DNA of 64,000 nucleotides from sequence record MG589383; one strand, written 5' to 3'. The DNA comes from Shigella phage phi25-307. Positions within the stretch are counted from its first letter, which is position 1; every line of letters begins with the position of its first letter. Below, piece after piece: positions 1 through 64,000 of the stretch. The translations under genes were made by a program, and so were the position numbers. The notes below the pieces were generated by a model, which had not been told where the DNA came from, did no database searches, and was given only the letters and a program-made list of their open reading frames with translations.

Positions 1-275
1 CGTATGACGGTGATAATCAGATAACAGTTTTTGATGTAACATTTGCTTATCGCGTTATGCAATCAGGTGCTGTAAATAGACAGGCTGCTTTAGAATGGCT
101 GGAATCAGGACTTATTAGTAGTGTTTCAGGAATGTTTGGAAATAACCAGAATGATTCTGGTCTAGGAAGTGCAGTATCAAGACTTTCTAGATTAGGTGGG
201 ACCGCTGGAGGTGTGTCTAATATAAACACATTGACAGGTGTGGTGAATTCTGCGTCAAGAGTTTTAGGACTATAA
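1..275 (+). CDS. 3' end of a late structural gene, probably baseplate gene 54 (partial, 5' end outside window)
   Basis: Open frame from the window edge to TAA at 273-275; plus-strand orientation and position just upstream of alt match gene 54 in T4 order. Identity is by synteny only. Confidence 0.4.
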   Translation, partial: YDGDNQITVFDVTFAYRVMQSGAVNRQAALEWLESGLISSVSGMFGNNQNDSGLGSAVSRLSRLGGTAGGVSNINTLTGVVNSASRVLGL

Positions 276-280
276 AGAAA

Positions 281-303
281 AAAGGGAGACGTTGTCTCCC
301 TTT
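281..303. terminator. Bidirectional intrinsic terminator hairpin between convergent genes
   Basis: Perfect hairpin GGGAGAC-GTTG-GTCTCCC at 284-300, flanked by A-run on one side and T-run on the other; sits between the plus-strand stop at 275 and the minus-strand stop at 310. Confidence 0.6.
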
Positions 304-309
304 AGGGGT

Positions 310-603
310 TTATTTACGGAATGAAAGGAATGCTGGTGCTCGGAATGGAGTATCATCTTTAGAGTATTTAACTAATACGACCATTGGTACCTCTGTTTCT
401 AAATGACCCGTCACTACACCGACAAAAATTTGATCAGTGTGTTCAGGGTCACGAAAGTTTTTAAGAGGTTCCATAGCAATATGGAATGCACCTGGGAATA
501 CTCGATTCAATTCGTCAATCACAGCTTCGTTAAAAGCATCATCCGCTGGGATAACATCTTCAACTACTAGTTCTTGACCATTAAAGCGAAGCATAGATTT
601 CAT
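310..603 (-). CDS. Hypothetical protein, 97 aa (alt-downstream ORF)
   Basis: ORF-track ORF 310..675 trimmed to the ATG at 603, which follows GAGGAAAA and lies downstream of the early promoter at 634-661. Confidence 0.5.
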   Translation of the reverse strand: MKSMLRFNGQELVVEDVIPADDAFNEAVIDELNRVFPGAFHIAMEPLKNFRDPEHTDQIFVGVVTGHLETEVPMVVLVKYSKDDTPFRAPAFLSFRK

Positions 604-633
604 AACGTTTTCCTCATGTTGTTGATGGGATGA

Positions 634-661
634 TAGTATCACACATCCATGTGTTTGTAAA
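634..661 (-). promoter_or_regulatory. Early sigma70-type promoter (-35 TTTACA, 17-nt spacer, -10 TACTAT) inside a GGATG/CATCC inverted repeat
   Basis: Minus strand reads GTTTACAAACACATGGATGTGTGATACTATCATCC. Confidence 0.5.
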
Positions 662-2749
662 CTATCCTTGGACAAATTTAAACGGAACTGATTCTAAATC
701 CATTAAAGATGCTAACAATTTCAATCCTTTAGGAGCACTAGTTTTTTCTACAAATGAGGAGAACGATATCGGCTCATCTGATTCGATTTCACCCGTCATA
801 GCAACCACCTCACCTGTTTCCATGAGAACATCACCGTCGTAAATGACAGCTTCGTCCAACTGGTCCGAGGACATGACTTCAGCTTGAATAAATTTAAGGT
901 TGGATTCTAAACCTGCACCAGTGTCAGATGACGCATCTGTAATTTTATTTATCTGCAAGAGAATGCCTCTAGGCAAAATAATTTCTTGCTCATTAGGGTG
1001 ATTACTCAACTGTCCAGGATAAATCACGTTAACTTTATGGGCGCCATCAATAGCCCATCCAACGTTAACACGGATTTGGTCTGGTGCATGCATAGCTGTT
1101 CTTACTTGACTAGGAGAAATAGTAACACCTTCGTCATTATTGTCAATGTTAAGCTCTTTGCGAACTTCTTCAGGAGCAAGTCCAAGGGCAACGTTCTCTT
1201 TAAACCCACCGAAAATAATAGGAGCTAGTGAAGTGGAAACATAGTTTCTGAAGTAGAATACCTTATTTTTAACCATTGCTTCGTAAATAGGCATTCTGAT
1301 AGACTGAGCTCTATATAACGTTAGTCCTTCAGGTAAACGGTCTCCATTTAAAAACGCTGAATCAAGACCATCAATAGCGCGTTTAACTTCATCTTCATCT
1401 GCAACATCGTAAAAATCTGGTTTATAACGACCTAACAGCATATTATTGATATCGGTATACGCAGAAGAGGCATATTCACGAATAGCTCGTTTTTCAGCAA
1501 CAGAGTATTGATTAGGGACCCGATTCATTGTTATATTAAAGGTGCCTCTAGCCGATTCTCGTGCATAAGTATACATCACATTAGACAAGAACGCTGATTT
1601 ACGTTGTTTCCAAGTTTTTTCAGATACTTCAGCTAAAACGTCGTCAGCCAGTTGGAAATTATCACGTCTAAAATCTTCAAACCATTCGTCTTTAATAGAG
1701 TCTGCAATTTCATTTGCAGCTTCAACAAAAGCAGTTAATGCTTTAACAGATGTTGTTTTTTCAGTTTTAATTTTCTTAGCAAACTTTTCTAAAGTTGGCT
1801 TAATAACACTACCATAAGAAACTTCATCAGCAAATCTAAAGGATTCATCAATACGATTATAAATCTTATTTTCGATATCAGCAACTAAAGTGCCTTTTGC
1901 TGTGGACGATGCTTGGGCTAGTACGATTTCATATGCTTCAGGAAGTAATTCGGCTGTAGCTGGGCCACTAACTTCTTTAGCAGAATTTTCGTATTTCTGG
2001 AATAACTCACCTTCTTGTCGGTCAGCTTCTAAAGATTGACTTGCTGCAATAGCACGACGAGAAATTTTAGTACGAGCAATAACAGGCTTATCTTTACGTT
2101 TTTCTTCTACAGCAGCAATAGAACCAGCGATAGCCGTTTCTTTGGTGACCTTTTCGCCAGTCTTTTTACTCACATAAACTTCGCCAACATCAGAATCTAC
2201 TTTCGTGTACAACTCTGTGTTAATGTTAGGGATGCCTTTAATATCTTCAATGTTGGCATTTTTGCGAACCATCATCACATAGGTGTGTTTACCTGTGAAT
2301 TGATACATTGCCGACAATACTTTAAAACGACCACCGGTTTTAGTAGAAACTAAACGAGCAAGAAGAGTTTGAAGCTGCTGTCCGCGTCCTTTCAATTTCT
2401 TGGTAGGGAATCGGAATAGAACTGCATCCATACGAAGAGCTTTAACCTGTTCATATACTGTATTGAAAATGGTGTTGATTGCATCAATAGGAGCAGGACC
2501 AAGGCCATTTTTCAATTCAGCGAGATTGCCCTTTTCAGATAGACTCATAATAACAACATGAGCGTATTTGTCGCCAAGTTTAACTTGTTTTACAGCATCA
2601 CCTTCGGAAAGGTAAGAGAATAAGCGAACTACGATGTTTGTATCGATATCACCAATTTTCCAGACTTGTGGAACTTTAGCTTTAGGGTTCAAATTGACGA
2701 CAGGAAGACTGCCTTCAGATTCAAACACTTCATTTAATTGTTCAGACAT
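662..2749 (-). CDS. alt: Alt-like ADP-ribosyltransferase (head-packaged), 695 aa
   Basis: C-terminal ART motifs in order: R (LYRAQSIR), STS (YVSTSLAP), E-x-E (NEQEIILPRG); size close to T4 Alt (about 682 aa); position between gene 54 and ligase as in T4. Confidence 0.8.
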   Translation of the reverse strand: MSEQLNEVFESEGSLPVVNLNPKAKVPQVWKIGDIDTNIVVRLFSYLSEGDAVKQVKLGDKYAHVVIMSLSEKGNLAELKNGLGPAPIDAINTIFNTVYEQVKALRMDAVLFRFPTKKLKGRGQQLQTLLARLVSTKTGGRFKVLSAMYQFTGKHTYVMMVRKNANIEDIKGIPNINTELYTKVDSDVGEVYVSKKTGEKVTKETAIAGSIAAVEEKRKDKPVIARTKISRRAIAASQSLEADRQEGELFQKYENSAKEVSGPATAELLPEAYEIVLAQASSTAKGTLVADIENKIYNRIDESFRFADEVSYGSVIKPTLEKFAKKIKTEKTTSVKALTAFVEAANEIADSIKDEWFEDFRRDNFQLADDVLAEVSEKTWKQRKSAFLSNVMYTYARESARGTFNITMNRVPNQYSVAEKRAIREYASSAYTDINNMLLGRYKPDFYDVADEDEVKRAIDGLDSAFLNGDRLPEGLTLYRAQSIRMPIYEAMVKNKVFYFRNYVSTSLAPIIFGGFKENVALGLAPEEVRKELNIDNNDEGVTISPSQVRTAMHAPDQIRVNVGWAIDGAHKVNVIYPGQLSNHPNEQEIILPRGILLQINKITDASSDTGAGLESNLKFIQAEVMSSDQLDEAVIYDGDVLMETGEVVAMTGEIESDEPISFSSFVEKTSAPKGLKLLASLMDLESVPFKFVQG

Positions 2750-2784
2750 AGTGTTTTCCTTTTAGTAATAATTTATATTTATGC

Positions 2785-2805
2785 CAAAAAGAGCCCGAAG
2801 GCTCT
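2785..2805 (-). terminator. Intrinsic terminator (UUCG-loop hairpin plus U-run)
   Basis: AGAGCC-CGAA-GGCTCT hairpin at 2790-2805, followed on the minus strand by TTTTT; abuts the stop of ORF 2805..2993. Confidence 0.6.
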
Positions 2806-2993
2806 TAATCCACAATCGGGAGCAAAGTACGATAAACTTCAAAATTAGGGCCTTTTTCGTACCCATTAACGTTATCTACGAAAACCCGATACGAATTTTC
2901 ATTAGGAAAATCTAATATAATCTGAGAGCAAGAGGTGGAAACATCTCCACCATCCTTCTTAGCTACAATAACTGTTTCTAAATAAGCTTTCAT
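2805..2993 (-). CDS. Hypothetical protein, 62 aa
   Basis: Start trimmed to the ATG overlapping the ligase stop (TAATG at 2991-2995); ends at the terminator hairpin. Confidence 0.45.
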   Translation of the reverse strand: MKAYLETVIVAKKDGGDVSTSCSQIILDFPNENSYRVFVDNVNGYEKGPNFEVYRTLLPIVD

Positions 2994-4486
2994 TATAAAC
3001 CTGTCTGGGACCACGGTCCAAATACGTCTTCAAACGAATCCGCTTCTGTTTTATCAAAACGGAACCCTTTAATAATTGGAAGGAAAATACCTACAGTACC
3101 TTCACGGCCTTTAGAATGAACCCAACCATTACATTCACAATCAGCGATACGTCCAATTAATTTACCTTCACGAGCTTCGGTCATTAATCGTTCACGGTCT
3201 AAATCATGACGCTCGTCTAAAGGAATAAGAACCTTTACACCGTCAACTGTTTTATGAGTTGTATCTTTAAACCCTGAACCACAATCGGTTGTAATACGAC
3301 GACAACGTGATACGAGTTCGACACCACCTAATTTGTTAGGGTCTTTAGAGTGTTCATAGTATCCTACAACTTCTAAAGCGATATCAATAACTTCTTTAAA
3401 TTTAATTAGGTTCTTAGAGCGTTTGTTTTCCCAATATGAATCACGGTTTTTAAGGATAATACCTTCAAGACCTTGGTCAACATATTTTTTATAAACTACT
3501 TTAGCTTCGTCAAGATTACGAACTAACTGATTTTCAATTGGTTCAATTCGCTTAAAGCCTTCAGCCATATTTTCAAGAGCAGCAAAACGAACATCGTATT
3601 TCTGACCTTTAATTTTGCCGTCAGAATAGACTTCATCTAAAGGAACATAGTCCCAGGCTTGAAGAACCATACCTTCCGCTTCTTTAGGAGAAATAGTCCC
3701 TTGAAGAGATTTATTTGCTAAACCATTTGAAGTGCTACGGTCTGCAACTTGTACTTCTTCGGATTCTTCATTATCACCAAATAAGAACGACAGGTCATTT
3801 CCTGAGCTCACAGCCTTTTTAATATCGAATGAATGATAAACTAATTCACCGTCGATTAAAACCCCATTAGGGTGTCTTTCACGAGCTTCTTTAGTCATTT
3901 CCATTAGTTCATCCGCTAATAGAGTAAGACCATGGTATTCGTTACCAGCACGAGAAAAGAATTGAACACCATCATCGCGAACTTCAGCGAAACAACGAGC
4001 ACCATCTGCTTTTAATTGGGCAAATGCGGGCCATTTAATATTTTTAGTAATCAATTTCTCATCATATGCAGATGCTAACATCTGTGGTTGCAATTGAATA
4101 AGTCCAGGCCACACCTTATTCGCGATAGACACTGAAGCACCTACTTCAAGGTCGCGCATCATTACACGACGAAGGACTTCTACATCATCAGGTTTACCAT
4201 CAGCGATATAACCCATGAGCTCTTTAATTGCAGCATTACCGGTGAGTTTACGAGTGGCTAATGTGAACTCAATAAAATCCAACATGTCATCTAATTCAAG
4301 AAGACCATATGCTTGAGACCTTTCACCCGGTCCTGGCCATTTCTTAATATAATACTGGATACCACGTGCATATGTTAAACGATACACACGTTCAAGTAAT
4401 TTGTTGTCCTTATTTTTCTTAAGGATTTCTTGTTTTGTTTTAGTAGAACCGATCGCAGCTATTTGGTTTAAAATATCTAAAATCAT
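2993..4486 (-). CDS. 30: ATP-dependent DNA ligase, 497 aa
   Basis: Adenylation motif KADGAR; N-terminal region closely resembles T4 gp30 as remembered; size and position between alt and rIII match T4. Confidence 0.92.
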   Translation of the reverse strand: MILDILNQIAAIGSTKTKQEILKKNKDNKLLERVYRLTYARGIQYYIKKWPGPGERSQAYGLLELDDMLDFIEFTLATRKLTGNAAIKELMGYIADGKPDDVEVLRRVMMRDLEVGASVSIANKVWPGLIQLQPQMLASAYDEKLITKNIKWPAFAQLKADGARCFAEVRDDGVQFFSRAGNEYHGLTLLADELMEMTKEARERHPNGVLIDGELVYHSFDIKKAVSSGNDLSFLFGDNEESEEVQVADRSTSNGLANKSLQGTISPKEAEGMVLQAWDYVPLDEVYSDGKIKGQKYDVRFAALENMAEGFKRIEPIENQLVRNLDEAKVVYKKYVDQGLEGIILKNRDSYWENKRSKNLIKFKEVIDIALEVVGYYEHSKDPNKLGGVELVSRCRRITTDCGSGFKDTTHKTVDGVKVLIPLDERHDLDRERLMTEAREGKLIGRIADCECNGWVHSKGREGTVGIFLPIIKGFRFDKTEADSFEDVFGPWSQTGL

Positions 4487-4752
4487 TTGATGTCCTCGAT
4501 TTTGGTTACGGTTCTATTATAAGCCACTTCATCTAGAAGCGATTTCAGCGTTTTCTGATAAGTGGTAATCCATTTACCGAGACCTTCAACATAATATTCT
4601 GAAATGTAGATGAACCCTTGTTCAACACACTCTTTAAATATTTCTGCGTCTTTTACTGAACGAAACATTGGCCAGTCTCGAAAGAACATGTTAACGTGAC
4701 CGTAGTCACGCGTTGTGTTTTTGCCATCTGTAATATCATGAACTACAAACAT
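4483..4752 (-). CDS. Hypothetical protein, 89 aa (30.1 position)
   Basis: ORF with ATGA overlap onto the ligase start; no recognisable motif. Confidence 0.5.
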   Translation of the reverse strand: MFVVHDITDGKNTTRDYGHVNMFFRDWPMFRSVKDAEIFKECVEQGFIYISEYYVEGLGKWITTYQKTLKSLLDEVAYNRTVTKIEDIK

Positions 4753-4761
4753 AATTAACCC

Positions 4762-5586
4762 TTAACAATTTGTAGACCAAGTCCATTTGGACGAATCTAA
4801 AGGAAAGTTTTGAATCGTCCACCATGGCTGCATATCGGTTGGTCCTGGGGTTCGCCAGGTATATGGAGTACGTGTTGTCGAGGGGCCACCAATTTGATTA
4901 GGCCATGCACCTGGACTTGTTGTACCAGATTCTTTAAGCAAATCCGCCAATCGTTTTAAAAGGTCTTCACGATCTGAATCTGAATTATGCTCGGGTGGAA
5001 CCAAACGAGATTCAATATCATCCCACGTGTGTACACGTTGTGCAGTACGAGGAATGGCATCACGTTCACCACGAGCCAACCAATAAATCGGTACATTAAG
5101 AATTTCTGCTGCATGGTCACAATGATGAGCTAAATCGTCAACGTAACAAATCACGTTATATTTTGTTTTAGCTAGTTCGAATAATTGTTCCTTTGAAGAA
5201 TCATGACCACACATCATTACTTCAGAGAAAGCGCCTGGGAACAAAGCATTCAAATTAAATTGTCTATTCAATCGAGCATCAATTGAATCACCTAGCGCCG
5301 TCACGGCTACAAAATTATAGTCTTCTTTTAGTTTATTGATAACTCGAAGAGCATCCGAATAAGGCGCTAAGTAACGAATAAAATCAGAGCTATTATATTT
5401 TTCTATTAATTGTTTACCAAGGTTATCGTCGGTATTGAACAGTTTACCAGGAGAAATAAATTTTTCGTCCTGAATCATTTTTAAAATATGTTCTAATGGA
5501 AGATTATATTTTTGGGCAAAATAAGGAAGTCCAGATTGCCAGCTTAAACATACACCATCAATATCAGTCAAAATAGTAGGTTTCAT
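4762..5586 (-). CDS. HAD-superfamily phosphatase-like protein with a low-complexity P/T/W-rich C-terminal tail, 274 aa (30.2 position)
   Basis: HAD motif I DIDGV near the N-terminus, later VTALG and YVDDL motifs; last ~70 aa are Pro/Thr/Trp-rich; ATGA overlap with the upstream NADAR gene. Confidence 0.5.
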   Translation of the reverse strand: MKPTILTDIDGVCLSWQSGLPYFAQKYNLPLEHILKMIQDEKFISPGKLFNTDDNLGKQLIEKYNSSDFIRYLAPYSDALRVINKLKEDYNFVAVTALGDSIDARLNRQFNLNALFPGAFSEVMMCGHDSSKEQLFELAKTKYNVICYVDDLAHHCDHAAEILNVPIYWLARGERDAIPRTAQRVHTWDDIESRLVPPEHNSDSDREDLLKRLADLLKESGTTSPGAWPNQIGGPSTTRTPYTWRTPGPTDMQPWWTIQNFPLDSSKWTWSTNC

Positions 5587-6050
5587 AAAGAGTCTCTTAA
5601 TAGGTTTAACACATCAATAAATTCAGCTTCGGTTAGTATTGTATCATCTTTTGTTAGACCGCTAGCCATGCTGTGCTTCAAAATTTTTCCTTTAGAGGCT
5701 TGTAAGGCATCACGAAACCCCTTGTTTTGGATCGCGGCTTCAAAATATGCATTTGTGTATAATTCTTTCCACGCTTCGGAGTATCTTGAAAATGGAACTC
5801 CTAACCAGAAGAGAGTTCCACGGTCCTGAGCTCTTGCATAAGACCTTCCAGCTTGCTGTGCAGCCAATCCAGACATCCCAAATATGCGTCTTTGTTGTTC
5901 AACATTTTTCACCTTACATCCTTGGAGAAATCCTTCAAGTCCTCCGAATTGAATACCATCCATAACGAAAGGCCATTGAGCAAAGTTACTTAATGCACAT
6001 GACGGCCATTTGAAATTGCTTCTTATTTCTAATTCAGACATCTTTAACAC
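5583..6050 (-). CDS. NADAR / YbiA-like domain protein, 155 aa (30.3 position)
   Basis: Motif LSNFAQWPFVMDGIQF...EGFLQGCK matches the FSNFAAWP...DG...E.YFQA.KF core of E. coli YbiA as remembered. Confidence 0.6.
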   Translation of the reverse strand: MLKMSELEIRSNFKWPSCALSNFAQWPFVMDGIQFGGLEGFLQGCKVKNVEQQRRIFGMSGLAAQQAGRSYARAQDRGTLFWLGVPFSRYSEAWKELYTNAYFEAAIQNKGFRDALQASKGKILKHSMASGLTKDDTILTEAEFIDVLNLLRDSL

Positions 6051-6252
6051 TTATAATTTCAACATCAGCCCAATGGCCATATCCAGGTATACGGTCTTCG
6101 ATAGATAAATTTCCGTCATTTTTAGGCATTTTAATTGACGTAACGTATGGTTCTAAACGGTTTTCTGCATAATACGGAAAAACGTCTGTTACACGATAAG
6201 TAACTTCGATCATTTCCGTACCAAACAATTTCTGGATTAATTTATTCAACAT
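6034..6252 (-). CDS. Hypothetical protein, up to 72 aa (start uncertain)
   Basis: ORF overlaps neighbours at both ends; the true start may be the internal Met (MIEVTYR). Confidence 0.4.
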   Translation of the reverse strand: MLNKLIQKLFGTEMIEVTYRVTDVFPYYAENRLEPYVTSIKMPKNDGNLSIEDRIPGYGHWADVEIISVKDV

Positions 6253-6439
6253 GTTTCAACCCTTTAATAGGAGATAACTCTTTACCCATACGTATGTCAG
6301 AAGTCCAATCAACCCATTGAACAGCATACGCTTCATTGATAATTCCAGCGCCGGTTTTAAATTCAGGGAGAACTTTAAAAATCACCCCAGGAATTCCAAC
6401 ACCTTTTAATTGAACTGTTTGTGCTATTAAAAATTTCAT
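6242..6439 (-). CDS. Hypothetical protein, 65 aa
   Basis: ORF directly downstream of the early promoter at 6464-6493. Confidence 0.45.
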   Translation of the reverse strand: MKFLIAQTVQLKGVGIPGVIFKVLPEFKTGAGIINEAYAVQWVDWTSDIRMGKELSPIKGLKHVE

Positions 6440-6463
6440 ATTTTTCCACTTACTAAAGAAATC

Positions 6464-6493
6464 ATTATACTCTAATCCGTCCTTGGATGTAAA
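6464..6493 (-). promoter_or_regulatory. Early promoter (-35 TTTACA, -10 TATAAT)
   Basis: Minus strand reads GTTTACATCCAAGGACGGATTAGAGTATAAT. Confidence 0.5.
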
Positions 6494-7108
6494 CTACTTA
6501 ACGAAATTAATTTCTACTGGATGAACAACAGGTTGAGCAGTGATATATTGAGTAATTGCTTTCATGACTAGAGCTTCAGAACCAGGATTTTTCTCAACGA
6601 ATTCACGTGCTTGGTTATGAGCTTCAAGTTCACTTAGTAAACCACTTCGTTGGCATCCACGGTCTTGAGTACCCTGTTCAGATAAAAAGACGACGATGTA
6701 TTTTTCATCGTCATACGGTTTAGACGGTTGAGCAAATGTTCCTTTACTTCCAAAAGGAGAGTTATGACGCCACATCACGCCGTGAGGAGTTTCAACCTTC
6801 ATATATTCGTGCGGGCCATTTTTCTTAGTTTCTTGATGTGGAACTTCGTGGACCTTAGGGTTAGGACATTCAATAAAATGCTCATCTAAATCGGTCGAGA
6901 ATATTAAAGTAAAACAATTACTGAATTTACCAACACCTGCCTGATAAATTTTACCTTCAGAAGTTCTAATTTCACAAACCGAGCCGGCATCAGTAACTTC
7001 TAAAACTTCAAAAGGCTCGATAAGGTCATATGAGAACATGTTTTTAAGGCGTGGAGTAATATCCCCATTTTTAAAATTCATTTTATAAAAAGTATTAACT
7101 TTAAACAT
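6494..7108 (-). CDS. Hypothetical protein, 204 aa
   Basis: Long ORF preceded by GAGGAAA and the intercistronic hairpin at 7121-7136. Confidence 0.6.
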   Translation of the reverse strand: MFKVNTFYKMNFKNGDITPRLKNMFSYDLIEPFEVLEVTDAGSVCEIRTSEGKIYQAGVGKFSNCFTLIFSTDLDEHFIECPNPKVHEVPHQETKKNGPHEYMKVETPHGVMWRHNSPFGSKGTFAQPSKPYDDEKYIVVFLSEQGTQDRGCQRSGLLSELEAHNQAREFVEKNPGSEALVMKAITQYITAQPVVHPVEINFVK

Positions 7109-7120
7109 AATTTCCTCAGT

Positions 7121-7136
7121 GGGAGCCGAAGCTCCC
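7121..7136 (-). promoter_or_regulatory. Intercistronic UUCG-tetraloop stem-loop (no U-run) immediately upstream of an SD
   Basis: GGGAGC-CGAA-GCTCCC; on the minus strand it is followed by ACTGAGGAAATT-ATG. Confidence 0.4.
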
Positions 7137-7143
7137 AGTTAAA

Positions 7144-7509
7144 TTAGATATCGAATTCGTTAAGAACTACATCAAAGATTGCTTCGAGATGTTCAGGTTT
7201 AGCTCGGTTACTCAGGATATGACGAATCCAAGTTTTAACCAGAAGTTTACGATTATCACCGTTCCAGCAAGGATGAGTACCTAAATCACGTTGACGGAAA
7301 TCGTCATCTAATGCAATTTTGAAGTTGGAACCTTCCATCGTGATTGAAACCGTGATGCCATTTTCAAATCGCATATAAACGTAATTAGGAGTCATATACT
7401 GCTCAATTTCACATACTGAACCGTTATTATGTTTCCATAAGCAAATCGTATCAATAGAACCAGCAATACCGTTAGAAACATATTTACGTTCGAAGTTGAT
7501 GTAGTTCAT
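7144..7509 (-). CDS. Hypothetical protein, 121 aa
   Basis: ORF downstream of the promoter cassette at 7539-7578. Confidence 0.6.
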   Translation of the reverse strand: MNYINFERKYVSNGIAGSIDTICLWKHNNGSVCEIEQYMTPNYVYMRFENGITVSITMEGSNFKIALDDDFRQRDLGTHPCWNGDNRKLLVKTWIRHILSNRAKPEHLEAIFDVVLNEFDI

Positions 7510-7538
7510 TTATTCTCCAGATGTTTAAGTTGTTTGTT

Positions 7539-7578
7539 GGTACAGGTCTATAATAACAAAACCTGTACCAAAGTAAAC
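7539..7578 (-). promoter_or_regulatory. Early promoter embedded in a perfect 9-bp inverted repeat (PeSL-like cassette)
   Basis: Minus strand GTTTACTTTGGTACAGGTTTTGTTATTATAGACCTGTACC; arms GGTACAGGT / ACCTGTACC flank the -10 TATTAT. Confidence 0.55.
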
Positions 7579-7582
7579 ATTT

Positions 7583-7954
7583 TTATTTGATTTTTGTCCA
7601 CTTAGCTGAATCAATAACACCTTTTGCTTTAATCTTCTCGATTAATGACTCTGCACGATTTCTAGCATTTTCGTACCATACAACATCTTCAGAGTAACCA
7701 GTCTCTTCATCTTCGTAAGTTTTAGAACGAATACAACCATAAACTGTAGAATTCAGACGGTAAATTTCACCAGTGAAAAAGTTTTCGATTTCGATATGAT
7801 AACAAAAATCGTCTGAAGGGCCATCAGGAGTTGTACAATAAACTACATCACCTTGAACCGAACGAACCATCCACTGTAACTCGTTAACAACTTGAGATTT
7901 ATATCCATCATGGTCACGGCATTTAATTGTAGCATTTAAATTGATAGTGTTCAT
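7583..7954 (-). CDS. Hypothetical protein, 123 aa
   Basis: ORF downstream of the promoter at 7996-8024. Confidence 0.6.
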   Translation of the reverse strand: MNTINLNATIKCRDHDGYKSQVVNELQWMVRSVQGDVVYCTTPDGPSDDFCYHIEIENFFTGEIYRLNSTVYGCIRSKTYEDEETGYSEDVVWYENARNRAESLIEKIKAKGVIDSAKWTKIK

Positions 7955-7995
7955 TTTATTCTCCGGTTGTTTTATTGATTAGGTGGTACAAGTCT

Positions 7996-8024
7996 ATAGT
8001 AACACATCCTACAGGAGAGTAAAC
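7996..8024 (-). promoter_or_regulatory. Early promoter (GTTTAC, 17-nt spacer, TACTAT)
   Basis: Minus strand GTTTACTCTCCTGTAGGATGTGTTACTATAGAC. Confidence 0.5.
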
Positions 8025-8054
8025 ATCTTTTTTAAACTTTTTCTGCCCTAAACG

Positions 8055-8079
8055 CACAAAAGGGAGACCGAAGTCTCCC
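8055..8079 (-). terminator. Intrinsic terminator (GGGAGAC-UUCG-GUCUCCC plus UUUUGUG)
   Basis: Hairpin at 8062-8079, identical in sequence to the one at 23041-23058; lies just after the stop of ORF 8085..8264. Confidence 0.65.
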
Positions 8080-8084
8080 TAAAA

Positions 8085-8264
8085 TTATGCAACAACCTTT
8101 CCAAAACGAGAAGCATCATCTCGAAGAACTGCACGTGCTCTGCGCATGATCTTCTCAACGGTTTGATTAATACGAGAGTTCGACCCACGCTTGTATCCAG
8201 CGCGTTTAGAGGTACCATCAACTTTCTTTTCAACTGCTTTCTTTGCTTTAGCTTGTTTTGCCAT
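8085..8264 (-). CDS. Small basic Lys/Arg-rich protein, 59 aa (below the ORF-track size cut-off)
   Basis: Hand translation MAKQAKAKKAVEKKVDGTSKRAGYKRGSNSRINQTVEKIMRRARAVLRDDASRFGKVVA; ATG preceded by AAAGAGAA; stop is followed directly by the terminator. Preferred over track ORF 8048..8233, which is in another frame. Confidence 0.45.
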   Translation of the reverse strand: MAKQAKAKKAVEKKVDGTSKRAGYKRGSNSRINQTVEKIMRRARAVLRDDASRFGKVVA

Positions 8265-8531
8265 TATAAATTCTCTTTAAATGAAAATGCAGGACTTATT
8301 GTCATTGCCTGCTCAAGCCCTCAAGGGGAATATAGGTTTTGGATATTTAACGACAGGATAACCATAAACCCGTCATCATACCGACCACGACTTAGACAGA
8401 TAACCTTTTTCTGACGCGTGATAGTACAAAATACATTCAAGAGGTACACCGTAAAATTGTCGGGGCGGTACTTCAAAACATACCGATTCGCAAATCGATA
8501 ATCAGACAATTCGACGGCTCCTCGATTTAAC

Positions 8532-8780
8532 TTACTTCAGGGTAATAACAAAATGACGAACTGCTTTACGTGCTGCAGAAGCCAGAGGCTTAGCATATTT
8601 CAATTCATCTTTCTGGACCAGGATATCGCGAAGATCGGCTTGTGCTGGATTCAGATGTTTGAAATACTGTAAGATTTCAAGAGCTTCAGCTTCAACATCA
8701 ATAGATGCGCCGTAATTGTCATGGCCATTATTCCATGCATGGCGTTGCAGTTCAAGAGCGTGTTGTAATTGTTTAGTCAT
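8532..8780 (-). CDS. rIII: rIII lysis-inhibition accessory protein, 82 aa
   Basis: Same length as T4 rIII; sequence (QLQHALELQR...WNNGH.NYGASIDVEAEALEIL.YFKHLNPAQ) matches remembered T4 rIII; located upstream of gene 31 as in T4. Confidence 0.8.
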   Translation of the reverse strand: MTKQLQHALELQRHAWNNGHDNYGASIDVEAEALEILQYFKHLNPAQADLRDILVQKDELKYAKPLASAARKAVRHFVITLK

Positions 8781-8896
8781 TTTAAATTCTCAATTCGAGA
8801 TAATATTTAGTAGCCACGTTCTTCTGAATTTCACCTTCTTTCGACAAGTCTCTCAGTTGTAGGCTACCGCTTAGAAGAATGTTCTCTTCATATAGT

Positions 8897-8904
8897 TATT
8901 TATA
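8897..8904 (-). promoter_or_regulatory. Candidate late promoter TATAAATA upstream of rIII
   Basis: Minus strand reads GATATAAATAACT, immediately downstream of the gene 31 stop. Confidence 0.35.
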
Positions 8905-9237
8905 TCACTTATAAAGACACGGAATAGCTTTATAGTGGCATGTTACGAATTTCTGTTTAATTTCTTTAGGTTGTTTAAGTCCCAAAGCCACAAATGGATG
9001 CGGAACGTTTCGAATTTGACCAACTGGCAGAGAAGTCAAATCACCAACTTCAACAAAACCTTCAGGAACATCAGGACCTACAGAATGAACTACACATAGT
9101 TCAGGAACTTCACCTTGAACACGTTTACCAATCACAAGTCCTGATTCGGTAACTTCTTCATCACCTGCTTGAGCGGGTTCAGAAACCAGAATGACATATT
9201 CACCAACAGCACGAATTGGGAGTTGTACTTCAGACAT
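8905..9237 (-). CDS. 31: Co-chaperonin gp31 (GroES analogue), 110 aa
   Basis: Near-identical in remembered sequence to T4 gp31 ([34 protein letters not shown]...[11 protein letters not shown]). Confidence 0.9.
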
Positions 9238-9267
9238 CTTATTTCCTTGTTGTTTGACGATAGATTA

Positions 9268-9292
9268 ATAATACTATACTATTCGTAAAGCA
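9268..9292 (-). promoter_or_regulatory. MotA-dependent middle promoter for gene 31 (MotA box TGCTTTA, 12-nt spacer, -10 TATTAT)
   Basis: Minus strand ATGCTTTACGAATAGTATAGTATTAT; followed by AAGGAAAT and the gene 31 ATG. Confidence 0.45.
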
Positions 9293-9294
9293 TA

Positions 9295-9591
9295 TTACAT
9301 AAGAAGCAAACGTTCCACCGGAGTACCATCAACCGAAATTACTTTATCAAGGCGGAAAGAACGCCACTGACCTAACTTGGTGTCGAATGCTCGAACTGAT
9401 TCACGAGGTTCATAACGAACTTCTGTTGCCGGATTGTTATTTTCGTATTTGACTTCAAGTTCATCACGGGAGGCAAACATCGTACGAACATCACCGTTAG
9501 CCTTTTCAAATACAACACAATGAACGCCTACAGACAGAATAGTTTTAATACGTTCACGAAGAACCATAGTTTCTTGTTCAGTTAAAATCAT
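9295..9591 (-). CDS. Hypothetical protein, 98 aa (31.1 position)
   Basis: ORF between cd and gene 31; no recognisable motif. Confidence 0.55.
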   Translation of the reverse strand: MILTEQETMVLRERIKTILSVGVHCVVFEKANGDVRTMFASRDELEVKYENNNPATEVRYEPRESVRAFDTKLGQWRSFRLDKVISVDGTPVERLLLM

Positions 9592-9593
9592 AA

Positions 9594-10175
9594 TTATTCA
9601 CCACAAAAGTTTCGGATTTGTTCCCAATTCAGAGAACGAAGATTATTACGAGAGTACTGAATTACTTCAATACCGGCTTGTTTTAGAATGTCTGCCCAAT
9701 TTTCAGGAGATCTGTCATATAATTCTGCGTATACAACCTTTTTAATACCTGACTGCGTAATAGCTTTAGTGCAATCAGGACATGGAGAAAGTGTCGTATA
9801 CAACGTAGCACCTTCAATAGAATTACCTTTACGAGCTGCAAACAAAATGGCATTCAATTCAGCATGGATTTCGTTATTAGCAGACCATGCACTATGAGCG
9901 GCCCGATGTTCTTTAGCCAAAACAAAATTATCCACCCGTCCAAATGCTGTAGTGCCTTCTTTATGTCCGGCAACGATGACCGGGCTTGGTTTATTCTTCA
10001 ACCAACCGTTTTCGGATGCATGTTCACAACAGTTAACGCCACCTGCTGGTGAGCCATTATATCCAGTAGAGATAATGCGTCCATCTTTTTCAATGACGGC
10101 ACCAACTTTCCATGAACAACATTTTGATTCTTGAGAAATCAGATATGCAATCTGAAGGTATGTGCTAGCTTTCAT
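9594..10175 (-). CDS. cd: dCMP deaminase, 193 aa
   Basis: Zinc-binding deaminase motifs HAELNAI and PCPDCTKAI; same length as T4 Cd. Confidence 0.9.
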   Translation of the reverse strand: MKASTYLQIAYLISQESKCCSWKVGAVIEKDGRIISTGYNGSPAGGVNCCEHASENGWLKNKPSPVIVAGHKEGTTAFGRVDNFVLAKEHRAAHSAWSANNEIHAELNAILFAARKGNSIEGATLYTTLSPCPDCTKAITQSGIKKVVYAELYDRSPENWADILKQAGIEVIQYSRNNLRSLNWEQIRNFCGE

Positions 10176-11167
10176 TATTGAACCTTATTAATATAAGTTA
10201 ACAGCTCTTTAGTTTGTTCCCAACCGATGCACGCATCGGTAACGGAAACGCCATAGGACATATTATCAGAAATTTTTTGATTTCCTTCATGTAGGAATGA
10301 TTCTATCATAATTCCTTTGACCAAATCATTAGCTGCTAAATTTTTACCAATACCAATTTGATTGCTATAATACCCATCAGCGTTTGCGTGGCTACAGTCA
10401 ACCATTACATAATGATTCAGACCTAATGCACTTGCTTTGTTAGAAGCTTCTTGAATATCAGAAGAATGATAGTTCGGGCCGTTAGTCCCGCCACGCAATA
10501 CGATATGCGTATTCTGATTACCTTCAGCTTCAACAATGCCTACAGTACCATCGACGTCCATACCCATATACCGATGAGGCCAGGCGGCACTATACATCGC
10601 GTCTGTAGCTACTTTAATAGAACCATTGGTTGCGTTCTTGAAGCCTACGCACATCGGTAGACCTGAAGCAATTTCACGATGTGTCTGACTTTCAGTCGTA
10701 CGGGCGCCAATAGCAACCCATGAGAAAATACCAGAAAGATACTTAATCGTGAATGGGTCTAATACTTCAGTTGCTAATGGAAGTCCCATACGTAGAAGTT
10801 TACGACACAATGTTCGTGCAACTATAAGACCGTGGTTCATATCAAAACTTCCGTCAAGATATGGATCATTTACAAGACCTTTCCAACCTACGGTAGTTCG
10901 AGGCTTTTCAAAATAAACGCGCATCACTAACAGAACATTAGGAAGACGAGTTTGAAGTTCAGCCAGACGTTTGCCGTATTCAACAGCAGCAATAGGGTCA
11001 TGAATTGAACAAGGACCTACAACAATAAGTTTGCGTGGGTCTTCACCGTTCATAATCGAATTAACTTGTTCGCGATGAGAAGCCACTTGTGATGCGTAAG
11101 CTTCCGACAAAGGAATAATCTCAGCCAGTTCTTTTGGAGAAATAAGTTTTCTGACGATAGGTAACAT
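10175..11167 (-). CDS. 3-deoxy-D-arabino-heptulosonate-7-phosphate (DAHP) synthase, class I alpha (AroG/AroF/AroH-like), 330 aa
   Basis: Long runs shared with remembered E. coli AroG: VVGPCSIHDP, MRVYFEKPRTTVGWKGL, IGARTTESQ.HRE.ASGL, VGFKN, ILRGG, SHAN, VTDACIGWE. Stop overlaps the cd start as TAATG; own SD TAAGGA. Confidence 0.9.
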   Translation of the reverse strand: MLPIVRKLISPKELAEIIPLSEAYASQVASHREQVNSIMNGEDPRKLIVVGPCSIHDPIAAVEYGKRLAELQTRLPNVLLVMRVYFEKPRTTVGWKGLVNDPYLDGSFDMNHGLIVARTLCRKLLRMGLPLATEVLDPFTIKYLSGIFSWVAIGARTTESQTHREIASGLPMCVGFKNATNGSIKVATDAMYSAAWPHRYMGMDVDGTVGIVEAEGNQNTHIVLRGGTNGPNYHSSDIQEASNKASALGLNHYVMVDCSHANADGYYSNQIGIGKNLAANDLVKGIMIESFLHEGNQKISDNMSYGVSVTDACIGWEQTKELLTYINKVQ

Positions 11168-11287
11168 AACAATCCTTAGGAGATATAAACAGATTCTGAT
11201 TCAACAATACCTTTAACCGGATTAGACAGGCTAAGTTGGTAGTGCTCAGATTTATGACCATTCTCGATAGTAATGAGATAGCTCTCA

Positions 11288-11524
11288 TTATAGTGTTCCA
11301 TATACTCGAGTTGCTTCAACAAGACCATCACTGCCTAATTTAAGATTAGTAATTTGGTCACCATCTTTAGGATTAACGATTATGAGAAAAGAACGTGGAG
11401 ATTCTTTAATAACTCGTAATGTTGCATCTTGGAAACGTTCAGACACTTTATTGATGAGTGCTTGAGCAAATTCTTTTACTTTAATCTGAAATTCGTGTAC
11501 TGTAATTGGGTTTTCACTTAGCAT
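11288..11524 (-). CDS. Hypothetical protein, 78 aa
   Basis: ORF downstream of the promoter at 11553-11582. Confidence 0.55.
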   Translation of the reverse strand: MLSENPITVHEFQIKVKEFAQALINKVSERFQDATLRVIKESPRSFLIIVNPKDGDQITNLKLGSDGLVEATRVYGTL

Positions 11525-11552
11525 TTCTATTTCCTCATTTGTTGGTAGAGTT

Positions 11553-11582
11553 ATAGTATCACAACTCCACCATGTTGTAAAC
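11553..11582 (-). promoter_or_regulatory. Early promoter (GTTTAC, 18 nt, TACTAT) in an imperfect inverted repeat
   Basis: Minus strand GTTTACAACATGGTGGAGTTGTGATACTATAACTCTACC. Confidence 0.5.
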
Positions 11583-11584
11583 CA

Positions 11585-11860
11585 TTAAATTGCTTTGCAT
11601 TCAATTTTTTGTGTACCGAAATTGATATCACATTGGATAACTAAATCGCCGTCAAGATCAAATACCACTATGACGTGTGCAGACCCAGGGAGAAGAGTAA
11701 TAGCAATAGAATCTACTTGGTCTGGGAGCAAAGCATTGAGTACATGAGTTAGTTGAGCATGAACTCTGAGTTCGGCTGCATTATCAAGCACTTCAAACAT
11801 ATTATTAGCAATAATCTGACTGAAGACTACCTTTACAATTTCAGAATAAGTTGGGAACAT
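11585..11860 (-). CDS. Hypothetical protein, 91 aa
   Basis: ORF in the cd-pseT interval. Confidence 0.55.
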   Translation of the reverse strand: MFPTYSEIVKVVFSQIIANNMFEVLDNAAELRVHAQLTHVLNALLPDQVDSIAITLLPGSAHVIVVFDLDGDLVIQCDINFGTQKIECKAI

Positions 11861-11867
11861 AATTACC

Positions 11868-12092
11868 TCAGTGTACAGTATTTACTTTAACTCGAACAAC
11901 AAATCGCTCGGTCGGTTCACCTACAGGAACAAACTCTACATGATATTCACCTTTGTAACGAGTATTCAGATCATTACGAATTCCTGCGAGTTTGTTGATT
12001 AATGTAGGACTCATATTAAGTCCCACTAGTTTACGAAGCATTTTGTATGCTTCATCTTCGATTTCATGATGTTTATCGTACATAGTTTTCAT
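11868..12092 (-). CDS. Hypothetical protein, 74 aa
   Basis: ORF in the cd-pseT interval. Confidence 0.5.
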   Translation of the reverse strand: MKTMYDKHHEIEDEAYKMLRKLVGLNMSPTLINKLAGIRNDLNTRYKGEYHVEFVPVGEPTERFVVRVKVNTVH

Positions 12093-12263
12093 TTAACCAT
12101 TCAATTGCCTGGTCGACGTTATCAAATATACCGCCGTCCAACCATTCTTCATGTTCATAGTCCAGCACATCAATACCGAACCGTCCATTTACTAAAGGCC
12201 ATACTACAAACAAATATTCTTTATGCTGTTCGATGGCCTCAATCACTTCATATAATCGTTTCA

Positions 12264-12264
<1 letters not shown>
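12073..12264 (-). CDS. Hypothetical protein, 63 aa
   Basis: ORF whose ATG overlaps the pseT stop as TAATG. Confidence 0.5.
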
Positions 12265-13350
<1,086 letters not shown>

Positions 13351-13351
<1 letters not shown>

Positions 13352-13650
13352 TATTTTATTCCTAAGAAAATTTCAAGAATACGAATGTTATGCTCGCGCC
13401 GGTCTTTATTAATTTCAGCAACGTTTTTATTAATTGACGTACTTCTAACGTTTGAAGAAATAAATTTAATCATATGACTTTTGAGTTGTTGCAAATCCAA
13501 CCCTTTTTCTTTAGCAGCTTTACGAAGAGCTTTACCTGCTTCATCTAGTGCCTTTGCTGCATCTTTGTCATAATTGCCGAGTGACATTCCACGACAGATA
13601 TCAATATACTCATCAGACCGTTTGATGTAATTCTCTAGTAATGTTTTCAT
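13351..13650 (-). CDS. Hypothetical protein, 99 aa
   Basis: ORF downstream of the promoter at 13689-13719. Confidence 0.55.
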
Positions 13651-13688
13651 TTAGATTTCCTCAATTATCCATAGGAGCATTATACTCT

Positions 13689-13719
13689 GCTCCTGAGAGT
13701 TTGTAAACTATTTTACTAA
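13689..13719 (-). promoter_or_regulatory. Early promoter (GTTTACA, 18 nt, TATAAT) with AGGAGC/GCTCCT inverted repeat
   Basis: Minus strand GTTTACAAACTCTCAGGAGCAGAGTATAATGCTCCTATGG. Confidence 0.55.
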
Positions 13720-13932
13720 AGATTCAATATACTCGTGAAGAGCTTTAGTCGCTACTGCCCACTTATTCTGATATTCATTTTTCAGATTAGCACGAGACTG
13801 AACTAACAATCGGTCATTAGTCGGAGGCAAAGATTCTAATCGTTGAATCTGGCGCCCATAAATCATAGCCGCCATTTCAGATTCATAGATAAGCCCTTTA
13901 ATGTATTCATGTTGTTCTTTAGTCATTGGCAT
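13708..13932 (-). CDS. Hypothetical protein, 74 aa
   Basis: ORF in the pseT-alc interval. Confidence 0.5.
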   Translation of the reverse strand: MPMTKEQHEYIKGLIYESEMAAMIYGRQIQRLESLPPTNDRLLVQSRANLKNEYQNKWAVATKALHEYIESLVK

Positions 13933-14213
13933 TTTTCCTCTTTTAAACCACTACGATAATAACATATCATAGTCTTCTGGTCATGTACATATCTTTTTAC
14001 ATCGTTTAACCAGATACGAAATTCTTGAGAGTCTTCAAACGGCATTCCAACCCACGGATTACCATCAATAACCTTTACTTGCCATTTCTGGTTATATTCA
14101 ACAATAGATTCAGGCCATGGCGGATGTAAAGTTTCTTTAGGGCTTAAGGGCACATCCTGGGCACATCCAGCCAAAATACTAATAGATAATACAACTGCGG
14201 TTAATTTAATCAT
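13923..14213 (-). CDS. Predicted lipoprotein, 96 aa
   Basis: N-terminus MIKLTAVVLSISILAGCAQ: signal peptide with lipobox LAGC. Confidence 0.55.
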   Translation of the reverse strand: MIKLTAVVLSISILAGCAQDVPLSPKETLHPPWPESIVEYNQKWQVKVIDGNPWVGMPFEDSQEFRIWLNDVKRYVHDQKTMICYYRSGLKEEKCQ

Positions 14214-14566
14214 TCTGAGAGCTTCCTGAGGTCTTCTGCAAAGGAATCGAAGGACTTGTTGATTTGTTTTTCGACCAATCCTGGTTTACTTGCCACCACG
14301 TTCTTCTTCTTCGAATCCTTACGGAGCTTTTCATTTTCGGCCTTAAGTTGGTCAACTAAAACACGGTTCTTATAAGTCATTTCTTCGATTGACTGATACT
14401 GAACCTTGAAGTCGTCTAATACTTTAGCATTGTTTTTAGCGGTCTCTTTGACAGAAGCTAATTCAGTATTCAACGAATCAACTTTGTTGTTTAAGACAAC
14501 TATTGTTACCGTAGAAACTAGAGCAAAAGCTGCTACTATAGTATAAATCGGATTTACTTTAAGCAT
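14210..14566 (-). CDS. Membrane-anchored coiled-coil protein, 118 aa
   Basis: Hydrophobic N-terminal helix (IYTIVAAFALVSTVTIVVL) followed by a charged helical region. Confidence 0.55.
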   Translation of the reverse strand: MLKVNPIYTIVAAFALVSTVTIVVLNNKVDSLNTELASVKETAKNNAKVLDDFKVQYQSIEEMTYKNRVLVDQLKAENEKLRKDSKKKNVVASKPGLVEKQINKSFDSFAEDLRKLSE

Positions 14567-15054
14567 GTTTTAATAATCTCAATGATTTCATCTCGGGATA
14601 ATCCATTGATAAGAACGGTTTTCGGACCATCGCACTGGATTTTGTACGATTCAAACAATACACACAACTCTTCTGCTGTATGATACGGACTTGAAATTCC
14701 GAGGCGGTTGAATTTGTCGGTAAGAGGGTCGCAAATAATGTAGAATTTTATACCTGCGATATGTACATTTGGTTGACTAATATTAATGAACACATTAGCG
14801 TCATATTTAGTCAAATTGTTTTGAAGAAATTCTACCATGGCATTAACTGCTTCTGGCATCGCTTCACGTTTCTCTTCGGTGTAACGTGTTGAATATTCCT
14901 TTTGCTTTAACTTCTTTTTAGCATTTTTGGCCAGTGTAACACGTAGGTCAGTAAGATAACCAACTGGACGTCCTTTCTTAAAGACCCTGATTCCATCTGA
15001 AGAATCACCAAATGCTGCCACAACCATATCGTTAGTAATCAATTGCATATTCAT
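14554..15054 (-). CDS. alc: Alc-like inhibitor of host transcription, 166 aa
   Basis: Start set at ATG 15054 (MNMQLITN...), preceded by GAGGAG and the early promoter at 15085-15114; size and position (between the pseT cluster and rnlA) match T4 alc. No motif check possible. Confidence 0.55.
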   Translation of the reverse strand: MNMQLITNDMVVAAFGDSSDGIRVFKKGRPVGYLTDLRVTLAKNAKKKLKQKEYSTRYTEEKREAMPEAVNAMVEFLQNNLTKYDANVFINISQPNVHIAGIKFYIICDPLTDKFNRLGISSPYHTAEELCVLFESYKIQCDGPKTVLINGLSRDEIIEIIKTCLK

Positions 15055-15084
15055 AATTTTCTCCTCGTGATGTTGATAAAAGCC

Positions 15085-15114
15085 ATAGTAACACCATCCT
15101 TGGTGTTTGTAAAC
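15085..15114 (-). promoter_or_regulatory. Early promoter (GTTTACA, 18 nt, TACTAT)
   Basis: Minus strand GTTTACAAACACCAAGGATGGTGTTACTATGGC. Confidence 0.5.
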
Positions 15115-15116
15115 CA

Positions 15117-16250
<1,134 letters not shown>

Positions 16251-16266
16251 TCAGTTAGTTTTTTAA

Positions 16267-16296
16267 ATTGTACCACAATCCTTGTGGCGTGTAAAC
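16267..16296 (-). promoter_or_regulatory. Early promoter (TTTACA, 17 nt, TACAAT) with CCACAAGG/ATTGTGG inverted repeat, upstream of rnlA
   Basis: Minus strand GTTTACACGCCACAAGGATTGTGGTACAAT. Confidence 0.5.
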
Positions 16297-16706
16297 TACT
16301 TTTTCTTATGTTGGATATTCCAAGGCGGGTTGAACTTTTTGATAAAAAGCGGTTCTTCAAGGTCCATTGTTGCGATGGTCATTGAACCAAGTTCGTTGGT
16401 GACTGAAAGGTCAAAACATTGGCGGGCCCAGAATTCAACCTTTTTGCCTTGCATTAAGGCATCCAAAATCATAAGTGATTTTCTTGAATCTGAAGTCTGG
16501 TCTTTTCGATTTATGGCTGTTCGATAATAGTTAATGCGTTTCTTTAAATTCTTGGTTTTACCAATATACACAAGTTCGTCATCTATAGCAATAGCGTATA
16601 TGACATTTTTCTTATTAGGGACATCAACTGTTTTAATTGTTGCATCTTCTAATAGCTCCAATTCTGTATATTTAATAAAGGAATATTCGGCGGCAATATC
16701 TTTCAT
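16296..16706 (-). CDS. denA: Endonuclease II (GIY-YIG family DNA endonuclease), 136 aa
   Basis: Same length as T4 DenA and a close match to its remembered sequence (VIYAIAIDDELVYIGKTKNLKKRINYYRTAINRKD...PPWNIQHKKK). Confidence 0.92.
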   Translation of the reverse strand: MKDIAAEYSFIKYTELELLEDATIKTVDVPNKKNVIYAIAIDDELVYIGKTKNLKKRINYYRTAINRKDQTSDSRKSLMILDALMQGKKVEFWARQCFDLSVTNELGSMTIATMDLEEPLFIKKFNPPWNIQHKKK

Positions 16707-16710
16707 AATA

Positions 16711-16730
16711 AAGTGGGACCGAAGTCCCGT
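16711..16730 (-). promoter_or_regulatory. Intercistronic UUCG-loop hairpin between nrdB and denA
   Basis: GGGAC-CGAA-GTCCC, followed on the minus strand by ACTTTATT and the denA ATG. Confidence 0.4.
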
Positions 16731-16732
16731 CC

Positions 16733-17920
16733 TTAGAAATATTTTTTGTATGAATTGATTACATTTTGGTCTACATCATTATCAATTTGTGCGACAAGAT
16801 AAGAACTGATTTCAACTTCCTGAGGAGCTGCTTGAACTAAATCAGAGTTCAGATATTCACGAATCCAAGGATATGGATGCTTGGTCGGAGCATCAGTGAT
16901 TGGGCATGGTAAACCACACTGTTTCATACGAGACACAGTCAAGTAATCAACAAAAGCACACATACTCTGCGTATTGATACCTGGGCATGTACCGTTTTTA
17001 AAGAGGTGTGCAGCCCATTCCTTCTCTTGTCTATTTACTTCCATAAAAATGTCAACTGCTTCTTGTTCACATTCTTTAGCAATTTGAACCCACTCATCAC
17101 CATCAGTACCAGATTGAAGTTGACGGATAATGTACTGAGTACCCTTGAGGTGGAGTTGTTCGTCACGAGCAATGAACTTCATAATCTTTGCATTACCTTC
17201 CATAATTTCCATATTTTTATGGAAGTTGAAAGTACATGCAAATGATACGTAAAAACGAATAGCTTCTAAGGCATTGATAACATGCAAACAGAGATAAAGA
17301 GACTTCATTAAATCACGCTTGGCGTTAAACATTATTTCTTCATACATCTCAATATCATTCTGCTGGCATGAGCCTATTGAACGCTCATAATCTTCCTTAG
17401 CGTTTTCCCAATAACGAGTTTTAACCAGAACATCATCGTAATATTTACCTATTGATTCAGCTCGTTTCATGATTGCTTCGTCTAATACAATTTCATCAAA
17501 TACCTTAGATGGGTCCGTATAAAGATTTCGCATAATATGAGTATACGAACGAGAGTGAATAGTTTCACTGAATGTCCATGTTGCAACCCACGTATCTAAT
17601 GAAGGGTCAGAAATCAGTGCCATAAGTACCGCAGATGGGGCCCTGCCTTGGATAGAATCTAATAATGATTGATACTTAAGATTGTTTGTAAAGATGTCCT
17701 GTTGGAACTGAGGAAGCTTATTGAACTGCGCAGAGTCCAACATCAAGTTTACCTCTTCTGGGCGCCAAAAAAACGATAATTGCTTTTCGGTCAAATCTTC
17801 AAAAACTTTATGGCGTTGAATATCATAACGCGCAATACCAAGACCAGAACCAAAGAACATCGGTTCATTCAAAACATCAACTTGTTGTGTGTTAAAAACT
17901 GTACTCATTATATTTCTCAC
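16733..17920 (-). CDS. nrdB: Ribonucleotide reductase small (beta) subunit, 395 aa, uninterrupted
   Basis: Class Ia RNR beta-like sequence with a single continuous ORF (no intron); position denA-nrdB-nrdA as in T4. Confidence 0.88.
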   Translation of the reverse strand: MRNIMSTVFNTQQVDVLNEPMFFGSGLGIARYDIQRHKVFEDLTEKQLSFFWRPEEVNLMLDSAQFNKLPQFQQDIFTNNLKYQSLLDSIQGRAPSAVLMALISDPSLDTWVATWTFSETIHSRSYTHIMRNLYTDPSKVFDEIVLDEAIMKRAESIGKYYDDVLVKTRYWENAKEDYERSIGSCQQNDIEMYEEIMFNAKRDLMKSLYLCLHVINALEAIRFYVSFACTFNFHKNMEIMEGNAKIMKFIARDEQLHLKGTQYIIRQLQSGTDGDEWVQIAKECEQEAVDIFMEVNRQEKEWAAHLFKNGTCPGINTQSMCAFVDYLTVSRMKQCGLPCPITDAPTKHPYPWIREYLNSDLVQAAPQEVEISSYLVAQIDNDVDQNVINSYKKYF

Positions 17921-17960
17921 TTAGTTTAACTCATCCATGAGTAAATTATAATCAAAAGTC

Positions 17961-20216
17961 TTAAAGCTTACAAGCAGAACAATCTTCAGCTTTAGGTGTT
18001 TCTAATTCGTAGTCATCTGTACCTGACCCATCACGAGTGTTATGATAGTAGAGGTTTTTTCCGCCAAAGTACCAGAAGTAAAGTAGATCGTCAAGCATTA
18101 CTGACATTGGTACTTTACCTTTCTCAAATACTGCAGGGTCATAGTAAGTATTAGCAGAAGCAGATTGGCACACCCATTTCAACATGATAGCAACTTGGGT
18201 CAAATAAGGTTTATTACCTTTCTTAGCAAGTTTCCACGCGTAGTCGTAAAGACTCATGTTATGTTCTATATTAGGAACAACCTGACGGAAGTTGCCTTCT
18301 TTAGATTCTTTAATACTTACTGGACCGCGTGGGGGCTCAATCCCGTTTGTAGAGTTTGATACTTGACTGCTTGACTCACAAGGCATGAGTGCAGACAACG
18401 TTGAGTTACGAATTCCATGTTCTTTGAGTTCAGCTCGAAGTTCTTCCCAGTCACAGACGTAGTTCGGGGCTGCGATTTGGTCAATCTTTTTATTGTACCA
18501 GTCGATAGGTAATTCGCCTCTAGACCATTTAGTGTCTGAATAATACTCGCAACATCCTTTTTCTTTGGCGAGTTTGATTGAAGCTTTGATAAGGCCATAT
18601 TGCAATCTCTCAAACAATTCATGAGTCAAATCGTTAGCGTCTTCATATGAAGCAAAGTTGGAAGCTAACCATGCGGCATAGTTCGTAACACCAACACCGA
18701 GGTTTCGACGCTTTTTAGCTTTTAAAGCTTCTGGAACCGGATAATCTTGATAGTCTAACAGGTTATCAAGTGCACGTACTTGTACTTCAGCAAGTTCATT
18801 AATTTTATCTTGGTCTTGCCAATCAAATTTATCTAATACAAAAGCAGATAATGTGCATAAACCAATTTCAGCATCAGGACCATTCACATCATTAGTTGGA
18901 ATAGCGATTTCACAACATAAGTTACTCTGACGAATTGGAGCTTTTTCACGAATAAATGGAGTGTAGTTATTCGTGTTATCAACAAACTGTGGATAAATTC
19001 GAGCAGTGCCAGAACGTTCAGTCATGAACAATTCAAAGAGTTCTAGTGCTTTTATTCTTTTCTTTCTGATTGTTGGGTCTTTTTCAGCTTTCTCATAAAG
19101 CTCACGGAATTTATCTTGATCTTCAAAGAACGAGTAGTATAGTTCGCCTGACATTTCGTGAGGGCTAAATAAAGTAATATAATCATTTTTACCAAGGCGT
19201 TCCATCATAAGGTCATTAATCTGAATTCCGTAGTCCATATGACGAATACGGTTTTCATCCACGCCTTTGTTATTTTTCAGAACTAATAGGTTCTCTACTT
19301 CTAAGTGCCACATCGGATAATACGCTGTAGCAGCACCACCACGAATACCACCTTGAGAACAAGATTTTACTGCAGTTTGGAAATGTTTCCAGAATGGAAT
19401 AACACCTGTATGTCGAACTTCACCCATACCGATCTTAGAACCTTCTGCACGAAGCATACCAACGTTGATACCGATACCAGCTCGTTTAGAAATATATTCA
19501 ATAATTGATGCTGAAGTTTTGTTAATAGATTTTAACGAATCACCGGCTTCAATAACTACACAACTAGAGAACTGGCGAGTTGGAGTACGAGCACCTGCCA
19601 TAATTGGAGTAGGCAATGAAACTTGATGAGTAGAAACGGCATCATAAAAACGAATAATATGTTTCAAACGGTCGTGAGTTTCGTCTTGATGTAAGGCCAT
19701 ACCAATAGCCATGATAGCAAACTGTGGAGTTTCATAAATCTTCCCAGTTGTTTTATCTTTAACTAGATATTTTTCTTTAAGCTGCATAGCACCAGCATAA
19801 GTCAGGTCAAAGTCTCGTTCATGTTTAATCTGTGAATCGAGATAAATGATTTCTTCTGCTGAATATTGAGACAACAACTCAGGGTCATATTTGCCTTCAT
19901 TAACACAGTAAGAAATATGGTCGATAAAAGCAGGTGGTTCAAACTGTCCGTATACATCTTTACGAAGTGCAAACATTAGCCCTTTGGCGGCGACATACTG
20001 ATAATCAGGTTCTTCGACAGAAATCAAGTTAGCTGCAACTTTAATACAAATCTTCTGAATATCTTTGGTGCTCATCCCATCGACAAGATGGGTCTTAATT
20101 TCTTCGTACAATTCATATGGATCAATTTGTGTTCCTTCACATTGCCAAGTTAAGACTTGAATAATTTTCTGTGCATCAAAATTTTGGGATACACCACTGC
20201 TCTTAGTTACTTGCAT
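17961..20216 (-). CDS. nrdA: Ribonucleotide reductase large (alpha) subunit, 751 aa
   Basis: Class Ia RNR alpha features (ATP-cone-like N-terminus, CEIAIPT and conserved Cys-containing segments); size close to T4 NrdA (about 754 aa). Confidence 0.9.
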   Translation of the reverse strand: MQVTKSSGVSQNFDAQKIIQVLTWQCEGTQIDPYELYEEIKTHLVDGMSTKDIQKICIKVAANLISVEEPDYQYVAAKGLMFALRKDVYGQFEPPAFIDHISYCVNEGKYDPELLSQYSAEEIIYLDSQIKHERDFDLTYAGAMQLKEKYLVKDKTTGKIYETPQFAIMAIGMALHQDETHDRLKHIIRFYDAVSTHQVSLPTPIMAGARTPTRQFSSCVVIEAGDSLKSINKTSASIIEYISKRAGIGINVGMLRAEGSKIGMGEVRHTGVIPFWKHFQTAVKSCSQGGIRGGAATAYYPMWHLEVENLLVLKNNKGVDENRIRHMDYGIQINDLMMERLGKNDYITLFSPHEMSGELYYSFFEDQDKFRELYEKAEKDPTIRKKRIKALELFELFMTERSGTARIYPQFVDNTNNYTPFIREKAPIRQSNLCCEIAIPTNDVNGPDAEIGLCTLSAFVLDKFDWQDQDKINELAEVQVRALDNLLDYQDYPVPEALKAKKRRNLGVGVTNYAAWLASNFASYEDANDLTHELFERLQYGLIKASIKLAKEKGCCEYYSDTKWSRGELPIDWYNKKIDQIAAPNYVCDWEELRAELKEHGIRNSTLSALMPCESSSQVSNSTNGIEPPRGPVSIKESKEGNFRQVVPNIEHNMSLYDYAWKLAKKGNKPYLTQVAIMLKWVCQSASANTYYDPAVFEKGKVPMSVMLDDLLYFWYFGGKNLYYHNTRDGSGTDDYELETPKAEDCSACKL

Positions 20217-20279
20217 ATATTCCTCAGTATAGGTTGATAGACATTACTCCAAACGGGATAGTATTTATCCCGTTAATTT

Positions 20280-20304
20280 ATTATACAACTTTTAAACTGA
20301 AGCG
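20280..20304 (-). promoter_or_regulatory. Candidate middle promoter for nrdA (MotA-box-like CGCTTCA, 12 nt, TATAAT), followed by a 9-bp-stem leader hairpin
   Basis: Minus strand ACGCTTCAGTTTAAAAGTTGTATAAT, then AACGGGATA...TATCCCGTT at 20251-20273. Confidence 0.35.
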
Positions 20305-20559
20305 TTAATTATCCTCAGCAATAATTTCTTCGTATTCTTTAGGTGTCAAGACTGTGATATCGAAATAAACCAACGGTTCTTTTTCTATACCGTAACCACC
20401 ACAAAATTCACGATATTCATAAATTCGTTCATGTGAATAGCAAATGAATCGTTCACCTTTAATTGTGATTTCACTATTCGGTGAAGGGATATCCAGTTCG
20501 GTAGGATTTTTCATTTCAAAAATTGTGGTGCCATATGAATTAATAAAACGTAAAATCAT
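20305..20559 (-). CDS. Hypothetical protein, 84 aa
   Basis: ORF between td and nrdA. Confidence 0.5.
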   Translation of the reverse strand: MILRFINSYGTTIFEMKNPTELDIPSPNSEITIKGERFICYSHERIYEYREFCGGYGIEKEPLVYFDITVLTPKEYEEIIAEDN

Positions 20560-20560
20560 T

Positions 20561-21421
20561 TTATACCGCCATTTTAGCTTTGATAGCTGGATGTGATTCG
20601 TAATTTTTAAGAACGAAATCAGAATGTGTCATTGTTCCGGTAACCCAGTCCATTTGGATTTTTGTAGGCCAATTCTCAAAATTACTAGGCCAATTAATTT
20701 CAAGAGAACATAACTCTTTAGGTTCACGACGAAGAACTTCTTTGCATTGTTCTACATGATTGCTGTAGATATGCGTGTTGCCGCCTGAGAACACTAAATC
20801 ACCTGGGGTAAGGTTACACATCTTCGCTACAATATGCGTCAAGGCAGCGTACGAGGCAATGTTGAACGGCAGGCCTAAGAAAACATCTACACTGCGTTGA
20901 TACCATTGTAAATCAAGATGACCATTACGCACATTGAACTGATAGAACATATGGCAAGGAGGAAGAGCCATTTGATTTATTTCAGCTGGATTCCAGGCAG
21001 AAACAATTTGACGACGATCAGTTGGTAATTTTTTAATACGGTCGATTGTTTCAACTAATTGGTCTACACCACCAAAATCACGCCATTGCTTACCATAAAT
21101 AGGACCAAGTTCGCCACTATGATATCCAAGGTCTTTTGCCTGATTTTCATAGTTATCGTCCCAAATAGTTTTACCTTGAATAAGACTACCATGAGTACGA
21201 ATACGCAAATCATTAACATTGGTAGAACCAGACATGAACCATAATAGCTCGGCAATACAAGCTTTCCATGCTAATTTCTTAGTTGTTACCGCAGGGAATC
21301 CTTTAGTCAGATCCCAACGTAATTTAGTTCCGAACAGGGCAATAGTGCCGGTACCTGTACGGTCGTCTGTTTCGTAGCCATTTTCTAAGATATCTTTAAT
21401 TAGGTATTGGTATTGTTTCAT
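20561..21421 (-). CDS. td: Thymidylate synthase, 286 aa, uninterrupted
   Basis: Same length as T4 Td; active-site region ALPPCHMFYQF and LGLPFNIASYA; continuous ORF (no intron). Confidence 0.95.
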   Translation of the reverse strand: MKQYQYLIKDILENGYETDDRTGTGTIALFGTKLRWDLTKGFPAVTTKKLAWKACIAELLWFMSGSTNVNDLRIRTHGSLIQGKTIWDDNYENQAKDLGYHSGELGPIYGKQWRDFGGVDQLVETIDRIKKLPTDRRQIVSAWNPAEINQMALPPCHMFYQFNVRNGHLDLQWYQRSVDVFLGLPFNIASYAALTHIVAKMCNLTPGDLVFSGGNTHIYSNHVEQCKEVLRREPKELCSLEINWPSNFENWPTKIQMDWVTGTMTHSDFVLKNYESHPAIKAKMAV

Positions 21422-22005
21422 TTATAAACGCTCTCAGTAATTTCGGTGAGTTCATCGATTCTGTAGTAATGAGATTCTACCATAGAACGTTGAAGCATAA
21501 TATCTTGGACGAAATCTTTATCAAGTTGAACATCGGAATTAACACGACATTTCTTAATGATTTTAGTCATCACGATTTCATCGGCATAAGGCAGTGCTTG
21601 TTTTAATAAAGCAGGACCACCAATAACCGAGACATTAACATGTTCAGTAGAAAGTTTAAACGGTACGTCAGTTGCAGGGCTAAACAGGTTAATTTCACCA
21701 CCTGTTACCAAGGTAATAAATTCAGATTGGGTGATATAGAACCGTGCAAGTTCGTTGGTTTTAGTCCTAGGCAGTTTTCTGGCCATATCAGTGACAACCA
21801 CATGAGTGCGATCTGGTAGTAGACGAGGTAATGATGCAAAAGTCTTAGCACCCATAACCATTACAGTGTTTTTAGTGCGAGCAACAAAGTTACTCATATC
21901 TTGTTTGATATGCTTCCATGGAAGTCCATCACCTAATCCAAAAGCATATTCCAGTTTATCATCAACCGTTTTAGACGGTGCGCATGCGAATACTAATTTA
22001 AGCAT
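21418..22005 (-). CDS. frd: Dihydrofolate reductase, 195 aa
   Basis: Start trimmed to ATG 22005 (MLKLVFACAPS...); DHFR-like GLGDGLPW near the N-terminus; 4-nt overlap with the td start. Confidence 0.8.
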   Translation of the reverse strand: MLKLVFACAPSKTVDDKLEYAFGLGDGLPWKHIKQDMSNFVARTKNTVMVMGAKTFASLPRLLPDRTHVVVTDMARKLPRTKTNELARFYITQSEFITLVTGGEINLFSPATDVPFKLSTEHVNVSVIGGPALLKQALPYADEIVMTKIIKKCRVNSDVQLDKDFVQDIMLQRSMVESHYYRIDELTEITESVYK

Positions 22006-22246
22006 TTTTAAGTCCTTTAATAACTTTTTGGATTTGTGATTTAGAAGAAACCAAATCAGTCTGGATTTGACAGCCGTCGGTCGGGTCAAATGTTGTAACA
22101 CAAACACGAGGTTTTGTTGTGTATCGACCAGACAAATCAAATGCGTCACCAATGAATTCGGCTAAATCCGGATGGTCCAAATTAACTGAAGTATAAACTT
22201 CATATCCGACATCAGCGCCTTGAGAGTATTCAACAACAACATTCAT
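21998..22246 (-). CDS. Hypothetical protein, 82 aa
   Basis: ORF overlapping the frd start by 8 nt. Confidence 0.5.
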   Translation of the reverse strand: MNVVVEYSQGADVGYEVYTSVNLDHPDLAEFIGDAFDLSGRYTTKPRVCVTTFDPTDGCQIQTDLVSSKSQIQKVIKGLKNA

Positions 22247-22248
22247 AA

Positions 22249-22497
22249 TTATTTCCTCAGATTTTTCTTAACAACTTTCCAATCGGCTTTAAACGATTCA
22301 ACATCAGAGTGGTGAATCCAGAATCCTGCACTTTCACCATCTTCGTAGAGTGGACATCCATCACATTCTTCGTTCCAACCCATTTCACGTAAAGCTTCTT
22401 CGGCTTGTTCAAGGAGTTCAGCGTCTTTACCAACTATGGTAAAGTACCATTTACCTCTAACTTCTGAATCTTTGATGCTCTGGCGTTGCAATCTCAT
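22249..22497 (-). CDS. Hypothetical protein, 82 aa
   Basis: Start trimmed to ATG 22497 preceded by AAGGAG; the track start at 22512 is a GTG inside the SD. Confidence 0.5.
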   Translation of the reverse strand: MRLQRQSIKDSEVRGKWYFTIVGKDAELLEQAEEALREMGWNEECDGCPLYEDGESAGFWIHHSDVESFKADWKVVKKNLRK

Positions 22498-22520
22498 TTT
22501 ATTCTCCTTCACTTTTATTT

Positions 22521-22559
22521 GATAGGACTACTATAACATAGCCCTATCTTGTTATAAAC
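22521..22559 (-). promoter_or_regulatory. PeSL-like early promoter cassette (family B)
   Basis: Minus strand GTTTATAACAAGATAGGGCTATGTTATAGTAGTCCTATC; shares ATAGTAGTCCTA(T/C) with cassettes at 42443, 42964 and 62711. Confidence 0.55.
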
Positions 22560-22951
22560 TACTTTTTAAAAGTTTTTTGCAAAAGTTTGATGATTTCGTC
22601 GACGTTGGTTTCATCTACGATACAATGTATTTTTGTTACACCTAAAGCTATACCTTTGTTGGTAGATTGAGGCTTTACTAAATCTACCTCAGTAAAGTAT
22701 TTGAACTCGTCAGGATAAATCTCAAAATAAGTTTCAATTTCACCAGCGGCAGAACATACAGTACCGTCTTCCATAGTTACACTTACTACGTTTGGCGTAT
22801 CGTCATCATAATCAGGTTCCATTCCGTTTACAACAAAACTAGGCCCGTGGAGTTCAATCAATTTTAACATCTTAGCGTTATTGTGTGGCGCTTCTTGAAC
22901 AAAGTCGTCTTTAAACAAAGGGTTAATGATATAAGATTTTCCGATTTCCAT
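22559..22951 (-). CDS. Hypothetical protein, 130 aa
   Basis: ORF downstream of the promoter at 22981-23009. Confidence 0.55.
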   Translation of the reverse strand: MEIGKSYIINPLFKDDFVQEAPHNNAKMLKLIELHGPSFVVNGMEPDYDDDTPNVVSVTMEDGTVCSAAGEIETYFEIYPDEFKYFTEVDLVKPQSTNKGIALGVTKIHCIVDETNVDEIIKLLQKTFKK

Positions 22952-22980
22952 TTTGATTTCCTCATGTTGTTGATAGAACT

Positions 22981-23009
22981 ATAATATCACATCTAGGGAA
23001 GAAGTAAAC
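22981..23009 (-). promoter_or_regulatory. PeSL-like early promoter cassette (family A)
   Basis: Minus strand GTTTACTTCTTCCCTAGATGTGATATTATAGTTCTATC; near-identical to the cassette at 52392-52420. Confidence 0.55.
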
Positions 23010-23032
23010 AACTTTTTTGGCAATTTACAGAT

Positions 23033-23058
23033 ACTCAAAAGGGAGACCGAAGTCTCCC
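23033..23058 (-). terminator. Intrinsic terminator after gene 32
   Basis: GGGAGAC-UUCG-GUCUCCC hairpin followed by UUUUG on the minus strand. Confidence 0.7.
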
Positions 23059-23064
23059 GATTTA

Positions 23065-23964
23065 TTATAGACCAGCTAACAGGTCATCGAGGTCGCCATC
23101 GTCAGAAGACGAGGAACTCATGAAGTCATCTTCAGTTTTTGCAGAACTAAAGGCTTCCATGTCTTTATCAAAATCGTCGAGGTCAGAAGCAACTTTATCT
23201 GCAACAGAAGCTGCGGCAGCTGCTGCACCACCAAGAGCGGCAGTACCAAGAACTTGAGTAAATTTAGTATTCAATTCTTCAAACGATTTGAACTTATCTT
23301 TAGAAGTCATTTCAGAAAGGTCAACCATTTGTTCGAACAATTCTTTCTGGAAAGATTCATCATCAATGTTTGGAATCGCAGATTGATTCAGGAATTTAGA
23401 TTCGTCATAGTTACTGAAACCAGAAACCTGTTTAACTTTCAGCACAAAGTTAGCACCTTCCCATGGGCAAGTTACATCAACAGGAGTTTCACCCATTTCA
23501 GTATCGACTGCAATCATTGCATTGATTTTGTCCCAAATCTTTTTACCAAAACGGTATTTGAATACTTTACCTTCATTATCTGGAGCTTGTGGGTCTTTAA
23601 CAACCAGGATATTAGCCCAATAAGAAGTTTTACGTTTCAGTTGAGAATATTCTGTTTTGTTTGTATTGTACAGATCATTTTTACTAATGTACTGACATAC
23701 TGGACAAGAGTCATAATCGCCGTGTGTAGATGAACAGGTTTCAATATACCATTTGCCGTTTTTCTTGAACCCGTGGTTAACAAGAATTGCAAACGGAAGT
23801 GCGTCATCTGTTTTTGCCGGCAGGAAACGAATTACCGCTTGACCATTACCGGATGCATCGAGTTTCAGCTTCCATTCACCTTTATCTTCTGAAGAGAAAC
23901 CTTTGTTACCATTCAGTTTAGCCATCTGAGCTGCGAGGTCTGCGGTACTTTTACGTTTAAACAT
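23065..23964 (-). CDS. 32: Single-stranded DNA-binding protein gp32, 299 aa
   Basis: Close match to remembered T4 gp32 ([36 protein letters not shown]...), acidic C-terminal tail, size about 301 aa. Confidence 0.95.
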
Positions 23965-24035
23965 TTTATTTGCCTTTATTTAGATTAATTAAATTTTACA
24001 GTTGGTTGCTACGACACTTATACCTCGTAGCTGGT
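23965..24035 (-). promoter_or_regulatory. Gene 32 leader: AU-rich unstructured tract plus upstream hairpin (candidate autoregulatory translational operator)
   Basis: Minus strand GCTACGAGGTATAAGTGTCGTAGC hairpin (24008-24031), then AACCAACTGTAAAATTTAATTAATCTAAATAAAGG before the ATG. Confidence 0.5.
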
Positions 24036-24041
24036 ATGATT

Positions 24042-24049
24042 TATTTATA
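24042..24049 (-). promoter_or_regulatory. Candidate late promoter TATAAATA upstream of gene 32
   Basis: Minus strand TTTATAAATAAATC. Confidence 0.4.
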
Positions 24050-24078
24050 AAGTAATTTTAACACACAAGAAATAAAGC

Positions 24079-24732
24079 TTAATACTTACATGATTTGATT
24101 GTTTCTATGAACAATTTCTTAGCAGCATTTCCATCGATTTGAAGTATTTTTCGATATGCCTTTAATTTGGTAGAATAATTTTGCCAGACTAAATTGTCAG
24201 TAAGTTCGTCGTGCTTATCTATAATATTCAAAAATGAGTCCAACAATAAGAAAGTCTCAAATGAGATTATATTGCTTTGTAGCAATTTGAATATGTAGCT
24301 CGACTGAACGTTGTTATTATAATCAAATATCTCTTGAAGCGCACTAACTTCAACTTTCTTACTGAAATAGTAGATGTTACGTACGTCTTCAGCAAACGTC
24401 TCCTTGGCTTGTTTGAGACGTCCAATATATTCCCTATAGAAAACTAATGCATCAGCGTCTGATATCTCACCAATCCATGCGTCTTGGTTAGCAACTAAGT
24501 TGCTTATGAATATCAAGGTGAGTTCCTTCAATTTATATTTCTCTGCTAGTTTTTCAAAGAAATATTTATCTCGGCGTTTTTGATACGCATTATCCGAAAC
24601 ACGCATGCACCAGTTATATTTGATTACGTCATACCGACCACCAAAGTGGTTTTTGCACATCAAGTATAGTTTATATACTGATTTACCGTTAATATAACGT
24701 TCTCCGTCAGGAGGCATGCGTATTTTAATCAT
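24079..24732 (-). CDS. 59: Helicase loader gp59, 217 aa
   Basis: Same length as T4 gp59 and a close match to its remembered sequence (GERYI.GKSVYKLYLM...DVIKYNWCMRVSD.AYQKRRDKYFF). Confidence 0.9.
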   Translation of the reverse strand: MIKIRMPPDGERYINGKSVYKLYLMCKNHFGGRYDVIKYNWCMRVSDNAYQKRRDKYFFEKLAEKYKLKELTLIFISNLVANQDAWIGEISDADALVFYREYIGRLKQAKETFAEDVRNIYYFSKKVEVSALQEIFDYNNNVQSSYIFKLLQSNIISFETFLLLDSFLNIIDKHDELTDNLVWQNYSTKLKAYRKILQIDGNAAKKLFIETIKSCKY

Positions 24733-25408
24733 AGTTCCATCCAGGCCATTTTGAAGATTTAAGTCTATACGTAACTAGAGATGCAGAAATATTAAAAACA
24801 TCCGAAACTTCTGTGCATGACGAGTATTTTATACCATCAATAATTATAGGTTTTTGTTTTTTAATAGTTCTTTCTTTAGAATGCGGCTTTGAATTTGCTA
24901 TTCTAAGAGCTTCTTTGGTTGAATCAGGCATCGGCTTATTCGTTTTTCGCCCTTTTCGGACTTTACTCAAAGCTAATTTATGAGCTTCAGATAGTTTCTT
25001 ACCCTTATTAGGGGATGGTATTTTTCTTTCTAATCTGGTTTTAGATACTTTAGCCTTAGTCTCTTCAGATCTAGGTTTACCTAATTTAGAAAGTGAAATA
25101 GCCCTTTTAGCTTCATCACTTTGTTTTTTACCAGGGCCACCTTTACCACCGGGAACTAAGTTATAAGTATCAGTTCGCAAAACAAAATCTTCATTAACCA
25201 ATTCTGCTTCTTTTTTATAGGCGTCCTTGTCATTATCATATTCATAAAGAATTTCGGTATAAAAATTTTTTAGTCCATATTTAGCTTTGGCCGCTAATAT
25301 AGCGCGGCCTGATCCAATATACCAATCTTTCTCTTTATGTTTTTTGTGTACGCCTATATAAATTTTACCATTTATTTTATTGGTAGTTTTATACACAACG
25401 TATTTCAT
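24725..25408 (-). CDS. GIY-YIG homing endonuclease (Seg-like), 227 aa
   Basis: N-terminal GIY-YIG module VVYKTTNKINGKIYIGV..., basic C-terminal half with repeated K/R-rich DNA-binding-like segments; free-standing between gene 59 and gene 33. Confidence 0.8.
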   Translation of the reverse strand: MKYVVYKTTNKINGKIYIGVHKKHKEKDWYIGSGRAILAAKAKYGLKNFYTEILYEYDNDKDAYKKEAELVNEDFVLRTDTYNLVPGGKGGPGKKQSDEAKRAISLSKLGKPRSEETKAKVSKTRLERKIPSPNKGKKLSEAHKLALSKVRKGRKTNKPMPDSTKEALRIANSKPHSKERTIKKQKPIIIDGIKYSSCTEVSDVFNISASLVTYRLKSSKWPGWNYD

Positions 25409-25743
25409 AATAAGAAATCTAACGTATTAGTTTTTTCACCACGAGCAACTGATGGGCGAAGCATGTTTTCGTCAATTGCTTCGCTTGTAATTTTTTCAAC
25501 AATTCCTGTAGGAATAAATTTAGCAAATTGTGTTTCTGGAATAGAATTTTCTTCCAAGAAAGCAGTTGTTGCTTCTAAATAAGACATACCAAATCGTTCA
25601 ACCATGGATTCGATAATGAATCCGTTTTCTTGTCGGTCAAGTAATTTAGCGATATCATCTTTATCGTGTTTTACTGCTAATTCTTGTTCAGATAAACCGG
25701 CCTCATCAACCGGTTTAATATCACTTAGTGAAAACTGTGTCAT
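25405..25743 (-). CDS. 33: Late transcription accessory protein gp33, 112 aa
   Basis: Same length as T4 gp33 and close match to remembered sequence (FSL.DIKPVDE.GLSE.EL...LLDRQENGFIIE.MVE.FGMSYLEATTAFLEENSIPETQFAKFIP). Confidence 0.9.
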   Translation of the reverse strand: MTQFSLSDIKPVDEAGLSEQELAVKHDKDDIAKLLDRQENGFIIESMVERFGMSYLEATTAFLEENSIPETQFAKFIPTGIVEKITSEAIDENMLRPSVARGEKTNTLDFLL

Positions 25744-25990
25744 AAAGCTCGACTACCTCTTCGTTTTCAGCTTCAAATTGATCACGAGCGTCTTTATGAT
25801 AAAGAGCTAACAAACGATTAAACATTTTTCCATCGACGCCAAGCTCTTCTTTAGCACGAGTACGAATGTCTTTAATCAGTTCATTATAACCAGAAATTTT
25901 AAGTTTGTTATCGGAAGCTTCTTTGACTAGTTTAGCCAGTTCTTCACCATGCACATCTTGATTAAATTCAACTGCTTCTTTCTTAGCCAT
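25721..25990 (-). CDS. dsbA: Double-stranded DNA-binding protein DsbA, 89 aa
   Basis: Start trimmed to ATG 25990 (preceded by GAGG), giving the T4 DsbA length of 89 aa; position between 33 and rnh. Confidence 0.75.
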   Translation of the reverse strand: MAKKEAVEFNQDVHGEELAKLVKEASDNKLKISGYNELIKDIRTRAKEELGVDGKMFNRLLALYHKDARDQFEAENEEVVELYDTVFTK

Positions 25991-25997
25991 GTTTACC

Positions 25998-26915
25998 TCA
26001 GAATTCATTAATTACACTTGTTAATTTAGAAAGACCAGATTTTACAAAGTATGAATAAATCTTGCCTTTAGGTTGTGGTTTATATGAGTTATAATACTCT
26101 ATAATGGTTGAAGCAATATTATCAGGGATATAATCAAAATCAATGAGAACCAAATTTTCTTGATACCGTTTATATTCTTCTGCACTTAATAATACTTCGG
26201 CTTGAGAACGGTCATTGGCAATTGCTTCAATAATCGTTGTTTTCATGCTCGGAGTTCGTTCACCATCAACTCGAGTAAACCAGAAGTCACCACGAACTCG
26301 AACAGATGCAACGCCATCTTTACGGTCACCTTTAAGAATTTTAGTCATGCAATCAATTTCAGCAGAACCGTTCTTAATTTTAACCCATTTTTTCTGTGGT
26401 GGCGACCACTGTTTAACGTTAGGATATTTGTGTAATTGTGTAAAGTCACCATCTGATGCAACAATACATACCTTATGACCAGCTAATGACAAATATTTAG
26501 TTAATACACCGATATGGTCATCCGCTTCATACTTGTCAATATCCATTACAACGTATGGCATGTATTTCTTAATCTCATCAACAACTTGATGGAGTGCAGT
26601 AAAATATCCTTCCCAATCCCACTTTGAAGCTTCACGATCGGTTTTACGATTTTTCTTGTAATAGTAAGCAAAGTCACGACGCCAATAACCTGAAGTAGCA
26701 TTATCCATACACAATACAAATTTTGTATAGCCTTGCTTACGGAACATCACCACGTTTTTACGAATTGAATTCAAGATTACATGGCGAACCATCGGAACAG
26801 TAATTTTATCGCCGTCTTCAAAGTTGTTTAATGCGGCTGCCAATGCAATGTTACTAAAGTCGGCAAGTGCAATACCTTCTTTGTAATCTTCATCCAACAT
26901 CATTTCTAAATCCAT
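25998..26915 (-). CDS. rnh: RNase H (5'-3' exonuclease, FEN-1 family), 305 aa
   Basis: Same length as T4 RNase H and a close match to its remembered sequence (YKEGI...VRH.ILNSI..., DIDKYEADDHI.VL, SSDGDFTQLHKYPNVKQWSP). Confidence 0.92.
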   Translation of the reverse strand: MDLEMMLDEDYKEGIALADFSNIALAAALNNFEDGDKITVPMVRHVILNSIRKNVVMFRKQGYTKFVLCMDNATSGYWRRDFAYYYKKNRKTDREASKWDWEGYFTALHQVVDEIKKYMPYVVMDIDKYEADDHIGVLTKYLSLAGHKVCIVASDGDFTQLHKYPNVKQWSPPQKKWVKIKNGSAEIDCMTKILKGDRKDGVASVRVRGDFWFTRVDGERTPSMKTTIIEAIANDRSQAEVLLSAEEYKRYQENLVLIDFDYIPDNIASTIIEYYNSYKPQPKGKIYSYFVKSGLSKLTSVINEF

Positions 26916-26947
26916 ATGAACCTCTTGTTCAGTTAGTCAACTTGACT

Positions 26948-26977
26948 ATAGTAACATACTCATTTGAAAGCGTAAAC
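26948..26977 (-). promoter_or_regulatory. Early promoter for rnh (GTTTAC, 18 nt, TACTAT)
   Basis: Minus strand GTTTACGCTTTCAAATGAGTATGTTACTATAG. Confidence 0.45.
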
Positions 26978-26980
26978 TGG

Positions 26981-26988
26981 TATAAATA
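26981..26988 (+). promoter_or_regulatory. Late promoter TATAAATA for gene 34
   Basis: Exact TATAAATA 31 nt upstream of the gene 34 ATG, in the divergent rnh/34 intergenic region. Confidence 0.6.
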
Positions 26989-27018
26989 AGTATTATTGAA
27001 ACAATAAAGGAAAAACGA

Positions 27019-30000
27019 ATGGCCGACATCAAACGTAAGTTCAGAGCCGAAGACGGTCTGGACGCCGGTGGCGACAAGATTGTTAACGTAGCATTAGCCG
27101 ACCGTACAGTAGGTACTGATGGCGTAAACGTTGACTTCCTGGTACAAGAAAACACCGTTCAAGTATATGATTCTACGCGTGGATATAACAAAGGATTTGT
27201 TGTTCTTTATGACAACCGTTTATATCAAGCAATAAATGATATCGTGTCTCCTTCCGGGGCATTTAACCTTTTACAATGGCGCACAGTTCGTACCGATGCA
27301 CAATGGATAACTGTCGCTTCTGGGACTTATCAACTTTCTTCAGGTGAATCGATTTCGGTTAACACTGCTGCCGGCAATGATATGGTTTTCACATTGCCAA
27401 GTACGCCGGTTGATGGTGATACTGTTGTTTTGGCTGATATCGGTGGAAGAACCGGGACAGTTAAAGTACAGATTAACGCGTCTGTGCAGAGTATTTTAAA
27501 CTTTAGAGGTGAACAAGTTCGTTCAGTTTTAATGACGCGACCACGTTCACAACTAGTGTTTGTGTTTAGTAATCGTTTGTGGCAGATGTATATCATTGAT
27601 TACGGTAAAGAATCAATCACTGTTACACCAGCGGCACCATATCAAGCACAAGCAAATGATTTTATCGTTCGTCGTTTTACTAGTGCAGCACCAATCAACA
27701 TTACACTTCCACGTAATGCTAACAATGGTGATATAATCAGCCTAGTCGATTTAGATAAATTAAACCCACTGTATCATACAATTGTTAAAACATTTGATGA
27801 TACAACGTCTATTGGTGAAGTCGGGACTCATATTGCCGAAGGCAGAAATGACTCTGACGCGTTTTTTGTTTTTGATGCTGCAAATAGTTTATGGCGTATA
27901 TGGGAAGGCGACCAGAAATCGCGTCTTCGTATTATCCGTGCGGATTCAAATATTCGTCCAAATGAAGAAGTTCTTATTTTTGGCACAAATAACGCTGCAA
28001 CCGGAACTATTAATCTTACGCTGCCTACCGGAATTTTGAGTGGTGACACTGTTAAAATTTCAATGAACTACATGCGTAAAGGCCAAACAGTAAAAATTAA
28101 AGCTGCCGAAGGTGATACAATTGCTTCTTCTGTTGCGTTGCTTCAGTTCCCTAAACGTTCTGAGTATCCACCTGATGCTCAATGGGTCTCTGTTACTGAA
28201 CTAGAATTCAATGGCACTACTTCATATGTTCCTGTATTAGAATTATCGTATATCGAAGACACCGTTGCTGGTACACGTTATTGGGTTGTGCAACAAAACG
28301 TCCCAACTGTAGAACGTGTTGATGCTGGAACTGATGCTACACGAGCTCGTTTAGGTGTTATTGCTCTTGCTACTCAAGCGCAAGCAAACGTTGATTTTGA
28401 AAATTCTCCGGCTAAAGAAGTTGCTATTACTCCTGAAACGTTGGCAAATCGTACAGCAACTGAAGCTCGACGTGGTATCGCTAAAATTGCTACAACAGCA
28501 CAAGTTAACCAGAATTCCACAGCATCATTTGTGGACGATACTATTGTTACGCCTAAAAAACTAAATGAGCGTACAGCAACTGAAACTCGTCGTGGTCTTG
28601 CTGAAATTGCTACTCAGGCTGAAACAGATGCTGGTCTTGATGACACAACGATTATTACACCTAAGAAATTGCAGGCACGTCAGGGTTCTGAAACACTATC
28701 TGGTATAGTTAAATATGTATCAACTACTTCTGCTACTCCTGCTGAAACTCGTGGGGCTGCAGGCACTAATGTTTATAATAAAACCGTAAATAATTTAACT
28801 ATTTCTCCTAAAGCCCTTGACCAATATAAAGCAACTTACGCCCAACAAGGTGCAGTAATTTTAGCTATTGATAGTGAAGTAATTGCTGGACAATCTCAGT
28901 CTGGATACTCTCATGCTGTAGTAACTCCTGAAACACTACATAAGAAAACTTCTACTGATGGACGTATTGGTTTAATTGAAATTGCTACGCAAGCAGAAAC
29001 TAATGCTGGGACTGATTATACACGTGCAGTAACGCCTAAGACGTTAAATGATAGGAGAGCGACGGAAGGATTATCCGGCATAGCCGAAATTGCTACGCAA
29101 GTTGAATTTGATACTGGAACTGATGATACTCGTATCTCGACTCCACTGAAAATTAAAACTCATTTTGATTCTTCTGACCGTACCAGTGTTAATTCTGATT
29201 CCGGACTTATTGAAGAAGGAACCTTGTGGAACCATTATACTCTTGATATTTCTAAAGCAAATGAAACACAACGTGGTACACTTCGCGTAGCGACCCAGGC
29301 AGAATCTAATGCAGGAACTTTAGATGATGTTCTTATTACTCCTAAAAAGCTTTTAGGGACTAAGTCCACTGAAACGTCTGAAGGTGTAATCAAGGTTGCA
29401 ACCCAGTCTGAAACTGTGACTGGAACGTCAGCGAACACTGCTGTATCTCCTAAGAATTTAAAATGGATTGTGCAGAGTGAACCAACATGGGCTGCTACTA
29501 CAGCAATTCGCGGATTCGTTAAAACTTCATCCGGTTCTATTACATTCGTTGGTAATGATACAGTCGGTTCTACACAAAACTTAGAGCTATACGAGAAAAA
29601 TAGCTATGCAGTATCACCGTATGAATTAAACCGTGTATTGGCAAATTACTTGCCATTAAAAGCAAAAGCTGCTGACGCAAATTTATTAGATGGCCTAGAT
29701 TCATCTCAGTTCATTCGTAGGGACATTGCACAGACGGTTAATGGTTCACTAACCTTAACCCAACAAACGAATCTGAGTGCCCCTCTTGTATCATCTAGTA
29801 CGGCTACGTTTGGTGGTTCGGTATCTGCTAATAGTACATTAACTATTTCTAATACAGGTGCTTCAACTCGCTTAATATTTGAAAAAGGTCCACAAACTGG
29901 AAACAACCCTGCTCAGGCGATGAATATCCGTGTATGGGGTAACCAATTCGCCGGCGGTTCTGATACATCTCGTGCTACGATATTTGAAGTTGGTGATGAA

Positions 30001-30894
30001 ACATCTAACCACTTTTATTCACAACGGGATAACCTTGGTAATATTACTTTCAGCATCAACGGTACAGTTCGGCCGATTAATGTTAATGCATCCGGAACAT
30101 TGAATGCTAATGGTGCGGCAACATTTGGACGTTCGGTGACAGCACAGGGTGAATTTATAACCTATAGTGCAAACGCATTCAGAGCAATTAGTGGTAATTA
30201 CGGATTCTTTATTCGTAATGATGCTGCTAATACCTATTTTATGCTTACTGCATCAGGTGATCAGACTGGCGGATTTAATGGATTACGTCCTTTAGCTATT
30301 AATAATGCATCCGGCCAAGTAACGATTGGTGAAGGCTTAATCATTGCCAAAGGTGCTACTATAAATTCAGGTGGTTTAACTGTTAACTCGAGAATTCGTT
30401 CTCATGGTTCTAAAACTGCTGATTTATACACTCGTGCTCCTACTGCTGATACAGTCGGATTCTGGTCAATCGATATTAACGATTCAGCCACTTATAACCA
30501 GTTCCCGGGTTATTTTAAAATGGTTGAAAAAACTAATGAAGTGACTGGACTTCCATACTTAGAACGTGGCGAAGAAGTTAAATCTCCTGGTACACTGACT
30601 CAGTTTGGTAACACACTTGATTCGCTTTACCAAGATTGGATTACTTATCCAACAACTCCAGAAGCACGTACAACCCGTTGGACACGTACATGGCAGAAAA
30701 CTAAAAATTCTTGGTCGAGTTTTGTTCAGGTATTTGATGGTGGAAACCCTCCTCAACCTTCTGATATTGGTGCTTTACCTTCTGATAATGCAACAATCGG
30801 AAACTTGACAATAAGAGATTTCTTAAGGATTGGTAACGTCCGCATTATTCCAGACCCTGTGAATAAATCTGTTAAATTCGAGTGGATTGAATAA
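27019..30894 (+). CDS. 34: Long tail fibre proximal subunit gp34, 1291 aa
   Basis: First gene of the plus-strand late operon; size close to T4 gp34 (about 1289 aa); repeated ...TPKKL/TPETL... motifs in the shaft region. Confidence 0.9.
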   Translation: MADIKRKFRAEDGLDAGGDKIVNVALADRTVGTDGVNVDFLVQENTVQVYDSTRGYNKGFVVLYDNRLYQAINDIVSPSGAFNLLQWRTVRTDAQWITVASGTYQLSSGESISVNTAAGNDMVFTLPSTPVDGDTVVLADIGGRTGTVKVQINASVQSILNFRGEQVRSVLMTRPRSQLVFVFSNRLWQMYIIDYGKESITVTPAAPYQAQANDFIVRRFTSAAPINITLPRNANNGDIISLVDLDKLNPLYHTIVKTFDDTTSIGEVGTHIAEGRNDSDAFFVFDAANSLWRIWEGDQKSRLRIIRADSNIRPNEEVLIFGTNNAATGTINLTLPTGILSGDTVKISMNYMRKGQTVKIKAAEGDTIASSVALLQFPKRSEYPPDAQWVSVTELEFNGTTSYVPVLELSYIEDTVAGTRYWVVQQNVPTVERVDAGTDATRARLGVIALATQAQANVDFENSPAKEVAITPETLANRTATEARRGIAKIATTAQVNQNSTASFVDDTIVTPKKLNERTATETRRGLAEIATQAETDAGLDDTTIITPKKLQARQGSETLSGIVKYVSTTSATPAETRGAAGTNVYNKTVNNLTISPKALDQYKATYAQQGAVILAIDSEVIAGQSQSGYSHAVVTPETLHKKTSTDGRIGLIEIATQAETNAGTDYTRAVTPKTLNDRRATEGLSGIAEIATQVEFDTGTDDTRISTPLKIKTHFDSSDRTSVNSDSGLIEEGTLWNHYTLDISKANETQRGTLRVATQAESNAGTLDDVLITPKKLLGTKSTETSEGVIKVATQSETVTGTSANTAVSPKNLKWIVQSEPTWAATTAIRGFVKTSSGSITFVGNDTVGSTQNLELYEKNSYAVSPYELNRVLANYLPLKAKAADANLLDGLDSSQFIRRDIAQTVNGSLTLTQQTNLSAPLVSSSTATFGGSVSANSTLTISNTGASTRLIFEKGPQTGNNPAQAMNIRVWGNQFAGGSDTSRATIFEVGDETSNHFYSQRDNLGNITFSINGTVRPINVNASGTLNANGAATFGRSVTAQGEFITYSANAFRAISGNYGFFIRNDAANTYFMLTASGDQTGGFNGLRPLAINNASGQVTIGEGLIIAKGATINSGGLTVNSRIRSHGSKTADLYTRAPTADTVGFWSIDINDSATYNQFPGYFKMVEKTNEVTGLPYLERGEEVKSPGTLTQFGNTLDSLYQDWITYPTTPEARTTRWTRTWQKTKNSWSSFVQVFDGGNPPQPSDIGALPSDNATIGNLTIRDFLRIGNVRIIPDPVNKSVKFEWIE

Positions 30895-30902
30895 GAGGTA
30901 TT

Positions 30903-32030
30903 ATGGAAAAATTTATGGCTAAGTTTGGACAAGGATACGTCCAAACGCCATTTTTATCGGAAAGCAATTCAGTACGATTTAAATTAAGCATAGCGGGCTC
31001 TTGCCCGCTATCAACATCTCCTGCTTATATTAAGTTCCAGGATAATCCACTTGGGTCCCAGGTTTTTTCTGTTGGATTAAACGTTCGTGTAATAAATCCT
31101 ACAACAGGTGCAGTAGTTGAATCTAAGTCATATAATTTCTCTACTGAAAACGACACAACGTCAAGTGCATTTGTTACTTTCATGGACACATATGCTTCAA
31201 ATTTTATATTTGCTCTTGTTACTAACGCTAAAACAAACTTTCCGCCTGAAGTTCTTACATGGTTTAATAAAGCCGGAAGTTCTGCTATTCCATTAGCTCA
31301 ACAAGTTTTAAATATAGTGGACATTTCTTATTCGGCATTTTATATTTCTGGTAAGAATGCTATAGCACTAGAACATATTAAGTATAGTAATAAGAAAACT
31401 TCAACCGACTATAGTACACCACTTGATGTTGTGTATGACACGATCGACGATATTGGTGCTACCGGCTTCCCTAGTCGTACGTATGAATCGACAGACACAT
31501 TTTTATCTGCCGTTGGAGGTACTAATAATGAAATTAAAAGGATGCCTACAACATCCCTTATTACACCTCTCGCTGGGTATAAATTGAAGCCTGGAGATTT
31601 CCTTTATATGAAATTCCAACTAATGGCTGATGCCGATTTGTTAGCACAAGGGACGACACGACTTTCTATTCGTTTCTTTAAATCTCCTTCTACTTCACCT
31701 ATTTCATTTAAGGATACAAACTTTGATGGGGCTGCAGGTGAATGGAAGATATATGAAGACTACATAGAAATTCCTGCTGGTGCTGACGGGTTCACGATTT
31801 ATTGTTATCGTACAGCTCCAGTCGGGCAAGGTGGATTAAGAAACGTTATATTCACTGAAGTATCATGTAATGGAAGCGTTTCAAAACCTGCTGAGTTTGG
31901 TGTAAATGGTATTCGTGTAAATTATGTTTCAGAATCTTTAAGTGCCCCAGACATAATGACATTACCTACTCAATCTTCAACTGATACTGGTAAGGTATTT
32001 GGTCAAGAATTTAAAGAAGCATCAGAATAA
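30903..32030 (+). CDS. 35: Long tail fibre hinge protein gp35, 375 aa
   Basis: Position and size match T4 gp35 (about 372 aa); SD GAGG before the ATG. Confidence 0.8.
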   Translation: MEKFMAKFGQGYVQTPFLSESNSVRFKLSIAGSCPLSTSPAYIKFQDNPLGSQVFSVGLNVRVINPTTGAVVESKSYNFSTENDTTSSAFVTFMDTYASNFIFALVTNAKTNFPPEVLTWFNKAGSSAIPLAQQVLNIVDISYSAFYISGKNAIALEHIKYSNKKTSTDYSTPLDVVYDTIDDIGATGFPSRTYESTDTFLSAVGGTNNEIKRMPTTSLITPLAGYKLKPGDFLYMKFQLMADADLLAQGTTRLSIRFFKSPSTSPISFKDTNFDGAAGEWKIYEDYIEIPAGADGFTIYCYRTAPVGQGGLRNVIFTEVSCNGSVSKPAEFGVNGIRVNYVSESLSAPDIMTLPTQSSTDTGKVFGQEFKEASE

Positions 32031-32035
32031 ATTTA

Positions 32036-32060
32036 GGGAGACTTCAGTCTCCCATTTTTG
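32036..32060 (+). terminator. Intrinsic terminator after gene 35
   Basis: GGGAGAC-TTCA-GTCTCCC hairpin followed by ATTTTTG. Confidence 0.7.
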
Positions 32061-32068
32061 TATAAATA
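32061..32068 (+). promoter_or_regulatory. Late promoter TATAAATA for genes 36-37-38-t
   Basis: Exact TATAAATA directly after the terminator, 25 nt upstream of the gene 36 ATG. Confidence 0.6.
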
Positions 32069-32092
32069 TGGTATACATATAAGGAGACAACT

Positions 32093-32758
32093 ATGGCCGA
32101 TTTAAAAGCTGGTAGTACAACTGGCGGCGCCGTTATATGGCATCAAGGTAATTTCCCTTTAATGCCAGCAGGTGATGACGTCCTGTATAAAACGTTTAAA
32201 CTCTATTCAGAATATAATAAACCACAAGCGGCTGATAACGATTTCGTTTCTAAAGCTAATGGTGGTACGTATGCCGCTCGAGTAACATTTAATAATGGTG
32301 TGCAAGTACCTTATGCCGTAAATAACACAAATCAAAGTGGTATTTATCCTGGCAATGGCGATGCTGCTACTTTTGATACAGCAAATATTGATATTGTTTC
32401 ATGGTATGGCATTGGTTTTAAATCATCACAAGGATCTGCAGGTAGAACTGTTGTTGTTAACACTCGTACTGGTGATATCAGCACTAAAGGTGGTATTTAT
32501 GCAACTGGTCCTGTCCGTTCTAACGCTACTGCTCCGGTTGCAGCAAATGATCTCACAAGAAAAGATTACGTTGATGGACGAATAAATATTGTTACAGATA
32601 ACGCAAATTCCCGTGTATTGCGTTCTGGCGATACCATGGCTGGTACTTTAACAGCACCAAACTTTTTCTCACAGAATCCGGCGTCTGAGGCTAATCATGT
32701 TCCTCGTTTCGACCAGATTGTAATTAAAGATTCTGTTCAAGATTTCGGCTATTATTAA
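32093..32758 (+). CDS. 36: Long tail fibre distal connector gp36, 221 aa
   Basis: Same length as T4 gp36; position between 35 and 37. Confidence 0.8.
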
Positions 32759-32766
32759 GAGGACTT

Positions 32767-35700
32767 ATGGCTACATTAAAACAGATACAATTTAAAAGAA
32801 GCAAAGTAGCAGGAGTTAATCCTACTGCAGCACAATTAGCCGAAGGCGAATTAGCGATAAACTTAAAAGATCGAACTCTTTTTACTAAAGATGACCTCGG
32901 TAATATTATTAGCCTAGGCTTTGCTAAGGGCGGGGATATTAACGGTAATGTAACTCAAAATGGAGATTATTTACAGAACGGTACATATAATCTCAATGGA
33001 AACCAGTTTGTTTATGCAGGAAAATATATTGAATTTTTACCTAAAACTGCAGGCAATGGTGCTTGGGCTAACCAACATTTGAATAAAGCCCCTATCTTTA
33101 CAGATTTAAGTTCAACTACTTCTGTTTCAGAATACCATCCGCTGATTAAACAACGCTATAAAGATGGAACTTTTTCTGCTGGTACATTAGTAAACGAAGG
33201 TAGTTTTAAATTCCATTATATTGATGAAACCAGGACTTCAAAATACTGGACTTTTAATCGAAACGGTAATTTTCAAGTTGATTCCGGAAGTTTATTAGTA
33301 TCTAATGGATATTTAGTTACTCAAAGTAATATTGAAACTAAAGCTGGTTCTTTAATTGGTCCTAAAGTTATTACCAAAAATATCAATGTGAGCACTAAAT
33401 CTTGGGACACTAATATTGATACTGCATATGATTTAGTTTCATTACCTACTTGGCAGTATACTCCAACCGAAACGGATTTGGATACTAATGGTATAAACTA
33501 CCTTCGTAAATTCCGCGGACATGTTTCTTCTGCTATTTTCCATGAAGTTGCTGATGCTCGTTCAGGTAAACCACAGAATATTTCGTATTGGACGGGACGT
33601 AATGCTGAAGTTTATCAATGGTCTTATACCACAGATGGGCGTATGTCTGTTGCTAATTCGATAGGTATAGGTCTTGCTGATGTTGGTGACCAAGGACGTT
33701 ATCCATTGGTTTCGTTTGGTAAAGGTATTGCAATTGGTGACAATGATACTGGTATTAAATGGGTTCGTGACGGGGTTATCGATTTAGTTGCGAATGGTAT
33801 TTCTGCCGGCACTATTCTTAATAACGGTATTAACAGTACTAAAAAATTGATGGTCGGTTATAGCCGCGATTCTGGTACTACTTGGGATTTCCCAAATAAC
33901 AACCAAGCAATGTTTACCGCACGCACCGATGTTGATGGTAATAATAACGGCGATGGTCAGACTCATATCGGTTATAACAGTAATTCTAAAATGTATCACT
34001 ATTTCCGTGGTACAGGTCGTATGGCTGTTGGTATGTCCCAAGGTCTCCTTGTTGAACCAGGAATTTTAGATATTAGCACTGGTTCAAATACATTAAGTTT
34101 GCGTGCTGACGGTACTGTTGCTTCTGTTCAAACGTTAAAGCTTAATAATGGATTATATTTTAATGGTGATGGAACTAATGCTTCTTTAGTTTTTAAAGCA
34201 GCTTCAGGTATTGATGGCACTAAGCAAATTATGTGGGAAGGTGGTAAGCGTGCTGGTCAAAATAAAAGTTATGTGACAGCTAAAGCTTGGGGTAATTCAT
34301 TTAACGCATCTGGCGATCGTAATCGTGAAACAGTTTTTGAAGTAGCTGACGGACAAGGTTATTACTTTTATGCGCAGCGTGTAGCTCCCGCTTCAGGATC
34401 TACTGTCGGACCAATTCAATTTAGAATTGCTGGAGCATTATTAACCGGTGGTGGTATTACATCATCCGGCTCGATTGTTACAGAATCAAGTTTAGTTGCT
34501 AATAACGGATTATCTGTAAATGGCCAGGCTAAATTTGGCGGAACAGCTGATGCATTAAGAATTTGGGATGCCGAATATGGCGCTATTTTCCGTCGTTCAG
34601 AAACAGCATTACATATTATCCCGACCAATAAAGATGCTGGTGAATCTGGTGGAATAAGCAATCTGCGCCCATTGAGCATCGCACTTAACAACGGTATGGT
34701 TCAAATGCGTCATTCTGTCACGTTAGGTGATGATGGTGCAGGCGGTAATATGATTACTGTGGACAACGATAACAAACTTGTTGTTGTTACTAGTCATAGT
34801 CGTATTTCTCCTAATTACCGTATGCAGGTAGGACAAGCAGCTTATATTGATGCTGAATGTACTGACACCGTTCGCCCGGCTGGTGCAGGGTCTTTTGCTT
34901 CACAAAATAATGAAAACGTTCGTGCTCCGTTCTATATGAATATTAATCGCACAGATACAAGTACTTACGTTCCTATTTTAAAACAACGTTATGTTCAAGG
35001 AAATAGCTGTTATTCTTTAGGTACTTTAATAAATGGCGGTAACTTCAGAGTTCATTATCATGAAGGTGGAGACGGAAGTTCAACAGGCGCAACTATAAAA
35101 GATTTAGGCTGGGAATTTACACGTTCTGGTGATTTTATATCTCCTAAGCGCATTTCTGCTGGGGGTTCAGTTTATTTAGGCACAGACGGTAACATTACTG
35201 GTGGTTCTGGTAATTTTGCCAACTTAAATAGTACAATTGAATCACTTAAAACTGATATTGTTTCAAGTTATCCTATTGGAGCTCCGATTCCTTGGCCTAC
35301 TGATACACCTCCTGAAGGTTACGCCATAATGGAAGGTCAAACATTTGATGCTGGCTTGTATCCTAAGTTAGCTGCTGTGTATCCTTCCGGCTCTCTGCCT
35401 GATATGCGTGGTCAAACTATCAAGGGTAAACCATCTGGGCGTGCTGTATTAAGTACAGAAGCAGACGGTGTTAAGTCACATAGCCATAGTGCAAGTGCAT
35501 CAAACACGGATTTGGGTACTAAAACCACTTCTAGTTTTGATTACGGTAGCAAAACGACTTCAAGCTTTGATTATGGTACTAAGACCAGTAATACCACTGG
35601 CAACCATAACCATACAGTGAGTGGTAATACTAGTTCCGCTGGTGCTCACCGACACGCGCGTTCAGGCCCTCAGATTCAATACGGCGTACACACTAGCATA

Positions 35701-36024
35701 TTCTATGATGGATACAATAGTGCTGGTCCAAATGGCAACGCTAAAATCACTGGAACCGTGAGTGGTGCTACTGCATCGTCGAATATGGCCAAAACTTCTT
35801 CAGACGGTGCCCACACCCATAGTTGGTCTGGTACTACTAGCACCACAGGTAACCATGCCCACACCGTAGGTATTGGCGCCCATACTCACACCGTAGGTAT
35901 TGGCGCTCACACCCATTCGGTTGCAATTGGTTCACATGGTCATACAATAACTGTAAATGCCACAGGAAATACAGAAAACACAGTTAAAAACGTTGCTTTT
36001 AACTATATCGTTCGTTTAGCATAA
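32767..36024 (+). CDS. 37: Long tail fibre distal subunit / receptor-binding protein gp37, 1085 aa
   Basis: Large Gly/Ser/Thr-rich fibre protein ending in a His-box tip (GNHNHT, GAHRHA, GAHTHS, GNHAHT, GAHTHT, GAHTHS, GSHGHT) and the T4-like C-terminus NYIVRLA. Confidence 0.9.
35515..35592 (+). repeat. In-frame tandem 30-nt coding repeat in the gp37 tip ([11 protein letters not shown])
   Basis: GGTACTAAAACCACTTCTAGTTTTGATTAC / GGTAGCAAAACGACTTCAAGCTTTGATTAT, then a partial third copy. Confidence 0.7.
35866..35919 (+). repeat. In-frame tandem 27-nt coding repeat in the gp37 tip ([10 protein letters not shown], His-box)
   Basis: GTAGGTATTGGCGCCCATACTCACACC / GTAGGTATTGGCGCTCACACCCATTCG. Confidence 0.7.
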
Positions 36025-36057
36025 GGAGAAGGGACTTCTGTCCCTTTTTATAATATG
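36023..36057 (+). promoter_or_regulatory. Gene 38 translation initiation region with SD and AUG separated by a hairpin (split ribosome-binding site)
   Basis: AAGGAG at 36023-36028, hairpin GGGAC-TTCT-GTCCC at 36031-36044 plus T-run, ATG at 36055; the hairpin would bring the SD close to the AUG and may also terminate some gene 37 transcripts. Confidence 0.5.
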
Positions 36058-36606
36058 AAACTCTATCACTATTATTTTGACACTAAAGAATTTTACAAAG
36101 AAGAAAATTATAAACCATTAAAAGGCGTAGGATTTCCAGCTCATTCGACACCAAAAAAACCTTTAGACCCTAAAGAAGGCTATGCTGTTGTATTTGATGA
36201 ACGCGAACAAGAATGGGTATATGTTGAAGACCATCGTGGAAAAACAGTATGGACTTATGATAAGCAAAAAATTGTTATTGACACTCCAGGTGCTCTTCAA
36301 AATGTTACTACAGAAGAACCTGGTGAATTTGACATTTGGACCGGCGACGGGTGGAAGGAAGATGAAGCATATAAACGCGTAGTTCAACGTGATAAGAAAA
36401 TTCATGAACTCTATAAATTATTCAGTGTTTTAAGTTCTCTTATTGACGCAGAGGTTGCTAATAGAGAAGAAAAACGAAAATTTAAAGAGCTCAAAAAATT
36501 CTTTGCCCTTTTAGAAAAACATGAACATCTTGGTGGTGAATTCCCTAAATTCCCTGACCTTGAAAACAAATCTATTGTCAAAGCGATTATAAATATCTTT
36601 AAGTAA
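36055..36606 (+). CDS. 38: Tail fibre assembly chaperone gp38 (T4 type, not the T2-type adhesin), 183 aa
   Basis: Same length as T4 gp38 and close match to remembered sequence (YHYYFDTKEFYKEENYKP.KG.G.PAHST.KKPL.PKEGYAVVFDE...FALLEKHEHLGGEFP). Confidence 0.9.
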   Translation: MKLYHYYFDTKEFYKEENYKPLKGVGFPAHSTPKKPLDPKEGYAVVFDEREQEWVYVEDHRGKTVWTYDKQKIVIDTPGALQNVTTEEPGEFDIWTGDGWKEDEAYKRVVQRDKKIHELYKLFSVLSSLIDAEVANREEKRKFKELKKFFALLEKHEHLGGEFPKFPDLENKSIVKAIINIFK

Positions 36607-36615
36607 GGAGGTATT

Positions 36616-37275
36616 ATGGCAACACCAAAAGTATCATTTTCGCCTAGTGATATTCTATTTGGGTTGCTAGATCGTATTTTCAAAGATAACGCTACTGGAA
36701 AGGTTTTAATGTCTCGAGTAGCGGTAATTATTCTTTTGTTCCTAATGGCACTAATATGGTACAAAGGAAGTATTTTGCTGGATTATTATGTAAGAGCTAA
36801 GTATGATACTTATACTGAAATAATCCAAAAAGAACGAGCTTTACGTTTTGAATCTGCGGCTCTAGAACAACTGCAAATAGTTCATATCTCATCTGGTGCA
36901 GATTTTAGTGCTGTGTATTCTTTCAGACCTAAAAACTTAAATTATTTCGTCGACCTTATAGCTTATGAAGGCAAACTACCTAGCACAATTTCTGAAAAGT
37001 CCCTTGGCGGATTTCCGGTGGATAAAACGGCCAATGAATATATAATTCATTTAAGTGGCCGTCATTTCTCATCTAAATCAGAATTTGCATTTTTGCCTAC
37101 AAAATCTAAGACCGCCGAACTTTCTTATATGTATAGTTGCCCATACTTTAATTTGGATAACATCTATGCTGGGACTGTGACGATGTATTGGTATAAGGGG
37201 AGTAATATACTTGAGGAGGATCGCTTAGCGGCTATATGCAACCAAGCGATCCGAATACTAGGAAGGGCTAAATAA
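36616..37275 (+). CDS. t: Holin T, 219 aa
   Basis: Close match to remembered T4 holin (SFSPSDILFG.LDR.FKDNATGKVL.SRVAV..LLF.MA..WY...), single N-terminal TM segment and large periplasmic domain; SD AAGGAGG. Confidence 0.92.
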   Translation: MATPKVSFSPSDILFGLLDRIFKDNATGKVLMSRVAVIILLFLMALIWYKGSILLDYYVRAKYDTYTEIIQKERALRFESAALEQLQIVHISSGADFSAVYSFRPKNLNYFVDLIAYEGKLPSTISEKSLGGFPVDKTANEYIIHLSGRHFSSKSEFAFLPTKSKTAELSYMYSCPYFNLDNIYAGTVTMYWYKGSNILEEDRLAAICNQAIRILGRAK

Positions 37276-37548
37276 TTAGTTGTTAGAATACATCGCTAAA
37301 TGACGATAAATATTTTCAAAACCTTCATTGAATTCACTAATCAGTGTTTTCTTTTCTTCGGCAGTTAAATTTGTAATTAGTTTTCTGAACGAATTCTGAT
37401 TTAGCTGCCGACCATCTTTTTTAATTCCAATCTCATTCAAGAAACCGATGAAACTTGCTCGGTCTTCAACAATATCTTCCCTAGAGAATTTAATCAAAAT
37501 AGAAGCAATAGTAATAATTTCACGTACGATTTCAATGTCTTTATTCAT
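37276..37548 (-). CDS. asiA: Anti-sigma70 factor AsiA, 90 aa
   Basis: Same length as T4 AsiA and close match to remembered sequence (REIIT.ASILIKFSREDIVE.RA.FI.FLNEIG...NQNSFRK). Confidence 0.92.
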   Translation of the reverse strand: MNKDIEIVREIITIASILIKFSREDIVEDRASFIGFLNEIGIKKDGRQLNQNSFRKLITNLTAEEKKTLISEFNEGFENIYRHLAMYSNN

Positions 37549-37582
37549 AACGTTTTATTCATTCCACTTAATTGATAGGAGT

Positions 37583-37612
37583 ATAGTACCACTATCAGTG
37601 TTGATTGTAAAC
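37583..37612 (-). promoter_or_regulatory. Early promoter for asiA (TTTACA, 17 nt, TACTAT)
   Basis: Minus strand GTTTACAATCAACACTGATAGTGGTACTATACTCC. Confidence 0.5.
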
Positions 37613-37756
37613 GGCTTTTTCTACGCTTTTAACGTAATTGGTGTAGTCTTCCTGTTCGTACGAGTGTAAGGCCAAGAACGGAGCTAATAGTTCATTATAG
37701 ACTAAAGCCTCACGCTCACGTTCGGCCTCTACTACGTTCTGAAGATTATGACTCAT
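37595..37756 (-). CDS. Hypothetical protein, 53 aa
   Basis: Track ORF 37595..37810 trimmed to the ATG that overlaps the upstream stop (ATGAGTCATAA). Confidence 0.4.
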   Translation of the reverse strand: MSHNLQNVVEAEREREALVYNELLAPFLALHSYEQEDYTNYVKSVEKAVYNQH

Positions 37757-38132
37757 ACTGTTCCTTATAACTATCAATGTAGTCCTGTATGTCGAAGAAT
37801 GATATTTCATATTCTAAGGCATTAAGAGCCTGTTCTTCAGTGTAGTCAGAACCAAATACAATAGTGATTTCACCAGGTTTAGAATGACTGAAATCAACAC
37901 TAAACTCAAGTCGAGAGCAGACTTCATCTTCCATATCTATGATAACACTACGATACACTTCTCGGTTAACCTGATAAAGCTCTGCAAGTTCTTCGCATCG
38001 AATAACAAGTTCAGTGGCAGGATTTTCTTTGATTTTAGTAAGCATAGTCTTTACCCTTATGTTTTTGTTTGCGTTTAGATTGAAGTTCTGATTTCTTCTT
38101 GTCCTTATGGACGGAAGCCTTATTGAAATCAT
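37746..38132 (-). CDS. Hypothetical protein, 128 aa (start uncertain)
   Basis: ORF with ATGA overlap onto the upstream gene; an internal Met at 38045 is an alternative start. Confidence 0.5.
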   Translation of the reverse strand: MISIRLPSIRTRRNQNFNLNANKNIRVKTMLTKIKENPATELVIRCEELAELYQVNREVYRSVIIDMEDEVCSRLEFSVDFSHSKPGEITIVFGSDYTEEQALNALEYEISFFDIQDYIDSYKEQYES

Positions 38133-38347
38133 GTTTTGCTACAAAATTGTTCATAATGCTTTATAACCTCGTTTAAACATTTGTCTGTGAAAGAAAACTT
38201 TTTAGCCACAGAACATTCGATAATGTGCTCTTTCAAATCTTTAGAGTCAGTATAACCCATCTCAGTAATAAAGTGGCGAATTAAAGCTTTATTCTTATCA
38301 TTAACAGAATTAAAATAATCTGCTTTAGAATCAATTATTCTCATCAT
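38129..38347 (-). CDS. Hypothetical protein, 72 aa
   Basis: ORF in the asiA-motA interval. Confidence 0.5.
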   Translation of the reverse strand: MMRIIDSKADYFNSVNDKNKALIRHFITEMGYTDSKDLKEHIIECSVAKKFSFTDKCLNEVIKHYEQFCSKT

Positions 38348-38612
38348 CTAATTTCCTTAATTGATATTGCAACGAGCCAATAATTTCTTCGTTCATTTTA
38401 ATATACATGTCGCGCAAGAAAGGTTTTAACCCATCACGAATAATTGCTAATGTATCACCTTTACATAAATTAACCAAATAAGGATGGTCTAAAGCATCCC
38501 AACCAGGCTGATTAGCATACATACCATAATTTTCTTCCATCATATGATTAAGACGTTTGATATCTTGGATACGTGATTCAATAGCATCTTTCTGGAGTTG
38601 TTTAATATTCAT
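38331..38612 (-). CDS. Hypothetical protein, 93 aa
   Basis: ORF in the asiA-motA interval. Confidence 0.5.
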
Positions 38613-38874
38613 TAATAAAGGTCCTCTGAATAAAGTTCTTTCTCGCTTCCGCCACGTTCAATTTAAACCTATTAGCTGCACATACTATAACACGTTGAAC
38701 TTTTTGGTCATTATTCCAATAGCACGTTTGCCAACAGATTTCAGGAACTTCATTCATTATATCATCAGCAGAATAATTATAACCGTAGGACTGGAATTTT
38801 TCTGCTAGACTTTCAGGAGTCTCACGAGACAAGGCCAAATCTAATAGCTCTAAACGTTCTTTAAATGATTTCAT
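38602..38874 (-). CDS. Hypothetical protein, 90 aa
   Basis: ORF in the asiA-motA interval. Confidence 0.5.
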
Positions 38875-39200
38875 TTAAACCATTCCTTAATACGTTGCCA
38901 AATAGATTTTTGTGCTTGTTTATTTACACCAATCGAACGAATAACTGGTTGTGACTGCTGATATTCTTTATAATCTTCTTTATAGATTTCGTAAGCGGCA
39001 TCAACAAATGAACTGATCGCTGCCATGTAGTTTTTACGAAGGCCGAATGGTGCGTCATTATTTTCACGAATAACCATATATTGGCCTGCTTTAATCTTTA
39101 CAATTGTCCCTAAATAAGCCCCGTGGTACCAAATATCCCATCCTTCCTGAGTAGGTTCTGCACATTTACGAAGTTCGTTAATAATATTCAGCTTATTCAT
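38871..39200 (-). CDS. Hypothetical protein, 109 aa
   Basis: ORF immediately downstream of motA. Confidence 0.55.
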
Positions 39201-39210
39201 TATGTATTCC

Positions 39211-39843
39211 TCACAGTACGTTAGTTACAAGGGTAATGATTTCTTTGGACACATTAGGGAAGTCAATGTAAGTATATTTACCACCGATCTTAATCTTAAC
39301 ATCATTTTCAAGAGAAGTAAACAGCTTTGATTCAGTTTCTGACATGTTATATGCAAATATTCTAAGACAACCGTCTCGACGAATTTCGATCTGACGAATA
39401 CCTAGAACTCGTTTTGCAAATCGAACTTCCAAGTTACTACGGTTTTCACCAATTTCTTTAACTTCAACTTTATCTTTAATATTTTCAAAAACAAAGTTTG
39501 CTAATTCATGCATTTCGGGAGTAACTCCACGTGCTTTTCTAGTGTTACGTTTCTGAAGAAGTTCTGGAGCATTTTCTTGGGCAAAGAGGTCTGCAGCTTT
39601 TTGGATAATATCCATTGCTTCGCCTGTTGCTATAAGTCCATCACCAGATTTTTCGACTAAACCTTTCTTAATCAATACACCAATGTTAGAGTTAACAACC
39701 GATGCATTGTATTCCGCTTCCAGAGCTTCACGGACATTGGCAGCAGTGGTGAAGTTGTTCTTAATGATATAAACCATTATTGCAGCAGTTTTTTCATTCA
39801 GAGCGTTTTCGGAAGCTTTGATGATGTAAGCAACTTTAGACAT
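39211..39843 (-). CDS. motA: Middle transcription activator MotA, 210 aa
   Basis: Size close to T4 MotA (211 aa); close match to remembered sequence (IIKAS...LNEKTA, NSNIGVLIKKGLVEKSGDGLI.TGEA.DII, QENAPELL.KR.TRKAR). Confidence 0.9.
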   Translation of the reverse strand: MSKVAYIIKASENALNEKTAAIMVYIIKNNFTTAANVREALEAEYNASVVNSNIGVLIKKGLVEKSGDGLIATGEAMDIIQKAADLFAQENAPELLQKRNTRKARGVTPEMHELANFVFENIKDKVEVKEIGENRSNLEVRFAKRVLGIRQIEIRRDGCLRIFAYNMSETESKLFTSLENDVKIKIGGKYTYIDFPNVSKEIITLVTNVL

Positions 39844-39882
39844 TTTATTTCTCCAATTTGGTTGTTTTGTTTTGATAGGTCT

Positions 39883-39911
39883 ATAATATCATGTTTGAAG
39901 CACATGTAAAC
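39883..39911 (-). promoter_or_regulatory. Early promoter for motA (GTTTAC, 17 nt, TATTAT)
   Basis: Minus strand GTTTACATGTGCTTCAAACATGATATTATAGACC. Confidence 0.5.
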
Positions 39912-39929
39912 TGTTTTGTGAGAAAAATG

Positions 39930-39952
39930 CACAAAAGGGAGCCGAAGCTCCC
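39930..39952 (-). terminator. Intrinsic terminator downstream of gene 52
   Basis: GGGAGC-UUCG-GCUCCC hairpin followed by UUUUGUG on the minus strand. Confidence 0.6.
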
Positions 39953-40028
39953 TAATCGTGTTTGTCCAACCAATACAGCCAAATCACTAGTGCAGCTATT
40001 GCACCGAGAAATCCTAAGGCTAGGGCAC

Positions 40029-41354
40029 TCAAAGTGCCTCCAAGTCTTTAGTGTACTCTGTCACAACATCAGTAGACTTCCAATACTCATTTTCTTCTTT
40101 CTTAGCTTTAGCTTCTTCTGCCAGTTTACGTGCTTCGTCGGAAGTGATATGGAAGATGTTAAGGCCTACCAGTTTATCGACATGTTCTTTATACATTTCG
40201 ATTTGTGCTAGCTCTTCAGTCAAAGCTTTACGAGTCTTGCCCTGAATCACAATTTCGCCACTGATAACTTTTTTGATGAAGTGTGCCTTAGCAAAAGCCA
40301 GTTTAAATGCTTTTTCAGATTCAAGGATTTTGTTGTCAATACGTTTCTGAACGTAAGTCTTACGGACTTCAACAAAATCTTTGATTAAGTCCACTACGTT
40401 ATCATAGACGGCTAATTTACCCTTTTCATTAATCACTGTGATGTTTTGTGAACGACGTTCGATGAGACTAAAATCTTTCATGATTTTTTCATGACGTAGC
40501 TCTTCATCATCAGGAAGCGAGTACTCTTTACGGAACTTCACCTTAAACCCAAAGCCGTGTTCACCACAATCATCTTCCCATGAGATTAGACCTTTGTCTT
40601 CCAATGGGTCAAGAACCTTACTCACATACGTTTCACGGTCGAATTTATATGGGATTTCAGTTATCTGCATTTGAGTGCGAGATGTGAACTTATATGTTCC
40701 GTGAATCTCATAACGCCCATCAACTTCGTGTACTTCACCACGGAATTCCGGGAATTCAACTTTTGGCTTAGTGACATTTTTACCTTGAAGAGCTTGTAAT
40801 ACGGCCTTTTTTACCGATTTAAAACTATGAGGCAGAATATTTGTTGCGTAACCGGTTGCAATACCAGAGACACCATTCAAAAGAACTGTCGGAATAATAG
40901 GAAGATAGAATTTTGGTGGAATGTGTTCTTTATCTTCATGGGCTGGAGCATATTCAGTATCTTTATATACGTTATAGAAATTTTTACTTACACGAGCAAA
41001 AATATAACGAGATGCTGCAGCTTTTTGGACTGTTCGAGAACCAAAGTTGCCTTGGCCATCTAACAGTGGATAGTTGTTGTTCCATGTGTTAGCCATCAAT
41101 GCACCTGCATCTTGTGCAGAAGATTCACCATGGTGATAACCTAAATCTGCAACACCGCCTGCAATTGACGCAAGTTTATGAAATTTTTCTTTATTACCAC
41201 GAGCCAAATCTAACGCACGATGAACCACAAAACGTTGAACCGGCTTAAATCCATCAATCATGTTTGGGATTGCACGGTTTTCAACGGTGTACATCGCGTA
41301 TGCTAAGGCTTCGTTATCAATAATACTTTTTAGATTACGAGAATTCAATTGCAT
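40029..41354 (-). CDS. 52: DNA topoisomerase II medium subunit gp52, 441 aa
   Basis: Size close to T4 gp52 (442 aa); GyrA-like N-terminal region with near-identity to remembered T4 gp52 (IDNEALAYAMYTVENRAIPNMIDGFKPVQRF). Confidence 0.95.
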   Translation of the reverse strand: MQLNSRNLKSIIDNEALAYAMYTVENRAIPNMIDGFKPVQRFVVHRALDLARGNKEKFHKLASIAGGVADLGYHHGESSAQDAGALMANTWNNNYPLLDGQGNFGSRTVQKAAASRYIFARVSKNFYNVYKDTEYAPAHEDKEHIPPKFYLPIIPTVLLNGVSGIATGYATNILPHSFKSVKKAVLQALQGKNVTKPKVEFPEFRGEVHEVDGRYEIHGTYKFTSRTQMQITEIPYKFDRETYVSKVLDPLEDKGLISWEDDCGEHGFGFKVKFRKEYSLPDDEELRHEKIMKDFSLIERRSQNITVINEKGKLAVYDNVVDLIKDFVEVRKTYVQKRIDNKILESEKAFKLAFAKAHFIKKVISGEIVIQGKTRKALTEELAQIEMYKEHVDKLVGLNIFHITSDEARKLAEEAKAKKEENEYWKSTDVVTEYTKDLEAL

Positions 41355-41358
41355 ATTT

Positions 41359-41499
41359 TCACCATATTAATGAACGAATAGCCATTATAACATCTGAAAT
41401 GAAAAGCACTACTTGGATTAGCCCAAACATCACACCATAGTACAGAACCGTAAGCAACAACAAGAGCCCGAAGGCTCCTGCTAAGATTTTCTTAATCAT
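41359..41499 (-). CDS. Small hydrophobic protein, 46 aa (52.1 position; uncertain)
   Basis: Hand translation MIKKILAGAFGLLLLLTVLYYGVMFGLIQVVLFISDVIMAIRSLIW; a UUCG hairpin (41463-41478) lies inside it, so it may be a terminator region rather than a gene. Confidence 0.3.
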   Translation of the reverse strand: MIKKILAGAFGLLLLLTVLYYGVMFGLIQVVLFISDVIMAIRSLIW

Positions 41500-41644
41500 T
41501 ACTCGCCTTTAATACGTTAAAAAGAGCTAAGACCGCTAAGGTACCTTGTGACACAGCCTGTTGAAATACTGTTGTTTCGCCTGTAACTAAAGTGTTAACG
41601 AATAAAAACGACCAACACAGCAATGCAATAATCCATGCTACCAT
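41492..41644 (-). CDS. ac: Ac-like small membrane protein, 50 aa
   Basis: Hand translation MVAWIIALLCWSFLFVNTLVTGETTVFQQAVSQGTLAVLALFNVLKASND; SD GAGGT; size and position (between ndd and 52) match T4 ac (51 aa). Confidence 0.5.
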   Translation of the reverse strand: MVAWIIALLCWSFLFVNTLVTGETTVFQQAVSQGTLAVLALFNVLKASND

Positions 41645-41670
41645 TTTAATTACCTCAAAAATAAATTAAA

Positions 41671-41689
41671 GGCCTAGCTTAATAGGCCT
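41671..41689 (-). terminator. Stem-loop after ndd (AGGCCUA...UAGGCCU) followed by AU-rich run
   Basis: 7-bp stem; minus strand continues TTAATTTATTTTT. Confidence 0.45.
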
Positions 41690-41696
41690 GTATAAA

Positions 41697-42143
41697 TTAG
41701 TAACTCTGCAGAATGAATTTGAAGTTATCAGCCAGAAGACGGTTCATTTCAGTGAGTGTTTGATATTCTGATGTATGGTTGCGAGTGAATGCCAGAGCCA
41801 ATTGACCTTTACCGTAACCAGTAGTCAGGGGTTTCATGTTCTTAGCTGCAACAAAGATTACATCATATTCAATATTGTTAGTGCCCATGGTACGGGCTAG
41901 TTGCGAACGGCCTTGACGAATGTGAGAAAGAATTGCATCTAACCCTTGTTTAGAACGTTGACGTCCTACAAAGAATCGTGCTGCTACTTGACGCCAATCA
42001 GATGAACCTTTAACAAAGAAGTAAAAACCTTCACGAGAACGAAACTCTTTAGAAACTTCAGAACCGTATTCGCCATTACGAACTACTGCAACAACTTCAC
42101 CGCCAACTGCCAGAAGGTCTTTACGAGTTAAATATTTGGACAT
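41697..42143 (-). CDS. ndd: Nucleoid disruption protein Ndd, 148 aa
   Basis: Close match to remembered T4 Ndd ([63 protein letters not shown]). Confidence 0.9.
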
Positions 42144-42188
42144 GCTAATTTCCTCAATTGATTAATGATTTTATTATCCAATGAGAGC

Positions 42189-42218
42189 ATTATACTCTGC
42201 TCTCAAGAGTTTGTACAA
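42189..42218 (-). promoter_or_regulatory. Early promoter for ndd (TTGTACA, 18 nt, TATAAT) with GAGAGCA/TGCTCTC inverted repeat
   Basis: Minus strand TTGTACAAACTCTTGAGAGCAGAGTATAATGCTCTCA. Confidence 0.55.
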
Positions 42219-42220
42219 TT

Positions 42221-42421
42221 TTATTCGGCTATATCAGAACGTTCAAAAAGCTCTTCAACAGTTAAACATTCGGTGTCGTCCTCAATAAAGAATCGAGTCC
42301 AACACGTTGGGGCGATACAGTTATGAGTTTGTCCGGCGATAGAAGCTACACGAATAAGCTGCTGACCATTATTCAGAACAAATTTTTCACCAATTTCAAC
42401 ATCTTTAAAAAGCTTAGCCAT
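42221..42421 (-). CDS. Hypothetical protein, 66 aa
   Basis: ORF downstream of the cassette at 42443-42479. Confidence 0.5.
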   Translation of the reverse strand: MAKLFKDVEIGEKFVLNNGQQLIRVASIAGQTHNCIAPTCWTRFFIEDDTECLTVEELFERSDIAE

Positions 42422-42442
42422 TTTGTGTTCCTCATGTTTCAG

Positions 42443-42479
42443 TAGGACTACTATACCATAATCCTACCTTGATGTAAAC
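42443..42479 (-). promoter_or_regulatory. PeSL-like early promoter cassette (family B)
   Basis: Minus strand GTTTACATCAAGGTAGGATTATGGTATAGTAGTCCTACTG. Confidence 0.55.
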
Positions 42480-42481
42480 AA

Positions 42482-42592
42482 TTAAATTACATTAAAATAT
42501 GTTAAAGCCAACCATGTTCCAGTGAACGAACATACGATGTAAAAACCCGTATCACAAATTGTTCTTAGTACAATAAGAAGCGCATTTTTCAT
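42482..42592 (-). CDS. Hydrophobic micro-protein, 36 aa (below ORF-track cut-off)
   Basis: Hand translation MKNALLIVLRTICDTGFYIVCSFTGTWLALTYFNVI; ATG overlaps the stop of the preceding micro-ORF (ATGA). Confidence 0.3.
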   Translation of the reverse strand: MKNALLIVLRTICDTGFYIVCSFTGTWLALTYFNVI

Positions 42593-42675
42593 AAGTACCT
42601 CAATGCAATTGAAAATATTATACAAATCATAGGGATACTAAGCAACCATATTCCGATCCACATTTTAGAGCTCAT
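42589..42675 (-). CDS. Hydrophobic micro-protein, 28 aa (below ORF-track cut-off)
   Basis: Hand translation MSSKMWIGIWLLSIPMICIIFSIALRYL; ATG overlaps the stop of ORF 42672..42935 (ATGA). Confidence 0.3.
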   Translation of the reverse strand: MSSKMWIGIWLLSIPMICIIFSIALRYL

Positions 42676-42935
42676 ATCTCAACTTCCGCGAGTTCCATAT
42701 ATCCTTTGTTGATAACCTCTTTAAGGTCTTTAGAAAGAATAACACTAAAATGGTCGTTCATATGTCCATTAACTAAACGAGTTATTTCTGCTTCAGATGA
42801 CATATAAGGCACGTCTGAGTCCCAATGAGATAGACTCAAATGGGTATAAATCATCCCTTCGTCATCTGCGGTGTTGTACATTGAAACAAATTCGCCTGTT
42901 ACTTTATGTTTTGCGTAGAAAAATTTAAATTTCAT
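42672..42935 (-). CDS. Hypothetical protein, 87 aa
   Basis: ORF downstream of the cassette at 42964-43001. Confidence 0.55.
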   Translation of the reverse strand: MKFKFFYAKHKVTGEFVSMYNTADDEGMIYTHLSLSHWDSDVPYMSSEAEITRLVNGHMNDHFSVILSKDLKEVINKGYMELAEVEI

Positions 42936-42963
42936 GATGTTATCCTCTTTTAGATAGGACTAC

Positions 42964-43001
42964 TATATCATAGTCCTACTTAGTTGTAAACACTTTTATG
43001 A
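42964..43001 (-). promoter_or_regulatory. PeSL-like early promoter cassette (family B) with perfect 8-bp inverted repeat
   Basis: Minus strand GTTTACAACTAAGTAGGACTATGATATAGTAGTCCTATC. Confidence 0.55.
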
Positions 43002-43003
43002 AA

Positions 43004-43480
43004 TTAAAGATGAAGATACCACCCGTTGTAGTTGCTCTTGCGGACGATTTTCTTTAGGTCTTCATGGTCTCCCACGAACTTTATAGAATAAGAGAAGACG
43101 TCAGGTGAGGTTTCTTTGACATCTAATATAATAATGCAATCTGCGACTCGATGGTTCAAGAAGGGCCCTATATTGATTCCATTACCACCCGGATAATCAC
43201 CACTGTATCCTGTGGTAACCGAAATCCATTTAGAATCTATCTGGTGTGTCTTGACTTCTACACGAATTCCACAATACTTGGGATGGGCTAACACGTCCCA
43301 TGCATACGTGTACGGGTCTTCTACGTCTTCAATACCTTTATTAACATATCCGTCTAGCCAATTTGCTACTACATACTCTGCAAAGACCGCAACCTTACAA
43401 CGTCGAACTACGTCTTCTTTTATTTGACCTGGATCTTGTTTCAACGAGTACCGAGCAGTGTCAGCAATCTTCACCTTCAT
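43004..43480 (-). CDS. Putative PD-(D/E)xK-like nuclease, 158 aa (possibly DenB / endonuclease IV by position; start uncertain)
   Basis: D...EVK and LDVKE motifs; position between rIIB and ndd; the track ORF extends to 43624 (206 aa) and an internal Met would give 185 aa. Identity is not established. Confidence 0.35.
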   Translation of the reverse strand: MKVKIADTARYSLKQDPGQIKEDVVRRCKVAVFAEYVVANWLDGYVNKGIEDVEDPYTYAWDVLAHPKYCGIRVEVKTHQIDSKWISVTTGYSGDYPGGNGINIGPFLNHRVADCIIILDVKETSPDVFSYSIKFVGDHEDLKKIVRKSNYNGWYLHL

Positions 43481-43496
43481 TTCACTAGTCAAAAAC

Positions 43497-43784
43497 TCAT
43501 TCGACAGGATAAATGTCGGAAGATTCTTCAGTCTCAACAGTCCCAAGTTCGTCTTTACCATAGATACCTCTGATGTGTAGTTCGCCAAAATAAATGCGGT
43601 CACCTTCTTCAAGATATTCTGCATCTACAGGCGGAATTTCAATAACAACTTCGTCACATTCTAACCAGCCGTAGTGTGCATCGCCAGGATGTTTTACCAA
43701 TTTAGCACAATAAACTGATTTACACTTATGATGACCACGAAGATTAGCAATTTTGGATTCTGATACGTCAAATGGATGAATCAT
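43497..43784 (-). CDS. Hypothetical Cys/His-containing protein, 95 aa
   Basis: Start trimmed to ATG 43784, which follows the rIIB terminator and AGGGG; contains HHKCKSVYC. Confidence 0.5.
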   Translation of the reverse strand: MIHPFDVSESKIANLRGHHKCKSVYCAKLVKHPGDAHYGWLECDEVVIEIPPVDAEYLEEGDRIYFGELHIRGIYGKDELGTVETEESSDIYPVE

Positions 43785-43796
43785 AATTACCCCTAA

Positions 43797-43822
43797 AGAA
43801 AAAAAAGGGGACCGAAGTCCCC
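43797..43822 (-). terminator. Intrinsic terminator after rIIB
   Basis: GGGGAC-UUCG-GUCCCC hairpin followed by UUUUUUUU on the minus strand. Confidence 0.7.
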
Positions 43823-43827
43823 AATTA

Positions 43828-44763
43828 TTATTCTGCAAATAATTCAGTAACGTCTGAAATTACTTCATAACGACAAGTACGCATCTTAGCATCACCATAG
43901 TCAACTGGGATAGATACAACATCACGTGGATGAACTTTAACCTTAACAACTTTATCTGAGCTAGAACCAAAGTAACGAATATATGATTTAGCACAAACAT
44001 GTAGACCACGGGAACAAGTTTGTGTATCATCATCGTTAACACGAGTACGAGGCATTGAAACAACTTTACCAGGCGAGTTATCAAATGTGCCACTATAGCA
44101 ATCTAAATAGTCTTTACGAACTACTTTCCACGCATAGAAATGCCCATCTTCAGTGATTTCAATATCGTTTGCAACCAAGAAGTCGAATAAACGTTGTACA
44201 GCTTTTTCGCTTGGGTTTTCTAACAGGTTTTCAAGGAACGGCAGATAGAATTTAAAGTCTTCGCCTTTTTCCATGGAATCAATAATACGATTAACCAGTC
44301 CTGAACGAATTTCTATACCTTGATAAAATAAACTACCACCTTCAATAGTAACATTACCGTCAACAAACTTAGTAATAGCTTTCTTGATGTTAATAAGTTC
44401 GACAGCTTTACTAAGGTTTCCTGCGACCAAATTGGCTTTAATTTCTTCAAAATTTGCATGACTTGTTGGGGTCGCATTGTATGCTACGCGTCCTTCAATG
44501 ATTGAAATAAATTTAGATGACGCGTTCCATACGATTTCTGGACGATGACCTGTAATAATAGGTTCATTATTTTCTGGGACCTGTTCTTCGTCTTCAAATT
44601 CAGCTGCTTTCTCTTCAGCTTTAAAATTCTTAACAATCTTACGAAGAGTATCTGTTGAAATGCCGAAGTAATCGGCAATTTCTTTACGAGTCCATTTGCC
44701 TGATTCAACCAGGCCGTAAGCTTCTAACTGTTCTTCTTGGGACAAGCATTTAATATTGTACAT
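43828..44763 (-). CDS. rIIB: rIIB protein, 311 aa
   Basis: Size close to T4 rIIB (312 aa); extensive identity to remembered sequence (FYLPFLENLLENPS.KAV.RLFDFLVANDIEITEDG.FYAWKVVR, KVKVHPRDVVSIP). Confidence 0.95.
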   Translation of the reverse strand: MYNIKCLSQEEQLEAYGLVESGKWTRKEIADYFGISTDTLRKIVKNFKAEEKAAEFEDEEQVPENNEPIITGHRPEIVWNASSKFISIIEGRVAYNATPTSHANFEEIKANLVAGNLSKAVELINIKKAITKFVDGNVTIEGGSLFYQGIEIRSGLVNRIIDSMEKGEDFKFYLPFLENLLENPSEKAVQRLFDFLVANDIEITEDGHFYAWKVVRKDYLDCYSGTFDNSPGKVVSMPRTRVNDDDTQTCSRGLHVCAKSYIRYFGSSSDKVVKVKVHPRDVVSIPVDYGDAKMRTCRYEVISDVTELFAE

Positions 44764-44772
44764 AATGTTTCC

Positions 44773-46986
44773 TTATTTGGCCGCTTCCACGGCCTTCATG
44801 AATTTAACGATTTGAGCGACCTGTTCTTTGGAAAGAGTACCACGTCGTCCCATGTATTCTGACACAATATGATAATTGGTTTCGAATTCAATAACCATTT
44901 TATCATCATTATCGTAAGCATTATCTTTAAGCTTATCGAAAATTTTAGCACACAATTCTAACTTCTTATTCAGGTCTGTATTAGTAGCACCTGCGAATCG
45001 ATTCCATCCCCAACGATTATTTACTGTTGAGAGTTTTGCAAAGTCTTTACTGATTTCTTTGTTCTTAGAGCTAAAATACTTACTAAGGAAGTTAAGCTCT
45101 TCGTTACGAGTAATATGATTCAAATAAGGCTGTGCTCTACGACTTGGTGATACATACTCATCATAATCCACTTTGTCAATTAGCGTAATATAGTCATTAA
45201 TTGATTTTTCGAACAAGCATTCTACTTCACCAAGTTTACGAACTTTCTTAGCAATCTGTGGACGGACTACAGTGAACTCTTTAATACCTGACAAATCAGC
45301 AATACGAGTCAAGAAACTAGAATCATAGTTCAACCAACCTTTATCTGCGTCAAGACATTCGGCGTTAGAACGATTACGAATTACAACATAACCTTGAATC
45401 TCATCGGCTTTACCGGCCGGAATAAAGAGATCTTCTGATACCCAAACATCGTTTTCATTCTTAAAGAACCGATGAGCACTTGGGGATTTAGGACGAGGCT
45501 GCGATGAACGTTCTTTAACTTCAATCCACGGTTTAACTAATGCAAGAATTTCAGAGGTCTTATAAAATTTAAGGCTATCACCAGCGAAAATAACCTTTAA
45601 TCGTTCTAGAAGTTTCATTGCAACTTCATCTTCCGGATTAACGAATAATACGCTACTACCCCATCCGGAAGGAACCTTATCAACGAGTGTTGATGCATCG
45701 GTGGAAGTCAAAGCATCGTTCAGAGCACGCATCATTGGTACGCGGCCTTTCACATCGTCAATAACAATATCAATATGCTTACGACTAATACCTAGCAGGC
45801 TATTAATTGAAATAGTTGAAGACGAGCTTCCGCTTTCACGAATACGACGAAGTCGTGGATCTGAAACGATATCGTATACAACACCAAGGTTGCACCATTC
45901 AGGTCCCATTTTAAACCGTTTGTACAACTCAGAATAAGTTAGCTGTTCTTTAGAATATTTCAGTGATTCAATATTAGAACCGGCTTTTTCCATGTATTTA
46001 CGAGCAGAGTAACCAAGAGAATCGATTTCACGGAATACATGACGTGGATATTCACAATCAATCCATTTCTTAGAATCTTCAGCAAATAATTTTGCATCGA
46101 TTTCTGCAACACGTTTATGGATATTTGCTACTGTACGTTTATCAAATGACAATGCTTCACGAGACGGGGCTACATCTAGTTCACCCATAGGGAATTTAAT
46201 ATAAGCTGTAGTGCATCGCGTCATCATCCATGTTTGTTCTTTAATAACACTTCCGATTGGATATACAATACCACCATAAACAGCCATGATATTACCACGT
46301 TCACCCCATGGAGCTTCCTTGGCTAAATAAACATCATCGAATTCCGGGAAGTATTTGATATCTTTAACACCACGAACTTCTGCAATATCGCCGAGAGGAC
46401 GCATAACATATGCAATTTCAGATGCGAACTTTTCAAAATCTTCTGGGTTAACCGGTACAACTACTTCTACACCCGTACGGTCATCAGGGCCCATCTTATC
46501 TACAAAGGTTGGCTTAATCTGTGGACCGCTGTCATCTTGATAAATTACATAACCACGAACTTCACCGTTGTGATAAGACGTAAGGTTAAACGTATCGGTA
46601 TACGCTAGTGGAGCTTTAGAGCCGAGTCCGAATCCACCAATGAAATCGTTACTCGATGTTTTAGTTGAAGCAAAATATGAATTATAGATTCCTGGCTCTT
46701 CGTCATTACCTCGAATGGTGAAATCACTCATACCAGGACCAAAGTCTCGAACTACAAAACGTGGGTCTAAACGACCTGGAGCCTGAACAATAAACTTATC
46801 AGTGCAACCATTAAGAATTTGACCATCGATACAGTTTGTGATTAATTCGCGTACACAAGCCAATTCTTTGTTTGTATAAAGGTCATTAGACAAAATCTTA
46901 TAAACTTTGCTATTGCCTTGAATAGTAAATGCTGTGCTCTTATCGCCTGAACCAATAATCGTTTCTTTAGCCGTTTCAATAATCAT
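44773..46986 (-). CDS. rIIA: rIIA protein, 737 aa
   Basis: Size close to T4 rIIA (about 725 aa); N-terminal GHKL-ATPase-like region matching remembered T4 rIIA (ELITN.ID...FGPGMSDF, YNSYF.S.K..SNDFIGGFGLGSK). Confidence 0.95.
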   Translation of the reverse strand: MIIETAKETIIGSGDKSTAFTIQGNSKVYKILSNDLYTNKELACVRELITNCIDGQILNGCTDKFIVQAPGRLDPRFVVRDFGPGMSDFTIRGNDEEPGIYNSYFASTKTSSNDFIGGFGLGSKAPLAYTDTFNLTSYHNGEVRGYVIYQDDSGPQIKPTFVDKMGPDDRTGVEVVVPVNPEDFEKFASEIAYVMRPLGDIAEVRGVKDIKYFPEFDDVYLAKEAPWGERGNIMAVYGGIVYPIGSVIKEQTWMMTRCTTAYIKFPMGELDVAPSREALSFDKRTVANIHKRVAEIDAKLFAEDSKKWIDCEYPRHVFREIDSLGYSARKYMEKAGSNIESLKYSKEQLTYSELYKRFKMGPEWCNLGVVYDIVSDPRLRRIRESGSSSSTISINSLLGISRKHIDIVIDDVKGRVPMMRALNDALTSTDASTLVDKVPSGWGSSVLFVNPEDEVAMKLLERLKVIFAGDSLKFYKTSEILALVKPWIEVKERSSQPRPKSPSAHRFFKNENDVWVSEDLFIPAGKADEIQGYVVIRNRSNAECLDADKGWLNYDSSFLTRIADLSGIKEFTVVRPQIAKKVRKLGEVECLFEKSINDYITLIDKVDYDEYVSPSRRAQPYLNHITRNEELNFLSKYFSSKNKEISKDFAKLSTVNNRWGWNRFAGATNTDLNKKLELCAKIFDKLKDNAYDNDDKMVIEFETNYHIVSEYMGRRGTLSKEQVAQIVKFMKAVEAAK

Positions 46987-46998
46987 ATTTTTCTCTCA

Positions 46999-47199
46999 TC
47001 ACAAGTTACGTTTAAAAATTTCTGCTACTTCAAGAAGTTCTTCTTTAGTAGCTGTATCGGTTTGTATTTTATATCGAATTTCCTTAAAGCGTTCTTTAAA
47101 GGCTTCAGCTGATTCGATATCAAAAAATCTTTGGATAAGCCGGAATTCCCGGAGCACAGCTTTATCAAAAAGTTCCAAGTCCACGTTATATGTTCTCAT
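46999..47199 (-). CDS. Hypothetical protein, 66 aa (rIIA.1 position)
   Basis: ORF directly upstream of rIIA. Confidence 0.5.
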   Translation of the reverse strand: MRTYNVDLELFDKAVLREFRLIQRFFDIESAEAFKERFKEIRYKIQTDTATKEELLEVAEIFKRNL

Positions 47200-47224
47200 A
47201 ATATTCTCTTCAGTAGATTCCTAG

Positions 47225-47275
47225 GGCACTATTACTAAAGACCATATAATCTATCATCTTATGTGTAATAGTGCC
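47225..47275. repeat. 11-bp inverted repeat (GGCACTATTAC / GTAATAGTGCC) around a 29-nt AT-rich loop containing TATAAT
   Basis: Perfect arms at 47225-47235 and 47265-47275. Confidence 0.6.
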
Positions 47276-47291
47276 TCAGGCTATTCAGGAT

Positions 47292-48392
47292 TTACGCTGT
47301 GAAGATTTTATCCCACATCGCAACAACTGCATCTCGGTTATACTTCTTCCATACTGCTTCAGCACGTTTAACTCGAGCTTCGTATGTATCAGTGAATTCT
47401 AATACAGCTTTTGTGTAAAGCGCAACTACTTCTTTCTTAGGAGTAGAGGAATCAATTTCTACACGCACAGTATCTGGGTCGTATTCAAATGTCGCATGAG
47501 GATAATCCTTAAAAACTAACTGGATTACAGGGACACCTTTAGAGATGGCTTCAATAGAACTATTCTCTACCGTACCTGTGTCAGGACATGTATTAATAAG
47601 TGCTTTAGCTGTTTTAAGACGTTCCATGATTTCACTGTGTGGAGCATCAATAATAACAGGATATTTAGCTGGTGGTGCCCATTTGCTTGGACAGTATCCT
47701 ACACCATTTTCGCCTAGTGCTTTAATCGCTTCAAGAGCAACATCAGTACGACGCATTTTAGTGTCATAACGTTGTGCACTAATAATCAGATCAGTCGCCG
47801 GAAGAACTTCAGGTTTCTCATTCAAACAAATAACCGGATAATCTTCGGCTTCAAACAACGGATTTGCTCGCCAATAATCATAATCAATTTTGTCAGTCAG
47901 AGCTGAAGTCATATGGCAATATTTACGTTCAAATTCACGGAAGGCTTTAGTAGGAGCATAACTCTTACCGCCATTCTTATGAATTTGAATAGTCTGGTCC
48001 CAAATTTGAACAATGCCACGAGATACCGGTTCAAATGGTGTTGCCATAAAATTCTTATGAACTTTAGAGAGACCTGCGTCTTTAATTGCCTGAACGGTTA
48101 GTTTAGTCGGTTCCATAGTAACAACAAAATCGTATTCATGGATGCCGGCTAGTTCAACAATCTTACGAGCCATAGTATAACTCATACCTAGACTGAATTT
48201 AGTCAGATGACCAACAGGATGGTGTGTAACTTTCCAGTCACCAAACGTGTCATTATCAAAGCCGATATAATCAATATCAGCACCAATGGACACAAGATAT
48301 TTCAACACATTTAAATGTACTGCTTCAAGGCCACCTTGTACACGGTCAGGATTAAATGGGACTGCACGAGATGGGATAAACATAACTTTCAT
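47292..48392 (-). CDS. GT-B fold glycosyltransferase-like protein (GT4-like motifs), 366 aa
   Basis: N-terminal Rossmann start MKVMFIPS...GGLEAVHLNVLKYLVSIG.DIDYIGF and C-terminal E-x7-E-like segment TGTVENSSIEAISKGVPVIQL resemble retaining GT-B glycosyltransferases; no obvious match to remembered T4 alpha- or beta-glucosyltransferase N-termini. Confidence 0.55.
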   Translation of the reverse strand: MKVMFIPSRAVPFNPDRVQGGLEAVHLNVLKYLVSIGADIDYIGFDNDTFGDWKVTHHPVGHLTKFSLGMSYTMARKIVELAGIHEYDFVVTMEPTKLTVQAIKDAGLSKVHKNFMATPFEPVSRGIVQIWDQTIQIHKNGGKSYAPTKAFREFERKYCHMTSALTDKIDYDYWRANPLFEAEDYPVICLNEKPEVLPATDLIISAQRYDTKMRRTDVALEAIKALGENGVGYCPSKWAPPAKYPVIIDAPHSEIMERLKTAKALINTCPDTGTVENSSIEAISKGVPVIQLVFKDYPHATFEYDPDTVRVEIDSSTPKKEVVALYTKAVLEFTDTYEARVKRAEAVWKKYNRDAVVAMWDKIFTA

Positions 48393-48404
48393 AATTAAGC
48401 CTTA

Positions 48405-48436
48405 TTAAAATTAAAATGAAGCTCCCGAAGGAGCTT
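48405..48436 (-). terminator. Intrinsic terminator overlapping the HNH endonuclease stop codon
   Basis: AAGCUCC-UUCG-GGAGCUU hairpin (48419-48436) followed by CAUUUUAAUUUU on the minus strand. Confidence 0.6.
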
Positions 48437-49232
48437 AGGACATCCAACACATTTTATAACCTTTGCAGGTTCTGTTAGGATTATTTAATGCTTTCAATAT
48501 ATTAGAAGACCCTATATCTAAATACTCCCTTAATTCATAAAGATAGTTAAAATCAATAGTTTCACCTGTTTTTACACTTGTGATTCTTATAGGCCTTCTT
48601 TCATATTTAGATTTATACAACTCTCTAGTCTTAGCTTTAGTTTCTTCTGACCTAGGAGTGTATGGTTTAAATCCTTTTGTTTTAAATGTTTCCATTCTTG
48701 ATTTAGTTATTTTATCCTGGTGTTCTTTTGTTTTTACAGGTGCTTTTCGCCCATTCTCCCAAGATAACTTGTTGGCCTGTATTATTTTATCTATTGCTTC
48801 TTGCGTATGAGTTTTACCATAAAATGGATTTAATTCGCCTATACGTTGTGAAGCAATATGTGACATTAATTCTCTTGTTGCTTTAGTATGTTTTTTACCT
48901 TTAAATGGGTTGCCATTTTTAGCAATCCATTCTTTCATAAATCTAGAGTGCTCTTTAGAGAATTCTTGTTTAAGCCAATCATAATCTCTAGAATTTCTAG
49001 CTCCCATGTAAAAAGCTCTAATAGCCATAAGCATAGAACGGTTCTTATGAATTTTATAAAGCAATAAATGGGCGATAAAATGCTCTCTAGGGGTCATTTT
49101 AACTAGATTTGATTTAGCATTACTCCCACCCATAGATTTAGGCAAAATATGGTGAGTTTCAGTATAATTAGGAATAGTGCTGCGGTTTTTAGCCGCAGCG
49201 ATAAGTTTATCATAAATTTTACGATAATTCAT
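48435..49232 (-). CDS. HNH homing endonuclease (Mob-like), 265 aa
   Basis: HNH motif TETHHILPKSMGGSN...NLVKMTPREHFIAH and repeated NPF(K/Y)GK.HT NUMOD-like motifs; start overlaps the gene 39 stop (TAATG). Confidence 0.8.
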   Translation of the reverse strand: MNYRKIYDKLIAAAKNRSTIPNYTETHHILPKSMGGSNAKSNLVKMTPREHFIAHLLLYKIHKNRSMLMAIRAFYMGARNSRDYDWLKQEFSKEHSRFMKEWIAKNGNPFKGKKHTKATRELMSHIASQRIGELNPFYGKTHTQEAIDKIIQANKLSWENGRKAPVKTKEHQDKITKSRMETFKTKGFKPYTPRSEETKAKTRELYKSKYERRPIRITSVKTGETIDFNYLYELREYLDIGSSNILKALNNPNRTCKGYKMCWMS

Positions 49233-51052
49233 TATCCTAGCATCCAATCTTTACGGAGTTCAGGGTCGTTACCCATGAGCATTTCAAATAGTTCTTTCCA
49301 ATTTTCAGGAAGTTTAACTACGTCGTACACAGGGTTTTGAATCATTTCTTTATATTCATCCCGCTGAAGTGAGCCCAATCCCTTGATGTATCGAATACTA
49401 TGCTTAGGCAGTGTATCTTTGGCTTCTTCATACTCAGCTACAGTATAAAACCATTTTTGAGTTTTGCCAATTTGTGCAATAATTACAGGCGTTTTAACAA
49501 AGCGAATACGTCCTTGTTCAAACAATTCAGGCCAATTACTAAAGAAAGCAAGCAAAGCCGGATAAATACTTCCAAGACCGTCATGATCGGCATCGGTCAT
49601 AATTGCAATATTACGATAGTTCGTATTCTCTGCCTTTTCACCAAGAATAAGACCTGTGATAGCACAGATATCAAAGAGCTCTTTGTTCTTCATCATATCA
49701 GCATATGACATACCCCAGCTATTCATCACCTTACCACGTAATGGGAATCCACCGTGTAGTTCACGGTCACGAACATCAATGAGATAACCAATTGCCGAAT
49801 CACCTTCTGTTAAAAACAATGTCGTATCTGCATCTTTACCACATTGGTTAGCTTTAATATGCTTATGAACCTTAGCTTTAGTTGCCTTTTTAGCTGCTTT
49901 AGTTTCTGCAGCCTTTTCTGCTGCCAATTTACGAGCTAATGCTGCTTCAACAATAGGCATAATCAAAGCTTCATTTTTAAGAAGTGCCTGAGCAATTTTC
50001 TTAGCATCTAATTGGATATGATTACGAATATCACCATACGTTGACGTTAAACGTTCTTTAGTCTGAGAATCAAAACGCATGTTGCTCATGTCTCTAATAA
50101 ACATCAACATTGTGAGGCATTCTTTAACACGAGCTTTAGTGACTTCAATACCCTTATATTTCTTTTTAATACCGGGCAAAAGATGTTCGCAGATATCATC
50201 CATTACACATTCAACATGATGACCACCATTTTTAGTATGGATGTTATTCACATAAGTTAAATGACGGAAGCCATCTGGTGATGTTGTGAATGCTATAGAG
50301 ACTTTATCATTTTCTTGAATGATGTTATCTTCGCCAAATTGTTTAGCAAATCGTTTAAAATTACCATCAACCTTTTTACCATTAAATGTGAACTTGATAT
50401 CAGGATAAACGACTGCCAATGTTTGAAGACGGTCTAAAGTAATATCTAAATAAATTTGAGATAAATTATGCTCTTCAAATGAAGAGAAATCAGGAGTGAA
50501 GATTACTTTAGTGCCTTTACCTTTAGATTTCTTAGAAGACCATGATTTGTTTTCCATTCCGTTTGAACAGTTAACAGTGATTTCATTTTCGCCATCTGAC
50601 GTGATGCCTGTAAACAACGTAGAGAAGATATTAGTTAAACTACTCCCGACGCCGTTCATACCACCAGTCTTGCGTTCAGAGTCATCACCAAAGTTACCAC
50701 CGGCCTTTGGAATAGTCCAGGCCGCTACAGGCCCAGGAATTTGTTCACCTGTTTGGTCGGTAACTAAACCTTGAGGAATACCACGTCCGTTATCTTCCAC
50801 TGAGACTTGATTATTTTTAATTTGCACATCAATTTTATTTGCAAACTTAAATGATGTACGAATAGCTTCATCAACCGAGTTGTCAATAATCTCATCGATT
50901 AATTTAACAAGACCAGGAACATATTCAACTTGTTGATATTTACCAAACAAAAAACGCTCATGGGCTTCTTTAGCCGAAGAACCAATATACATGCCACTGC
51001 GTTTCTTAATATGTTCTACATCTGACAATACCTTAATTTCATTTTTAATCAT
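49232..51052 (-). CDS. 39: DNA topoisomerase II large subunit, single fused ORF equivalent to T4 39 plus 60, 606 aa
   Basis: GyrB-like ATPase N-terminus (HIKKRSGMYIGS, VDEAIR...DNGRGIP) and TOPRIM region in one continuous frame. Confidence 0.92.
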   Translation of the reverse strand: MIKNEIKVLSDVEHIKKRSGMYIGSSAKEAHERFLFGKYQQVEYVPGLVKLIDEIIDNSVDEAIRTSFKFANKIDVQIKNNQVSVEDNGRGIPQGLVTDQTGEQIPGPVAAWTIPKAGGNFGDDSERKTGGMNGVGSSLTNIFSTLFTGITSDGENEITVNCSNGMENKSWSSKKSKGKGTKVIFTPDFSSFEEHNLSQIYLDITLDRLQTLAVVYPDIKFTFNGKKVDGNFKRFAKQFGEDNIIQENDKVSIAFTTSPDGFRHLTYVNNIHTKNGGHHVECVMDDICEHLLPGIKKKYKGIEVTKARVKECLTMLMFIRDMSNMRFDSQTKERLTSTYGDIRNHIQLDAKKIAQALLKNEALIMPIVEAALARKLAAEKAAETKAAKKATKAKVHKHIKANQCGKDADTTLFLTEGDSAIGYLIDVRDRELHGGFPLRGKVMNSWGMSYADMMKNKELFDICAITGLILGEKAENTNYRNIAIMTDADHDGLGSIYPALLAFFSNWPELFEQGRIRFVKTPVIIAQIGKTQKWFYTVAEYEEAKDTLPKHSIRYIKGLGSLQRDEYKEMIQNPVYDVVKLPENWKELFEMLMGNDPELRKDWMLG

Positions 51053-51074
51053 GTTGTCTCCTCGTTATGAAGGT

Positions 51075-51099
51075 ATTCTATCATCCGAAATCTAAAGCA
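51075..51099 (-). promoter_or_regulatory. MotA-dependent middle promoter for gene 39 (TGCTTTA, 12 nt, TAGAAT)
   Basis: Minus strand TTTGCTTTAGATTTCGGATGATAGAAT, just downstream of the UUCG hairpin terminator at 51104-51115. Confidence 0.45.
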
Positions 51100-51100
51100 A

Positions 51101-51115
51101 AAAGGGCCGAAGCCC
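51101..51115 (-). terminator. Intrinsic terminator (GGGC-UUCG-GCCC plus UUUUUG)
   Basis: Short GC hairpin with UUCG loop directly after the stop of ORF 51116..51541. Confidence 0.5.
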
Positions 51116-51541
51116 TTATTTAAATTTAATTTTCTGAAGTGCATCAATTGCAGCCAAACGCCCTTGTTCACTTTTAACTGTAATGACCACATCGCCTGAT
51201 ACGATCACCGAACCATCAACAAATTCTATAGAGCCTTTTTTGAAATCGACAGATGTATCTGGTTCCGGAACTTCTTCAAAGAATTTAAATTCTGCACCAT
51301 AAAGCAGAATATCACCTTGCATACTATGAATAGTTCGGCCATAATCGCCTACGGCTTCTACAGCAATCACAGAAACGCCGTAACCAATCATCTCTTCCAC
51401 AATAAAATCTTTGGACAATAAAGTAGTATGCAGATTAGTATTAAGACGTTTACCAGTCGTATTAAGAATTCTCAAGAAATTATCTTCCTGTCCTTTGATA
51501 ATACGATATTTCTTACCAACTTCAAAACCTTTAAAAGCCAT
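51116..51541 (-). CDS. Hypothetical protein, 141 aa
   Basis: ORF upstream of gene 39. Confidence 0.55.
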   Translation of the reverse strand: MAFKGFEVGKKYRIIKGQEDNFLRILNTTGKRLNTNLHTTLLSKDFIVEEMIGYGVSVIAVEAVGDYGRTIHSMQGDILLYGAEFKFFEEVPEPDTSVDFKKGSIEFVDGSVIVSGDVVITVKSEQGRLAAIDALQKIKFK

Positions 51542-51543
51542 AA

Positions 51544-51723
51544 TTAACCCTTCTTAAGTAAGTCGTAAAAACCACCGTTCACATGTTTAGGAGCAGAAAC
51601 CCGACGAGTAGACAAACGATGACATTCAGGGCAAACATCGTTTTCTCGTTCAGAAATTCTTTTAATTTTTTCATATTCATGACCACAATCTTCAGATTGG
51701 CATTTATAGTCGTATAACGGCAT
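51544..51723 (-). CDS. Zinc-ribbon protein (FmdB-like CxxC...CxxC), 59 aa (below ORF-track cut-off)
   Basis: Hand translation MPLYDYKCQSEDCGHEYEKIKRISERENDVCPECHRLSTRRVSAPKHVNGGFYDLLKKG; fills the gap between flanking genes with 2-nt spacers. Confidence 0.65.
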   Translation of the reverse strand: MPLYDYKCQSEDCGHEYEKIKRISERENDVCPECHRLSTRRVSAPKHVNGGFYDLLKKG

Positions 51724-51725
51724 TA

Positions 51726-52136
51726 TTATTCCTTAAAATGTGCTTTCAACATTTGATACAAAGACCATGCCTGGTCGTTATTTTCGATAGTAATCGTCAT
51801 CACCGGAAATTCAGACAATTCGTCAAGTTCACCAGAATCTTGCTCTTCGGACGCTTGATATGGATTTTCAACTTCGTCAAAGAACTCTGCTTCATTCGTG
51901 GAGAGCCAGATAAAGTTTTCATCAAGGATATCACCGCCTGTTGCGTATCCAACCGTGCCAGTAGATGTCACAATTTTAGTAGGACGGCCAAGATGGTCAA
52001 CATCTAATACTTTAAATGGTTCCATGCCAAGACGTCGTGCATAAATCCCATTATCAGTGTGGTCTTTAATAAACTCTTCTTGGGCACGTTTATCTATAAA
52101 TTGGTACCATGAGTTAACGCGGAATTTATTAGCCAT
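51726..52136 (-). CDS. Hypothetical acidic protein, 136 aa
   Basis: Start trimmed to the ATG overlapping the upstream stop (TAATG); begins [10 protein letters not shown]. Confidence 0.5.
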
Positions 52137-52363
52137 TAGTAAGTTTCCTTCCAATAAGTTGTACCGTTTTCAGTGATTTCACGGAAGATACCATAGATAG
52201 GCATTTCATCACCGAGTTTTTCGTAAACGTAAATCACTTCTGTGTAGCATAAAAATTCGGTCCAGTTTTTCTGTACAACAACTAAATCAGGATTAAACAG
52301 AACATCTTCAAACTCATCGATGTTTGAATCAGTAGTTACGTTTTTAATGATTTGGCGTTTCAT
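52136..52363 (-). CDS. Hypothetical protein, 75 aa
   Basis: Start trimmed to ATG 52363, preceded by GAGGAG and the promoter at 52392-52420. Confidence 0.5.
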
Positions 52364-52391
52364 AATATTCTCCTCTTGTTTTGATAGGTCT

Positions 52392-52420
52392 ATAGTAACA
52401 CATCTAGAGGAGAAGTAAAC
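52392..52420 (-). promoter_or_regulatory. PeSL-like early promoter cassette (family A)
   Basis: Minus strand GTTTACTTCTCCTCTAGATGTGTTACTATAGACCTATC. Confidence 0.55.
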
Positions 52421-52424
52421 AACT

Positions 52425-52844
52425 TTATGCAAAAGATGCTGGACAATATTTTTTGATTTGGAACTCAGGAACTACCATGAACTGTCCAGCGAAAACGATG
52501 TTATAAAGCTTAACACCATCTTCTACCCAACGGTCGCTAATAAATCCGGCGATTTGCTTAGTTTTCCACGGCGTTCCATCGGTTCCCGCAGCAATAGTGA
52601 ATTCATGGTCTTTTACAACTAAAACAGACCTGCACAGTTTCCATTTGAACGCTTTTTCTTCTGGCTCAATGAATTGGCTTGAGACGTAGCCAATGTTGCC
52701 ATCGGCGTCACGAACTTTAACTTGATGTGGACTAAAGAGTCCACAACTTACAGAAAGAACTTCAACCAACTTCCCGGCAACTTTAGAGCGAGAAGCAACA
52801 GATACATATACGTAATCACCTGTAGAGAGATTTACAATATTCAT
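52425..52844 (-). CDS. Hypothetical protein, 139 aa; paralog of 52854..53309
   Basis: Shares VSVASRSKVAGKLVEV and FISDRWVEDGVKLYNIVFAGQF with its upstream neighbour. Confidence 0.6.
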   Translation of the reverse strand: MNIVNLSTGDYVYVSVASRSKVAGKLVEVLSVSCGLFSPHQVKVRDADGNIGYVSSQFIEPEEKAFKWKLCRSVLVVKDHEFTIAAGTDGTPWKTKQIAGFISDRWVEDGVKLYNIVFAGQFMVVPEFQIKKYCPASFA

Positions 52845-52853
52845 AATAATTCC

Positions 52854-53309
52854 TTAAGCTTTACGAGGAGACACATAGCGAGTGATTTCAGATTCTTTAA
52901 CAACTCGGAAGTCACCTAAGAATACGATATTGTATAACTTTTCACCATCTTCAACCCATTGGTCACTAATGAAGCCACACATAGTATCAGTTTTGCTTGG
53001 ATAACCGTATTCGTCGATGTAATCAAATTCTTTATCGGTTATAAATTCAACGCCTTTGCAAAGGGCCCATTTGAACTGTACATTAGGTTCAGTAGAAGCA
53101 AAATGAGCACTCACATGAGTTTCCAGGAATTTAGGACTTACGTAAGCGTACTGAGTATCCTGACGTCCAAAACTAGGAATGATTCGAACTTTAACTTCTT
53201 TAATACGTCCCATGCCATTTGTGCGAAGTCCGACAACTTCAACCAGACGACCTGCGGCTTTAGACCGGGATGCAGTTGATACACGCTTAATTTCACCAAT
53301 AGTAATCAT
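52854..53309 (-). CDS. Hypothetical protein, 151 aa; paralog of 52425..52844
   Basis: Start trimmed to ATG 53309 (the track start lies inside the -10 element); shares STASRSKAAGRLVEV and FISDQWVEDGEKLYNIVFLGDF with its neighbour. Confidence 0.6.
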   Translation of the reverse strand: MITIGEIKRVSTASRSKAAGRLVEVVGLRTNGMGRIKEVKVRIIPSFGRQDTQYAYVSPKFLETHVSAHFASTEPNVQFKWALCKGVEFITDKEFDYIDEYGYPSKTDTMCGFISDQWVEDGEKLYNIVFLGDFRVVKESEITRYVSPRKA

Positions 53310-53339
53310 AATTTTTCTCTCTTTGTTTAAGTTGAATTC

Positions 53340-53369
53340 ATTATACTCCATCCATCCTTGGATGTAAAC
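53340..53369 (-). promoter_or_regulatory. Early promoter (GTTTAC, 18 nt, TATAAT)
   Basis: Minus strand GTTTACATCCAAGGATGGATGGAGTATAAT. Confidence 0.5.
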
Positions 53370-53374
53370 TGGTT

Positions 53375-54052
53375 TTATCGCTGTTTTACACTTAACGGGT
53401 CAGGATTTTCAGGGACATCTTCAAGGCCAAGCGCATAACGCTGAGCATATTTTAACATCAAAATATCTTTAGCACAATCATGAATACTATCATGGGCAAC
53501 GAATCCTTTTAACGTACCCAACGGTAATGGACACATACTTAATCCTCGTGTCAACGAGTAAGCTTCGATTGCCGTACGAATATCGCGTTGAGCCCAGAAT
53601 TTAACCGGTTCTAATTTATCAGTATCAATCTCTGGTTCAGGAACACCTTCATCACGATAGAGGTCACGAATCAAATCGACTAATATCGGGAAGTCAAAGC
53701 TCATACCACGGCACCACATCTGTGATTTCCATTGGTCAACTTTATTAGCTCGACAATAATCTAAAAAGATTTTAATGCCTTCAAGCGTAGTGACATCGTC
53801 TTCAGACGGAGCCAAGTTTTTACGTGCTTCAGCCGATTGTTCTTTCCACCATTTCATAGTGGATTTAGCGAAAACTCGCTTCCCTTTCTGAGAAGCTAAA
53901 TTAAATTTAATTCGTTTACCTCGTTGAACAAGTTCTTCAAATGATTCAACAACTTCAGGGTCGGAATTATATGCAATAACCGCAAGGTCAATAACAGCCG
54001 CTTTTGATGTATTGCCGAATGTTTCAAAATCTATAATAACATCAGTGCTCAT
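53375..54052 (-). CDS. dexA: Exonuclease A (DnaQ-like 3'-5' exonuclease), 225 aa
   Basis: N-terminal DnaQ Exo I motif VIIDFETFG; size close to T4 DexA (227 aa); position upstream of dda as in T4. Confidence 0.75.
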   Translation of the reverse strand: MSTDVIIDFETFGNTSKAAVIDLAVIAYNSDPEVVESFEELVQRGKRIKFNLASQKGKRVFAKSTMKWWKEQSAEARKNLAPSEDDVTTLEGIKIFLDYCRANKVDQWKSQMWCRGMSFDFPILVDLIRDLYRDEGVPEPEIDTDKLEPVKFWAQRDIRTAIEAYSLTRGLSMCPLPLGTLKGFVAHDSIHDCAKDILMLKYAQRYALGLEDVPENPDPLSVKQR

Positions 54053-54061
54053 AATTTTCTC

Positions 54062-55375
54062 TCAAATAAAATGGACGTCAAACCGGCCACGAGTTGTGCC
54101 GACATACAATAACTGTTTAGCTAATTCTGAATCGGCATAATGGATACACGGTGTATAAACAAAGGCCGTGTCAACAGACATACCCTGGGCCTTATGGAAG
54201 GTTGATACTGGTAGTGCCTTCACCTTAGTGAACATACGTTTAGCATCCCAGAATTCGCTCCATGGAGCTTTACCACCTTTATTCCAAAATTTGTATGTTT
54301 CTGCGGTCTTAGCCAAAAACAAATTGAATTTATAAAGCTCTTCTTCAGAAGAAATAACCTTTATATCTTCGCGGATGTATTCTTCATCATCCCCATATGT
54401 TTCTACTGTAAGATTCCAGTATCGTATCATATATTCGCCCGAAACACCACGTGCTTTAACGAATGTAGACGTTTCTACAGCATCTCTAATACGAACGAAT
54501 TGGCCGTTATTGAAAAGCATTTCGGTAATATTTTTACCATCTAGCTTATATGTCTTAGTAAATGGCTCCTGTAGAACAATGACTTCGTCTTTAATAAATG
54601 GTTTTTCTGTTTCAAGAAGTTTTCGTCGAATAATTGAATTTAACTTGTCCACCGACTTATTTGTGAATGCCATCATTCGATTTTCGAAAAGGTCTTCAGG
54701 AGTTTTAACGACGTTAAAATAGTTCATCATATACGATTTAAGGTCTGTATATCCGTGAACACCATGTCCATCAACTACTTTATCGTAAATCCATTTGCCA
54801 TTACGAATATCAGTAGCAACATCAATAATTGGTGCATTGCTACGTTTAACTTCTGTAAGGTTGCATTGCACGAAGTCTTTGTGAGTGAAGAAAGGACTTA
54901 GATACGCAGTTGATTCGCCTGGGTCTACCGGACGAATCTGGCATCGGTCGCCGATGCCAATTACTGTACACCATTTAGGGATACTAGCTAACATTATTTT
55001 AAACAGAGAACGGTCGCACATTGACGCTTCATCAAATAACAGTACACGGCACAAGGCTAGGTCTGGAACCTTTTTCTGTTCAAACAATACGTTTTCTTCG
55101 TATGTAGTTGGGTTGATTTTAAGAATGCTATGAATAGTCGATGCTTCTTGTCCCGCAAGTTTACTTAGAACCTTTTTAGCGGCATGTGTAGGGGCTGCTA
55201 AAATAATACCTGATTCTCCAGAAGAAATAAGGGCTTCAACGATGAATCTAGTAAGGGTTGTTTTACCTGTACCAGCAGGCCCATTAATAGTTACGTGATG
55301 TTTCTTTTCTTTAATAGCGTTCATAACAACGTTGAAGGCGTTTTTCTGGCCTTCAGTCAAATCATCAAATGTCAT
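54062..55375 (-). CDS. dda: Dda DNA helicase (SF1B), 437 aa
   Basis: Walker A INGPAGTGKTTL, Walker B LLFDEASM; size close to T4 Dda (439 aa). Confidence 0.9.
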   Translation of the reverse strand: MTFDDLTEGQKNAFNVVMNAIKEKKHHVTINGPAGTGKTTLTRFIVEALISSGESGIILAAPTHAAKKVLSKLAGQEASTIHSILKINPTTYEENVLFEQKKVPDLALCRVLLFDEASMCDRSLFKIMLASIPKWCTVIGIGDRCQIRPVDPGESTAYLSPFFTHKDFVQCNLTEVKRSNAPIIDVATDIRNGKWIYDKVVDGHGVHGYTDLKSYMMNYFNVVKTPEDLFENRMMAFTNKSVDKLNSIIRRKLLETEKPFIKDEVIVLQEPFTKTYKLDGKNITEMLFNNGQFVRIRDAVETSTFVKARGVSGEYMIRYWNLTVETYGDDEEYIREDIKVISSEEELYKFNLFLAKTAETYKFWNKGGKAPWSEFWDAKRMFTKVKALPVSTFHKAQGMSVDTAFVYTPCIHYADSELAKQLLYVGTTRGRFDVHFI

Positions 55376-55683
55376 CGTAAAGTCCCTGCAATTGGAATAC
55401 TAACAATACGGCCTGTATCCAGGATTCGTTGATACAATTTTTGCGTCTCCGCATCTAGTTTAACGTGTTTCATTTCAAGCTTATTAAACCAGAACTTACG
55501 CGGAGTTTCGACCATTCTTAGAACTCCCATTTTTAAATCTGTTTTATACTGTGTTTTCAAAGTATCGAAAACTTTATCTGCAATATCCTTTCTAAAAAAT
55601 ACTGCAGGACGATGCTCATCAAGTGGAACCGGGACAGTAAATCCTTCCATATCTCGATAAACTATTGCATATACATAAACCAT
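55372..55683 (-). CDS. Hypothetical protein, 103 aa (dda.1 position)
   Basis: ORF with 4-nt overlap onto the dda start. Confidence 0.5.
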   Translation of the reverse strand: MVYVYAIVYRDMEGFTVPVPLDEHRPAVFFRKDIADKVFDTLKTQYKTDLKMGVLRMVETPRKFWFNKLEMKHVKLDAETQKLYQRILDTGRIVSIPIAGTLR

Positions 55684-55685
55684 AA

Positions 55686-56432
55686 TTAACCTTTAATCAG
55701 TTGGAATAATGATGCGCTAAGTGGTAAGCCACGTTTCAATTTTAATTTACCAATGAAACCGATCTTTTCAAAACGTTGCAGACCTTGGATAACTTTATCA
55801 TATGTATCGAAAAGCGATTCAGCGTCAGTTAATTTAGTTTTAGTTTTCCAGTCAGAGCCTTTAAGAAGAACGTTGAGTTTAGTAAGTTCATGGCCTTCTG
55901 CTTGATGCGAGCCATTAATGCGTGCTTTCAAAGCAACAATTCTAAGTTTAGCTTCGTCAGATAAAGGTTGATTTTTCATCATGTTCGCCATATGCTTAAC
56001 ACGATTTTCACGTTTTGCTCGGATTTTTAAAATGGTATCATAAACCTTTTTAATTTGGGCCCATTTCTTCTCGTCGAGATTAAGTTTCTCTACTTTACGG
56101 GCGGAAGGATTAGCGATACGTCTTGCAATAGCGTCACGTTTCTCAATAAGTTCTTCTAATGTTAAATCAGAACGAGCCGTGTTATATTTTTTCTTAACTG
56201 GGATAACATTACCTTTAATGTAACCGATATCGTTATTAAAACGTTCTAAGGATAATTTCTCACCTTCAACAGAGTTATTGAAAGATTCACCTGAGTAAGC
56301 GCAGACCTTTTGATCAAGAATGTTTTTAAGGTAATTAAAGTCTAAGTTAAAATCCTTAGAGCGTCTCTTCGCAGAAGCTCTGGTGTGGTCAAGACGACGA
56401 TTGATTTTGTTAATTTTATTATTTGATAACAT
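55686..56432 (-). CDS. srd: Srd-like protein, 248 aa
   Basis: Size and position (between dda and modA) match T4 srd; no motif check possible. Confidence 0.45.
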   Translation of the reverse strand: MLSNNKINKINRRLDHTRASAKRRSKDFNLDFNYLKNILDQKVCAYSGESFNNSVEGEKLSLERFNNDIGYIKGNVIPVKKKYNTARSDLTLEELIEKRDAIARRIANPSARKVEKLNLDEKKWAQIKKVYDTILKIRAKRENRVKHMANMMKNQPLSDEAKLRIVALKARINGSHQAEGHELTKLNVLLKGSDWKTKTKLTDAESLFDTYDKVIQGLQRFEKIGFIGKLKLKRGLPLSASLFQLIKG

Positions 56433-56585
56433 AATATTTTCCTCTGTCTTACGGACGTTAGGTCATTTAGCTGATATGTCCTATAATATCATGCCCTCAG
56501 GTAGTGTACACTCTTTTTTCGTAAAATGCTTTAATTTTTTATGTGTTATAATGGTTCTGAGTTCCATCCGGTTATTCCAATCCAG

Positions 56586-57194
56586 TCAGTAACCGACAAT
56601 AGACAGATTCCAGATTGTATAACGTCCATCTTGAATAATAGAATCTACACGCAGTGTAGTCCCTATAGGGAGCATAAATTCACATTCGTCAGATATAAGT
56701 CTAGCATTAGACCGTCTTGTCGCTTCAGGGAAAGCTCCATTGAACTCACAAGATGGTGCAGCCAGAATCATATTAAGCATATGTTCACGGAAGTTGAAAG
56801 CAAATGGTGCATCTTTGATGCAGAACATATTAAATGTTCCGTAAAAATTATATGAAGCGAAGTTACGTGCTACACCAAACACCGGACTAAAGCTCATTAC
56901 TCTATCAAATTTAATAATACTACCAACGCCTTTATCATCGAGTGTGGCCATAGTTTTCTTAGAGATTCCACGATACATTGTCTCAGGAACAGAAGACGTC
57001 CAATTTCTACGAACGATTGAACTTAAATCTTTTTGGATGCTGTCTGGCTTGTTTTCCATACATTGCCACAGTACACTTTGTTCAATGTCGCTGAATTGCT
57101 CATCGATTTTGTACTGAAGCATATCTTGATAATCCGGGCATTGAGCACGACGAACCATTTCTTCAATTTCACACTCGTTATACGGCATAAACAT
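56586..57194 (-). CDS. modA: ModA/ModB-family ADP-ribosyltransferase, 202 aa
   Basis: ART triad in order: R (TMYRGIS), S-x-S (VMSFSP), E-x-E (DECEFMLP); size close to T4 ModA (200 aa). Only one mod paralog is present. Confidence 0.6.
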   Translation of the reverse strand: MFMPYNECEIEEMVRRAQCPDYQDMLQYKIDEQFSDIEQSVLWQCMENKPDSIQKDLSSIVRRNWTSSVPETMYRGISKKTMATLDDKGVGSIIKFDRVMSFSPVFGVARNFASYNFYGTFNMFCIKDAPFAFNFREHMLNMILAAPSCEFNGAFPEATRRSNARLISDECEFMLPIGTTLRVDSIIQDGRYTIWNLSIVGY

Positions 57195-57222
57195 TTAGGT
57201 TTCTCCTCTGGTTGATAAAAGT

Positions 57223-57251
57223 ATAGTATCATCGTCGGTAGAGTTTGTACA
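57223..57251 (-). promoter_or_regulatory. Early promoter for modA (TGTACA, 17 nt, TACTAT)
   Basis: Minus strand GTGTACAAACTCTACCGACGATGATACTATAC, followed by GAGGAG and the ATG. Confidence 0.5.
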
Positions 57252-57380
57252 CTAAAAATTCAACATTTTTAAATGAATGATTTTGTTAGGTATTCGCGTT
57301 CTTGAAGTTCAGATTGACATGTCATGATAGACCTCCATTTAAAGATAAGCCTATCATAACACGAGAGGAGGGAATGTAAA

Positions 57381-57545
57381 CTACTTTTTAAGCTTTCCTA
57401 CTAAAGGTCCATCAGGTCCAGGTTGTTCTAACATGAATAAGGATGCTTTAAAAAGCAATGCCAACCCTTTCACCATTCGATACCATGTCTCAAAGTCTTT
57501 TTCCTTGATTTCTAGTAAGAATTTCTCTTTAAATTTCTCTTTCAT
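57381..57545 (-). CDS. Hypothetical protein, 54 aa (below ORF-track cut-off)
   Basis: Hand translation MKEKFKEKFLLEIKEKDFETWYRMVKGLALLFKASLFMLEQPGPDGPLVGKLKK; ATG overlaps the upstream stop (ATGA). Confidence 0.4.
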   Translation of the reverse strand: MKEKFKEKFLLEIKEKDFETWYRMVKGLALLFKASLFMLEQPGPDGPLVGKLKK

Positions 57546-57730
57546 TTCCAAGGACTCCATGGTGGAGGGTCGTCATAATAAGAGGCAAGGTCTTTCAGGG
57601 CTTCAACAGGTAAACTACAGCCGTGACGTTGTATAATACTATCTAGTTCATCAACAAGTTCACTACGATGCACTTTAGGAGCCTCAACTTCGGGCTCATC
57701 AAACATACTCATCAAGTCCATATTATTCAC
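57542..57730 (-). CDS. Hypothetical acidic protein, 62 aa
   Basis: ORF with 8-nt overlap onto the upstream gene. Confidence 0.5.
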   Translation of the reverse strand: MNNMDLMSMFDEPEVEAPKVHRSELVDELDSIIQRHGCSLPVEALKDLASYYDDPPPWSPWK

Positions 57731-58187
57731 CGAGATAAAAACTAGCAGGTTCAGAGAATGTTTCTAGCGCTACACCTTTTGTCTTAAAAAATTTCCAAAT
57801 AGCTCGTTGCAAATGGATTAAATCTGCTAATGATGTAATAAAGTATTTTTTGGCAAAATACTTATGGTCTCGCTTTTCAAACAGGTCTAAACGCTTTTCT
57901 GGATTCACATAAACGGCATTTTCCGTAGATTCATAACCTAAGTCCTTTATGCCTTCTTCAAGACTAAACGGAGAATTTTTAGAATGAGTAATAGCTCCAA
58001 CTCGCTCTACACGAATTTTGTAACCTTTAGGAATCTGCAATTTACAGAATTCTTCTACGATATATTGCGGATTATTTAGACTTTTGTTAATGAGAATAGC
58101 TATTTCTAGTGGAGTCTTATCTTCTACTGGTATATGTTTAAACGACTTGGCTTCAAGCAAATACATTTTAAATAACATAGCATCCAT
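57723..58187 (-). CDS. Hypothetical protein, 154 aa
   Basis: ORF in the modA-soc interval. Confidence 0.55.
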   Translation of the reverse strand: MDAMLFKMYLLEAKSFKHIPVEDKTPLEIAILINKSLNNPQYIVEEFCKLQIPKGYKIRVERVGAITHSKNSPFSLEEGIKDLGYESTENAVYVNPEKRLDLFEKRDHKYFAKKYFITSLADLIHLQRAIWKFFKTKGVALETFSEPASFYLGE

Positions 58188-58393
58188 TATAATTTCCTCG
58201 ATGGTTCACCCATATAAAGTTTTACAATACGTTCGCCTTCATCTTCGATGAGCTTCTCTTCATGTTTCTGGAATTCTTTAGCCATATTCTCTTCAAGAAC
58301 ATCCAGCCAATCTTCTGGACCGACACCATCGTCCCAGCTTTTAAACCATTTAACTATCTTGTTCATTCGCAGCTCCCTGAGCTTGAACCACAA
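58187..58393 (-). CDS. Hypothetical protein, 68 aa
   Basis: ORF whose ATG overlaps the downstream gene start region. Confidence 0.5.
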   Translation of the reverse strand: MWFKLRELRMNKIVKWFKSWDDGVGPEDWLDVLEENMAKEFQKHEEKLIEDEGERIVKLYMGEPSRKL

Positions 58394-58563
58394 TCAGAAT
58401 AACTTGACCCAGAATCACCAGGCCAAGACGATACGTATGAATGATTATAATCGGAAGAGCTTGAAGCATTAACCTGTTTTGTTTTTGGACGAACAACTTC
58501 TTCCATCATTCCGTCACCGATATATTCCCAACTTTTTTCGTGTGTATCAGGAATAGGCATCAT
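58363..58563 (-). CDS. Hypothetical Ser-rich protein, 66 aa
   Basis: Track ORF 58363..58686 trimmed to the first ATG after the upstream stop, preceded by AAGG. Confidence 0.4.
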   Translation of the reverse strand: MMPIPDTHEKSWEYIGDGMMEEVVRPKTKQVNASSSSDYNHSYVSSWPGDSGSSYSDCGSSSGSCE

Positions 58564-58576
58564 ACCTTCGCCTGGA

Positions 58577-58804
58577 TTAACAGCAAACAACTTCTTCAGC
58601 ATCGTAAGCATTAATTGTTCCTCGAACAAAACGAACACCACCGTCATCCCAACGGATTTCGGCATTAAATTTGACGTCTTCACCATCCATCATGAACGAG
58701 TGTACGACTACATCATCATAATATCCAAGGCCGTATTTCAATGAAACTTCTTGAGCAATCAAAGCACCTAATGTGTTATTAGGTTTAATCCAACGATTTA
58801 ACAT
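58577..58804 (-). CDS. Hypothetical protein, 75 aa
   Basis: Start trimmed to ATG 58804, preceded by AAGAGGAGAA and the promoter at 58833-58862. Confidence 0.5.
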   Translation of the reverse strand: MLNRWIKPNNTLGALIAQEVSLKYGLGYYDDVVVHSFMMDGEDVKFNAEIRWDDGGVRFVRGTINAYDAEEVVCC

Positions 58805-58832
58805 ATTGTTCTCCTCTTGAGTAAGTAAGAAT

Positions 58833-58862
58833 ATCTTAACACAGTTTTTAGCGGTTGTAAAC
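58833..58862 (-). promoter_or_regulatory. Early promoter (TTTACA, 17 nt, TAAGAT)
   Basis: Minus strand GTTTACAACCGCTAAAAACTGTGTTAAGAT. Confidence 0.45.
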
Positions 58863-58871
58863 TGTAGAAAC

Positions 58872-58899
58872 AAAAAAAAAGGAATCCCGAAGGATTCCT
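58872..58899 (-). terminator. Intrinsic terminator after soc
   Basis: GGAAUCC-UUCG-GGAUUCC hairpin followed by a 9-nt U-run on the minus strand. Confidence 0.75.
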
Positions 58900-58907
58900 T
58901 AAATTAT

Positions 58908-59144
58908 TTAACCGCTTACTGGTGTAGGCGTGAACATTGCTGCGTTCTTGGTCTTCCAGTCAGCAGCATCAGTTACTACCGTTGTATAAGCAGCTTTTTC
59001 AGACGGGAAAGTCTGATAATGAGAATCTGCAATACGATGTTCGTTTGAATAAATCTCAAACGGTACAGAAACTTCCATACCTTTAACTTCTTTACCTTCA
59101 CCTGCAGGATGCGTAAAGGTTTTGATGTTTACATAACCACCCAT
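58908..59144 (-). CDS. soc: Small outer capsid protein Soc, 78 aa
   Basis: Close match to remembered T4 Soc (GYVNIKTF, HYQTFPSEKAAY.TV); size about 80 aa; late promoter upstream. Confidence 0.85.
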   Translation of the reverse strand: MGGYVNIKTFTHPAGEGKEVKGMEVSVPFEIYSNEHRIADSHYQTFPSEKAAYTTVVTDAADWKTKNAAMFTPTPVSG

Positions 59145-59175
59145 AATTAACTCCTTTGTTGTTTAATTACAGGTG

Positions 59176-59183
59176 TATTTATA
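59176..59183 (-). promoter_or_regulatory. Late promoter TATAAATA for soc
   Basis: Minus strand AGTTATAAATACACC, about 32 nt upstream of the soc ATG. Confidence 0.55.
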
Positions 59184-59189
59184 ACTTAA

Positions 59190-59708
59190 TCAGTAACCAT
59201 TATCCTGGCGTTCAAAGTTGTGTTGGTTTTTCAGGTAATACAGTTTGAAGATTTCTTCAGCAGAAAGTCCTAGACCTTGGAACATATTTAGAACGAAATG
59301 TAGGATATCAATCATCTCGAATTTAATTTCAAGCTGGTCTTCAGGAGACAGTTCATCGATACGACGATTTCGATATTCAGCATGTTGTGCCTTCCACGGC
59401 TTCCATACAGAGCTAGCGGCTTTTTCACCATTGCTCATACCACCAAGTGAAGTCAGCAGTTCACGGAATTCATCATCAATATAATCTTTCTGATTACGCA
59501 GCCAATCAACAACATCACCAGCAGTAGCCAATTCATCAGGATGTTTGTTATGTTCAGGCTTGTCATTTGCCAGACGAACCTGTAAAGATTTCTGCATATC
59601 AAGCATTACCTGCAGAGGGTCTTTATCTTCGTGAATCAGGGCATTAAAATAAGCTTCTTCTGCTTTATCAACACCAGAAATAAGTTGTGAACATTCGTTA
59701 AAGTGCGC
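59190..59708 (-). CDS. 56: dCTP pyrophosphatase (dCTPase/dUTPase) gp56, 172 aa
   Basis: Start trimmed to MAHFNEC; close match to remembered T4 gp56 (DPLQVMLDMQ, FRELLTSLG, SPEDQLEIKFE..D..HFVLNMF.GLG, EEIFKLYYLKN); position between soc and 61. Confidence 0.75.
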   Translation of the reverse strand, partial: AHFNECSQLISGVDKAEEAYFNALIHEDKDPLQVMLDMQKSLQVRLANDKPEHNKHPDELATAGDVVDWLRNQKDYIDDEFRELLTSLGGMSNGEKAASSVWKPWKAQHAEYRNRRIDELSPEDQLEIKFEMIDILHFVLNMFQGLGLSAEEIFKLYYLKNQHNFERQDNGY

Positions 59709-59801
59709 CATTATTTTTCCTTTCAATTCAGTATAAGAGAGTTTAATTCTAACATTAATTTTATAAAGCGTAATAAATAATAAGGTAACTAAGGAGATAT
59801 T

Positions 59802-59999
59802 ATGTTTAAACTTCCATCGTTAATCAACGCTATTAAAGGCAATAAAAAGAAAACTGCTATCGCTGCAATAGTTGTAGGTGGCATTATTTCATGGAACTTC
59901 GGGATTGCACCATTGTTAGTTGCCCATGGTGTTATAGTTCCTTCTGTTCCATTGGATACTGTAGTTGATTTGGCCTTTGCTATTATAGGGCTTGTTTAA
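59802..59999 (+). CDS. Small membrane protein, 65 aa, plus strand inside a minus-strand early block
   Basis: Strong SD AAGGAGA 8 nt before the ATG; two hydrophobic segments (IAAIVVGGIISW, VVDLAFAIIGLV). Confidence 0.5.
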   Translation: MFKLPSLINAIKGNKKKTAIAAIVVGGIISWNFGIAPLLVAHGVIVPSVPLDTVVDLAFAIIGLV

Positions 60000-61018
60000 A
60001 TCTTAGAATAACGAGATAATCTCATTTTAGCATGCAACCCACTTGAAATATTCTGTTTCATATATTCTAAAATTTCTTGTGGTGTTGCATTTTCTTTCAT
60101 TACCATATCATTCACATCCTTTGAACTCCATGGAGCTCTATCCCAGAACATAACACGTTCGCCTGCATCTACTAATCGCTTCATACGAGCTATAGTATCC
60201 GGATGCCTAGGTTCATTATCCATCACCCATACCCGACGTTCTTTAAATGGTACCACATCTAAATCTATTGAGCCGCCTGTAATAGCGATTGCATTGGGTA
60301 TGAATAAACTATCAATAGGGCCTTCCATTACCCAGACGTCTCCTTCCTTAACACGTTCAACACCATAAATTTTTGTTGCAGACTCAAACGCTTTAATAGT
60401 GATATATTTCTGAGGAGCATCTTTACGAAGTGCACGTCCTTGGAATGACTCGGCCTTCCCGTCTTTATTAAAAATAGGAATCACTAAACGTGGTTCGGGA
60501 ATCTCTTTCTTATACGTACCAGGTTGAATCTTGTTGACCAATTTAGGCCATTCTAATGTGAACCATAATCTGTTCCATGATTCTTTAGGAATGCATCGAG
60601 ACTTAACATATTTCACAATAGGATGCTCTTCAGGCAGCTTGTCCAGACGAGAACAAGACGGCAAAGAATTTATAGTCTTTTTCTCCGGTTCTGGTTTATG
60701 TTCAGGAACCTTTTCAATCTTTGGTCCCATTCTAGCTTTTTCTTTACGAACTTCCATTAGATATTCGCGGTAAAGCTCTTCATCATACTCTTTTAAGTAT
60801 CCGGAAATTGTATTGTGGTATTGACAATTATAGCAATGTACATTACCAGGAGTACCGCCATAATACCAACCGCGAGCTTTCATTGCATCTGTCTGGGAGT
60901 CGCCACAAACTGGACAACGAAATGTTAATTTAAATGTGCTTGAATTATTGATTTGTCTAAAACGAGGTAGGTGAGAAAACGCACGATAAGCAAATTCATT
61001 ATCTATCCATTCAGCCAT
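59996..61018 (-). CDS. 61: DNA primase gp61, 340 aa
   Basis: N-terminal zinc ribbon CPVCGDS...CYNCQYH followed by a TOPRIM-like region; size close to T4 gp61 (342 aa). Confidence 0.9.
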   Translation of the reverse strand: MAEWIDNEFAYRAFSHLPRFRQINNSSTFKLTFRCPVCGDSQTDAMKARGWYYGGTPGNVHCYNCQYHNTISGYLKEYDEELYREYLMEVRKEKARMGPKIEKVPEHKPEPEKKTINSLPSCSRLDKLPEEHPIVKYVKSRCIPKESWNRLWFTLEWPKLVNKIQPGTYKKEIPEPRLVIPIFNKDGKAESFQGRALRKDAPQKYITIKAFESATKIYGVERVKEGDVWVMEGPIDSLFIPNAIAITGGSIDLDVVPFKERRVWVMDNEPRHPDTIARMKRLVDAGERVMFWDRAPWSSKDVNDMVMKENATPQEILEYMKQNISSGLHAKMRLSRYSKI

Positions 61019-61057
61019 AGTATTCTCCAGAGGCCTTAAATTAATAAGGCCATCATA

Positions 61058-61552
61058 TCACAACTTATTAATATTTACTTTAATTCGCTTTCTTTTCTTG
61101 GAAGGAATTTGTTCTGGACCTTTATTTACGACTGCACCTGTAGTTGTTCCTGATGCAATAGCTTGAGGACTACCGCCTGAATCACCAGCAACCATATCCT
61201 CAAATAAAGGGAGTTCTTTAAATATTTCTTTCTGTTGTTCTTCTGTAATGTTATAGCGTGAAGCTACAGCACTCCAGGCAGACATCATTGAGGCCATTCC
61301 ATTAAGACCTGGAACAGTGCTCATCATTCGCTTCATTGAACGAACTGAAGCATGAAAAGGTGTATACGCAGCTTTCTCTTCGGGAGTAGAAGGACGTTTA
61401 AGAACACTTCCACGTTCATCGATGATTTTGGCTTCGTATGCTTTCCATTCGGTAAAAGGTTTTTGCATTAGTCGAATAAACTTATATGCATAAACAGAAT
61501 CTATTGCAGTGTTAATAATACCCATAGGTACCTCCTGAGTATATTTAATCAA
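61058..61552 (-). CDS. Hypothetical protein, 164 aa (61.1 position)
   Basis: ORF upstream of gene 61. Confidence 0.55.
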   Translation of the reverse strand: MIKYTQEVPMGIINTAIDSVYAYKFIRLMQKPFTEWKAYEAKIIDERGSVLKRPSTPEEKAAYTPFHASVRSMKRMMSTVPGLNGMASMMSAWSAVASRYNITEEQQKEIFKELPLFEDMVAGDSGGSPQAIASGTTTGAVVNKGPEQIPSKKRKRIKVNINKL

Positions 61553-61742
61553 TTACAAAGATTGCTTTGTCACCATTTACATCTGTGACTTCATATGTAG
61601 TGCCTTCATACTGTGGAATATTCCAAATTACACCATCATTAGCTTTTACGCTAATATGGCATTGGTGTTTTGAAACAACTTCATAATCTTCAAAACTTGT
61701 AAAAACACTAATTTTAGAACCAGTGCAAATTGCAGTAGTCAT
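61545..61742 (-). CDS. Hypothetical protein, 65 aa
   Basis: ORF in the 61-sp interval. Confidence 0.5.
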   Translation of the reverse strand: MTTAICTGSKISVFTSFEDYEVVSKHQCHISVKANDGVIWNIPQYEGTTYEVTDVNGDKAIFVID

Positions 61743-61743
61743 T

Positions 61744-62403
61744 TTAACCTCGATTCATAAATGCATTAAATATTTGGTCATCAACAGAAATTTCTAATTC
61801 GACTTCAATTGCTTCAGCCTTTTCTTCAGGTGGTAATTCGTATCCACACACTACAATTTTTTCATCAATATCAAAATATACAGAAGCAATATGATTAATG
61901 TTATTTTCGGTTAAGTCTAAATCAACATCAACATCTTTTTGACCTACACTTAAAGGATAACTAATACGGGTTATTTTATTATCTTTAACAAAGAGTCCAC
62001 CGACATACTCTGTACTACGTTTGAAGTTTACACGTTTCCGAAATGAAAGATATGATGCATCTTTACCATGAGCTCGGCTCATAGGACATAATGAATAGCT
62101 AGAATAAGAGATGTCAAATCCTACACCTTCAATATGAGCCAACGTGTCATGATTAAACCAATTATAATCATATGCCAAATCCATTATATTGTAATATGTG
62201 AAAGGCACCGGATTAACATCATACGTTGTACCTTTAAAATCTGCCCAGGCAACGATTTCGTTATCTTTAACAATTACAAAAATTACACCAATATGGTATC
62301 CGTTATTATTTTCATTCGGCGTTATATTATAACATTGTGCATTAGGAAATTTACCATATTTAAACGGCGCGTTTTTGTGCATGTAATAAATCATATTATT
62401 CAC
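61744..62403 (-). CDS. Hypothetical protein, 219 aa
   Basis: ORF in the 61-sp interval. Confidence 0.55.
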   Translation of the reverse strand: MNNMIYYMHKNAPFKYGKFPNAQCYNITPNENNNGYHIGVIFVIVKDNEIVAWADFKGTTYDVNPVPFTYYNIMDLAYDYNWFNHDTLAHIEGVGFDISYSSYSLCPMSRAHGKDASYLSFRKRVNFKRSTEYVGGLFVKDNKITRISYPLSVGQKDVDVDLDLTENNINHIASVYFDIDEKIVVCGYELPPEEKAEAIEVELEISVDDQIFNAFMNRG

Positions 62404-62689
62404 CTGTGATTTCGGTTACGATATCTTTGTTATCGAAATTAGGGTCACAATACAAAACATAATTGTACTGCATGATACCGCCAGACTTAAGTTGTTCAAC
62501 AACTTTATTAACCATATTAGGACGATCTCGTTTAGTGATGTTCATGATATCAGAGAAGATTTGTTGTTCAACATCTTCTTGATTTGCAGTCATTGACCAC
62601 TCACAGAGGTCTTTATCATAACCTGCCGTAACTGGAGCTGGTGCGCATGATACTGCAAGTAAGATTGCTGCCAATGATAACTTTTTCAT
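62396..62689 (-). CDS. sp: Spackle (Sp) periplasmic superinfection-exclusion protein, 97 aa
   Basis: Signal peptide MKKLSLAAILLAVSCAPAPVTA, then AGYDKDLCEWSMTA and MQYNYVLYCD matching remembered T4 Sp; same length (97 aa). Confidence 0.85.
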   Translation of the reverse strand: MKKLSLAAILLAVSCAPAPVTAGYDKDLCEWSMTANQEDVEQQIFSDIMNITKRDRPNMVNKVVEQLKSGGIMQYNYVLYCDPNFDNKDIVTEITGE

Positions 62690-62710
62690 TTTAACTCCTT
62701 AGTTGATTTG

Positions 62711-62748
62711 ATAGGACTACTATACTATAGTCCATCTATAATGTAAAC
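62711..62748 (-). promoter_or_regulatory. PeSL-like early promoter cassette (family B)
   Basis: Minus strand GTTTACATTATAGATGGACTATAGTATAGTAGTCCTATC. Confidence 0.55.
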
Positions 62749-62752
62749 AAGT

Positions 62753-63001
62753 TTATTCTTTTTCGCGAATAATAATTACTTGTTGAGGCTGCTGAGCAGA
62801 TTTCTTTTCGGCAACGATAGACCAAATTAAAGTTCCAATCCAACCAACCATCGTCCAGTTAAAGAGTAAAGATACAAAGAAGATTGCTGTTGTGCTTTTT
62901 GTGCCACGAATAAGTGCGATTACCCAAGGCAACATGTAAATGATGATTGAACCAATACCTGCGATTAAAACTGCTACTGAACTAGCTACGAATAATTCCA
63001 T
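62753..63001 (-). CDS. Small inner-membrane protein with two predicted TM helices, 82 aa
   Basis: Hydrophobic segments LFVASSVAVLIAGIGSIIIYMLPWVIALI and AIFFVSLLFNWTMVGWIGTLIWSIV; has its own promoter (63029-63058) and SD. Confidence 0.6.
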   Translation of the reverse strand: MELFVASSVAVLIAGIGSIIIYMLPWVIALIRGTKSTTAIFFVSLLFNWTMVGWIGTLIWSIVAEKKSAQQPQQVIIIREKE

Positions 63002-63028
63002 GTTAATTTCCTCTTGATTTGTTATGTT

Positions 63029-63058
63029 TATAGTATCTTGGTTTAACTTTAGTGTAAA
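63029..63058 (-). promoter_or_regulatory. Early promoter (TTTACA, 17 nt, TACTAT) within TGGTTTA/TAAACCA inverted repeat
   Basis: Minus strand TGGTTTACACTAAAGTTAAACCAAGATACTAT. Confidence 0.5.
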
Positions 63059-63062
63059 CCAA

Positions 63063-63431
63063 TTAATTAAATTTGTTTAAACGTTCAATACACTGGATGT
63101 AGTTATTCGCGATTTGTTTCTGGGTAGGCTCTTTACCAGTTGTTTCAACATAGCGAATGAATGCGATTTCAGTAGCCTGTAAGCAATGTTCTTTAACGCG
63201 CTGTTCTTTTGACATAGCTACAGTATCAGAATCACGATAACGTTGAGCATGAGCATCAGCTTGAATCATTCGATTACCTACAGTAACCGGGTCTTCCACT
63301 TCAACTTTAGGTTGTTCATACTGTTTAACATTCGGATTGTAAATCAGTTGGCCGACGTTATTAGGAATAAAGCCATGGGCACCACATCCTGTTAATCCAA
63401 ATACCATTGCTAAAGCGATTAATTTTTTCAT
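63063..63431 (-). CDS. Predicted lipoprotein, 122 aa
   Basis: N-terminus MKKLIALAMVFGLTGCGAHG: signal peptide with lipobox LTGC. Confidence 0.6.
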   Translation of the reverse strand: MKKLIALAMVFGLTGCGAHGFIPNNVGQLIYNPNVKQYEQPKVEVEDPVTVGNRMIQADAHAQRYRDSDTVAMSKEQRVKEHCLQATEIAFIRYVETTGKEPTQKQIANNYIQCIERLNKFN

Positions 63432-63459
63432 TTCAATTTCCTCTGTAGTTGATAGAAAG

Positions 63460-63489
63460 ATAGTAACACAGTATGTGGTGCTTGTAAAC
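63460..63489 (-). promoter_or_regulatory. Early promoter (GTTTACA, 18 nt, TACTAT)
   Basis: Minus strand GTTTACAAGCACCACATACTGTGTTACTATC. Confidence 0.5.
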
Positions 63490-63491
63490 AG

Positions 63492-63704
63492 CTATTTTAA
63501 ACTTTTGCGAAATTTGCGTTTTTCTTGACGAATCTGTCGTTTAGTCGGACGTACAGCAAATTTAACGAAGTCCACTTTGCCGTGTGGAAACTTTTCAGAT
63601 GCTTCACAGTCCATCATTAGTTCCCATCCTTCCAGAATAAGAGCTTTCCATTGTGTAGTTGATGCAAATTCGTATGTTGATGGTTTAAACACAGTTGAAT
63701 ACAT
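63492..63704 (-). CDS. Hypothetical basic protein, 70 aa
   Basis: Track ORF 63492..63749 trimmed to the first ATG after the dmd stop. Confidence 0.45.
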   Translation of the reverse strand: MYSTVFKPSTYEFASTTQWKALILEGWELMMDCEASEKFPHGKVDFVKFAVRPTKRQIRQEKRKFRKSLK

Positions 63705-63705
63705 A

Positions 63706-63897
63706 TTATCCTCTGAAATCAGCTTCAAAAACTTTCTCGTCATTAACAAATGCTTTAACTAATGCTTTGTTCACTTCAGCAAGTTGTACCGCAACCCACT
63801 CGATTTCTTCACGGTCACCTGATAACATGATATCTTTAGTGAACGTATTATCATTTTTAAACCAGCCAATAAAAGTAACTTTAGTTAATTTGCTCAT
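63706..63897 (-). CDS. dmd: Dmd antitoxin-like protein (inhibitor of RnlA/LsoA-type toxins), 63 aa
   Basis: Start trimmed to MSKLTKV; FIGWFKN...FTK and AEVNKALVKAF match remembered T4 Dmd (60 aa). Confidence 0.8.
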   Translation of the reverse strand: MSKLTKVTFIGWFKNDNTFTKDIMLSGDREEIEWVAVQLAEVNKALVKAFVNDEKVFEADFRG

Positions 63898-64000
63898 ATT
63901 TCCTCGCAAAATGCCCATTCAGCGTGATAAACTGTAGCACCTTTAGTATTATTCATTTGAACTACGTCTACCGGAGAAATTACTCGATAGAGACGTGGTT
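63894..64000 (-). CDS. 3' end of an upstream minus-strand gene (partial, 5' end outside window)
   Basis: Open frame from the window edge ending ...HAEWAFCEEI with TGA overlapping the dmd ATG (ATGA); identity unknown. Confidence 0.35.
   Translation of the reverse strand, partial: PRLYRVISPVDVVQMNNTKGATVYHAEWAFCEEI

Follow-up and report, generated by a model that had tools for sequence, protein, structure and literature searches.

Conserved structured RNA modules, including an H-type pseudoknot, in the rIII–30.9 spacer of T4-like phages

A long spacer between rIII and 30.9

The 64-kb stretch of sequence record MG589383 analyzed here (the window) belongs to an RB69-like T-even phage (Mosigvirus), with DCP548 as its best match at 99.4% and RB69 at 94%. 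On the minus strand of this window, the rIII coding sequence (8532–8780, an 82-aa ORF) ends at position 8532, and gene 30.9 (8085–8264) starts at 8264, leaving between them a gap of 267 nt (8265–8531) to which no ORF is assigned. The rIII product matches PHROG 1457, lysis inhibition accessory protein (E = 8e-42), and rIII is annotated in RB69. Gene 30.9 encodes a basic protein of 59 aa assigned to PHROG 1427 (unknown function), annotated as gp30.9 in RB69. The original prediction had singled out this interval for its length, and it is indeed the longest ORF-free gap in the window: a crude gene map has a median gap of 15.5 nt, and just 2 of its 96 gaps are longer than 250 nt.

An intrinsic terminator (GGGAGACUUCGGUCUCCC-UUUU, minus strand, about 8062–8083) lies 3′ of 30.9; its hairpin aligns with stem-loops that form the terminators in unrelated Rfam sRNA models, and the ATK47 record carries annotated terminators at the matching position. 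A terminator scan called no terminator-like site in 7900–8950. For promoters, a consensus scan called no sigma-70-type site (−35/−10 hexamers with correct spacing) inside the gap and placed promoter-like sites upstream of rIII, within rIII itself, and where gene 30.8 begins. By eye, no T4 early (GTTTAC..TATAAT), middle (MotA box), or late (TATAAATA) promoter is seen on the gene strand of the gap, and a canonical T4 early promoter is located in the 30.9–30.8 gap, not in the rIII–30.9 gap. The gap is best explained as the intercistronic spacer of a 31-rIII-30.9 transcription unit, with rIII as the upstream cistron on the same transcript as the spacer. A regulatory region with a terminator, early promoters, and RegB sites was reportedly described by Truncaite et al. 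in 2006. Judged from this description, the 30.7 primer (PMC9409239), and the window sequence, that region is better placed in the 30.9–30.8 and 30.8–30.7 gaps than here.

Coding potential and conservation of the spacer

The longest ORF within the gap is a 62-aa frame with a TTG start, the others are shorter, and there is no conserved reading frame. Indels of 1 and 4 nt break the frames between relatives that are about 98% and 94% identical, from which it follows that the gap is non-coding. ORFs inside the gap are annotated in the T2 and PM107 records. A leader peptide or small ORF was considered and rejected: an AUGAUG in the window starts a 10-codon ORF, and the frames differ across the window, RB69, T4, and KMB19. 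The N-terminal extension of 30.9 annotated in PST and T2 (219 nt) was likewise discarded, since it hinges on one extra A; an extension of this type is out of frame in the window, and its ATG is missing in RB69. The small ORFs annotated in the rIII–30.9 gap are probably spurious and the database records wrong at this point.

Conservation of the spacer was assessed against its own flanking genes. The block formed by modules X, Z, and T (described below) is 94.9% identical to T4 and 90.5% to IME08, compared with 83.5% and 81.3%, respectively, for rIII and 90.6% and 70.2% for 30.9; the 30.9-proximal 115 nt of the spacer is thus conserved above the flanking genes (95% identity to T4). Comparison with related phages, which the original prediction had proposed as a check, shows both this excess of conservation and compensatory base changes. 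Of its three suggested readings, a leader and a small RNA are kept alive by the covariation, while the third, the remnant of a deleted gene, is ruled out by the frame-breaking indels together with constraint above that on the flanking genes.

The minimum free energy (MFE) of the interval is −65.5 kcal/mol (z = −1.07), a value equaled or bettered by 23 of 200 shuffles and hence not significant, so folding energy was set aside as evidence. Because the fold is not unusually stable, the case against chance rests on the comparison with relatives. The higher local GC content noted in the original prediction amounts to a marginal excess (0.401 in the gap versus 0.377 in the window). Its proposed Rfam scan assigned neither X nor Y nor any other module to a family: in searches of Rfam 15 with the interval (within a 1-kb query), a 141-nt sub-window, and 14 related loci, no family came near its gathering threshold, and the only matches in the gap were at chance level (DdR11 and MIR4221, 15 bits each).

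We conclude that the spacer is very probably a functional structured RNA. The structured RNA is on the sense (gene, minus) strand and shows compensatory base changes. In the window, it consists of independently folding modules in the order A-M-X-Z-T; among T4-like phages, the orders A-M-X-Z-T, X-Y-Z-T, Y-X-Z, Z-Y-X, and Z-X are found, with X present in all of them. Motif searches and a covariance model find each module once in the 64 kb.

Module X, an H-type pseudoknot

The best-supported element of the spacer is module X (8331–8376, minus strand), an H-type pseudoknot that was missed by the original prediction, which had listed three hairpins; these hairpins are present (8289–8312, 8318–8328, and 8481–8500), are not the key feature, and are described with the modules to which they belong. 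Stem S1 of X pairs AUGAC(G)GG (8376–8369) with CC(U)GUCGU (8357–8350), and stem S2 pairs UAUGGUU (8366–8360) with AACC(U)AUA (8338–8331). The third loop, UAAAUAUCCAA (8349–8339), is A-rich and conserved. By analogy with the pistol ribozyme (see below), it most likely runs along the minor groove of stem 1, forming A-minor triples.

Module X was found in all 40 of the rIII–30.9 gaps examined. In the main alignment, in which 29 distinct sequences were fitted by hand to the structure, 89% of cells pair, against 66% in shuffles, and double changes occur in 12 of the 15 pairs. Covariation scores 0.544, compared with 0.142 for shuffled alignments; none of 500 shuffles reached the observed value, and slid controls gave 0.05–0.09. 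Bias from fitting by hand is mitigated by the finding that a sequence-only MAFFT alignment also covaries (0.317 versus 0.125; 0 of 500 shuffles). A covariance model of X matches the window just once, at 8327–8382 on the minus strand (72 bits, E = 3e-16), the next best match scoring 11 bits. The RNA strand of X is set as the gene strand by a U.G pair conserved in 24 of the 29 sequences, which on the opposite strand would give an A.C mismatch.

These properties bear on the possibility that the spacer acts as DNA (as an origin, a protein-binding site, or a PeSL-like recombination cassette) or is simply a dead gene or a set of chance hairpins. Just upstream of 30.9, a 10-nt "ori type 2 repeat" is annotated in ATK47, the way in which modules are shuffled recalls recombination among regulatory cassettes, and small ORFs are called in the gap in some GenBank records. 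However, the U.G pairs are strand-specific and the pseudoknot covaries, both of which are signatures of RNA. In addition, the modules carry no promoter and are not repeated elsewhere in the 64-kb window, frames are broken between close relatives, and conservation is above that of the coding flanks. We regard this explanation as very improbable.

The distance from X to the 30.9 start ranges from about 65 to 300 nt, and that to the rIII stop from 2 to 200 nt. Given such widely varying distances, X is not a fixed-geometry operator for either gene.

Modules flanking the pseudoknot

Module A (8433–8527, minus strand) is a long irregular stem of about 85 nt in which GAGG.GCCGU.GAAUUGUC pairs with GACAAUUU.ACGGU...CCUC. 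It encloses one of the three hairpins of the original prediction, UAUCGAUU-UGCG-AAUCGGUA (8481–8500; TATCGATT-TGCG-AATCGGTA as DNA). The RNAalifold consensus of 11 T-even-type sequences contains four pairs with compensatory double changes (columns 84/149, 90/143, 101/116, and 102/115); the MFE fold of the window agrees with the outer stems and pairs the region of the enclosed hairpin differently. Module A also contains a GGAG motif (8518–8521), which, going by the T4 literature, is a candidate RegB cleavage site. It is confined to gaps of the Tequatro-, Mosig-, and Dhakavirus types and is absent from phages such as CE1 and LF82-1; module M, in turn, is absent from T4, so both modules are dispensable. 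We rejected the idea that module A is a reduced form of module Y: a 3′ segment looks alike by eye, but the Y covariance model scores −1.8 bits on A with filters off.

Module M (8395–8415, minus strand) is a putative hairpin, GUCAGA-AAAAGGUUA-UCUGUC, with a conserved loop. Its stem changes from CAGA/UCUG to CAGC/GCUG in LF82-1 and one further locus (L030) with the loop unchanged, a single covarying pair that weakly suggests the hairpin; at another locus (L051), M is nested within a second hairpin.

Module Z (8314–8330, minus strand) is a mini-hairpin, (G)U(A/U)CCCC-UUGA-GGGCUUG, with conserved flanks, and includes the hairpin CCCCTTGAGGG at 8318–8328. It is present in most gaps, located either directly 5′ of the last hairpin or directly 3′ of the rIII stop codon. 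The stem is only 3–4 bp, variants of stem and loop include CCUC..GAGG and CCCU.UCG.AGGG, and sequence conservation outweighs covariation. In many phages, modules W and Y, of up to about 180 nt, lie between X and Z/T; W is described from sequences only.

Module T (8289–8312, minus strand) is the last hairpin, GCAGG-CAAUGACAAUAAGU-CCUGC, with a 5-bp stem and a 14-nt loop. The loop is kept in three loci of the Gelderlandvirus type (L048, L053, and L055), in which the stem becomes (GA)ACUGG/CCAGU(UC), with two pairs altered on both sides. In other phages, T is replaced by a 59-nt "long T" hairpin, which is homologous to a hairpin-plus-leader cassette before rIII (69 of 93 positions identical, with compensatory stem changes). 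T is not an intrinsic terminator, given its short stem, its large loop, the AUUUUCAUUU that follows, and the lack of a call in the terminator scan.

Between T and 30.9, the U-rich segment UUUUC (8271–8287, minus strand) may pair with the Shine-Dalgarno (SD) region of 30.9, GAGAA. The MFE fold places a 6-bp helix, AUUUUC/GAGAAU, over this region, and UUCUCC...GGAAGA is found at the matching place in other phages. Going by this predicted fold, the helix may have a regulatory role.

In T-even phages, X lies about 65–85 nt upstream of the 30.9 start and is followed by a hairpin, a U-rich tract, and the SD-pairing helix. This arrangement, together with a small H-type pseudoknot that has an A-rich loop, could suggest a riboswitch-like leader in which X would be a ligand-binding triplex pseudoknot (cf. 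preQ1-I and SAM-II) controlling 30.9 and the downstream 30.x genes, with either the T hairpin and its U-tract or the anti-SD helix as expression platform. However, W and Y can intervene, the order can be Z-X, and the spacing from X to T or to the SD region is variable. X also occurs between tRNAs (see below) without a downstream ORF, no covarying alternative pairing links X to T or the SD region, no Rfam riboswitch family matches, and T would make a poor terminator. We therefore consider a riboswitch very improbable.

Module X outside the rIII–30.9 gap

Beyond this locus, X was recovered in L066, a phage contig outside the T4-like group. Here, a copy scoring 57 bits fills the entire 58-nt spacer between tRNA-Asp and tRNA-Pro, with no downstream ORF. 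X also lies within another tRNA cluster, in L125. Its occurrence by itself in a tRNA spacer of an unrelated phage shows that X is a self-contained unit. A loose pattern scan gave another intergenic candidate (L182, 22 bits); three further candidates (L218, L157, and L166) lie in ORFs or score 25–33 bits and were set aside as probably false.

The copies in tRNA clusters raise an alternative in which the modules, chiefly X, are cut out of the transcript, in the manner of tRNAs and of RNAC and RNAD of T4, as small stable RNAs that bind a host or phage protein in trans, as an aptamer or decoy, without pairing to a target. In L066, tRNA 5′ and 3′ processing, as established for tRNAs, should free X as a unit of about 55 nt, and the second tRNA-cluster copy in L125 fits such release. 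Moreover, module order is irrelevant, and the conserved parts are the loops while the stems vary freely. The tRNA region of T4 also yields small stable RNAs of unknown role (PMC3014915, PMC9697503). On the other hand, no RNA species from the rIII–30.9 locus is reported in the literature searched, every T4-like phage examined has the modules within an mRNA, with a cistron on either side, and the window's gap has no called sigma-70-type promoter or terminator of its own. Nor does X expose a conserved unpaired stretch that might act as a seed for base pairing. Release in trans is a serious rival, though in our judgment less likely than not.

Relationship of X to the pistol ribozyme

The fold of X resembles that of the pistol ribozyme (RF02679), in which a 5′ hairpin pairs through its loop with a downstream strand to form a 6–7-bp pseudoknot stacked on the hairpin (PMC4604425). 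The P1 hairpin with its loop pseudoknot is present in X, where both S1 and S2 covary, and X shares with pistols, which are commonly phage-associated (PMC4604425), their association with phages. The linker of X, CGUUAAAUA, is identical to the end of P1 plus J1-2 of the env25 pistol (PMC6101554), and the strand leaving P1 reads CG-UUAAAUA in both. Aligned at this junction (CGU-UAAAUA in X and CACG-UUAAAUAG in env25), X contains the AAA of pistol J1-2, a segment that forms A-minor triples with P1 in the ribozyme (PMC6101554), and the three A's of the X linker are invariant or nearly so in the 29 sequences.

These similarities could indicate that X is a degenerate pistol relic or the core of a ribozyme, split or variant, that has its cleavage domain at another site. 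However, X lacks the P2 and P3 helices and the GU cleavage junction, and the positions equivalent to the catalytic pistol purines A32, G33, G40, and G42 are not conserved. No P2 pairing can be drawn in T4 or in the window, and X plus Z was accordingly rejected as a complete pistol ribozyme. Z, the sole candidate for P3, is absent or located elsewhere at many loci, with X standing alone in L066; the sequence 3′ of S2 is variable (UU, GUU, GGUG, GGAG, or AAGU) and offers neither a GU junction of fixed length nor the 10 highly conserved nucleotides of pistol. P1 has 8–9 bp with a bulged G in X but 5 bp in pistol, and its loop has 11 nt, 7 of them paired, where that of pistol has 6 of 6 paired. 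The 3′ strand of the X pseudoknot directly follows a linker of 11–13 nt, whereas that of pistol lies in the P2/P3 junction. The Rfam Pistol model gave no match at E ≤ 10 with the 1-kb and 141-nt queries, at E ≤ 1 for six related loci, or at E ≤ 0.1 for eight others. Strong purifying selection and covariation across genera further speak against a decaying relic. We consider derivation from a pistol ribozyme very improbable.

Discussion

The interpretation that we favor, at somewhat less than even confidence, is that the modules act in cis, as punctuation of the transcript and in translation. The spacer RNA would be a chain of five modules (A, M, X, Z, and T), after which comes a helix able to cover the ribosome-binding site of 30.9. 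The modules would be compact RNA domains punctuating polycistronic RNA, serving as barriers or recognition points for host ribonucleases (scanning RNase E, 3′ exonucleases, possibly RNase P) or for a binding protein. Such punctuation would fix the ends of processed RNAs and give each flanking unit a stability of its own, these units being rIII and 30.9 here and tRNAs elsewhere, while the last hairpin and the anti-SD helix would set the level of 30.9 translation from read-through transcripts. A nuclease barrier would have no obvious need for so conserved a loop, and a released trans-acting RNA would account for the copies in tRNA clusters at least equally well.

A review in 2010 observed that no riboswitch or small trans-acting RNA of T4 had been functionally characterized and that related genomes might suggest candidates (PMC3014915). 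The rIII–30.9 spacer is such a candidate, in T4 itself, with covariation of the kind usually needed for an RNA family; X is a defined pseudoknot that can be probed by simple mutants. The shuffling of modules between genera, the recurrence of X in a tRNA spacer of an unrelated phage, and the hairpin, pseudoknot, and A-triple core that X has in common with a known ribozyme suggest a general, unexplored way in which phages organize or protect polycistronic RNAs. In a bolder reading, which we put forward as speculation and think unlikely as a whole, T4 and its relatives would carry an unrecognized array of small folded RNAs. X would then be a new, widespread class of phage RNA tied evolutionarily to the pistol fold, acting as tRNA-like punctuation for a host tRNA-processing enzyme or as a released protein or ligand aptamer, and Y (about 135 nt, in related phages) would be a second new RNA of complex fold. 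If this were true, X would count as one of the first T4 small RNAs, other than tRNAs, with a function.

Among other known systems, the preQ1-I and SAM-II aptamers are similar to X in size (about 45–55 nt), in their H-type fold, and in an A-rich loop placed to run along stem 1. X differs from them in that Rfam gives no match, its expression platform is not fixed, and some copies lie in tRNA spacers. With regard to modular organization, Arbiol et al. reportedly described in 2010 PeSL cassettes (promoter-early stem-loops) in phages of the RB49 type; PeSLs are dispersed repeats with a strong sigma-70 promoter plus a terminator. The rIII–30.9 modules are, like PeSLs, short non-coding structured cassettes of T4-type genomes that are shuffled between relatives but, unlike them, are locus-specific, single-copy in the window, and promoterless.

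The pseudoknot of the gene 32 mRNA in T4, T2, and RB69 is likewise of the H type, located in a T-even mRNA leader, and conserved between T4 and RB69, and both it and X lie upstream of an A/U-rich sequence of the UUAAA type (PMC3014915). It belongs to another locus, however, and has no sequence similarity to X. It also lies at a fixed 67 nt from the start codon and nucleates gp32 binding as an autoregulatory operator, whereas X lies at variable distances from both neighbors and occurs outside mRNAs as well.

RNAC and RNAD of T4 (species 1 and 2) are structured non-tRNA RNAs that are co-transcribed and processed with tRNAs (PMC3014915, PMC9697503). They were rejected as homologs, as no sequence resemblance is evident by eye. 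A search of the T4 tRNA region with the Y model gave no match. Whereas RNAC and RNAD belong to the tRNA cluster, X has protein genes on both sides in T4 and the window; in L066 and L125, by contrast, it sits in an RNAC/RNAD-like position.

The rIII-30.9 spacer is long, conserved and non-coding

The closest relatives of the region are RB69-type T-even phages (Mosigvirus), with 99.4% identity to DCP548 and 94% to RB69. On the minus strand, gene 31 (8905-9237) is followed by rIII (8532-8780), a spacer (8265-8531), gene 30.9 (8085-8264), a terminator hairpin and gene 30.8 (7583-7954). The spacer measures 267 nt exactly from the rIII stop to the 30.9 start, which bears out the original prediction of an unusually long non-coding gap: a crude gene map of the 64-kb window shows no longer ORF-free gap, and the median there is 15.5 nt. 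The three hairpins named in that prediction are also present at their positions. Its description of the interval as structured and of higher GC content holds weakly for composition (GC 0.401 vs 0.377 for the window) and is not borne out by folding energy, which is ordinary among shuffles (MFE z = -1.07). An Rfam scan, proposed at that stage as a check, gave no credible hit within the gap. Elsewhere on this map, ORF-free stretches of 200-254 nt (25744-25997, 42422-42671, 57195-57432, 58687-58907 and 43625-43827) are possible sites of small genes, promoters or additional structured RNAs.

A comparison of gaps from 12 GenBank phages, 24 IMG/VR loci and 4 further genera finds the spacer in every T4-like phage examined, at lengths of 78 to 398 nt. 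Among genomes 94-98% identical to the window, the gap differs by 1-nt indels in AV112 and by one 4-nt indel in RB69 and ATK47; about 55 nt are missing from the T4 gap, and the gap of PM107-type phages contains an additional insertion of about 140 nt. Because these differences leave no reading frame intact, the small ORFs that a few records place in the gap are probably spurious. The 30.9-proximal 115 nt of the gap are 94.9% identical to T4 and 90.5% to IME08, as against 83.5% and 81.3% for rIII and 90.6% and 70.2% for 30.9. Non-coding DNA that is better preserved than the genes on either side is under selection for its nucleotide sequence. The 59-aa product gp30.9 is labelled "1,4-alpha-glucan (glycogen) branching enzyme, GH-13-type" in AV112, PHB12, the T4 clone T4_3t3 and other GenBank records, a label that is an annotation error, since the protein has no Pfam match and belongs to a PHROG of unknown function.

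Several putative regulatory signals lie at or near the spacer. The 31-rIII spacer (8781-8904, minus strand) begins with TATAAATA, the T4 late-promoter consensus, and contains a 58-nt hairpin (8810-8867) whose loop includes the -35 element of a predicted rIII early promoter (TTCAGA-17-TATTAT). In the 30.9-30.8 gap (7955-8084, minus strand) there is a strong intrinsic terminator (GGGAGACUUCGGUCUCCC-UUUU) as well as a canonical T4 early promoter (A-rich UP, GTTTAC..TACTAT), and the 30.8 Shine-Dalgarno region includes GGAG; this gap, and not the rIII-30.9 interval, is probably the regulatory region of Truncaite et al. 2006. On the opposite strand, overlapping the 30.9 start, TATAAATT (8265-8272, plus strand) matches 7/8 positions of the T4 late-promoter consensus and could drive a late antisense transcript across the spacer. 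Further away, downstream of cd, a 330-aa ORF (10175-11167, minus strand) whose ATK47 homologue is annotated as a DAHP synthase (AroG-like) represents an auxiliary metabolic gene; RB69 lacks it and has cd.2 at that position.

The gap is assembled from recurring modules

Read on the gene strand, the 40 gaps contain the same short elements, here named A, M, X, Z, T, W and Y, in differing combinations and orders. The window shares the arrangement A-M-X-Z-T with RB69, T2 and IME08, while T4 has A-X-Z-T, CE1 only X-Z-T, Klebsiella-type phages X-Y-Z-T, Moon and Kosakonia types Y-X-Z with or without T, and other phages Z-Y-X or Z-X. X is found in 40/40 gaps, and no second copy of any module was found elsewhere in the 64-kb window.

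Module A (8433-8527, minus strand) is a long irregular stem around the predicted UGCG-loop hairpin, with four compensatory pairs among only 11 close sequences. For example, the paired strands of the window and AV112 read GAAUUGUC/GACAAUUU and AUCGAUU/AAUCGGU; the corresponding strands of the remaining sequences are GAACUGUC/GRCAGUUU and AAUGAUU/AAUCAUU, respectively. Module M (8395-8415, minus strand), absent from T4, is a hairpin in which the loop is conserved and one pair covaries. Its loop and 3' arm, AAAAGGUUAUCUGUC, resemble the stem 1 loop and 3' arm of X, AUGGUUAUCCUGUC (8350-8376); M may have arisen by partial duplication of X, and the GGUU of M could be a competitor for AACC, a strand of X stem 2. 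Module Z (8314-8330, minus strand) is a mini-hairpin of 3-4 bp with conserved flanks GUACCC..GGGCUUG. Module T (8289-8312, minus strand) is the predicted GCAGG/CCUGC hairpin; its 14-nt loop, CAAUGNCAAUAAG, is kept in Gelderlandvirus-type phages, where the stem reads ACUGG/CCAGU. According to the MFE fold, UUUUC in the U-rich tract 3' of T is able to pair with GAGAA in the 30.9 Shine-Dalgarno region, and other phages have UUCUCC...GGAAGA at the same place. Many phages of other genera replace T by a 59-nt hairpin, "long T". The pre-rIII hairpin of the window (8810-8867) is a homologue of long T, identical at 69/93 positions; the stems compare as GUAGCC/GGCUAC against GGGAGC/GCUCCC. This leader cassette has therefore been reused before different cistrons.

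Two modules are absent from the window. Y, a highly conserved element of about 135 nt, occurs in the gap of Klebsiella-, Moon-, Kosakonia- and PM107-type phages (for example 948-1085 in locus L035, and the gaps of Moon, L056, and PM107, L008). RNAalifold gives it 37 pairs, 16 with compensatory changes, and an apparent loop-loop (kissing) pairing CGAUGG/CCAUCG covaries as CUAUGG/CCAUAG, UGAUGG/CCAUCA and CAAUGA/UCAUUG. Y has no match in Rfam and looks like a second undescribed phage RNA of complex fold. W, often directly 3' of the rIII stop, consists of GGAG and a small hairpin with the conserved loop URCCWWAGU, whose 3-bp stem covaries (CAC/GUG, UGC/GCA, CGC/GCG, AGC/GCU). Carried by T4 (L005), ATK47 (L001), IME08 (L009), KMB19 (L012) and contig L111, W may represent a RegB site plus structural context.

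Module X is a covarying pseudoknot

X (8331-8376, minus strand) forms a pseudoknot in which AUGAC(G)GG pairs with CC(U)GUCGU (stem 1), and seven hairpin-loop nucleotides, UAUGGUU, pair with a downstream AACC(U)AUA (stem 2); a conserved A-rich strand, UAAAUAUCCAA, lies between the stems. Stem 2 differs completely among phages with its complementarity kept: GAAAGUU/AACUUUC in KMB19, GUUGGUU/AACCAAC in L035, AGUAGUU/AACUACU in L045, UUGUGAG/CUCACAA in the Moon-type loci L052 and L059, and CAAGGUU/AACCUUG in L055.

Across a hand-curated alignment of 29 distinct sequences, fitted to the structure, 89% of cells pair (66% in shuffles), 12 of the 15 pairs show two-sided changes, and the covariation score is 0.544 vs 0.142, reached by 0/500 shuffles; sliding the partners by 1-3 columns lowers it to 0.05-0.09. 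As this alignment was fitted to the structure, the count was repeated on a sequence-only MAFFT alignment, where the score is 0.317 vs 0.125 (0/500 shuffles) and slid values are 0.14 or less. With a covariance model built on the latter alignment, the window copy reaches 72 bits (E = 3e-16), and the runner-up in the 64 kb reaches 11 bits. One U.G pair is retained in 24/29 sequences and would be an A.C mismatch on the opposite strand. The RNA is therefore that of the gene strand, and an element acting at the DNA level is unlikely.

Pattern scans of IMG/VR, metagenomes and genomes, followed by a covariance-model filter, returned the T4-like loci, as expected, along with three further loci. L066, a non-T4 phage contig of 55 kb, encodes its own portal and terminase as well as HNH endonucleases, and contains a group I intron; its X (57 bits) occupies the whole 58-nt tRNA-Asp/tRNA-Pro spacer of a 12-tRNA cluster. 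On L125, a contig labelled as a Bacilli MAG, X (34 bits, with new compensatory pairs) lies in the tRNA-Gly/tRNA-Thr spacer of a 10-tRNA cluster, and on L111, an AT-rich contig of 1.7 kb, an ORF stop is followed by W and then X. Hence X is not a 30.9-specific device; it is an RNA unit in its own right, set between two units of functional RNA. Extra candidates from a looser scan were marginal, mostly within ORFs, and were discounted. In L066 (3462-3704 and neighbourhood), the intron (59 bits) lies beside or within the terminase region; HNH-type endonuclease ORFs sit among the tRNAs, and several tRNA-like spacers are not called by ARAGORN.

Discussion

Our comparisons establish that the spacer is a non-coding, sense-strand, conserved, covarying and modular RNA, with X an autonomous pseudoknot. 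A consensus scan called neither a sigma-70-type promoter nor a terminator-like site inside the gap, and transcription from promoters upstream of rIII would therefore read through to the terminator after 30.9. We tentatively favour a cis-acting role, plausible but short of firm, in which the compact modules would punctuate the polycistronic RNA, defining processed ends and protecting flanking segments against RNase E scanning or 3' exonucleases, while the T hairpin and the anti-Shine-Dalgarno helix would control 30.9 translation. Punctuation in cis is compatible with an X that lies between cistrons and also with one that lies between tRNAs. In the chief alternative, which we hold somewhat less likely, the modules would be set free as stable small RNAs and bind a protein.

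The original observation was real: in a model phage with a long history of study there is an RNA element that had gone unannotated, that resembles a ribozyme core and whose comparative support is of the grade expected of an RNA family. As an H-type pseudoknot in a structured mRNA spacer, the element is not categorically new. Literature searches found no published RNA from the rIII-30.9 gap. According to a review, neither a riboswitch nor a small RNA acting in trans had been characterised in T4, and the roles of RNAC and RNAD are unknown (PMC3014915). A riboswitch is an unlikely reading of these modules. The T4 gene 32 pseudoknot operator, also a close parallel to X, lies at a fixed distance to its start codon (PMC3014915), whereas the distance of X is not fixed.

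X also bears a close structural likeness to the pistol ribozyme (architecture: PMC4604425). In env25 (CGUGG-UUAGGG-CCACG-UUAAAUAG-UUGC-UUAAG-CCCUAA-GCG...), CCCUAA is the pairing partner of the P1 loop, the AAA of J1-2 forms A-minor triples with P1, and P1 plus the pseudoknot make up the nucleation core (PMC6101554). X shares with it a hairpin, a loop pseudoknot and an identical CG-UUAAAUA; however, X has neither P2 nor P3, the GU cleavage junction and the catalytic purines are missing, and the Rfam Pistol model gives no match. Descent from a pistol ribozyme is thus unlikely, and X is best described as structurally like the pistol core without being a member of the family.

Follow-up and report, generated by a model that had tools for sequence, protein, structure and literature searches.

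A lineage-specific phage DAHP synthase with a remodelled regulatory site in Shigella phage phi25-307

Introduction

The window analysed here is a 64,000-nucleotide stretch of DNA from Shigella phage phi25-307 (MG589383), a JS09/HY126-type Mosigvirus. The gene at positions 10175-11167 on the minus strand encodes a class I-alpha DAHP synthase of 330 residues with an intact active site. The identity of this gene is already public, as more than 130 phage records name a DAHP synthase and the family is catalogued in PHROGs as phrog_5045; its presence alone, that of a catalogued auxiliary metabolic gene, is ordinary. What is new here is that the six differences fixed in the phage clade are all located in regulatory elements. 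The enzyme appears to be a natural feedback-resistant DAHP synthase, reached with residues unlike those of the engineered mutants. Our preferred reading, to which we give a probability of about 0.7, is that the protein is a catalytically competent, old enzyme of T4-like phages only, made early and insensitive to feedback, which would open only the entry step of the pathway while the host does the rest.

Family assignment, active site and fold

The protein matches Pfam PF00793 with E=1.8e-74 and 250.5 bits (cut-off 25.5), and it exceeds the cut-offs of the NCBIfam models TIGR00034 (aroFGH; 426.4 bits, cut-off 173.2) and NF009395 (454.2 bits, cut-off 343). It stays below the cut-offs of the isozyme models, so that by these models it is neither AroG nor AroH, with 363.9 against 568 for the AroG equivalog NF006723 and 383.8 against 463 for the AroH subfamily NF009396. 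The phrog_5045 profile, annotated as 'phospho-2-dehydro-3-deoxyheptonate aldolase', is matched with E=2e-181 and 603 bits, residues 1-330 aligning with profile positions 8-337 of 341. The closest solved structure by sequence is E. coli AroF (6AGM, E=3.6e-104), and the identity to E. coli AroG, AroF and AroH is 48, 51 and 44%, respectively.

The metal ligands are Cys53, His260, Glu289 and Asp311, equivalent to C61, H268, E302 and D326 of AroG. PEP and erythrose 4-phosphate (E4P) would be bound by Arg83 (R92), Lys88-Pro89-Arg90-Thr91 (K97-T100), Arg156 (R165), Lys177 (K186) and Arg225 (R234). Across 25 proteins of the phage clade, at 57-99% identity, none of the 12 residues that bind metal, PEP or E4P varies, and the scan for fixed differences between the phage clade and cellular homologues gave no departure of the active site from the cellular consensus. 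We infer from these residues that the protein has DAHP synthase activity, converting PEP and E4P to DAHP.

The earlier note on this DNA had recognised a DAHP synthase from its motifs, and the Pfam and NCBIfam scores together with the intact metal, PEP and E4P residues bear this out; loss of the metal or PEP residues had been named beforehand as what would speak against it. The motifs VVGPCSIHDP, MRVYFEKPRTTVGWKGL, IGARTTESQ, GFKN, SHAN and VTDACIGWE are present as quoted there, whereas 'ILRGG' reads IVLRGG. The metal-binding His had been placed wrongly in the IGW region: His260 sits in SHAN, and the IGW region contributes Asp311 (TDAC).

An AlphaFold2 (AF2) model of the phage protein (pLDDT 87, pTM 0.89) agrees with the assignment. 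Foldseek comparison of the model gave TM scores of 0.91-0.93 to NmeDAH7PS and E. coli AroG, and the model matches a (beta/alpha)8 barrel with an N-terminal extension and a beta6a/beta6b hairpin (strands 198-203 and 209-214).

Regulatory site and N-terminus

An unbiased scan was made for positions that are fixed in at least 24 of the 25 phage-clade sequences and at which 90% or more of the cellular homologues agree on another residue. Only six positions were found, which in AroG numbering are 150 (Pro to Ile), 151 (Gln to Lys), 155 (Asp to Gly), 180 (Ser to Pro), 209 (Phe to Tyr) and 223 (Thr to Ala); the phage residues are Ile141, Lys142, Gly146, Pro171, Tyr200 and Ala214. All six are in regulatory elements, namely segments 144-155, 175-182 and 209-223 of AroG. 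Among 98 cellular homologues, the canonical residue is kept by 90 at Pro150, by 96 at Gln151 and by 95 each at Ser180 and Phe209.

The N-terminus differs as well. There are 48-52 residues ahead of the catalytic Cys in the phage clade and at least 58 in the 98 cellular proteins. The phage N-terminus is shorter by 6-15 or more residues than those of cellular proteins in general and by 8-11 than those of AroF, AroG and AroH, and the equivalents of AroG residues 1-9 are missing. A longer in-frame start is not possible, because the open reading frame already begins at the first start past the upstream stop.

The inhibitor pocket of AroG, AroF and AroH, defined here as Pro150, Gln151, Ser180 and Phe209 with residues 6-10 of the partner subunit's N-terminus, is not found in the phage enzyme; this is what we take to be the list of inhibitor-contacting residues in the AroG-Phe structure (PDB 1KFL). 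The earlier note had suggested inspecting the allosteric site for Phe, Tyr or Trp sensitivity, and the site proved to be of none of these types but remodelled.

Feedback-resistant variants that have been published include AroG P150L and S180F and, in AroF, Q152I (AroG 151) and N8K (AroG Asp7) (PMC11843938, PMC7044121). The phage clade is naturally substituted at the same three positions, 150, 151 (AroF 152) and 180, and the segment that holds AroF Asn8 or AroG Asp7 is missing from the phage enzyme. The residues are not the same ones: the engineered mutants use Leu, Ile and Phe, whereas the phage clade uses Ile, Lys and Pro. AroG D146N has also been engineered, but the phage enzyme keeps Asp146 as well as the Pro equivalent to AroF Pro148. 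Since the regulatory residues are replaced and the N-terminus is shortened, the phage enzyme is probably deregulated and insensitive to feedback by Phe, Tyr and Trp.

Gene context and transcription

On the minus strand the DAHP synthase gene runs from an ATG at 11167 to a TAA stop at 10177-10175. A Shine-Dalgarno sequence, AAGGA (11173-11177, minus strand), is located 5 nt 5' of the ATG and overlaps the TAA stop (11176-11178) of a small upstream reading frame. This frame (11176-11331, minus strand) encodes 51 residues from a GTG, while related records annotate 41 residues from an ATG, and it represents a diverged fragment from the C-terminal part of the cd.2 family, matching DUF7320 positions 43-76 and phrog_15876/phrog_1504. 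Profile matches identify the next gene (11288-11524, minus strand; 78 residues, DUF7320) as a full-length cd.2 homologue. On the other side is cd (9594-10175, minus strand), which encodes a dCMP deaminase of 193 residues; its ATG (10175-10173) overlaps the stop of the DAHP synthase gene in TAATG, as had been noticed earlier, and the two genes are tightly coupled.

T4 itself has no DAHP synthase, as the earlier note said, and only cd.1-cd.5 are found between its cd and pseT. The description of the gene as lying among cd, td, frd and nrdAB is correct for cd, which is adjacent, but nrdB/nrdA are 5.6-9 kb and td/frd about 10.4-11 kb upstream. Between them and the DAHP synthase gene are pseT, the spanins, alc, rnlA and denA in the usual T4 gene order. 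Comparison with phage RB69 shows that a 1094-bp segment (10179-11272), not assigned to a strand, is absent from RB69. At its boundaries is a short gene-junction repeat, TAATGA(A/G)AGCTA, and the cd.2-like fragment accompanies the DAHP synthase gene within this indel. Rfam and tRNA scans of the whole 64,000-nt window gave no matches, and no compositional anomaly was seen in it.

A putative T4-type early promoter (GTTTACA, 17 nt, TGaTACTAT) is found at 11553-11581 on the minus strand. It matches T4 promoter Pe133295 both in sequence and in position, between cd.3 and cd.2, and the corresponding site in phage SA79RD is annotated as an early promoter. The promoter was called solely from this homology and not from the number of sigma-70-like sites, which show no excess (19, compared with 17.2 in shuffled sequence). 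The predicted early unit consists of cd.2, the cd.2-like fragment, the DAHP synthase gene and cd, with no terminator-like site on the minus strand before cd. Judged from promoter homology alone, the DAHP synthase gene is most likely transcribed immediately after infection.

Distribution, age and selection

The phage proteins form a monophyletic, phage-only clade in 100 of 100 neighbour-joining (NJ) bootstraps, and the nearest cellular proteins are 50-55% identical to them. Its place between pseT and cd is shared by Mosigvirus, Marfavirus, Bragavirus, Winklervirus and Kanagawavirus, and by two T4-like contigs from metagenomes. Its GC content (40.9%; GC3 29%) is that of the flanking phage genes, while aroF and aroG have 52%. 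Recent capture from a host is ruled out by the 44-51% identity to the host isozymes, the phage-like GC content and the phage-only clade. The term 'host-type' in the earlier note, if it meant a captured host gene, does not hold: the identities, the scores below the AroG and AroH cut-offs and the GC and GC3 values speak against it, and the phylogeny suggested there places the protein in a phage clade.

Between genera the gene has been shown to be under purifying selection, with dN/dS of 0.15-0.27 (KLB31 and Entb_45: dS 0.65, ratio 0.16). Within Mosigvirus the ratio is about 0.9, a value drawn from 4-12 differences only, too few to show constraint or its absence. The reading frame and the active site are intact in every member of the clade.

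Phage records that bear the gene come from Escherichia (125), Klebsiella (25), Shigella (10), Proteus (7), Serratia (6), Enterobacter (4) and Edwardsiella (3). The gene is missing from RB69, Tegunavirus (phiR1-RT), Mosugukvirus (PM2) and from some Mosigviruses, a minority of that genus. Since the first three do without it, the gene is dispensable. More than 500 Tequatrovirus-type records match the flanking genes yet have no DAHP synthase.

A HMMER profile search against 1.84 billion representatives gave no separate representative of the phage clade at 50% clustering; its two best matches were tandem-duplicated DAHP synthase proteins of 730-799 residues. Other variants with a short N-terminus and an altered site were found in this search, and the Ile-Lys-Pro-Tyr set is absent from them. 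Faecal 'Bacteriophage sp.' contigs that carry a DAHP synthase were left out, the one contig inspected being a bacterial chromosomal fragment.

Proposed role and alternatives

It is proposed that the phage enzyme condenses PEP and erythrose 4-phosphate to DAHP, and that its gene would be transcribed early, together with cd.2 and cd as one compact unit, from a conserved T4-type promoter. The phage lineage has replaced or removed the residues and the N-terminal segment by which Phe, Tyr and Trp shut down the cellular isozymes. With these feedback residues lost, the phage enzyme should therefore work on while host AroG, AroF and AroH are inhibited, for example in amino-acid-rich surroundings. The contribution of the phage would end at the controlled entry step, all later reactions being left to AroB-AroC of the host and to the enzymes that use chorismate. 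In the annotation of the complete related genome 308Ecol101PP, no further enzyme of shikimate, pABA or folate synthesis is listed. The expected outcome would be an enlarged chorismate and prephenate pool in the infected cell. Any statement as to which chorismate-derived product matters goes a step further and is made here by inference.

One possibility, which we regard as tentative, is that the phage uses the extra chorismate for general biosynthesis, either of Phe, Tyr and Trp or of pABA and folate, the latter serving thymidylate synthase, DHFR and baseplate folate. DAHP synthase controls carbon entry into the pathway, and the gene shares an early unit with cd and an early region with td, frd and nrdAB. 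The same suggestion is made by the sole paper that was found to discuss a phage DAHP synthase (PMC11845039). However, a benefit of this kind should not be limited to one DNA-modification lineage, and the gene is lacking from the more than 500 Tequatrovirus-type records mentioned above. T4-like phages mostly draw on host amino-acid pools. There is also no pab or fol synthesis gene alongside the DAHP synthase gene in the annotation of 308Ecol101PP. Inheritance within a lineage could still account for the restriction.

The second possibility, which is held with the same reserve and is drawn by analogy, is that the DAHP synthase belongs to the cytosine-hypermodification system of the phage. The deregulated enzyme would keep prephenate available as the hydroxyl-donor co-substrate of a phage U32-family protein, the homologue of RB69 gp50, which may act as an O2-independent cytosine C5-hydroxylase. 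The U32 protein would back up the flavin/O2-dependent 5-hydroxy-dCMP synthase in an anaerobic host or when the host pathway is shut by aromatic amino acids. Among U32 enzymes, to our knowledge, only prephenate-dependent pyrimidine C5-hydroxylases have been studied well. Mosigvirus DNA contains arabinosylated 5-hydroxycytosine, and the role of gp50 has merely been guessed to be that of a 'sugar or heterocycle reductase' (PMC13326640). RlhA forms 5-hydroxycytidine in rRNA and TrhP forms 5-hydroxyuridine in tRNA; both need prephenate, the modification being abolished by knockouts of aroB/D/E/A/C or of pheA and tyrA together, and TrhO is an O2-dependent alternative to TrhP (PMC5727448, PMC6599085).

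Several observations are consistent with such a link. RB69 gp50 matches Pfam Peptidase_U32 with E=7e-11 and 42 bits (cut-off 22), and the U32 gene is located between the genes for a HAD phosphatase and the 5-hydroxy-dCMP synthase. In an alignment at 17-19% identity, gp50 retains Glu188 and Cys195, equivalent to the essential Glu and the first essential Cys, and has further Cys clusters, but the second essential Cys aligns with a Gly. A search of the PDB by sequence with gp50 gave no match. The U32 gene is found in 220 phage records, including Escherichia (137), Klebsiella (26), Shigella (12), Proteus (7), Serratia (7), Enterobacter (4) and Edwardsiella (3). All genomes with a phage-clade DAHP synthase that could be checked carry it, so that among these genomes the DAHP synthase gene occurs only in T4-like phages with 5-hydroxycytosine in their DNA and a U32-family gene. 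The arabinose 5-phosphate isomerase is distributed otherwise (Acinetobacter 57, Klebsiella at most 3), and phages of the aerobe Acinetobacter have neither U32 nor DAHP synthase. In addition, Aeromonas phage HJ05, which is unrelated, has a DAHP synthase gene of its own, three genes from one for a CmoA-like protein; CmoA, too, consumes prephenate. The CmoA-like protein gives a full-length match to TIGR00740 with E=7e-35, but its score of 121 bits is under the NCBIfam cut-off of 193.

On the other hand, the co-occurrence of DAHP synthase and U32 may stem from a single ancestral gain in one lineage, and the counts ignore phylogeny. RB69, Tegunavirus phiR1-RT and Mosugukvirus PM2 have U32 but no DAHP synthase. 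Among 80 DAHP synthase loci in IMG/VR there was no U32 or CmoA-like reading frame within 10 kb, and IMG/VR gave no close relative of the HJ05 DAHP synthase. No chorismate mutase can be recognised among the phage genes. The U32 gene, present in all close relatives, lies outside the window, about 6 kb past its end. The comparison with the cellular hydroxylases and their O2-dependent back-ups (RlhA; TrhP/TrhO) is one of functional analogy only. The phage parallel would consist of an O2/flavin cytosine 5-hydroxylase, an adjoining U32-family gene and a gene for an enzyme that feeds the route to prephenate; RlhA and TrhP act on RNA, whereas the phage substrate would be a deoxynucleotide or DNA, and the second U32 Cys is not conserved in the phage protein.

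If the link to U32 is true, two orphan genes would be explained at once, gut phages would have a route to modify their DNA without oxygen, and a gene of central metabolism would be tied to anti-restriction DNA chemistry. It would be the first case of a virus that re-plumbs aromatic biosynthesis to feed a DNA base modification, and the CmoA-like gene near the independent DAHP synthase gene of HJ05 would follow the same logic as a second case.

A less likely alternative to loss of feedback is that the regulatory site has been retuned, the Ile-Lys, Pro and Tyr residues forming a pocket for another effector (prephenate, chorismate or a nucleotide of the phage, for instance) in an enzyme that is still allosteric. 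The changed residues are fixed across sequences that are 57-99% identical, and the regulatory site is more conserved within the clade than the rest of the protein, 11 of its 17 positions being invariant against a background of 34% (p=0.008), which fits a retuned site as well as one that is locked 'on'. The change from Gln to Lys replaces a neutral residue with a positively charged one, and the Pseudomonas-type isozyme (A150, G151, P180, H209) shows that natural variants of the site exist. Against this, the changed residues are also at the tight-dimer interface, so their conservation may be structural, and the data point to no candidate ligand. The N-terminal residues, which presumably close the inhibitor pocket in AroG (PDB 1KFL), are gone, and this argues against a ligand site of the classical kind.

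It has also been suggested, in the earlier note, that the enzyme could supply a sugar-acid precursor, in which case PEP would be condensed with a sugar phosphate other than E4P, such as the phage's own arabinose 5-phosphate, to an octulosonate or other sugar acid for DNA decoration. This is very improbable. The phage does make arabinose 5-phosphate, and E. coli DAHP synthase accepts this sugar phosphate weakly. The idea is unsupported because no substrate-binding residue departs from the cellular consensus, KPRT and all the others being canonical. Identity as a KDO8P synthase (KdsA) was rejected, as no KdsA-type profile is among the NCBIfam matches and the loop reads KPRTT and not the KANRS type. 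Coupling to arabinose synthesis was rejected too: Marfavirus-type Klebsiella phages have the DAHP synthase (25 Klebsiella records) without the isomerase (at most 3), whereas Acinetobacter phages and RB69 carry the isomerase without the DAHP synthase.

That the gene is a functionless passenger drifting towards loss, as its absence from RB69 and a minority of Mosigviruses and the within-genus dN/dS might suggest, is the least probable reading and is largely refuted by conservation, the frame and active site being intact over deep divergence at the low ratios found between genera, while the within-genus ratio comes from few substitutions.

Relation to known systems

The nearest characterized enzymes are E. 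coli AroF, AroG and AroH (PDB 6AGM, 1KFL/1QR7), with which the phage enzyme shares the fold, the length class and the metal, PEP and E4P residues at 44-51% identity. It differs from them in its shortened N-terminus, in the replaced AroG positions 150, 151, 180 and 209, and in being virus-encoded at phage GC content.

The DAHP synthetase of Kanagawavirus KLB31, which has been described as an auxiliary metabolic gene (PMC11845039), is 77% identical and belongs to the same family and clade. One paragraph in that paper is the only literature on phage DAHP synthase that was found, and no enzyme assay or biochemical study of any phage DAHP synthase was found in the searchable full-text literature. 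What phrog_5045 and PMC11845039 offer is a name and the broad idea of a role in the supply of aromatic amino acids, and they are silent on the regulatory site, the lineage restriction and U32.

The nearest cellular branch in the NJ tree (45 of 60 bootstraps) is the Pseudomonas-type class I-alpha isozyme P0086, a placement that may be due to long-branch attraction. P0086 is 83% identical to a protein of Pseudomonas sp. NA-150. It differs from the phage clade in sequence (about 53% identity), in its full-length N-terminus, in Ala150, Gly151 and His209 and in its chromosomal context (uvrC, pgsA). Like the phage clade, it has a non-canonical regulatory site, and Pro180 is common to both.

Identity and regulatory site of the phage DAHP synthase

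The 330-residue open reading frame at 10175-11167 (minus strand), referred to here as DAHPS, probably (about 70%) encodes an early-expressed and catalytically normal class I-alpha DAHP synthase with a remodelled feedback site. Such an enzyme would serve as a valve that opens the shikimate pathway independently of the host. The assignment to the DAHP synthases, proposed in an earlier note, is confirmed because several matches agree: Pfam DAHP_synth_1 (E=1.8e-74), the NCBIfam aroFGH equivalog (426 bits, cut-off 173), E. coli AroF as the best solved structure (6AGM, E=3.6e-104), and an AlphaFold model (pLDDT 87) whose fit to the solved DAHP synthases of meningococcus and E. coli has TM values of 0.91-0.93. 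Two details of the note needed correction: the motif quoted as ILRGG reads IVLRGG, and the His ligand lies in SHAN and not near IGW. A Shine-Dalgarno sequence, AAGGA, stands 5 nt 5' of the ATG, and the TAA stop shares its last base with the ATG that starts the following gene, a dCMP deaminase (cd) by its Pfam match. The proposed nucleotide-metabolism cluster holds for this adjacent gene but not for nrdAB, td and frd, which are 5.6-11 kb away in plain T4 gene order.

What the gene encodes has been recorded before. Mosigviruses of the JS09/ST0/HX01/HY126 type match the region at 98-98.7% identity, and a tblastn search with the protein matched 211 phage records, with identity at or above 95% in 138. 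Many of the records listed already carry the name phospho-2-dehydro-3-deoxyheptonate aldolase or DAHP synthase, PHROGs places the protein in phrog_5045 (auxiliary-metabolic category, E=2e-181), and one paper treats the Kanagawavirus KLB31 homologue as an auxiliary metabolic gene (PMC11845039). The literature search found no biochemical or genetic study of a phage DAHPS. What is new is the signature of the regulatory site, and for this reason we count the gene as a variant of a known one.

The catalytic residues are intact. All 12 AroG residues that bind metal, PEP or E4P (C61, R92, K97, P98, R99, T100, R165, K186, R234, H268, E302 and D326) are invariant in the 25 proteins of the phage clade. 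A scan without preselected positions, for residues that are fixed in the phage clade and replace one shared by at least 90% of the cellular sequences, returned only six: 150 P>I, 151 Q>K, 155 D>G, 180 S>P, 209 F>Y and 223 T>A (AroG numbering). These fall in three segments that we take to form, in class I-alpha enzymes, the pocket for the inhibitor and the beta6a/b hairpin (AroG-Phe structure, PDB 1KFL). The N-terminus is also short, with 48-52 residues before the catalytic Cys in the phage clade versus 58 or more among 98 cellular proteins, so that the equivalents of AroG Asp6/Asp7 and AroF Asn8 are gone. The allosteric-site comparison that the note had recommended thus found no Phe-, Tyr- or Trp-type site, with pocket positions 150, 151, 180 and 209 replaced.

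Feedback-resistant variants collected in reviews include AroG P150L and S180F and AroF Q152I and N8K (PMC11843938, PMC7044121); in our alignment AroF Q152 corresponds to AroG Q151 and AroF N8 to AroG D7. The AroF P148 mutation has no mimic in the phage because Pro is kept at that position (M147 in AroG). The simplest reading of these residues is that phage DAHPS would be a naturally deregulated enzyme. It is possible that the site has been retuned rather than lost, as the new regulatory-site residues are conserved above the protein average (11 of 17 invariant versus 34%, p=0.008).

Origin and distribution

The gene had been described as host-type, and this does not fit its sequence. Identity to E. 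coli AroG, AroF and AroH is 48, 51 and 44%, the NCBIfam models of the AroG equivalog and the AroH subfamily score it below cut-off, and the GC content (40.9%; GC3 29%) is like that of cd and pseT (aroF/aroG, 52%). When 5.8 billion proteins were searched, the 25 closest sequences (57-99% identity, 319-343 aa) are phage-borne wherever the context is readable; beyond them identity falls to 50-55%, among cellular proteins of many phyla. The phage group is monophyletic in 100 of 100 neighbour-joining bootstraps. Its sister is a Pseudomonas-type isozyme in 45 of 60 replicates, a placement that could be due to long-branch attraction. The position between pseT and cd, where T4 has only cd.1-cd.5, is kept in Marfavirus, Bragavirus, Winklervirus, Kanagawavirus and two metagenomic T4-like contigs, and dN/dS between genera is 0.15-0.27. 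Identity, composition, phylogeny and position rule out a fresh capture from the host and, with the dN/dS values, indicate a long-resident phage gene under purifying selection.

DAHPS is dispensable, since RB69 (the type member of the genus), Tegunavirus phiR1-RT and Mosugukvirus PM2 are without it. In RB69, cd is directly next to cd.2. The extra segment relative to RB69 is a clean 1094 bp (10179-11272) and holds DAHPS and a cd.2-like fragment, an ORF of 41/51 aa (11176-11331) that is a truncated, diverged C-terminal piece of the cd.2 family. A copy of the gene junction TAATGA(A/G)AGCTA stands at each end, which suggests a cassette swapped among T4-like phages, or lost through deletion between the repeats. 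Among six Mosigviruses, the block at about 10178-12100 (DAHPS, cd.2 and cd.3 to an ORF227-like gene) differs by 0.5-1.3%, the flanking cd and pseT by 3.4-4%; relative to phage ST0, DAHPS has a dS of 0.004 and cd one of 0.14. The block may reflect a recent recombinational sweep. The dN/dS of about 0.9 for DAHPS within Mosigvirus is based on few substitutions and is uninformative.

Expression

The cd.3-cd.2 spacer aligns base for base with that of T4, whose record annotates the early promoter Pe133295, and the homologous site here is GTTTACA-N17-TGaTACTAT (11553-11581, minus strand). The same site is annotated in the record of phage SA79RD. No terminator-like site was found on the minus strand from the promoter to cd. 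From these observations, early transcription of cd.2, the fragment, DAHPS and cd is predicted. The promoter and the ribosome-binding region downstream of it are almost identical in T4 and the window, although the genes that follow differ (cd.1 in T4, DAHPS here). The MotA-box-like pattern of middle promoters, TGCTTNA-N11-13-TANNNT, occurs 12 times in the window (9 sites on the minus strand), versus 3.9 expected from shuffles; one site lies in pseT (12547-12571), upstream of the DAHPS unit.

Possible uses of the additional chorismate

The annotation of 308Ecol101PP, a complete genome 96-98% identical, contains no other enzyme of shikimate, pABA or folate synthesis; the phage would provide the controlled entry step alone. 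A link to arabinosylation was rejected: A5P isomerase is found in 57 Acinetobacter phage records, all without DAHPS, and in at most 3 Klebsiella records versus 25 with DAHPS. Aromatic amino acids or folate, the sinks put forward in the note, may still be served, but this leaves unexplained why DAHPS is absent from more than 500 Tequatrovirus-type records that match the flanks.

A new and testable, still tentative, lead is that DAHPS feeds prephenate to a U32-type cytosine hydroxylase. The cytosine-modification cluster includes a 'peptidase U32' gene, the homologue of RB69 gp50 (phrog_5757; PF01136, E=7e-11), at 2493-3662 (minus strand) of the RB69 locus (L005) and 18236-19411 of 308Ecol101PP (L106). 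Under aerobic conditions a flavin/O2-dependent homologue of thymidylate synthase makes the arabinosyl-5-hydroxycytosine of these phages, and the paper on this modification gives gp50 no more than the label 5D88-like and a conjectured role (PMC13326640). The characterised U32 proteins RlhA (5-hydroxycytidine in rRNA) and TrhP (5-hydroxyuridine in tRNA) need prephenate; knockouts of aroB/D/E/A/C or pheA+tyrA remove the modification, and TrhO provides an O2-dependent route parallel to TrhP (PMC5727448, PMC6599085). In gp50 the essential Glu and the first Cys of the U32 motif are kept and the second Cys aligns with Gly; more Cys residues are nearby, with a C-terminal CX5CX4CX2C cluster. As a rough estimate, about 64,000 cytosines per genome and 100-200 genomes per burst would amount to about 10^7 hydroxylations per cell, a sizeable share of cellular prephenate flux at a time when host DAHPS may be feedback-inhibited.

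The prephenate link is also favoured by the spread of the U32 gene (220 phage records), which closely follows the spread of DAHPS. By organism name, the records with U32 and with DAHPS number 137 and 125 for Escherichia, 26 and 25 for Klebsiella, 12 and 10 for Shigella, 7 and 7 for Proteus, 7 and 6 for Serratia, 4 and 4 for Enterobacter, and 3 and 3 for Edwardsiella; no Acinetobacter phage was among the U32 matches. Phage-clade DAHPS appears nested within the U32-positive genomes, and the exceptions (RB69, Tegunavirus, Mosugukvirus) run in one direction, with U32 and without DAHPS. However, the co-occurrence may stem from a single ancestral event, 80 IMG/VR loci gave no further co-localisation, and the U32 gene lies about 6 kb past the window end (coordinate 64000).

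An independent hint comes from Aeromonas phage HJ05 (OQ594355.1), an unrelated 79-kb phage with its own DAHPS (38% identity) and a non-canonical regulatory site (A150 H151 P180 V209). Three genes from DAHPS is a CmoA-like protein (TIGR00740, E=7e-35, below the curated cut-off; phrog_4752); the two genes belong to one gene string, at 1287-2024 and 4899-6062 of the HJ05 locus (L010). CmoA is the carboxy-SAM synthase, another consumer of prephenate. The neighbours at this locus include an Acb2/Tad1-type sponge and a PP-loop ATPase.

Other DAHPS-like records and features of the window

Nine faecal 'Bacteriophage sp.' records should not be counted as phage DAHPS, and probably neither should the Acinetobacter phage MD-2021a contigs. 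One 'Bacteriophage sp.' record from human faeces that gave a DAHPS match (MT837466.1, L113) is a bacterial chromosomal fragment with a BCCT transporter, a choline-binding surface protein, AraD and a capsule tyrosine kinase. Two metagenomic proteins, P0121 (799 aa) and P0122 (730 aa), are each built from a tandem pair of complete class I-alpha DAHPS domains; both domains of P0122 are degenerate at the KPRT loop and at the metal-binding Cys.

Two further minus-strand ORFs resemble free-standing homing endonucleases and have no counterpart in 308Ecol101PP: one of 270 aa with a NUMOD3 motif (48435-49247), between the topoisomerase large subunit and RB69 gp3-type glycosyltransferase genes, and one of 227 aa, GIY-YIG SegE-like with an I-TevI DNA-binding domain (24725-25408). 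About 2.2 kb of the long-tail-fibre gp37 region (32933-35188) has no megablast match in that genome, which is 96-97% identical elsewhere, and is presumably a swapped host-range determinant.

Follow-up and report, generated by a model that had tools for sequence, protein, structure and literature searches.

What is the function of the two short, overlapping ORFs that lie between pseT and alc in Shigella phage phi25-307? The DNA analysed was a stretch of 64,000 nucleotides from sequence record MG589383 (here called the window), and the original prediction had described these ORFs as an envelope-targeted pair, a lipoprotein plus a membrane-anchored coiled-coil-like protein, that was expressed early, had no known function and went together with another such pair near sp. 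The ORFs were indeed found in the pseT-alc interval, both on the minus strand, which the prediction had left unstated. The features of this region were as follows.

12264..13163, polynucleotide kinase PseT, a neighbour of the pair
13160..13650, minus strand, two small conserved ORFs between pseT and pseT.1, homologues of RB69ORF230c and 231c
13923..14213, minus strand, pseT.2 orthologue (o-spanin), a 96-aa precursor of a predicted outer-membrane lipoprotein (phrog_812, BLASTP against T4)
14210..14213, minus strand, 4-bp ATGA start/stop overlap of pseT.3 and pseT.2, read from the junction sequence
14210..14566, minus strand, pseT.3 orthologue (i-spanin), a predicted type II inner-membrane protein of 118 aa (phrog_739, BLASTP against T4)
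14554..15117, minus strand, Alc (longest ORF), a neighbour of the pair
15117..16241, RNA ligase 1, the neighbour beyond Alc

The window DNA was 99% identical to that of the Mosigvirus phages vB_EcoM-ZQ3, JS09 and HX01; the phage is a Mosigvirus, an RB69/JS09-like relative of T4. A location of the pair between alc and pseT.1/pseT was common to T4, JS09 and five other genera. Unlike T4, Mosigvirus carries two extra small ORFs between pseT.1 and pseT (13160..13650), encoding products of 63 aa (phrog_8683) and 99 aa (phrog_2364), which T4 lacks at that position.

To assign the two predicted proteins, they were compared with PHROGs, T4 and RefSeq. The 118-aa protein matched phrog_739 (“Rz-like spanin”, category lysis) with an E value of 7e-35 over residues 1–117, was 48% identical to T4 PseT.3 by BLASTP (E 3e-33), and was 100% identical to JS09 YP_009037544, an “Rz-like spanin”. 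The 96-aa protein matched phrog_812 (also “Rz-like spanin”, category lysis) over its full length (3e-43), was 68% identical to T4 PseT.2 by BLASTP (E 7e-50), and differed by two substitutions from JS09 YP_009037545 (98% identity). Both genes are named “Rz-like spanin” in the JS09 RefSeq record, with the notes “PseT.3” and “pseT.2”, and pseT.3 and pseT.2 carry the same product name in the T4 RefSeq record. Pfam and NCBIfam, which contain no model of these families, gave no significant family for either protein, the i-spanin having only sub-threshold coiled-coil or DUF matches; PHROGs, BLAST and synteny are therefore the basis of the family assignment. A PDB sequence search gave no match for either protein. 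As judged from these sequence comparisons, the two genes very probably encode the T4-type two-component spanin of this phage, with PseT.3 as the i-spanin and PseT.2 as the o-spanin. The label “unknown function” can thus be replaced: the function of the pair is known from its T4 orthologues, PseT.3/PseT.2, which can stand in for lambda Rz/Rz1 during lysis (PMC6139136).

The pair is an already known and characterised system of “separated” architecture. Both genes lie on the same strand, the i-spanin gene directly 5′ and overlapping the o-spanin gene by 4 bp, and even an 8-bp overlap is still classed as separated (PMC6139136). The ATGA overlap probably reflects translational coupling of pseT.3 and pseT.2.

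The features of the o-spanin were as follows.

14163..14213, minus strand, predicted lipoprotein signal peptide, residues 1–17 (regular expression and hydropathy)
14163..14174, minus strand, lipobox LAGC, ending at Cys17, the predicted acylated residue
13929..13964, minus strand, cysteine region with Cys84 (13962..13964) and Cys95 (13929..13931), 11 residues apart

The N-terminus of the o-spanin (MIKLTAVVLSISILAGC) carried Lys at position 3, followed by a hydrophobic h-region without charged residues (residues 4–14, mean Kyte-Doolittle value 2.57), and its LAGC fitted the lipobox consensus [LVI][ASTVI][GAS]C used for the o-spanin test (PMC6139136), in agreement with the lipobox first proposed for this ORF. 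Positions +2 and +3 were occupied by Ala and Gln; with Ala rather than Asp at +2 there is no inner-membrane retention signal, and sorting to the outer membrane was predicted. When a crude lipoprotein-signal regular expression was applied to all window ORFs of at least 45 aa, the o-spanin ORF was one of three matches. One other match lay antisense within a tail-fibre gene and is presumably spurious. Cys84 and Cys95 aligned with Cys87 and Cys98 of T4 PseT.2, and the protein contained verbatim WLNDVKRYVHDQKT, the peptide that raised the anti-PseT.2 antibody (PMC6139136). A single-sequence AF2 model, computed without an alignment, was of low confidence (mean pLDDT 49) and had the segments E46–55, H63–75 and E84–95. 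For the PseT.2 family, a periplasmic domain of beta-alpha-beta type is predicted.

The i-spanin had one further feature.

14492..14548, minus strand, transmembrane segment, residues 7–25, IYTIVAAFALVSTVTIVVL (top 19-residue Kyte-Doolittle window, 2.43)

These residues were helical in the AF2 model of the i-spanin, which is predicted to have a single N-terminal transmembrane domain (TMD) in type II orientation (N-in/C-out). Charged residues made up 38% of the 93 residues outside this segment, and there was no cysteine. The AF2 model (single-sequence, mean pLDDT 85.6) had two helices, at residues 6–87 and residues 96–117, separated by a short linker around Pro95-Gly96. In a heptad test the best a/d pattern was found at residues 26–53, with a score reached by 30 of 2000 shuffles, so that “coiled-coil-like”, as this charged region had been described, was a reasonable term for the membrane-proximal helix. 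By tblastn, the i-spanin matched 1015 phage records, down to ~30% identity. Sequence features of the two proteins thus agreed with an envelope-targeted pair made up of a lipoprotein and a membrane-anchored helical protein.

Kongari et al. 2018 (PMC6139136) present T4 PseT.3/PseT.2 as the model case of a two-component spanin with “separated” genes. When T4 pseT.3/pseT.2 were cloned in place of Rz/Rz1, lysis of a lambda RzamRz1am lysogen was restored (PMC6139136). The two periplasmic cysteines of T4 PseT.2 are at positions 87 and 98; the C87S and C98S mutants were both lysis-defective, and a disulfide-linked PseT.2 dimer was seen only when PseT.3 was present; T4 PseT.3 itself has no cysteine and contains two periplasmic helices with a short linker, only alpha1 being coiled-coil-prone (PMC6139136). 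The window pair resembled that of T4 in its orthologous sequences, its locus between alc and pseT.1, its 4-bp ATGA overlap, its o-spanin with a lipobox Cys17 and two C-terminal cysteines 11 residues apart, and its cysteine-free i-spanin with an alpha1-linker-alpha2 periplasmic domain. The lipobox differed (LAGC vs LVGC in T4), as did the TMD sequence, and the o-spanin was 3 residues shorter in the linker; within the spanin pair these amounted only to ordinary sequence divergence. A pair of identical function also occurs in RB69, JS09 and HX01 (Mosigvirus).

A comparison across genera was made with eight loci, comprising the window and seven extracted pairs, from T4 (Tequatrovirus), SP18 (Gaprivervirus), KP1 (Jiaodavirus), CF1 (Moonvirus), JSE (Krischvirus), myPSH1140 (Karamvirus) and Klebsiella phage RCIP0009. 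All eight had the o-spanin lipobox Cys, with Ala or Ser at +2 where scored, and all eight had the two C-terminal o-spanin cysteines, spaced by 11 residues but by 8 in the most distant member. A periplasmic cysteine was found in none of the eight i-spanins, and an ATGA or GTGA start/stop overlap joined the two spanin genes at every locus.

The window pair was also compared with spanins of other types. Like lambda Rz/Rz1, it would combine a type II inner-membrane helical protein with an outer-membrane lipoprotein in disulfide-linked complexes. No similarity between the window pair and lambda Rz or Rz1 was detectable by BLASTP (E 6.5 and 0.15), and the PHROGs were different (phrog_13 and phrog_3198 for lambda Rz and Rz1, 739 and 812 for the window pair); the only matches shared by lambda Rz and the window i-spanin were weak ones to phrog_214. 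In lambda, Rz1 lies entirely within Rz, in the +1 frame, whereas the window genes are adjacent. Membership of the lambda Rz/Rz1 sequence families was rejected on these three grounds: no similarity, other PHROGs, and genes that are not embedded. The window spanin genes also lie, unlike those of lambda, outside any lysis cassette with holin and endolysin. T4-type spanins differ further from Rz/Rz1 in having cysteines in the o-spanin only, and in a larger o-spanin that is predicted to be structured, with only alpha1 of the i-spanin prone to form a coiled coil (PMC6139136). With the unimolecular spanin gp11 of T1 the window pair would share the final lysis step, disruption of the outer membrane, and an N-terminal lipoprotein signal (PMC6139136); T1 gp11 is one polypeptide with an N-terminal lipobox and a C-terminal TMD, whereas the anchors of the window pair are on two proteins.

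A mechanism can be proposed from these comparisons. PseT.3 would sit in the inner membrane, held there by its N-terminal transmembrane segment, with its long helical domain reaching into the periplasm; PseT.2, after export and lipidation at Cys17, would be sorted to the outer membrane and lie in its inner leaflet. Both would bind each other via their periplasmic domains, the o-spanins being disulfide-linked through Cys84 and Cys95, and the resulting complexes would bridge the periplasm, threaded through the peptidoglycan meshwork. Made from early/middle transcripts, they would be harmless while the peptidoglycan is intact. After holin T, which is expressed late, has let endolysin out and the wall has been broken down, the complexes would be free to collapse and oligomerise, fusing the inner and outer membranes and so removing the last barrier to progeny release. 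This scheme follows the spanin model, developed mainly from lambda, in which the intact wall blocks collapse and its degradation by endolysin allows oligomerisation and membrane fusion (PMC9636201). Membrane fusion is established for lambda Rz/Rz1 and we infer it for the PseT.3/PseT.2 family; by analogy, the window proteins would act identically to those of T4, their interaction and lipidation, like fusion, being carried over from T4 and lambda.

The holin that would act as the functional partner of the pair was found elsewhere in the window.

36588..36595, TATAAATA late-promoter box of holin t (exact motif), 21 bp 5′ of the ATG
36616..37275, plus strand, holin t, functional partner of the spanin pair (ORF and phrog_860)

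The t product of 219 aa matched phrog_860 with an E value of 3.5e-102. About 22 kb separate this plus-strand gene from the minus-strand spanin genes, the lysis genes being dispersed as in T4. With T4 lysozyme as a tblastn query for the endolysin gene e, no significant match was obtained within the window.

Lysis proteins are not usually expressed early. The original prediction had called the pair “early-expressed”, and this holds for the T4 orthologues: in time-resolved transcriptomics and proteomics (PMC9697503 supplements), T4 pseT.2 had early RNA and early protein, and T4 pseT.3 early RNA and middle protein. For the window pair itself early expression is probable, by analogy with T4. No TATAAATA late-promoter box was present in the 11–18 kb region of the window, and the nearest upstream one on the coding strand was at 24042, about 9.5 kb from the pair. 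A scan of 13000..17000 for sigma-70-like promoters gave 14 sites vs 13.1 expected, which is chance level, and a MotA-box-like pattern occurred 22 times in the whole window vs 15.5 expected, none of the sites being convincingly placed for the spanin pair. Early synthesis of spanins fits the spanin model, because spanins would stay inactive as long as the wall is in place. The early timing could hint at an additional role, and the model accommodates it. There is a slim chance that the spanins also act in the envelope before lysis, e.g. by tethering the two membranes to each other during lysis inhibition or by modulating superinfection, since the subunits come from early transcripts, long before lysis, unlike the late-promoter-driven holin. 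If so, such a role would be a feature of T4-like phages that lambda-type spanins lack.

That the pair is, in place of a spanin, an early envelope-remodelling or superinfection-exclusion module, imposing an Imm- or Sp-like block of phage DNA or of lysis from without, is highly improbable. Such a module would share with imm and sp the early RNA and early/middle protein of the T4 orthologues, and would suit the position of the genes in a cluster of early genes, a long way from holin t and with no late-promoter box near; it is opposed by the strong orthology to T4 proteins that are functional substitutes for lambda Rz/Rz1 in lysis, and by the conserved essential cysteine pair, which together with the coupled layout of inner-membrane anchor and outer-membrane lipoprotein is a spanin signature. 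Moreover, the pair was similar to neither the Imm nor the Sp family, and those are encoded separately, at 62396..63001. The “pair near sp” of the original prediction was in fact a three-gene envelope cluster on the minus strand (62396..63431).

62396..62689, minus strand, spackle Sp (phrog_1586, 3e-42)
62753..63001, minus strand, two-TM protein of 82 aa (C-terminal part of phrog_1039, “immunity to superinfection”, 1e-30)
63063..63431, minus strand, lipoprotein of 122 aa with lipobox LTGC and Cys16 (unannotated phrog_1754, 2e-28)

These genes belong to different families, none of which matched a spanin family, and the two annotated ones (spackle and Imm-like) are not lysis proteins. The spanin pair should not be grouped with this Sp/Imm-like/lipoprotein cluster at 62.4–63.4 kb.

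A reading of the two ORFs as chance, non-functional frames, with a lipobox and a TM segment that arose by coincidence in AT-rich sequence, could appeal to their shortness (96 and 118 aa) and the lack of a significant Pfam/NCBIfam family, but is effectively refuted by conservation of the i-spanin as a protein in 1015 phage records, by a partner ORF immediately downstream with overlapping start/stop and conserved cysteines at 8 of 8 loci, and by published detection of the T4 proteins by proteomics and western blot.

The two genes thus read very probably as a PseT.3/PseT.2 spanin, and the value of the identification lies mainly in correct annotation, the “unknown envelope pair” being accounted for. 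Over a thousand of the T4-like phages sequenced carry the pair, and its RefSeq label is already correct; in many GenBank records the spanin genes are still named “hypothetical protein”, or the o-spanin is missing altogether.

The longest alc ORF of the window encodes 187 aa from its first ATG, the JS09 product is annotated as 166 aa, and the Pfam ALC and PHROG matches start only at residue 22. The internal ATG at 15054 has a good Shine-Dalgarno sequence (GAGGAG) in front of it, so that the true Alc is probably the shorter product.

Three observations on gene calls were made among the extracted pairs. In myPSH1140 (MG999954.1), the o-spanin gene (L007:1154..1456) was absent from the annotation; the ORF encodes 100 aa, with a GTG start on the i-spanin stop (GTGA), a LAGC lipobox and the two conserved C-terminal cysteines. 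In JSE (NC_012740.1, L006:1109..1561), the annotated pseT.2 product is 150 aa long and has the Cys of its lipobox, LSSC, at residue 68, which points to either an internal true start or an unusual extension of the N-terminus. At 88 aa, the i-spanin annotated in JSE apparently lacks the N-terminal TMD, suggesting a mis-called start.
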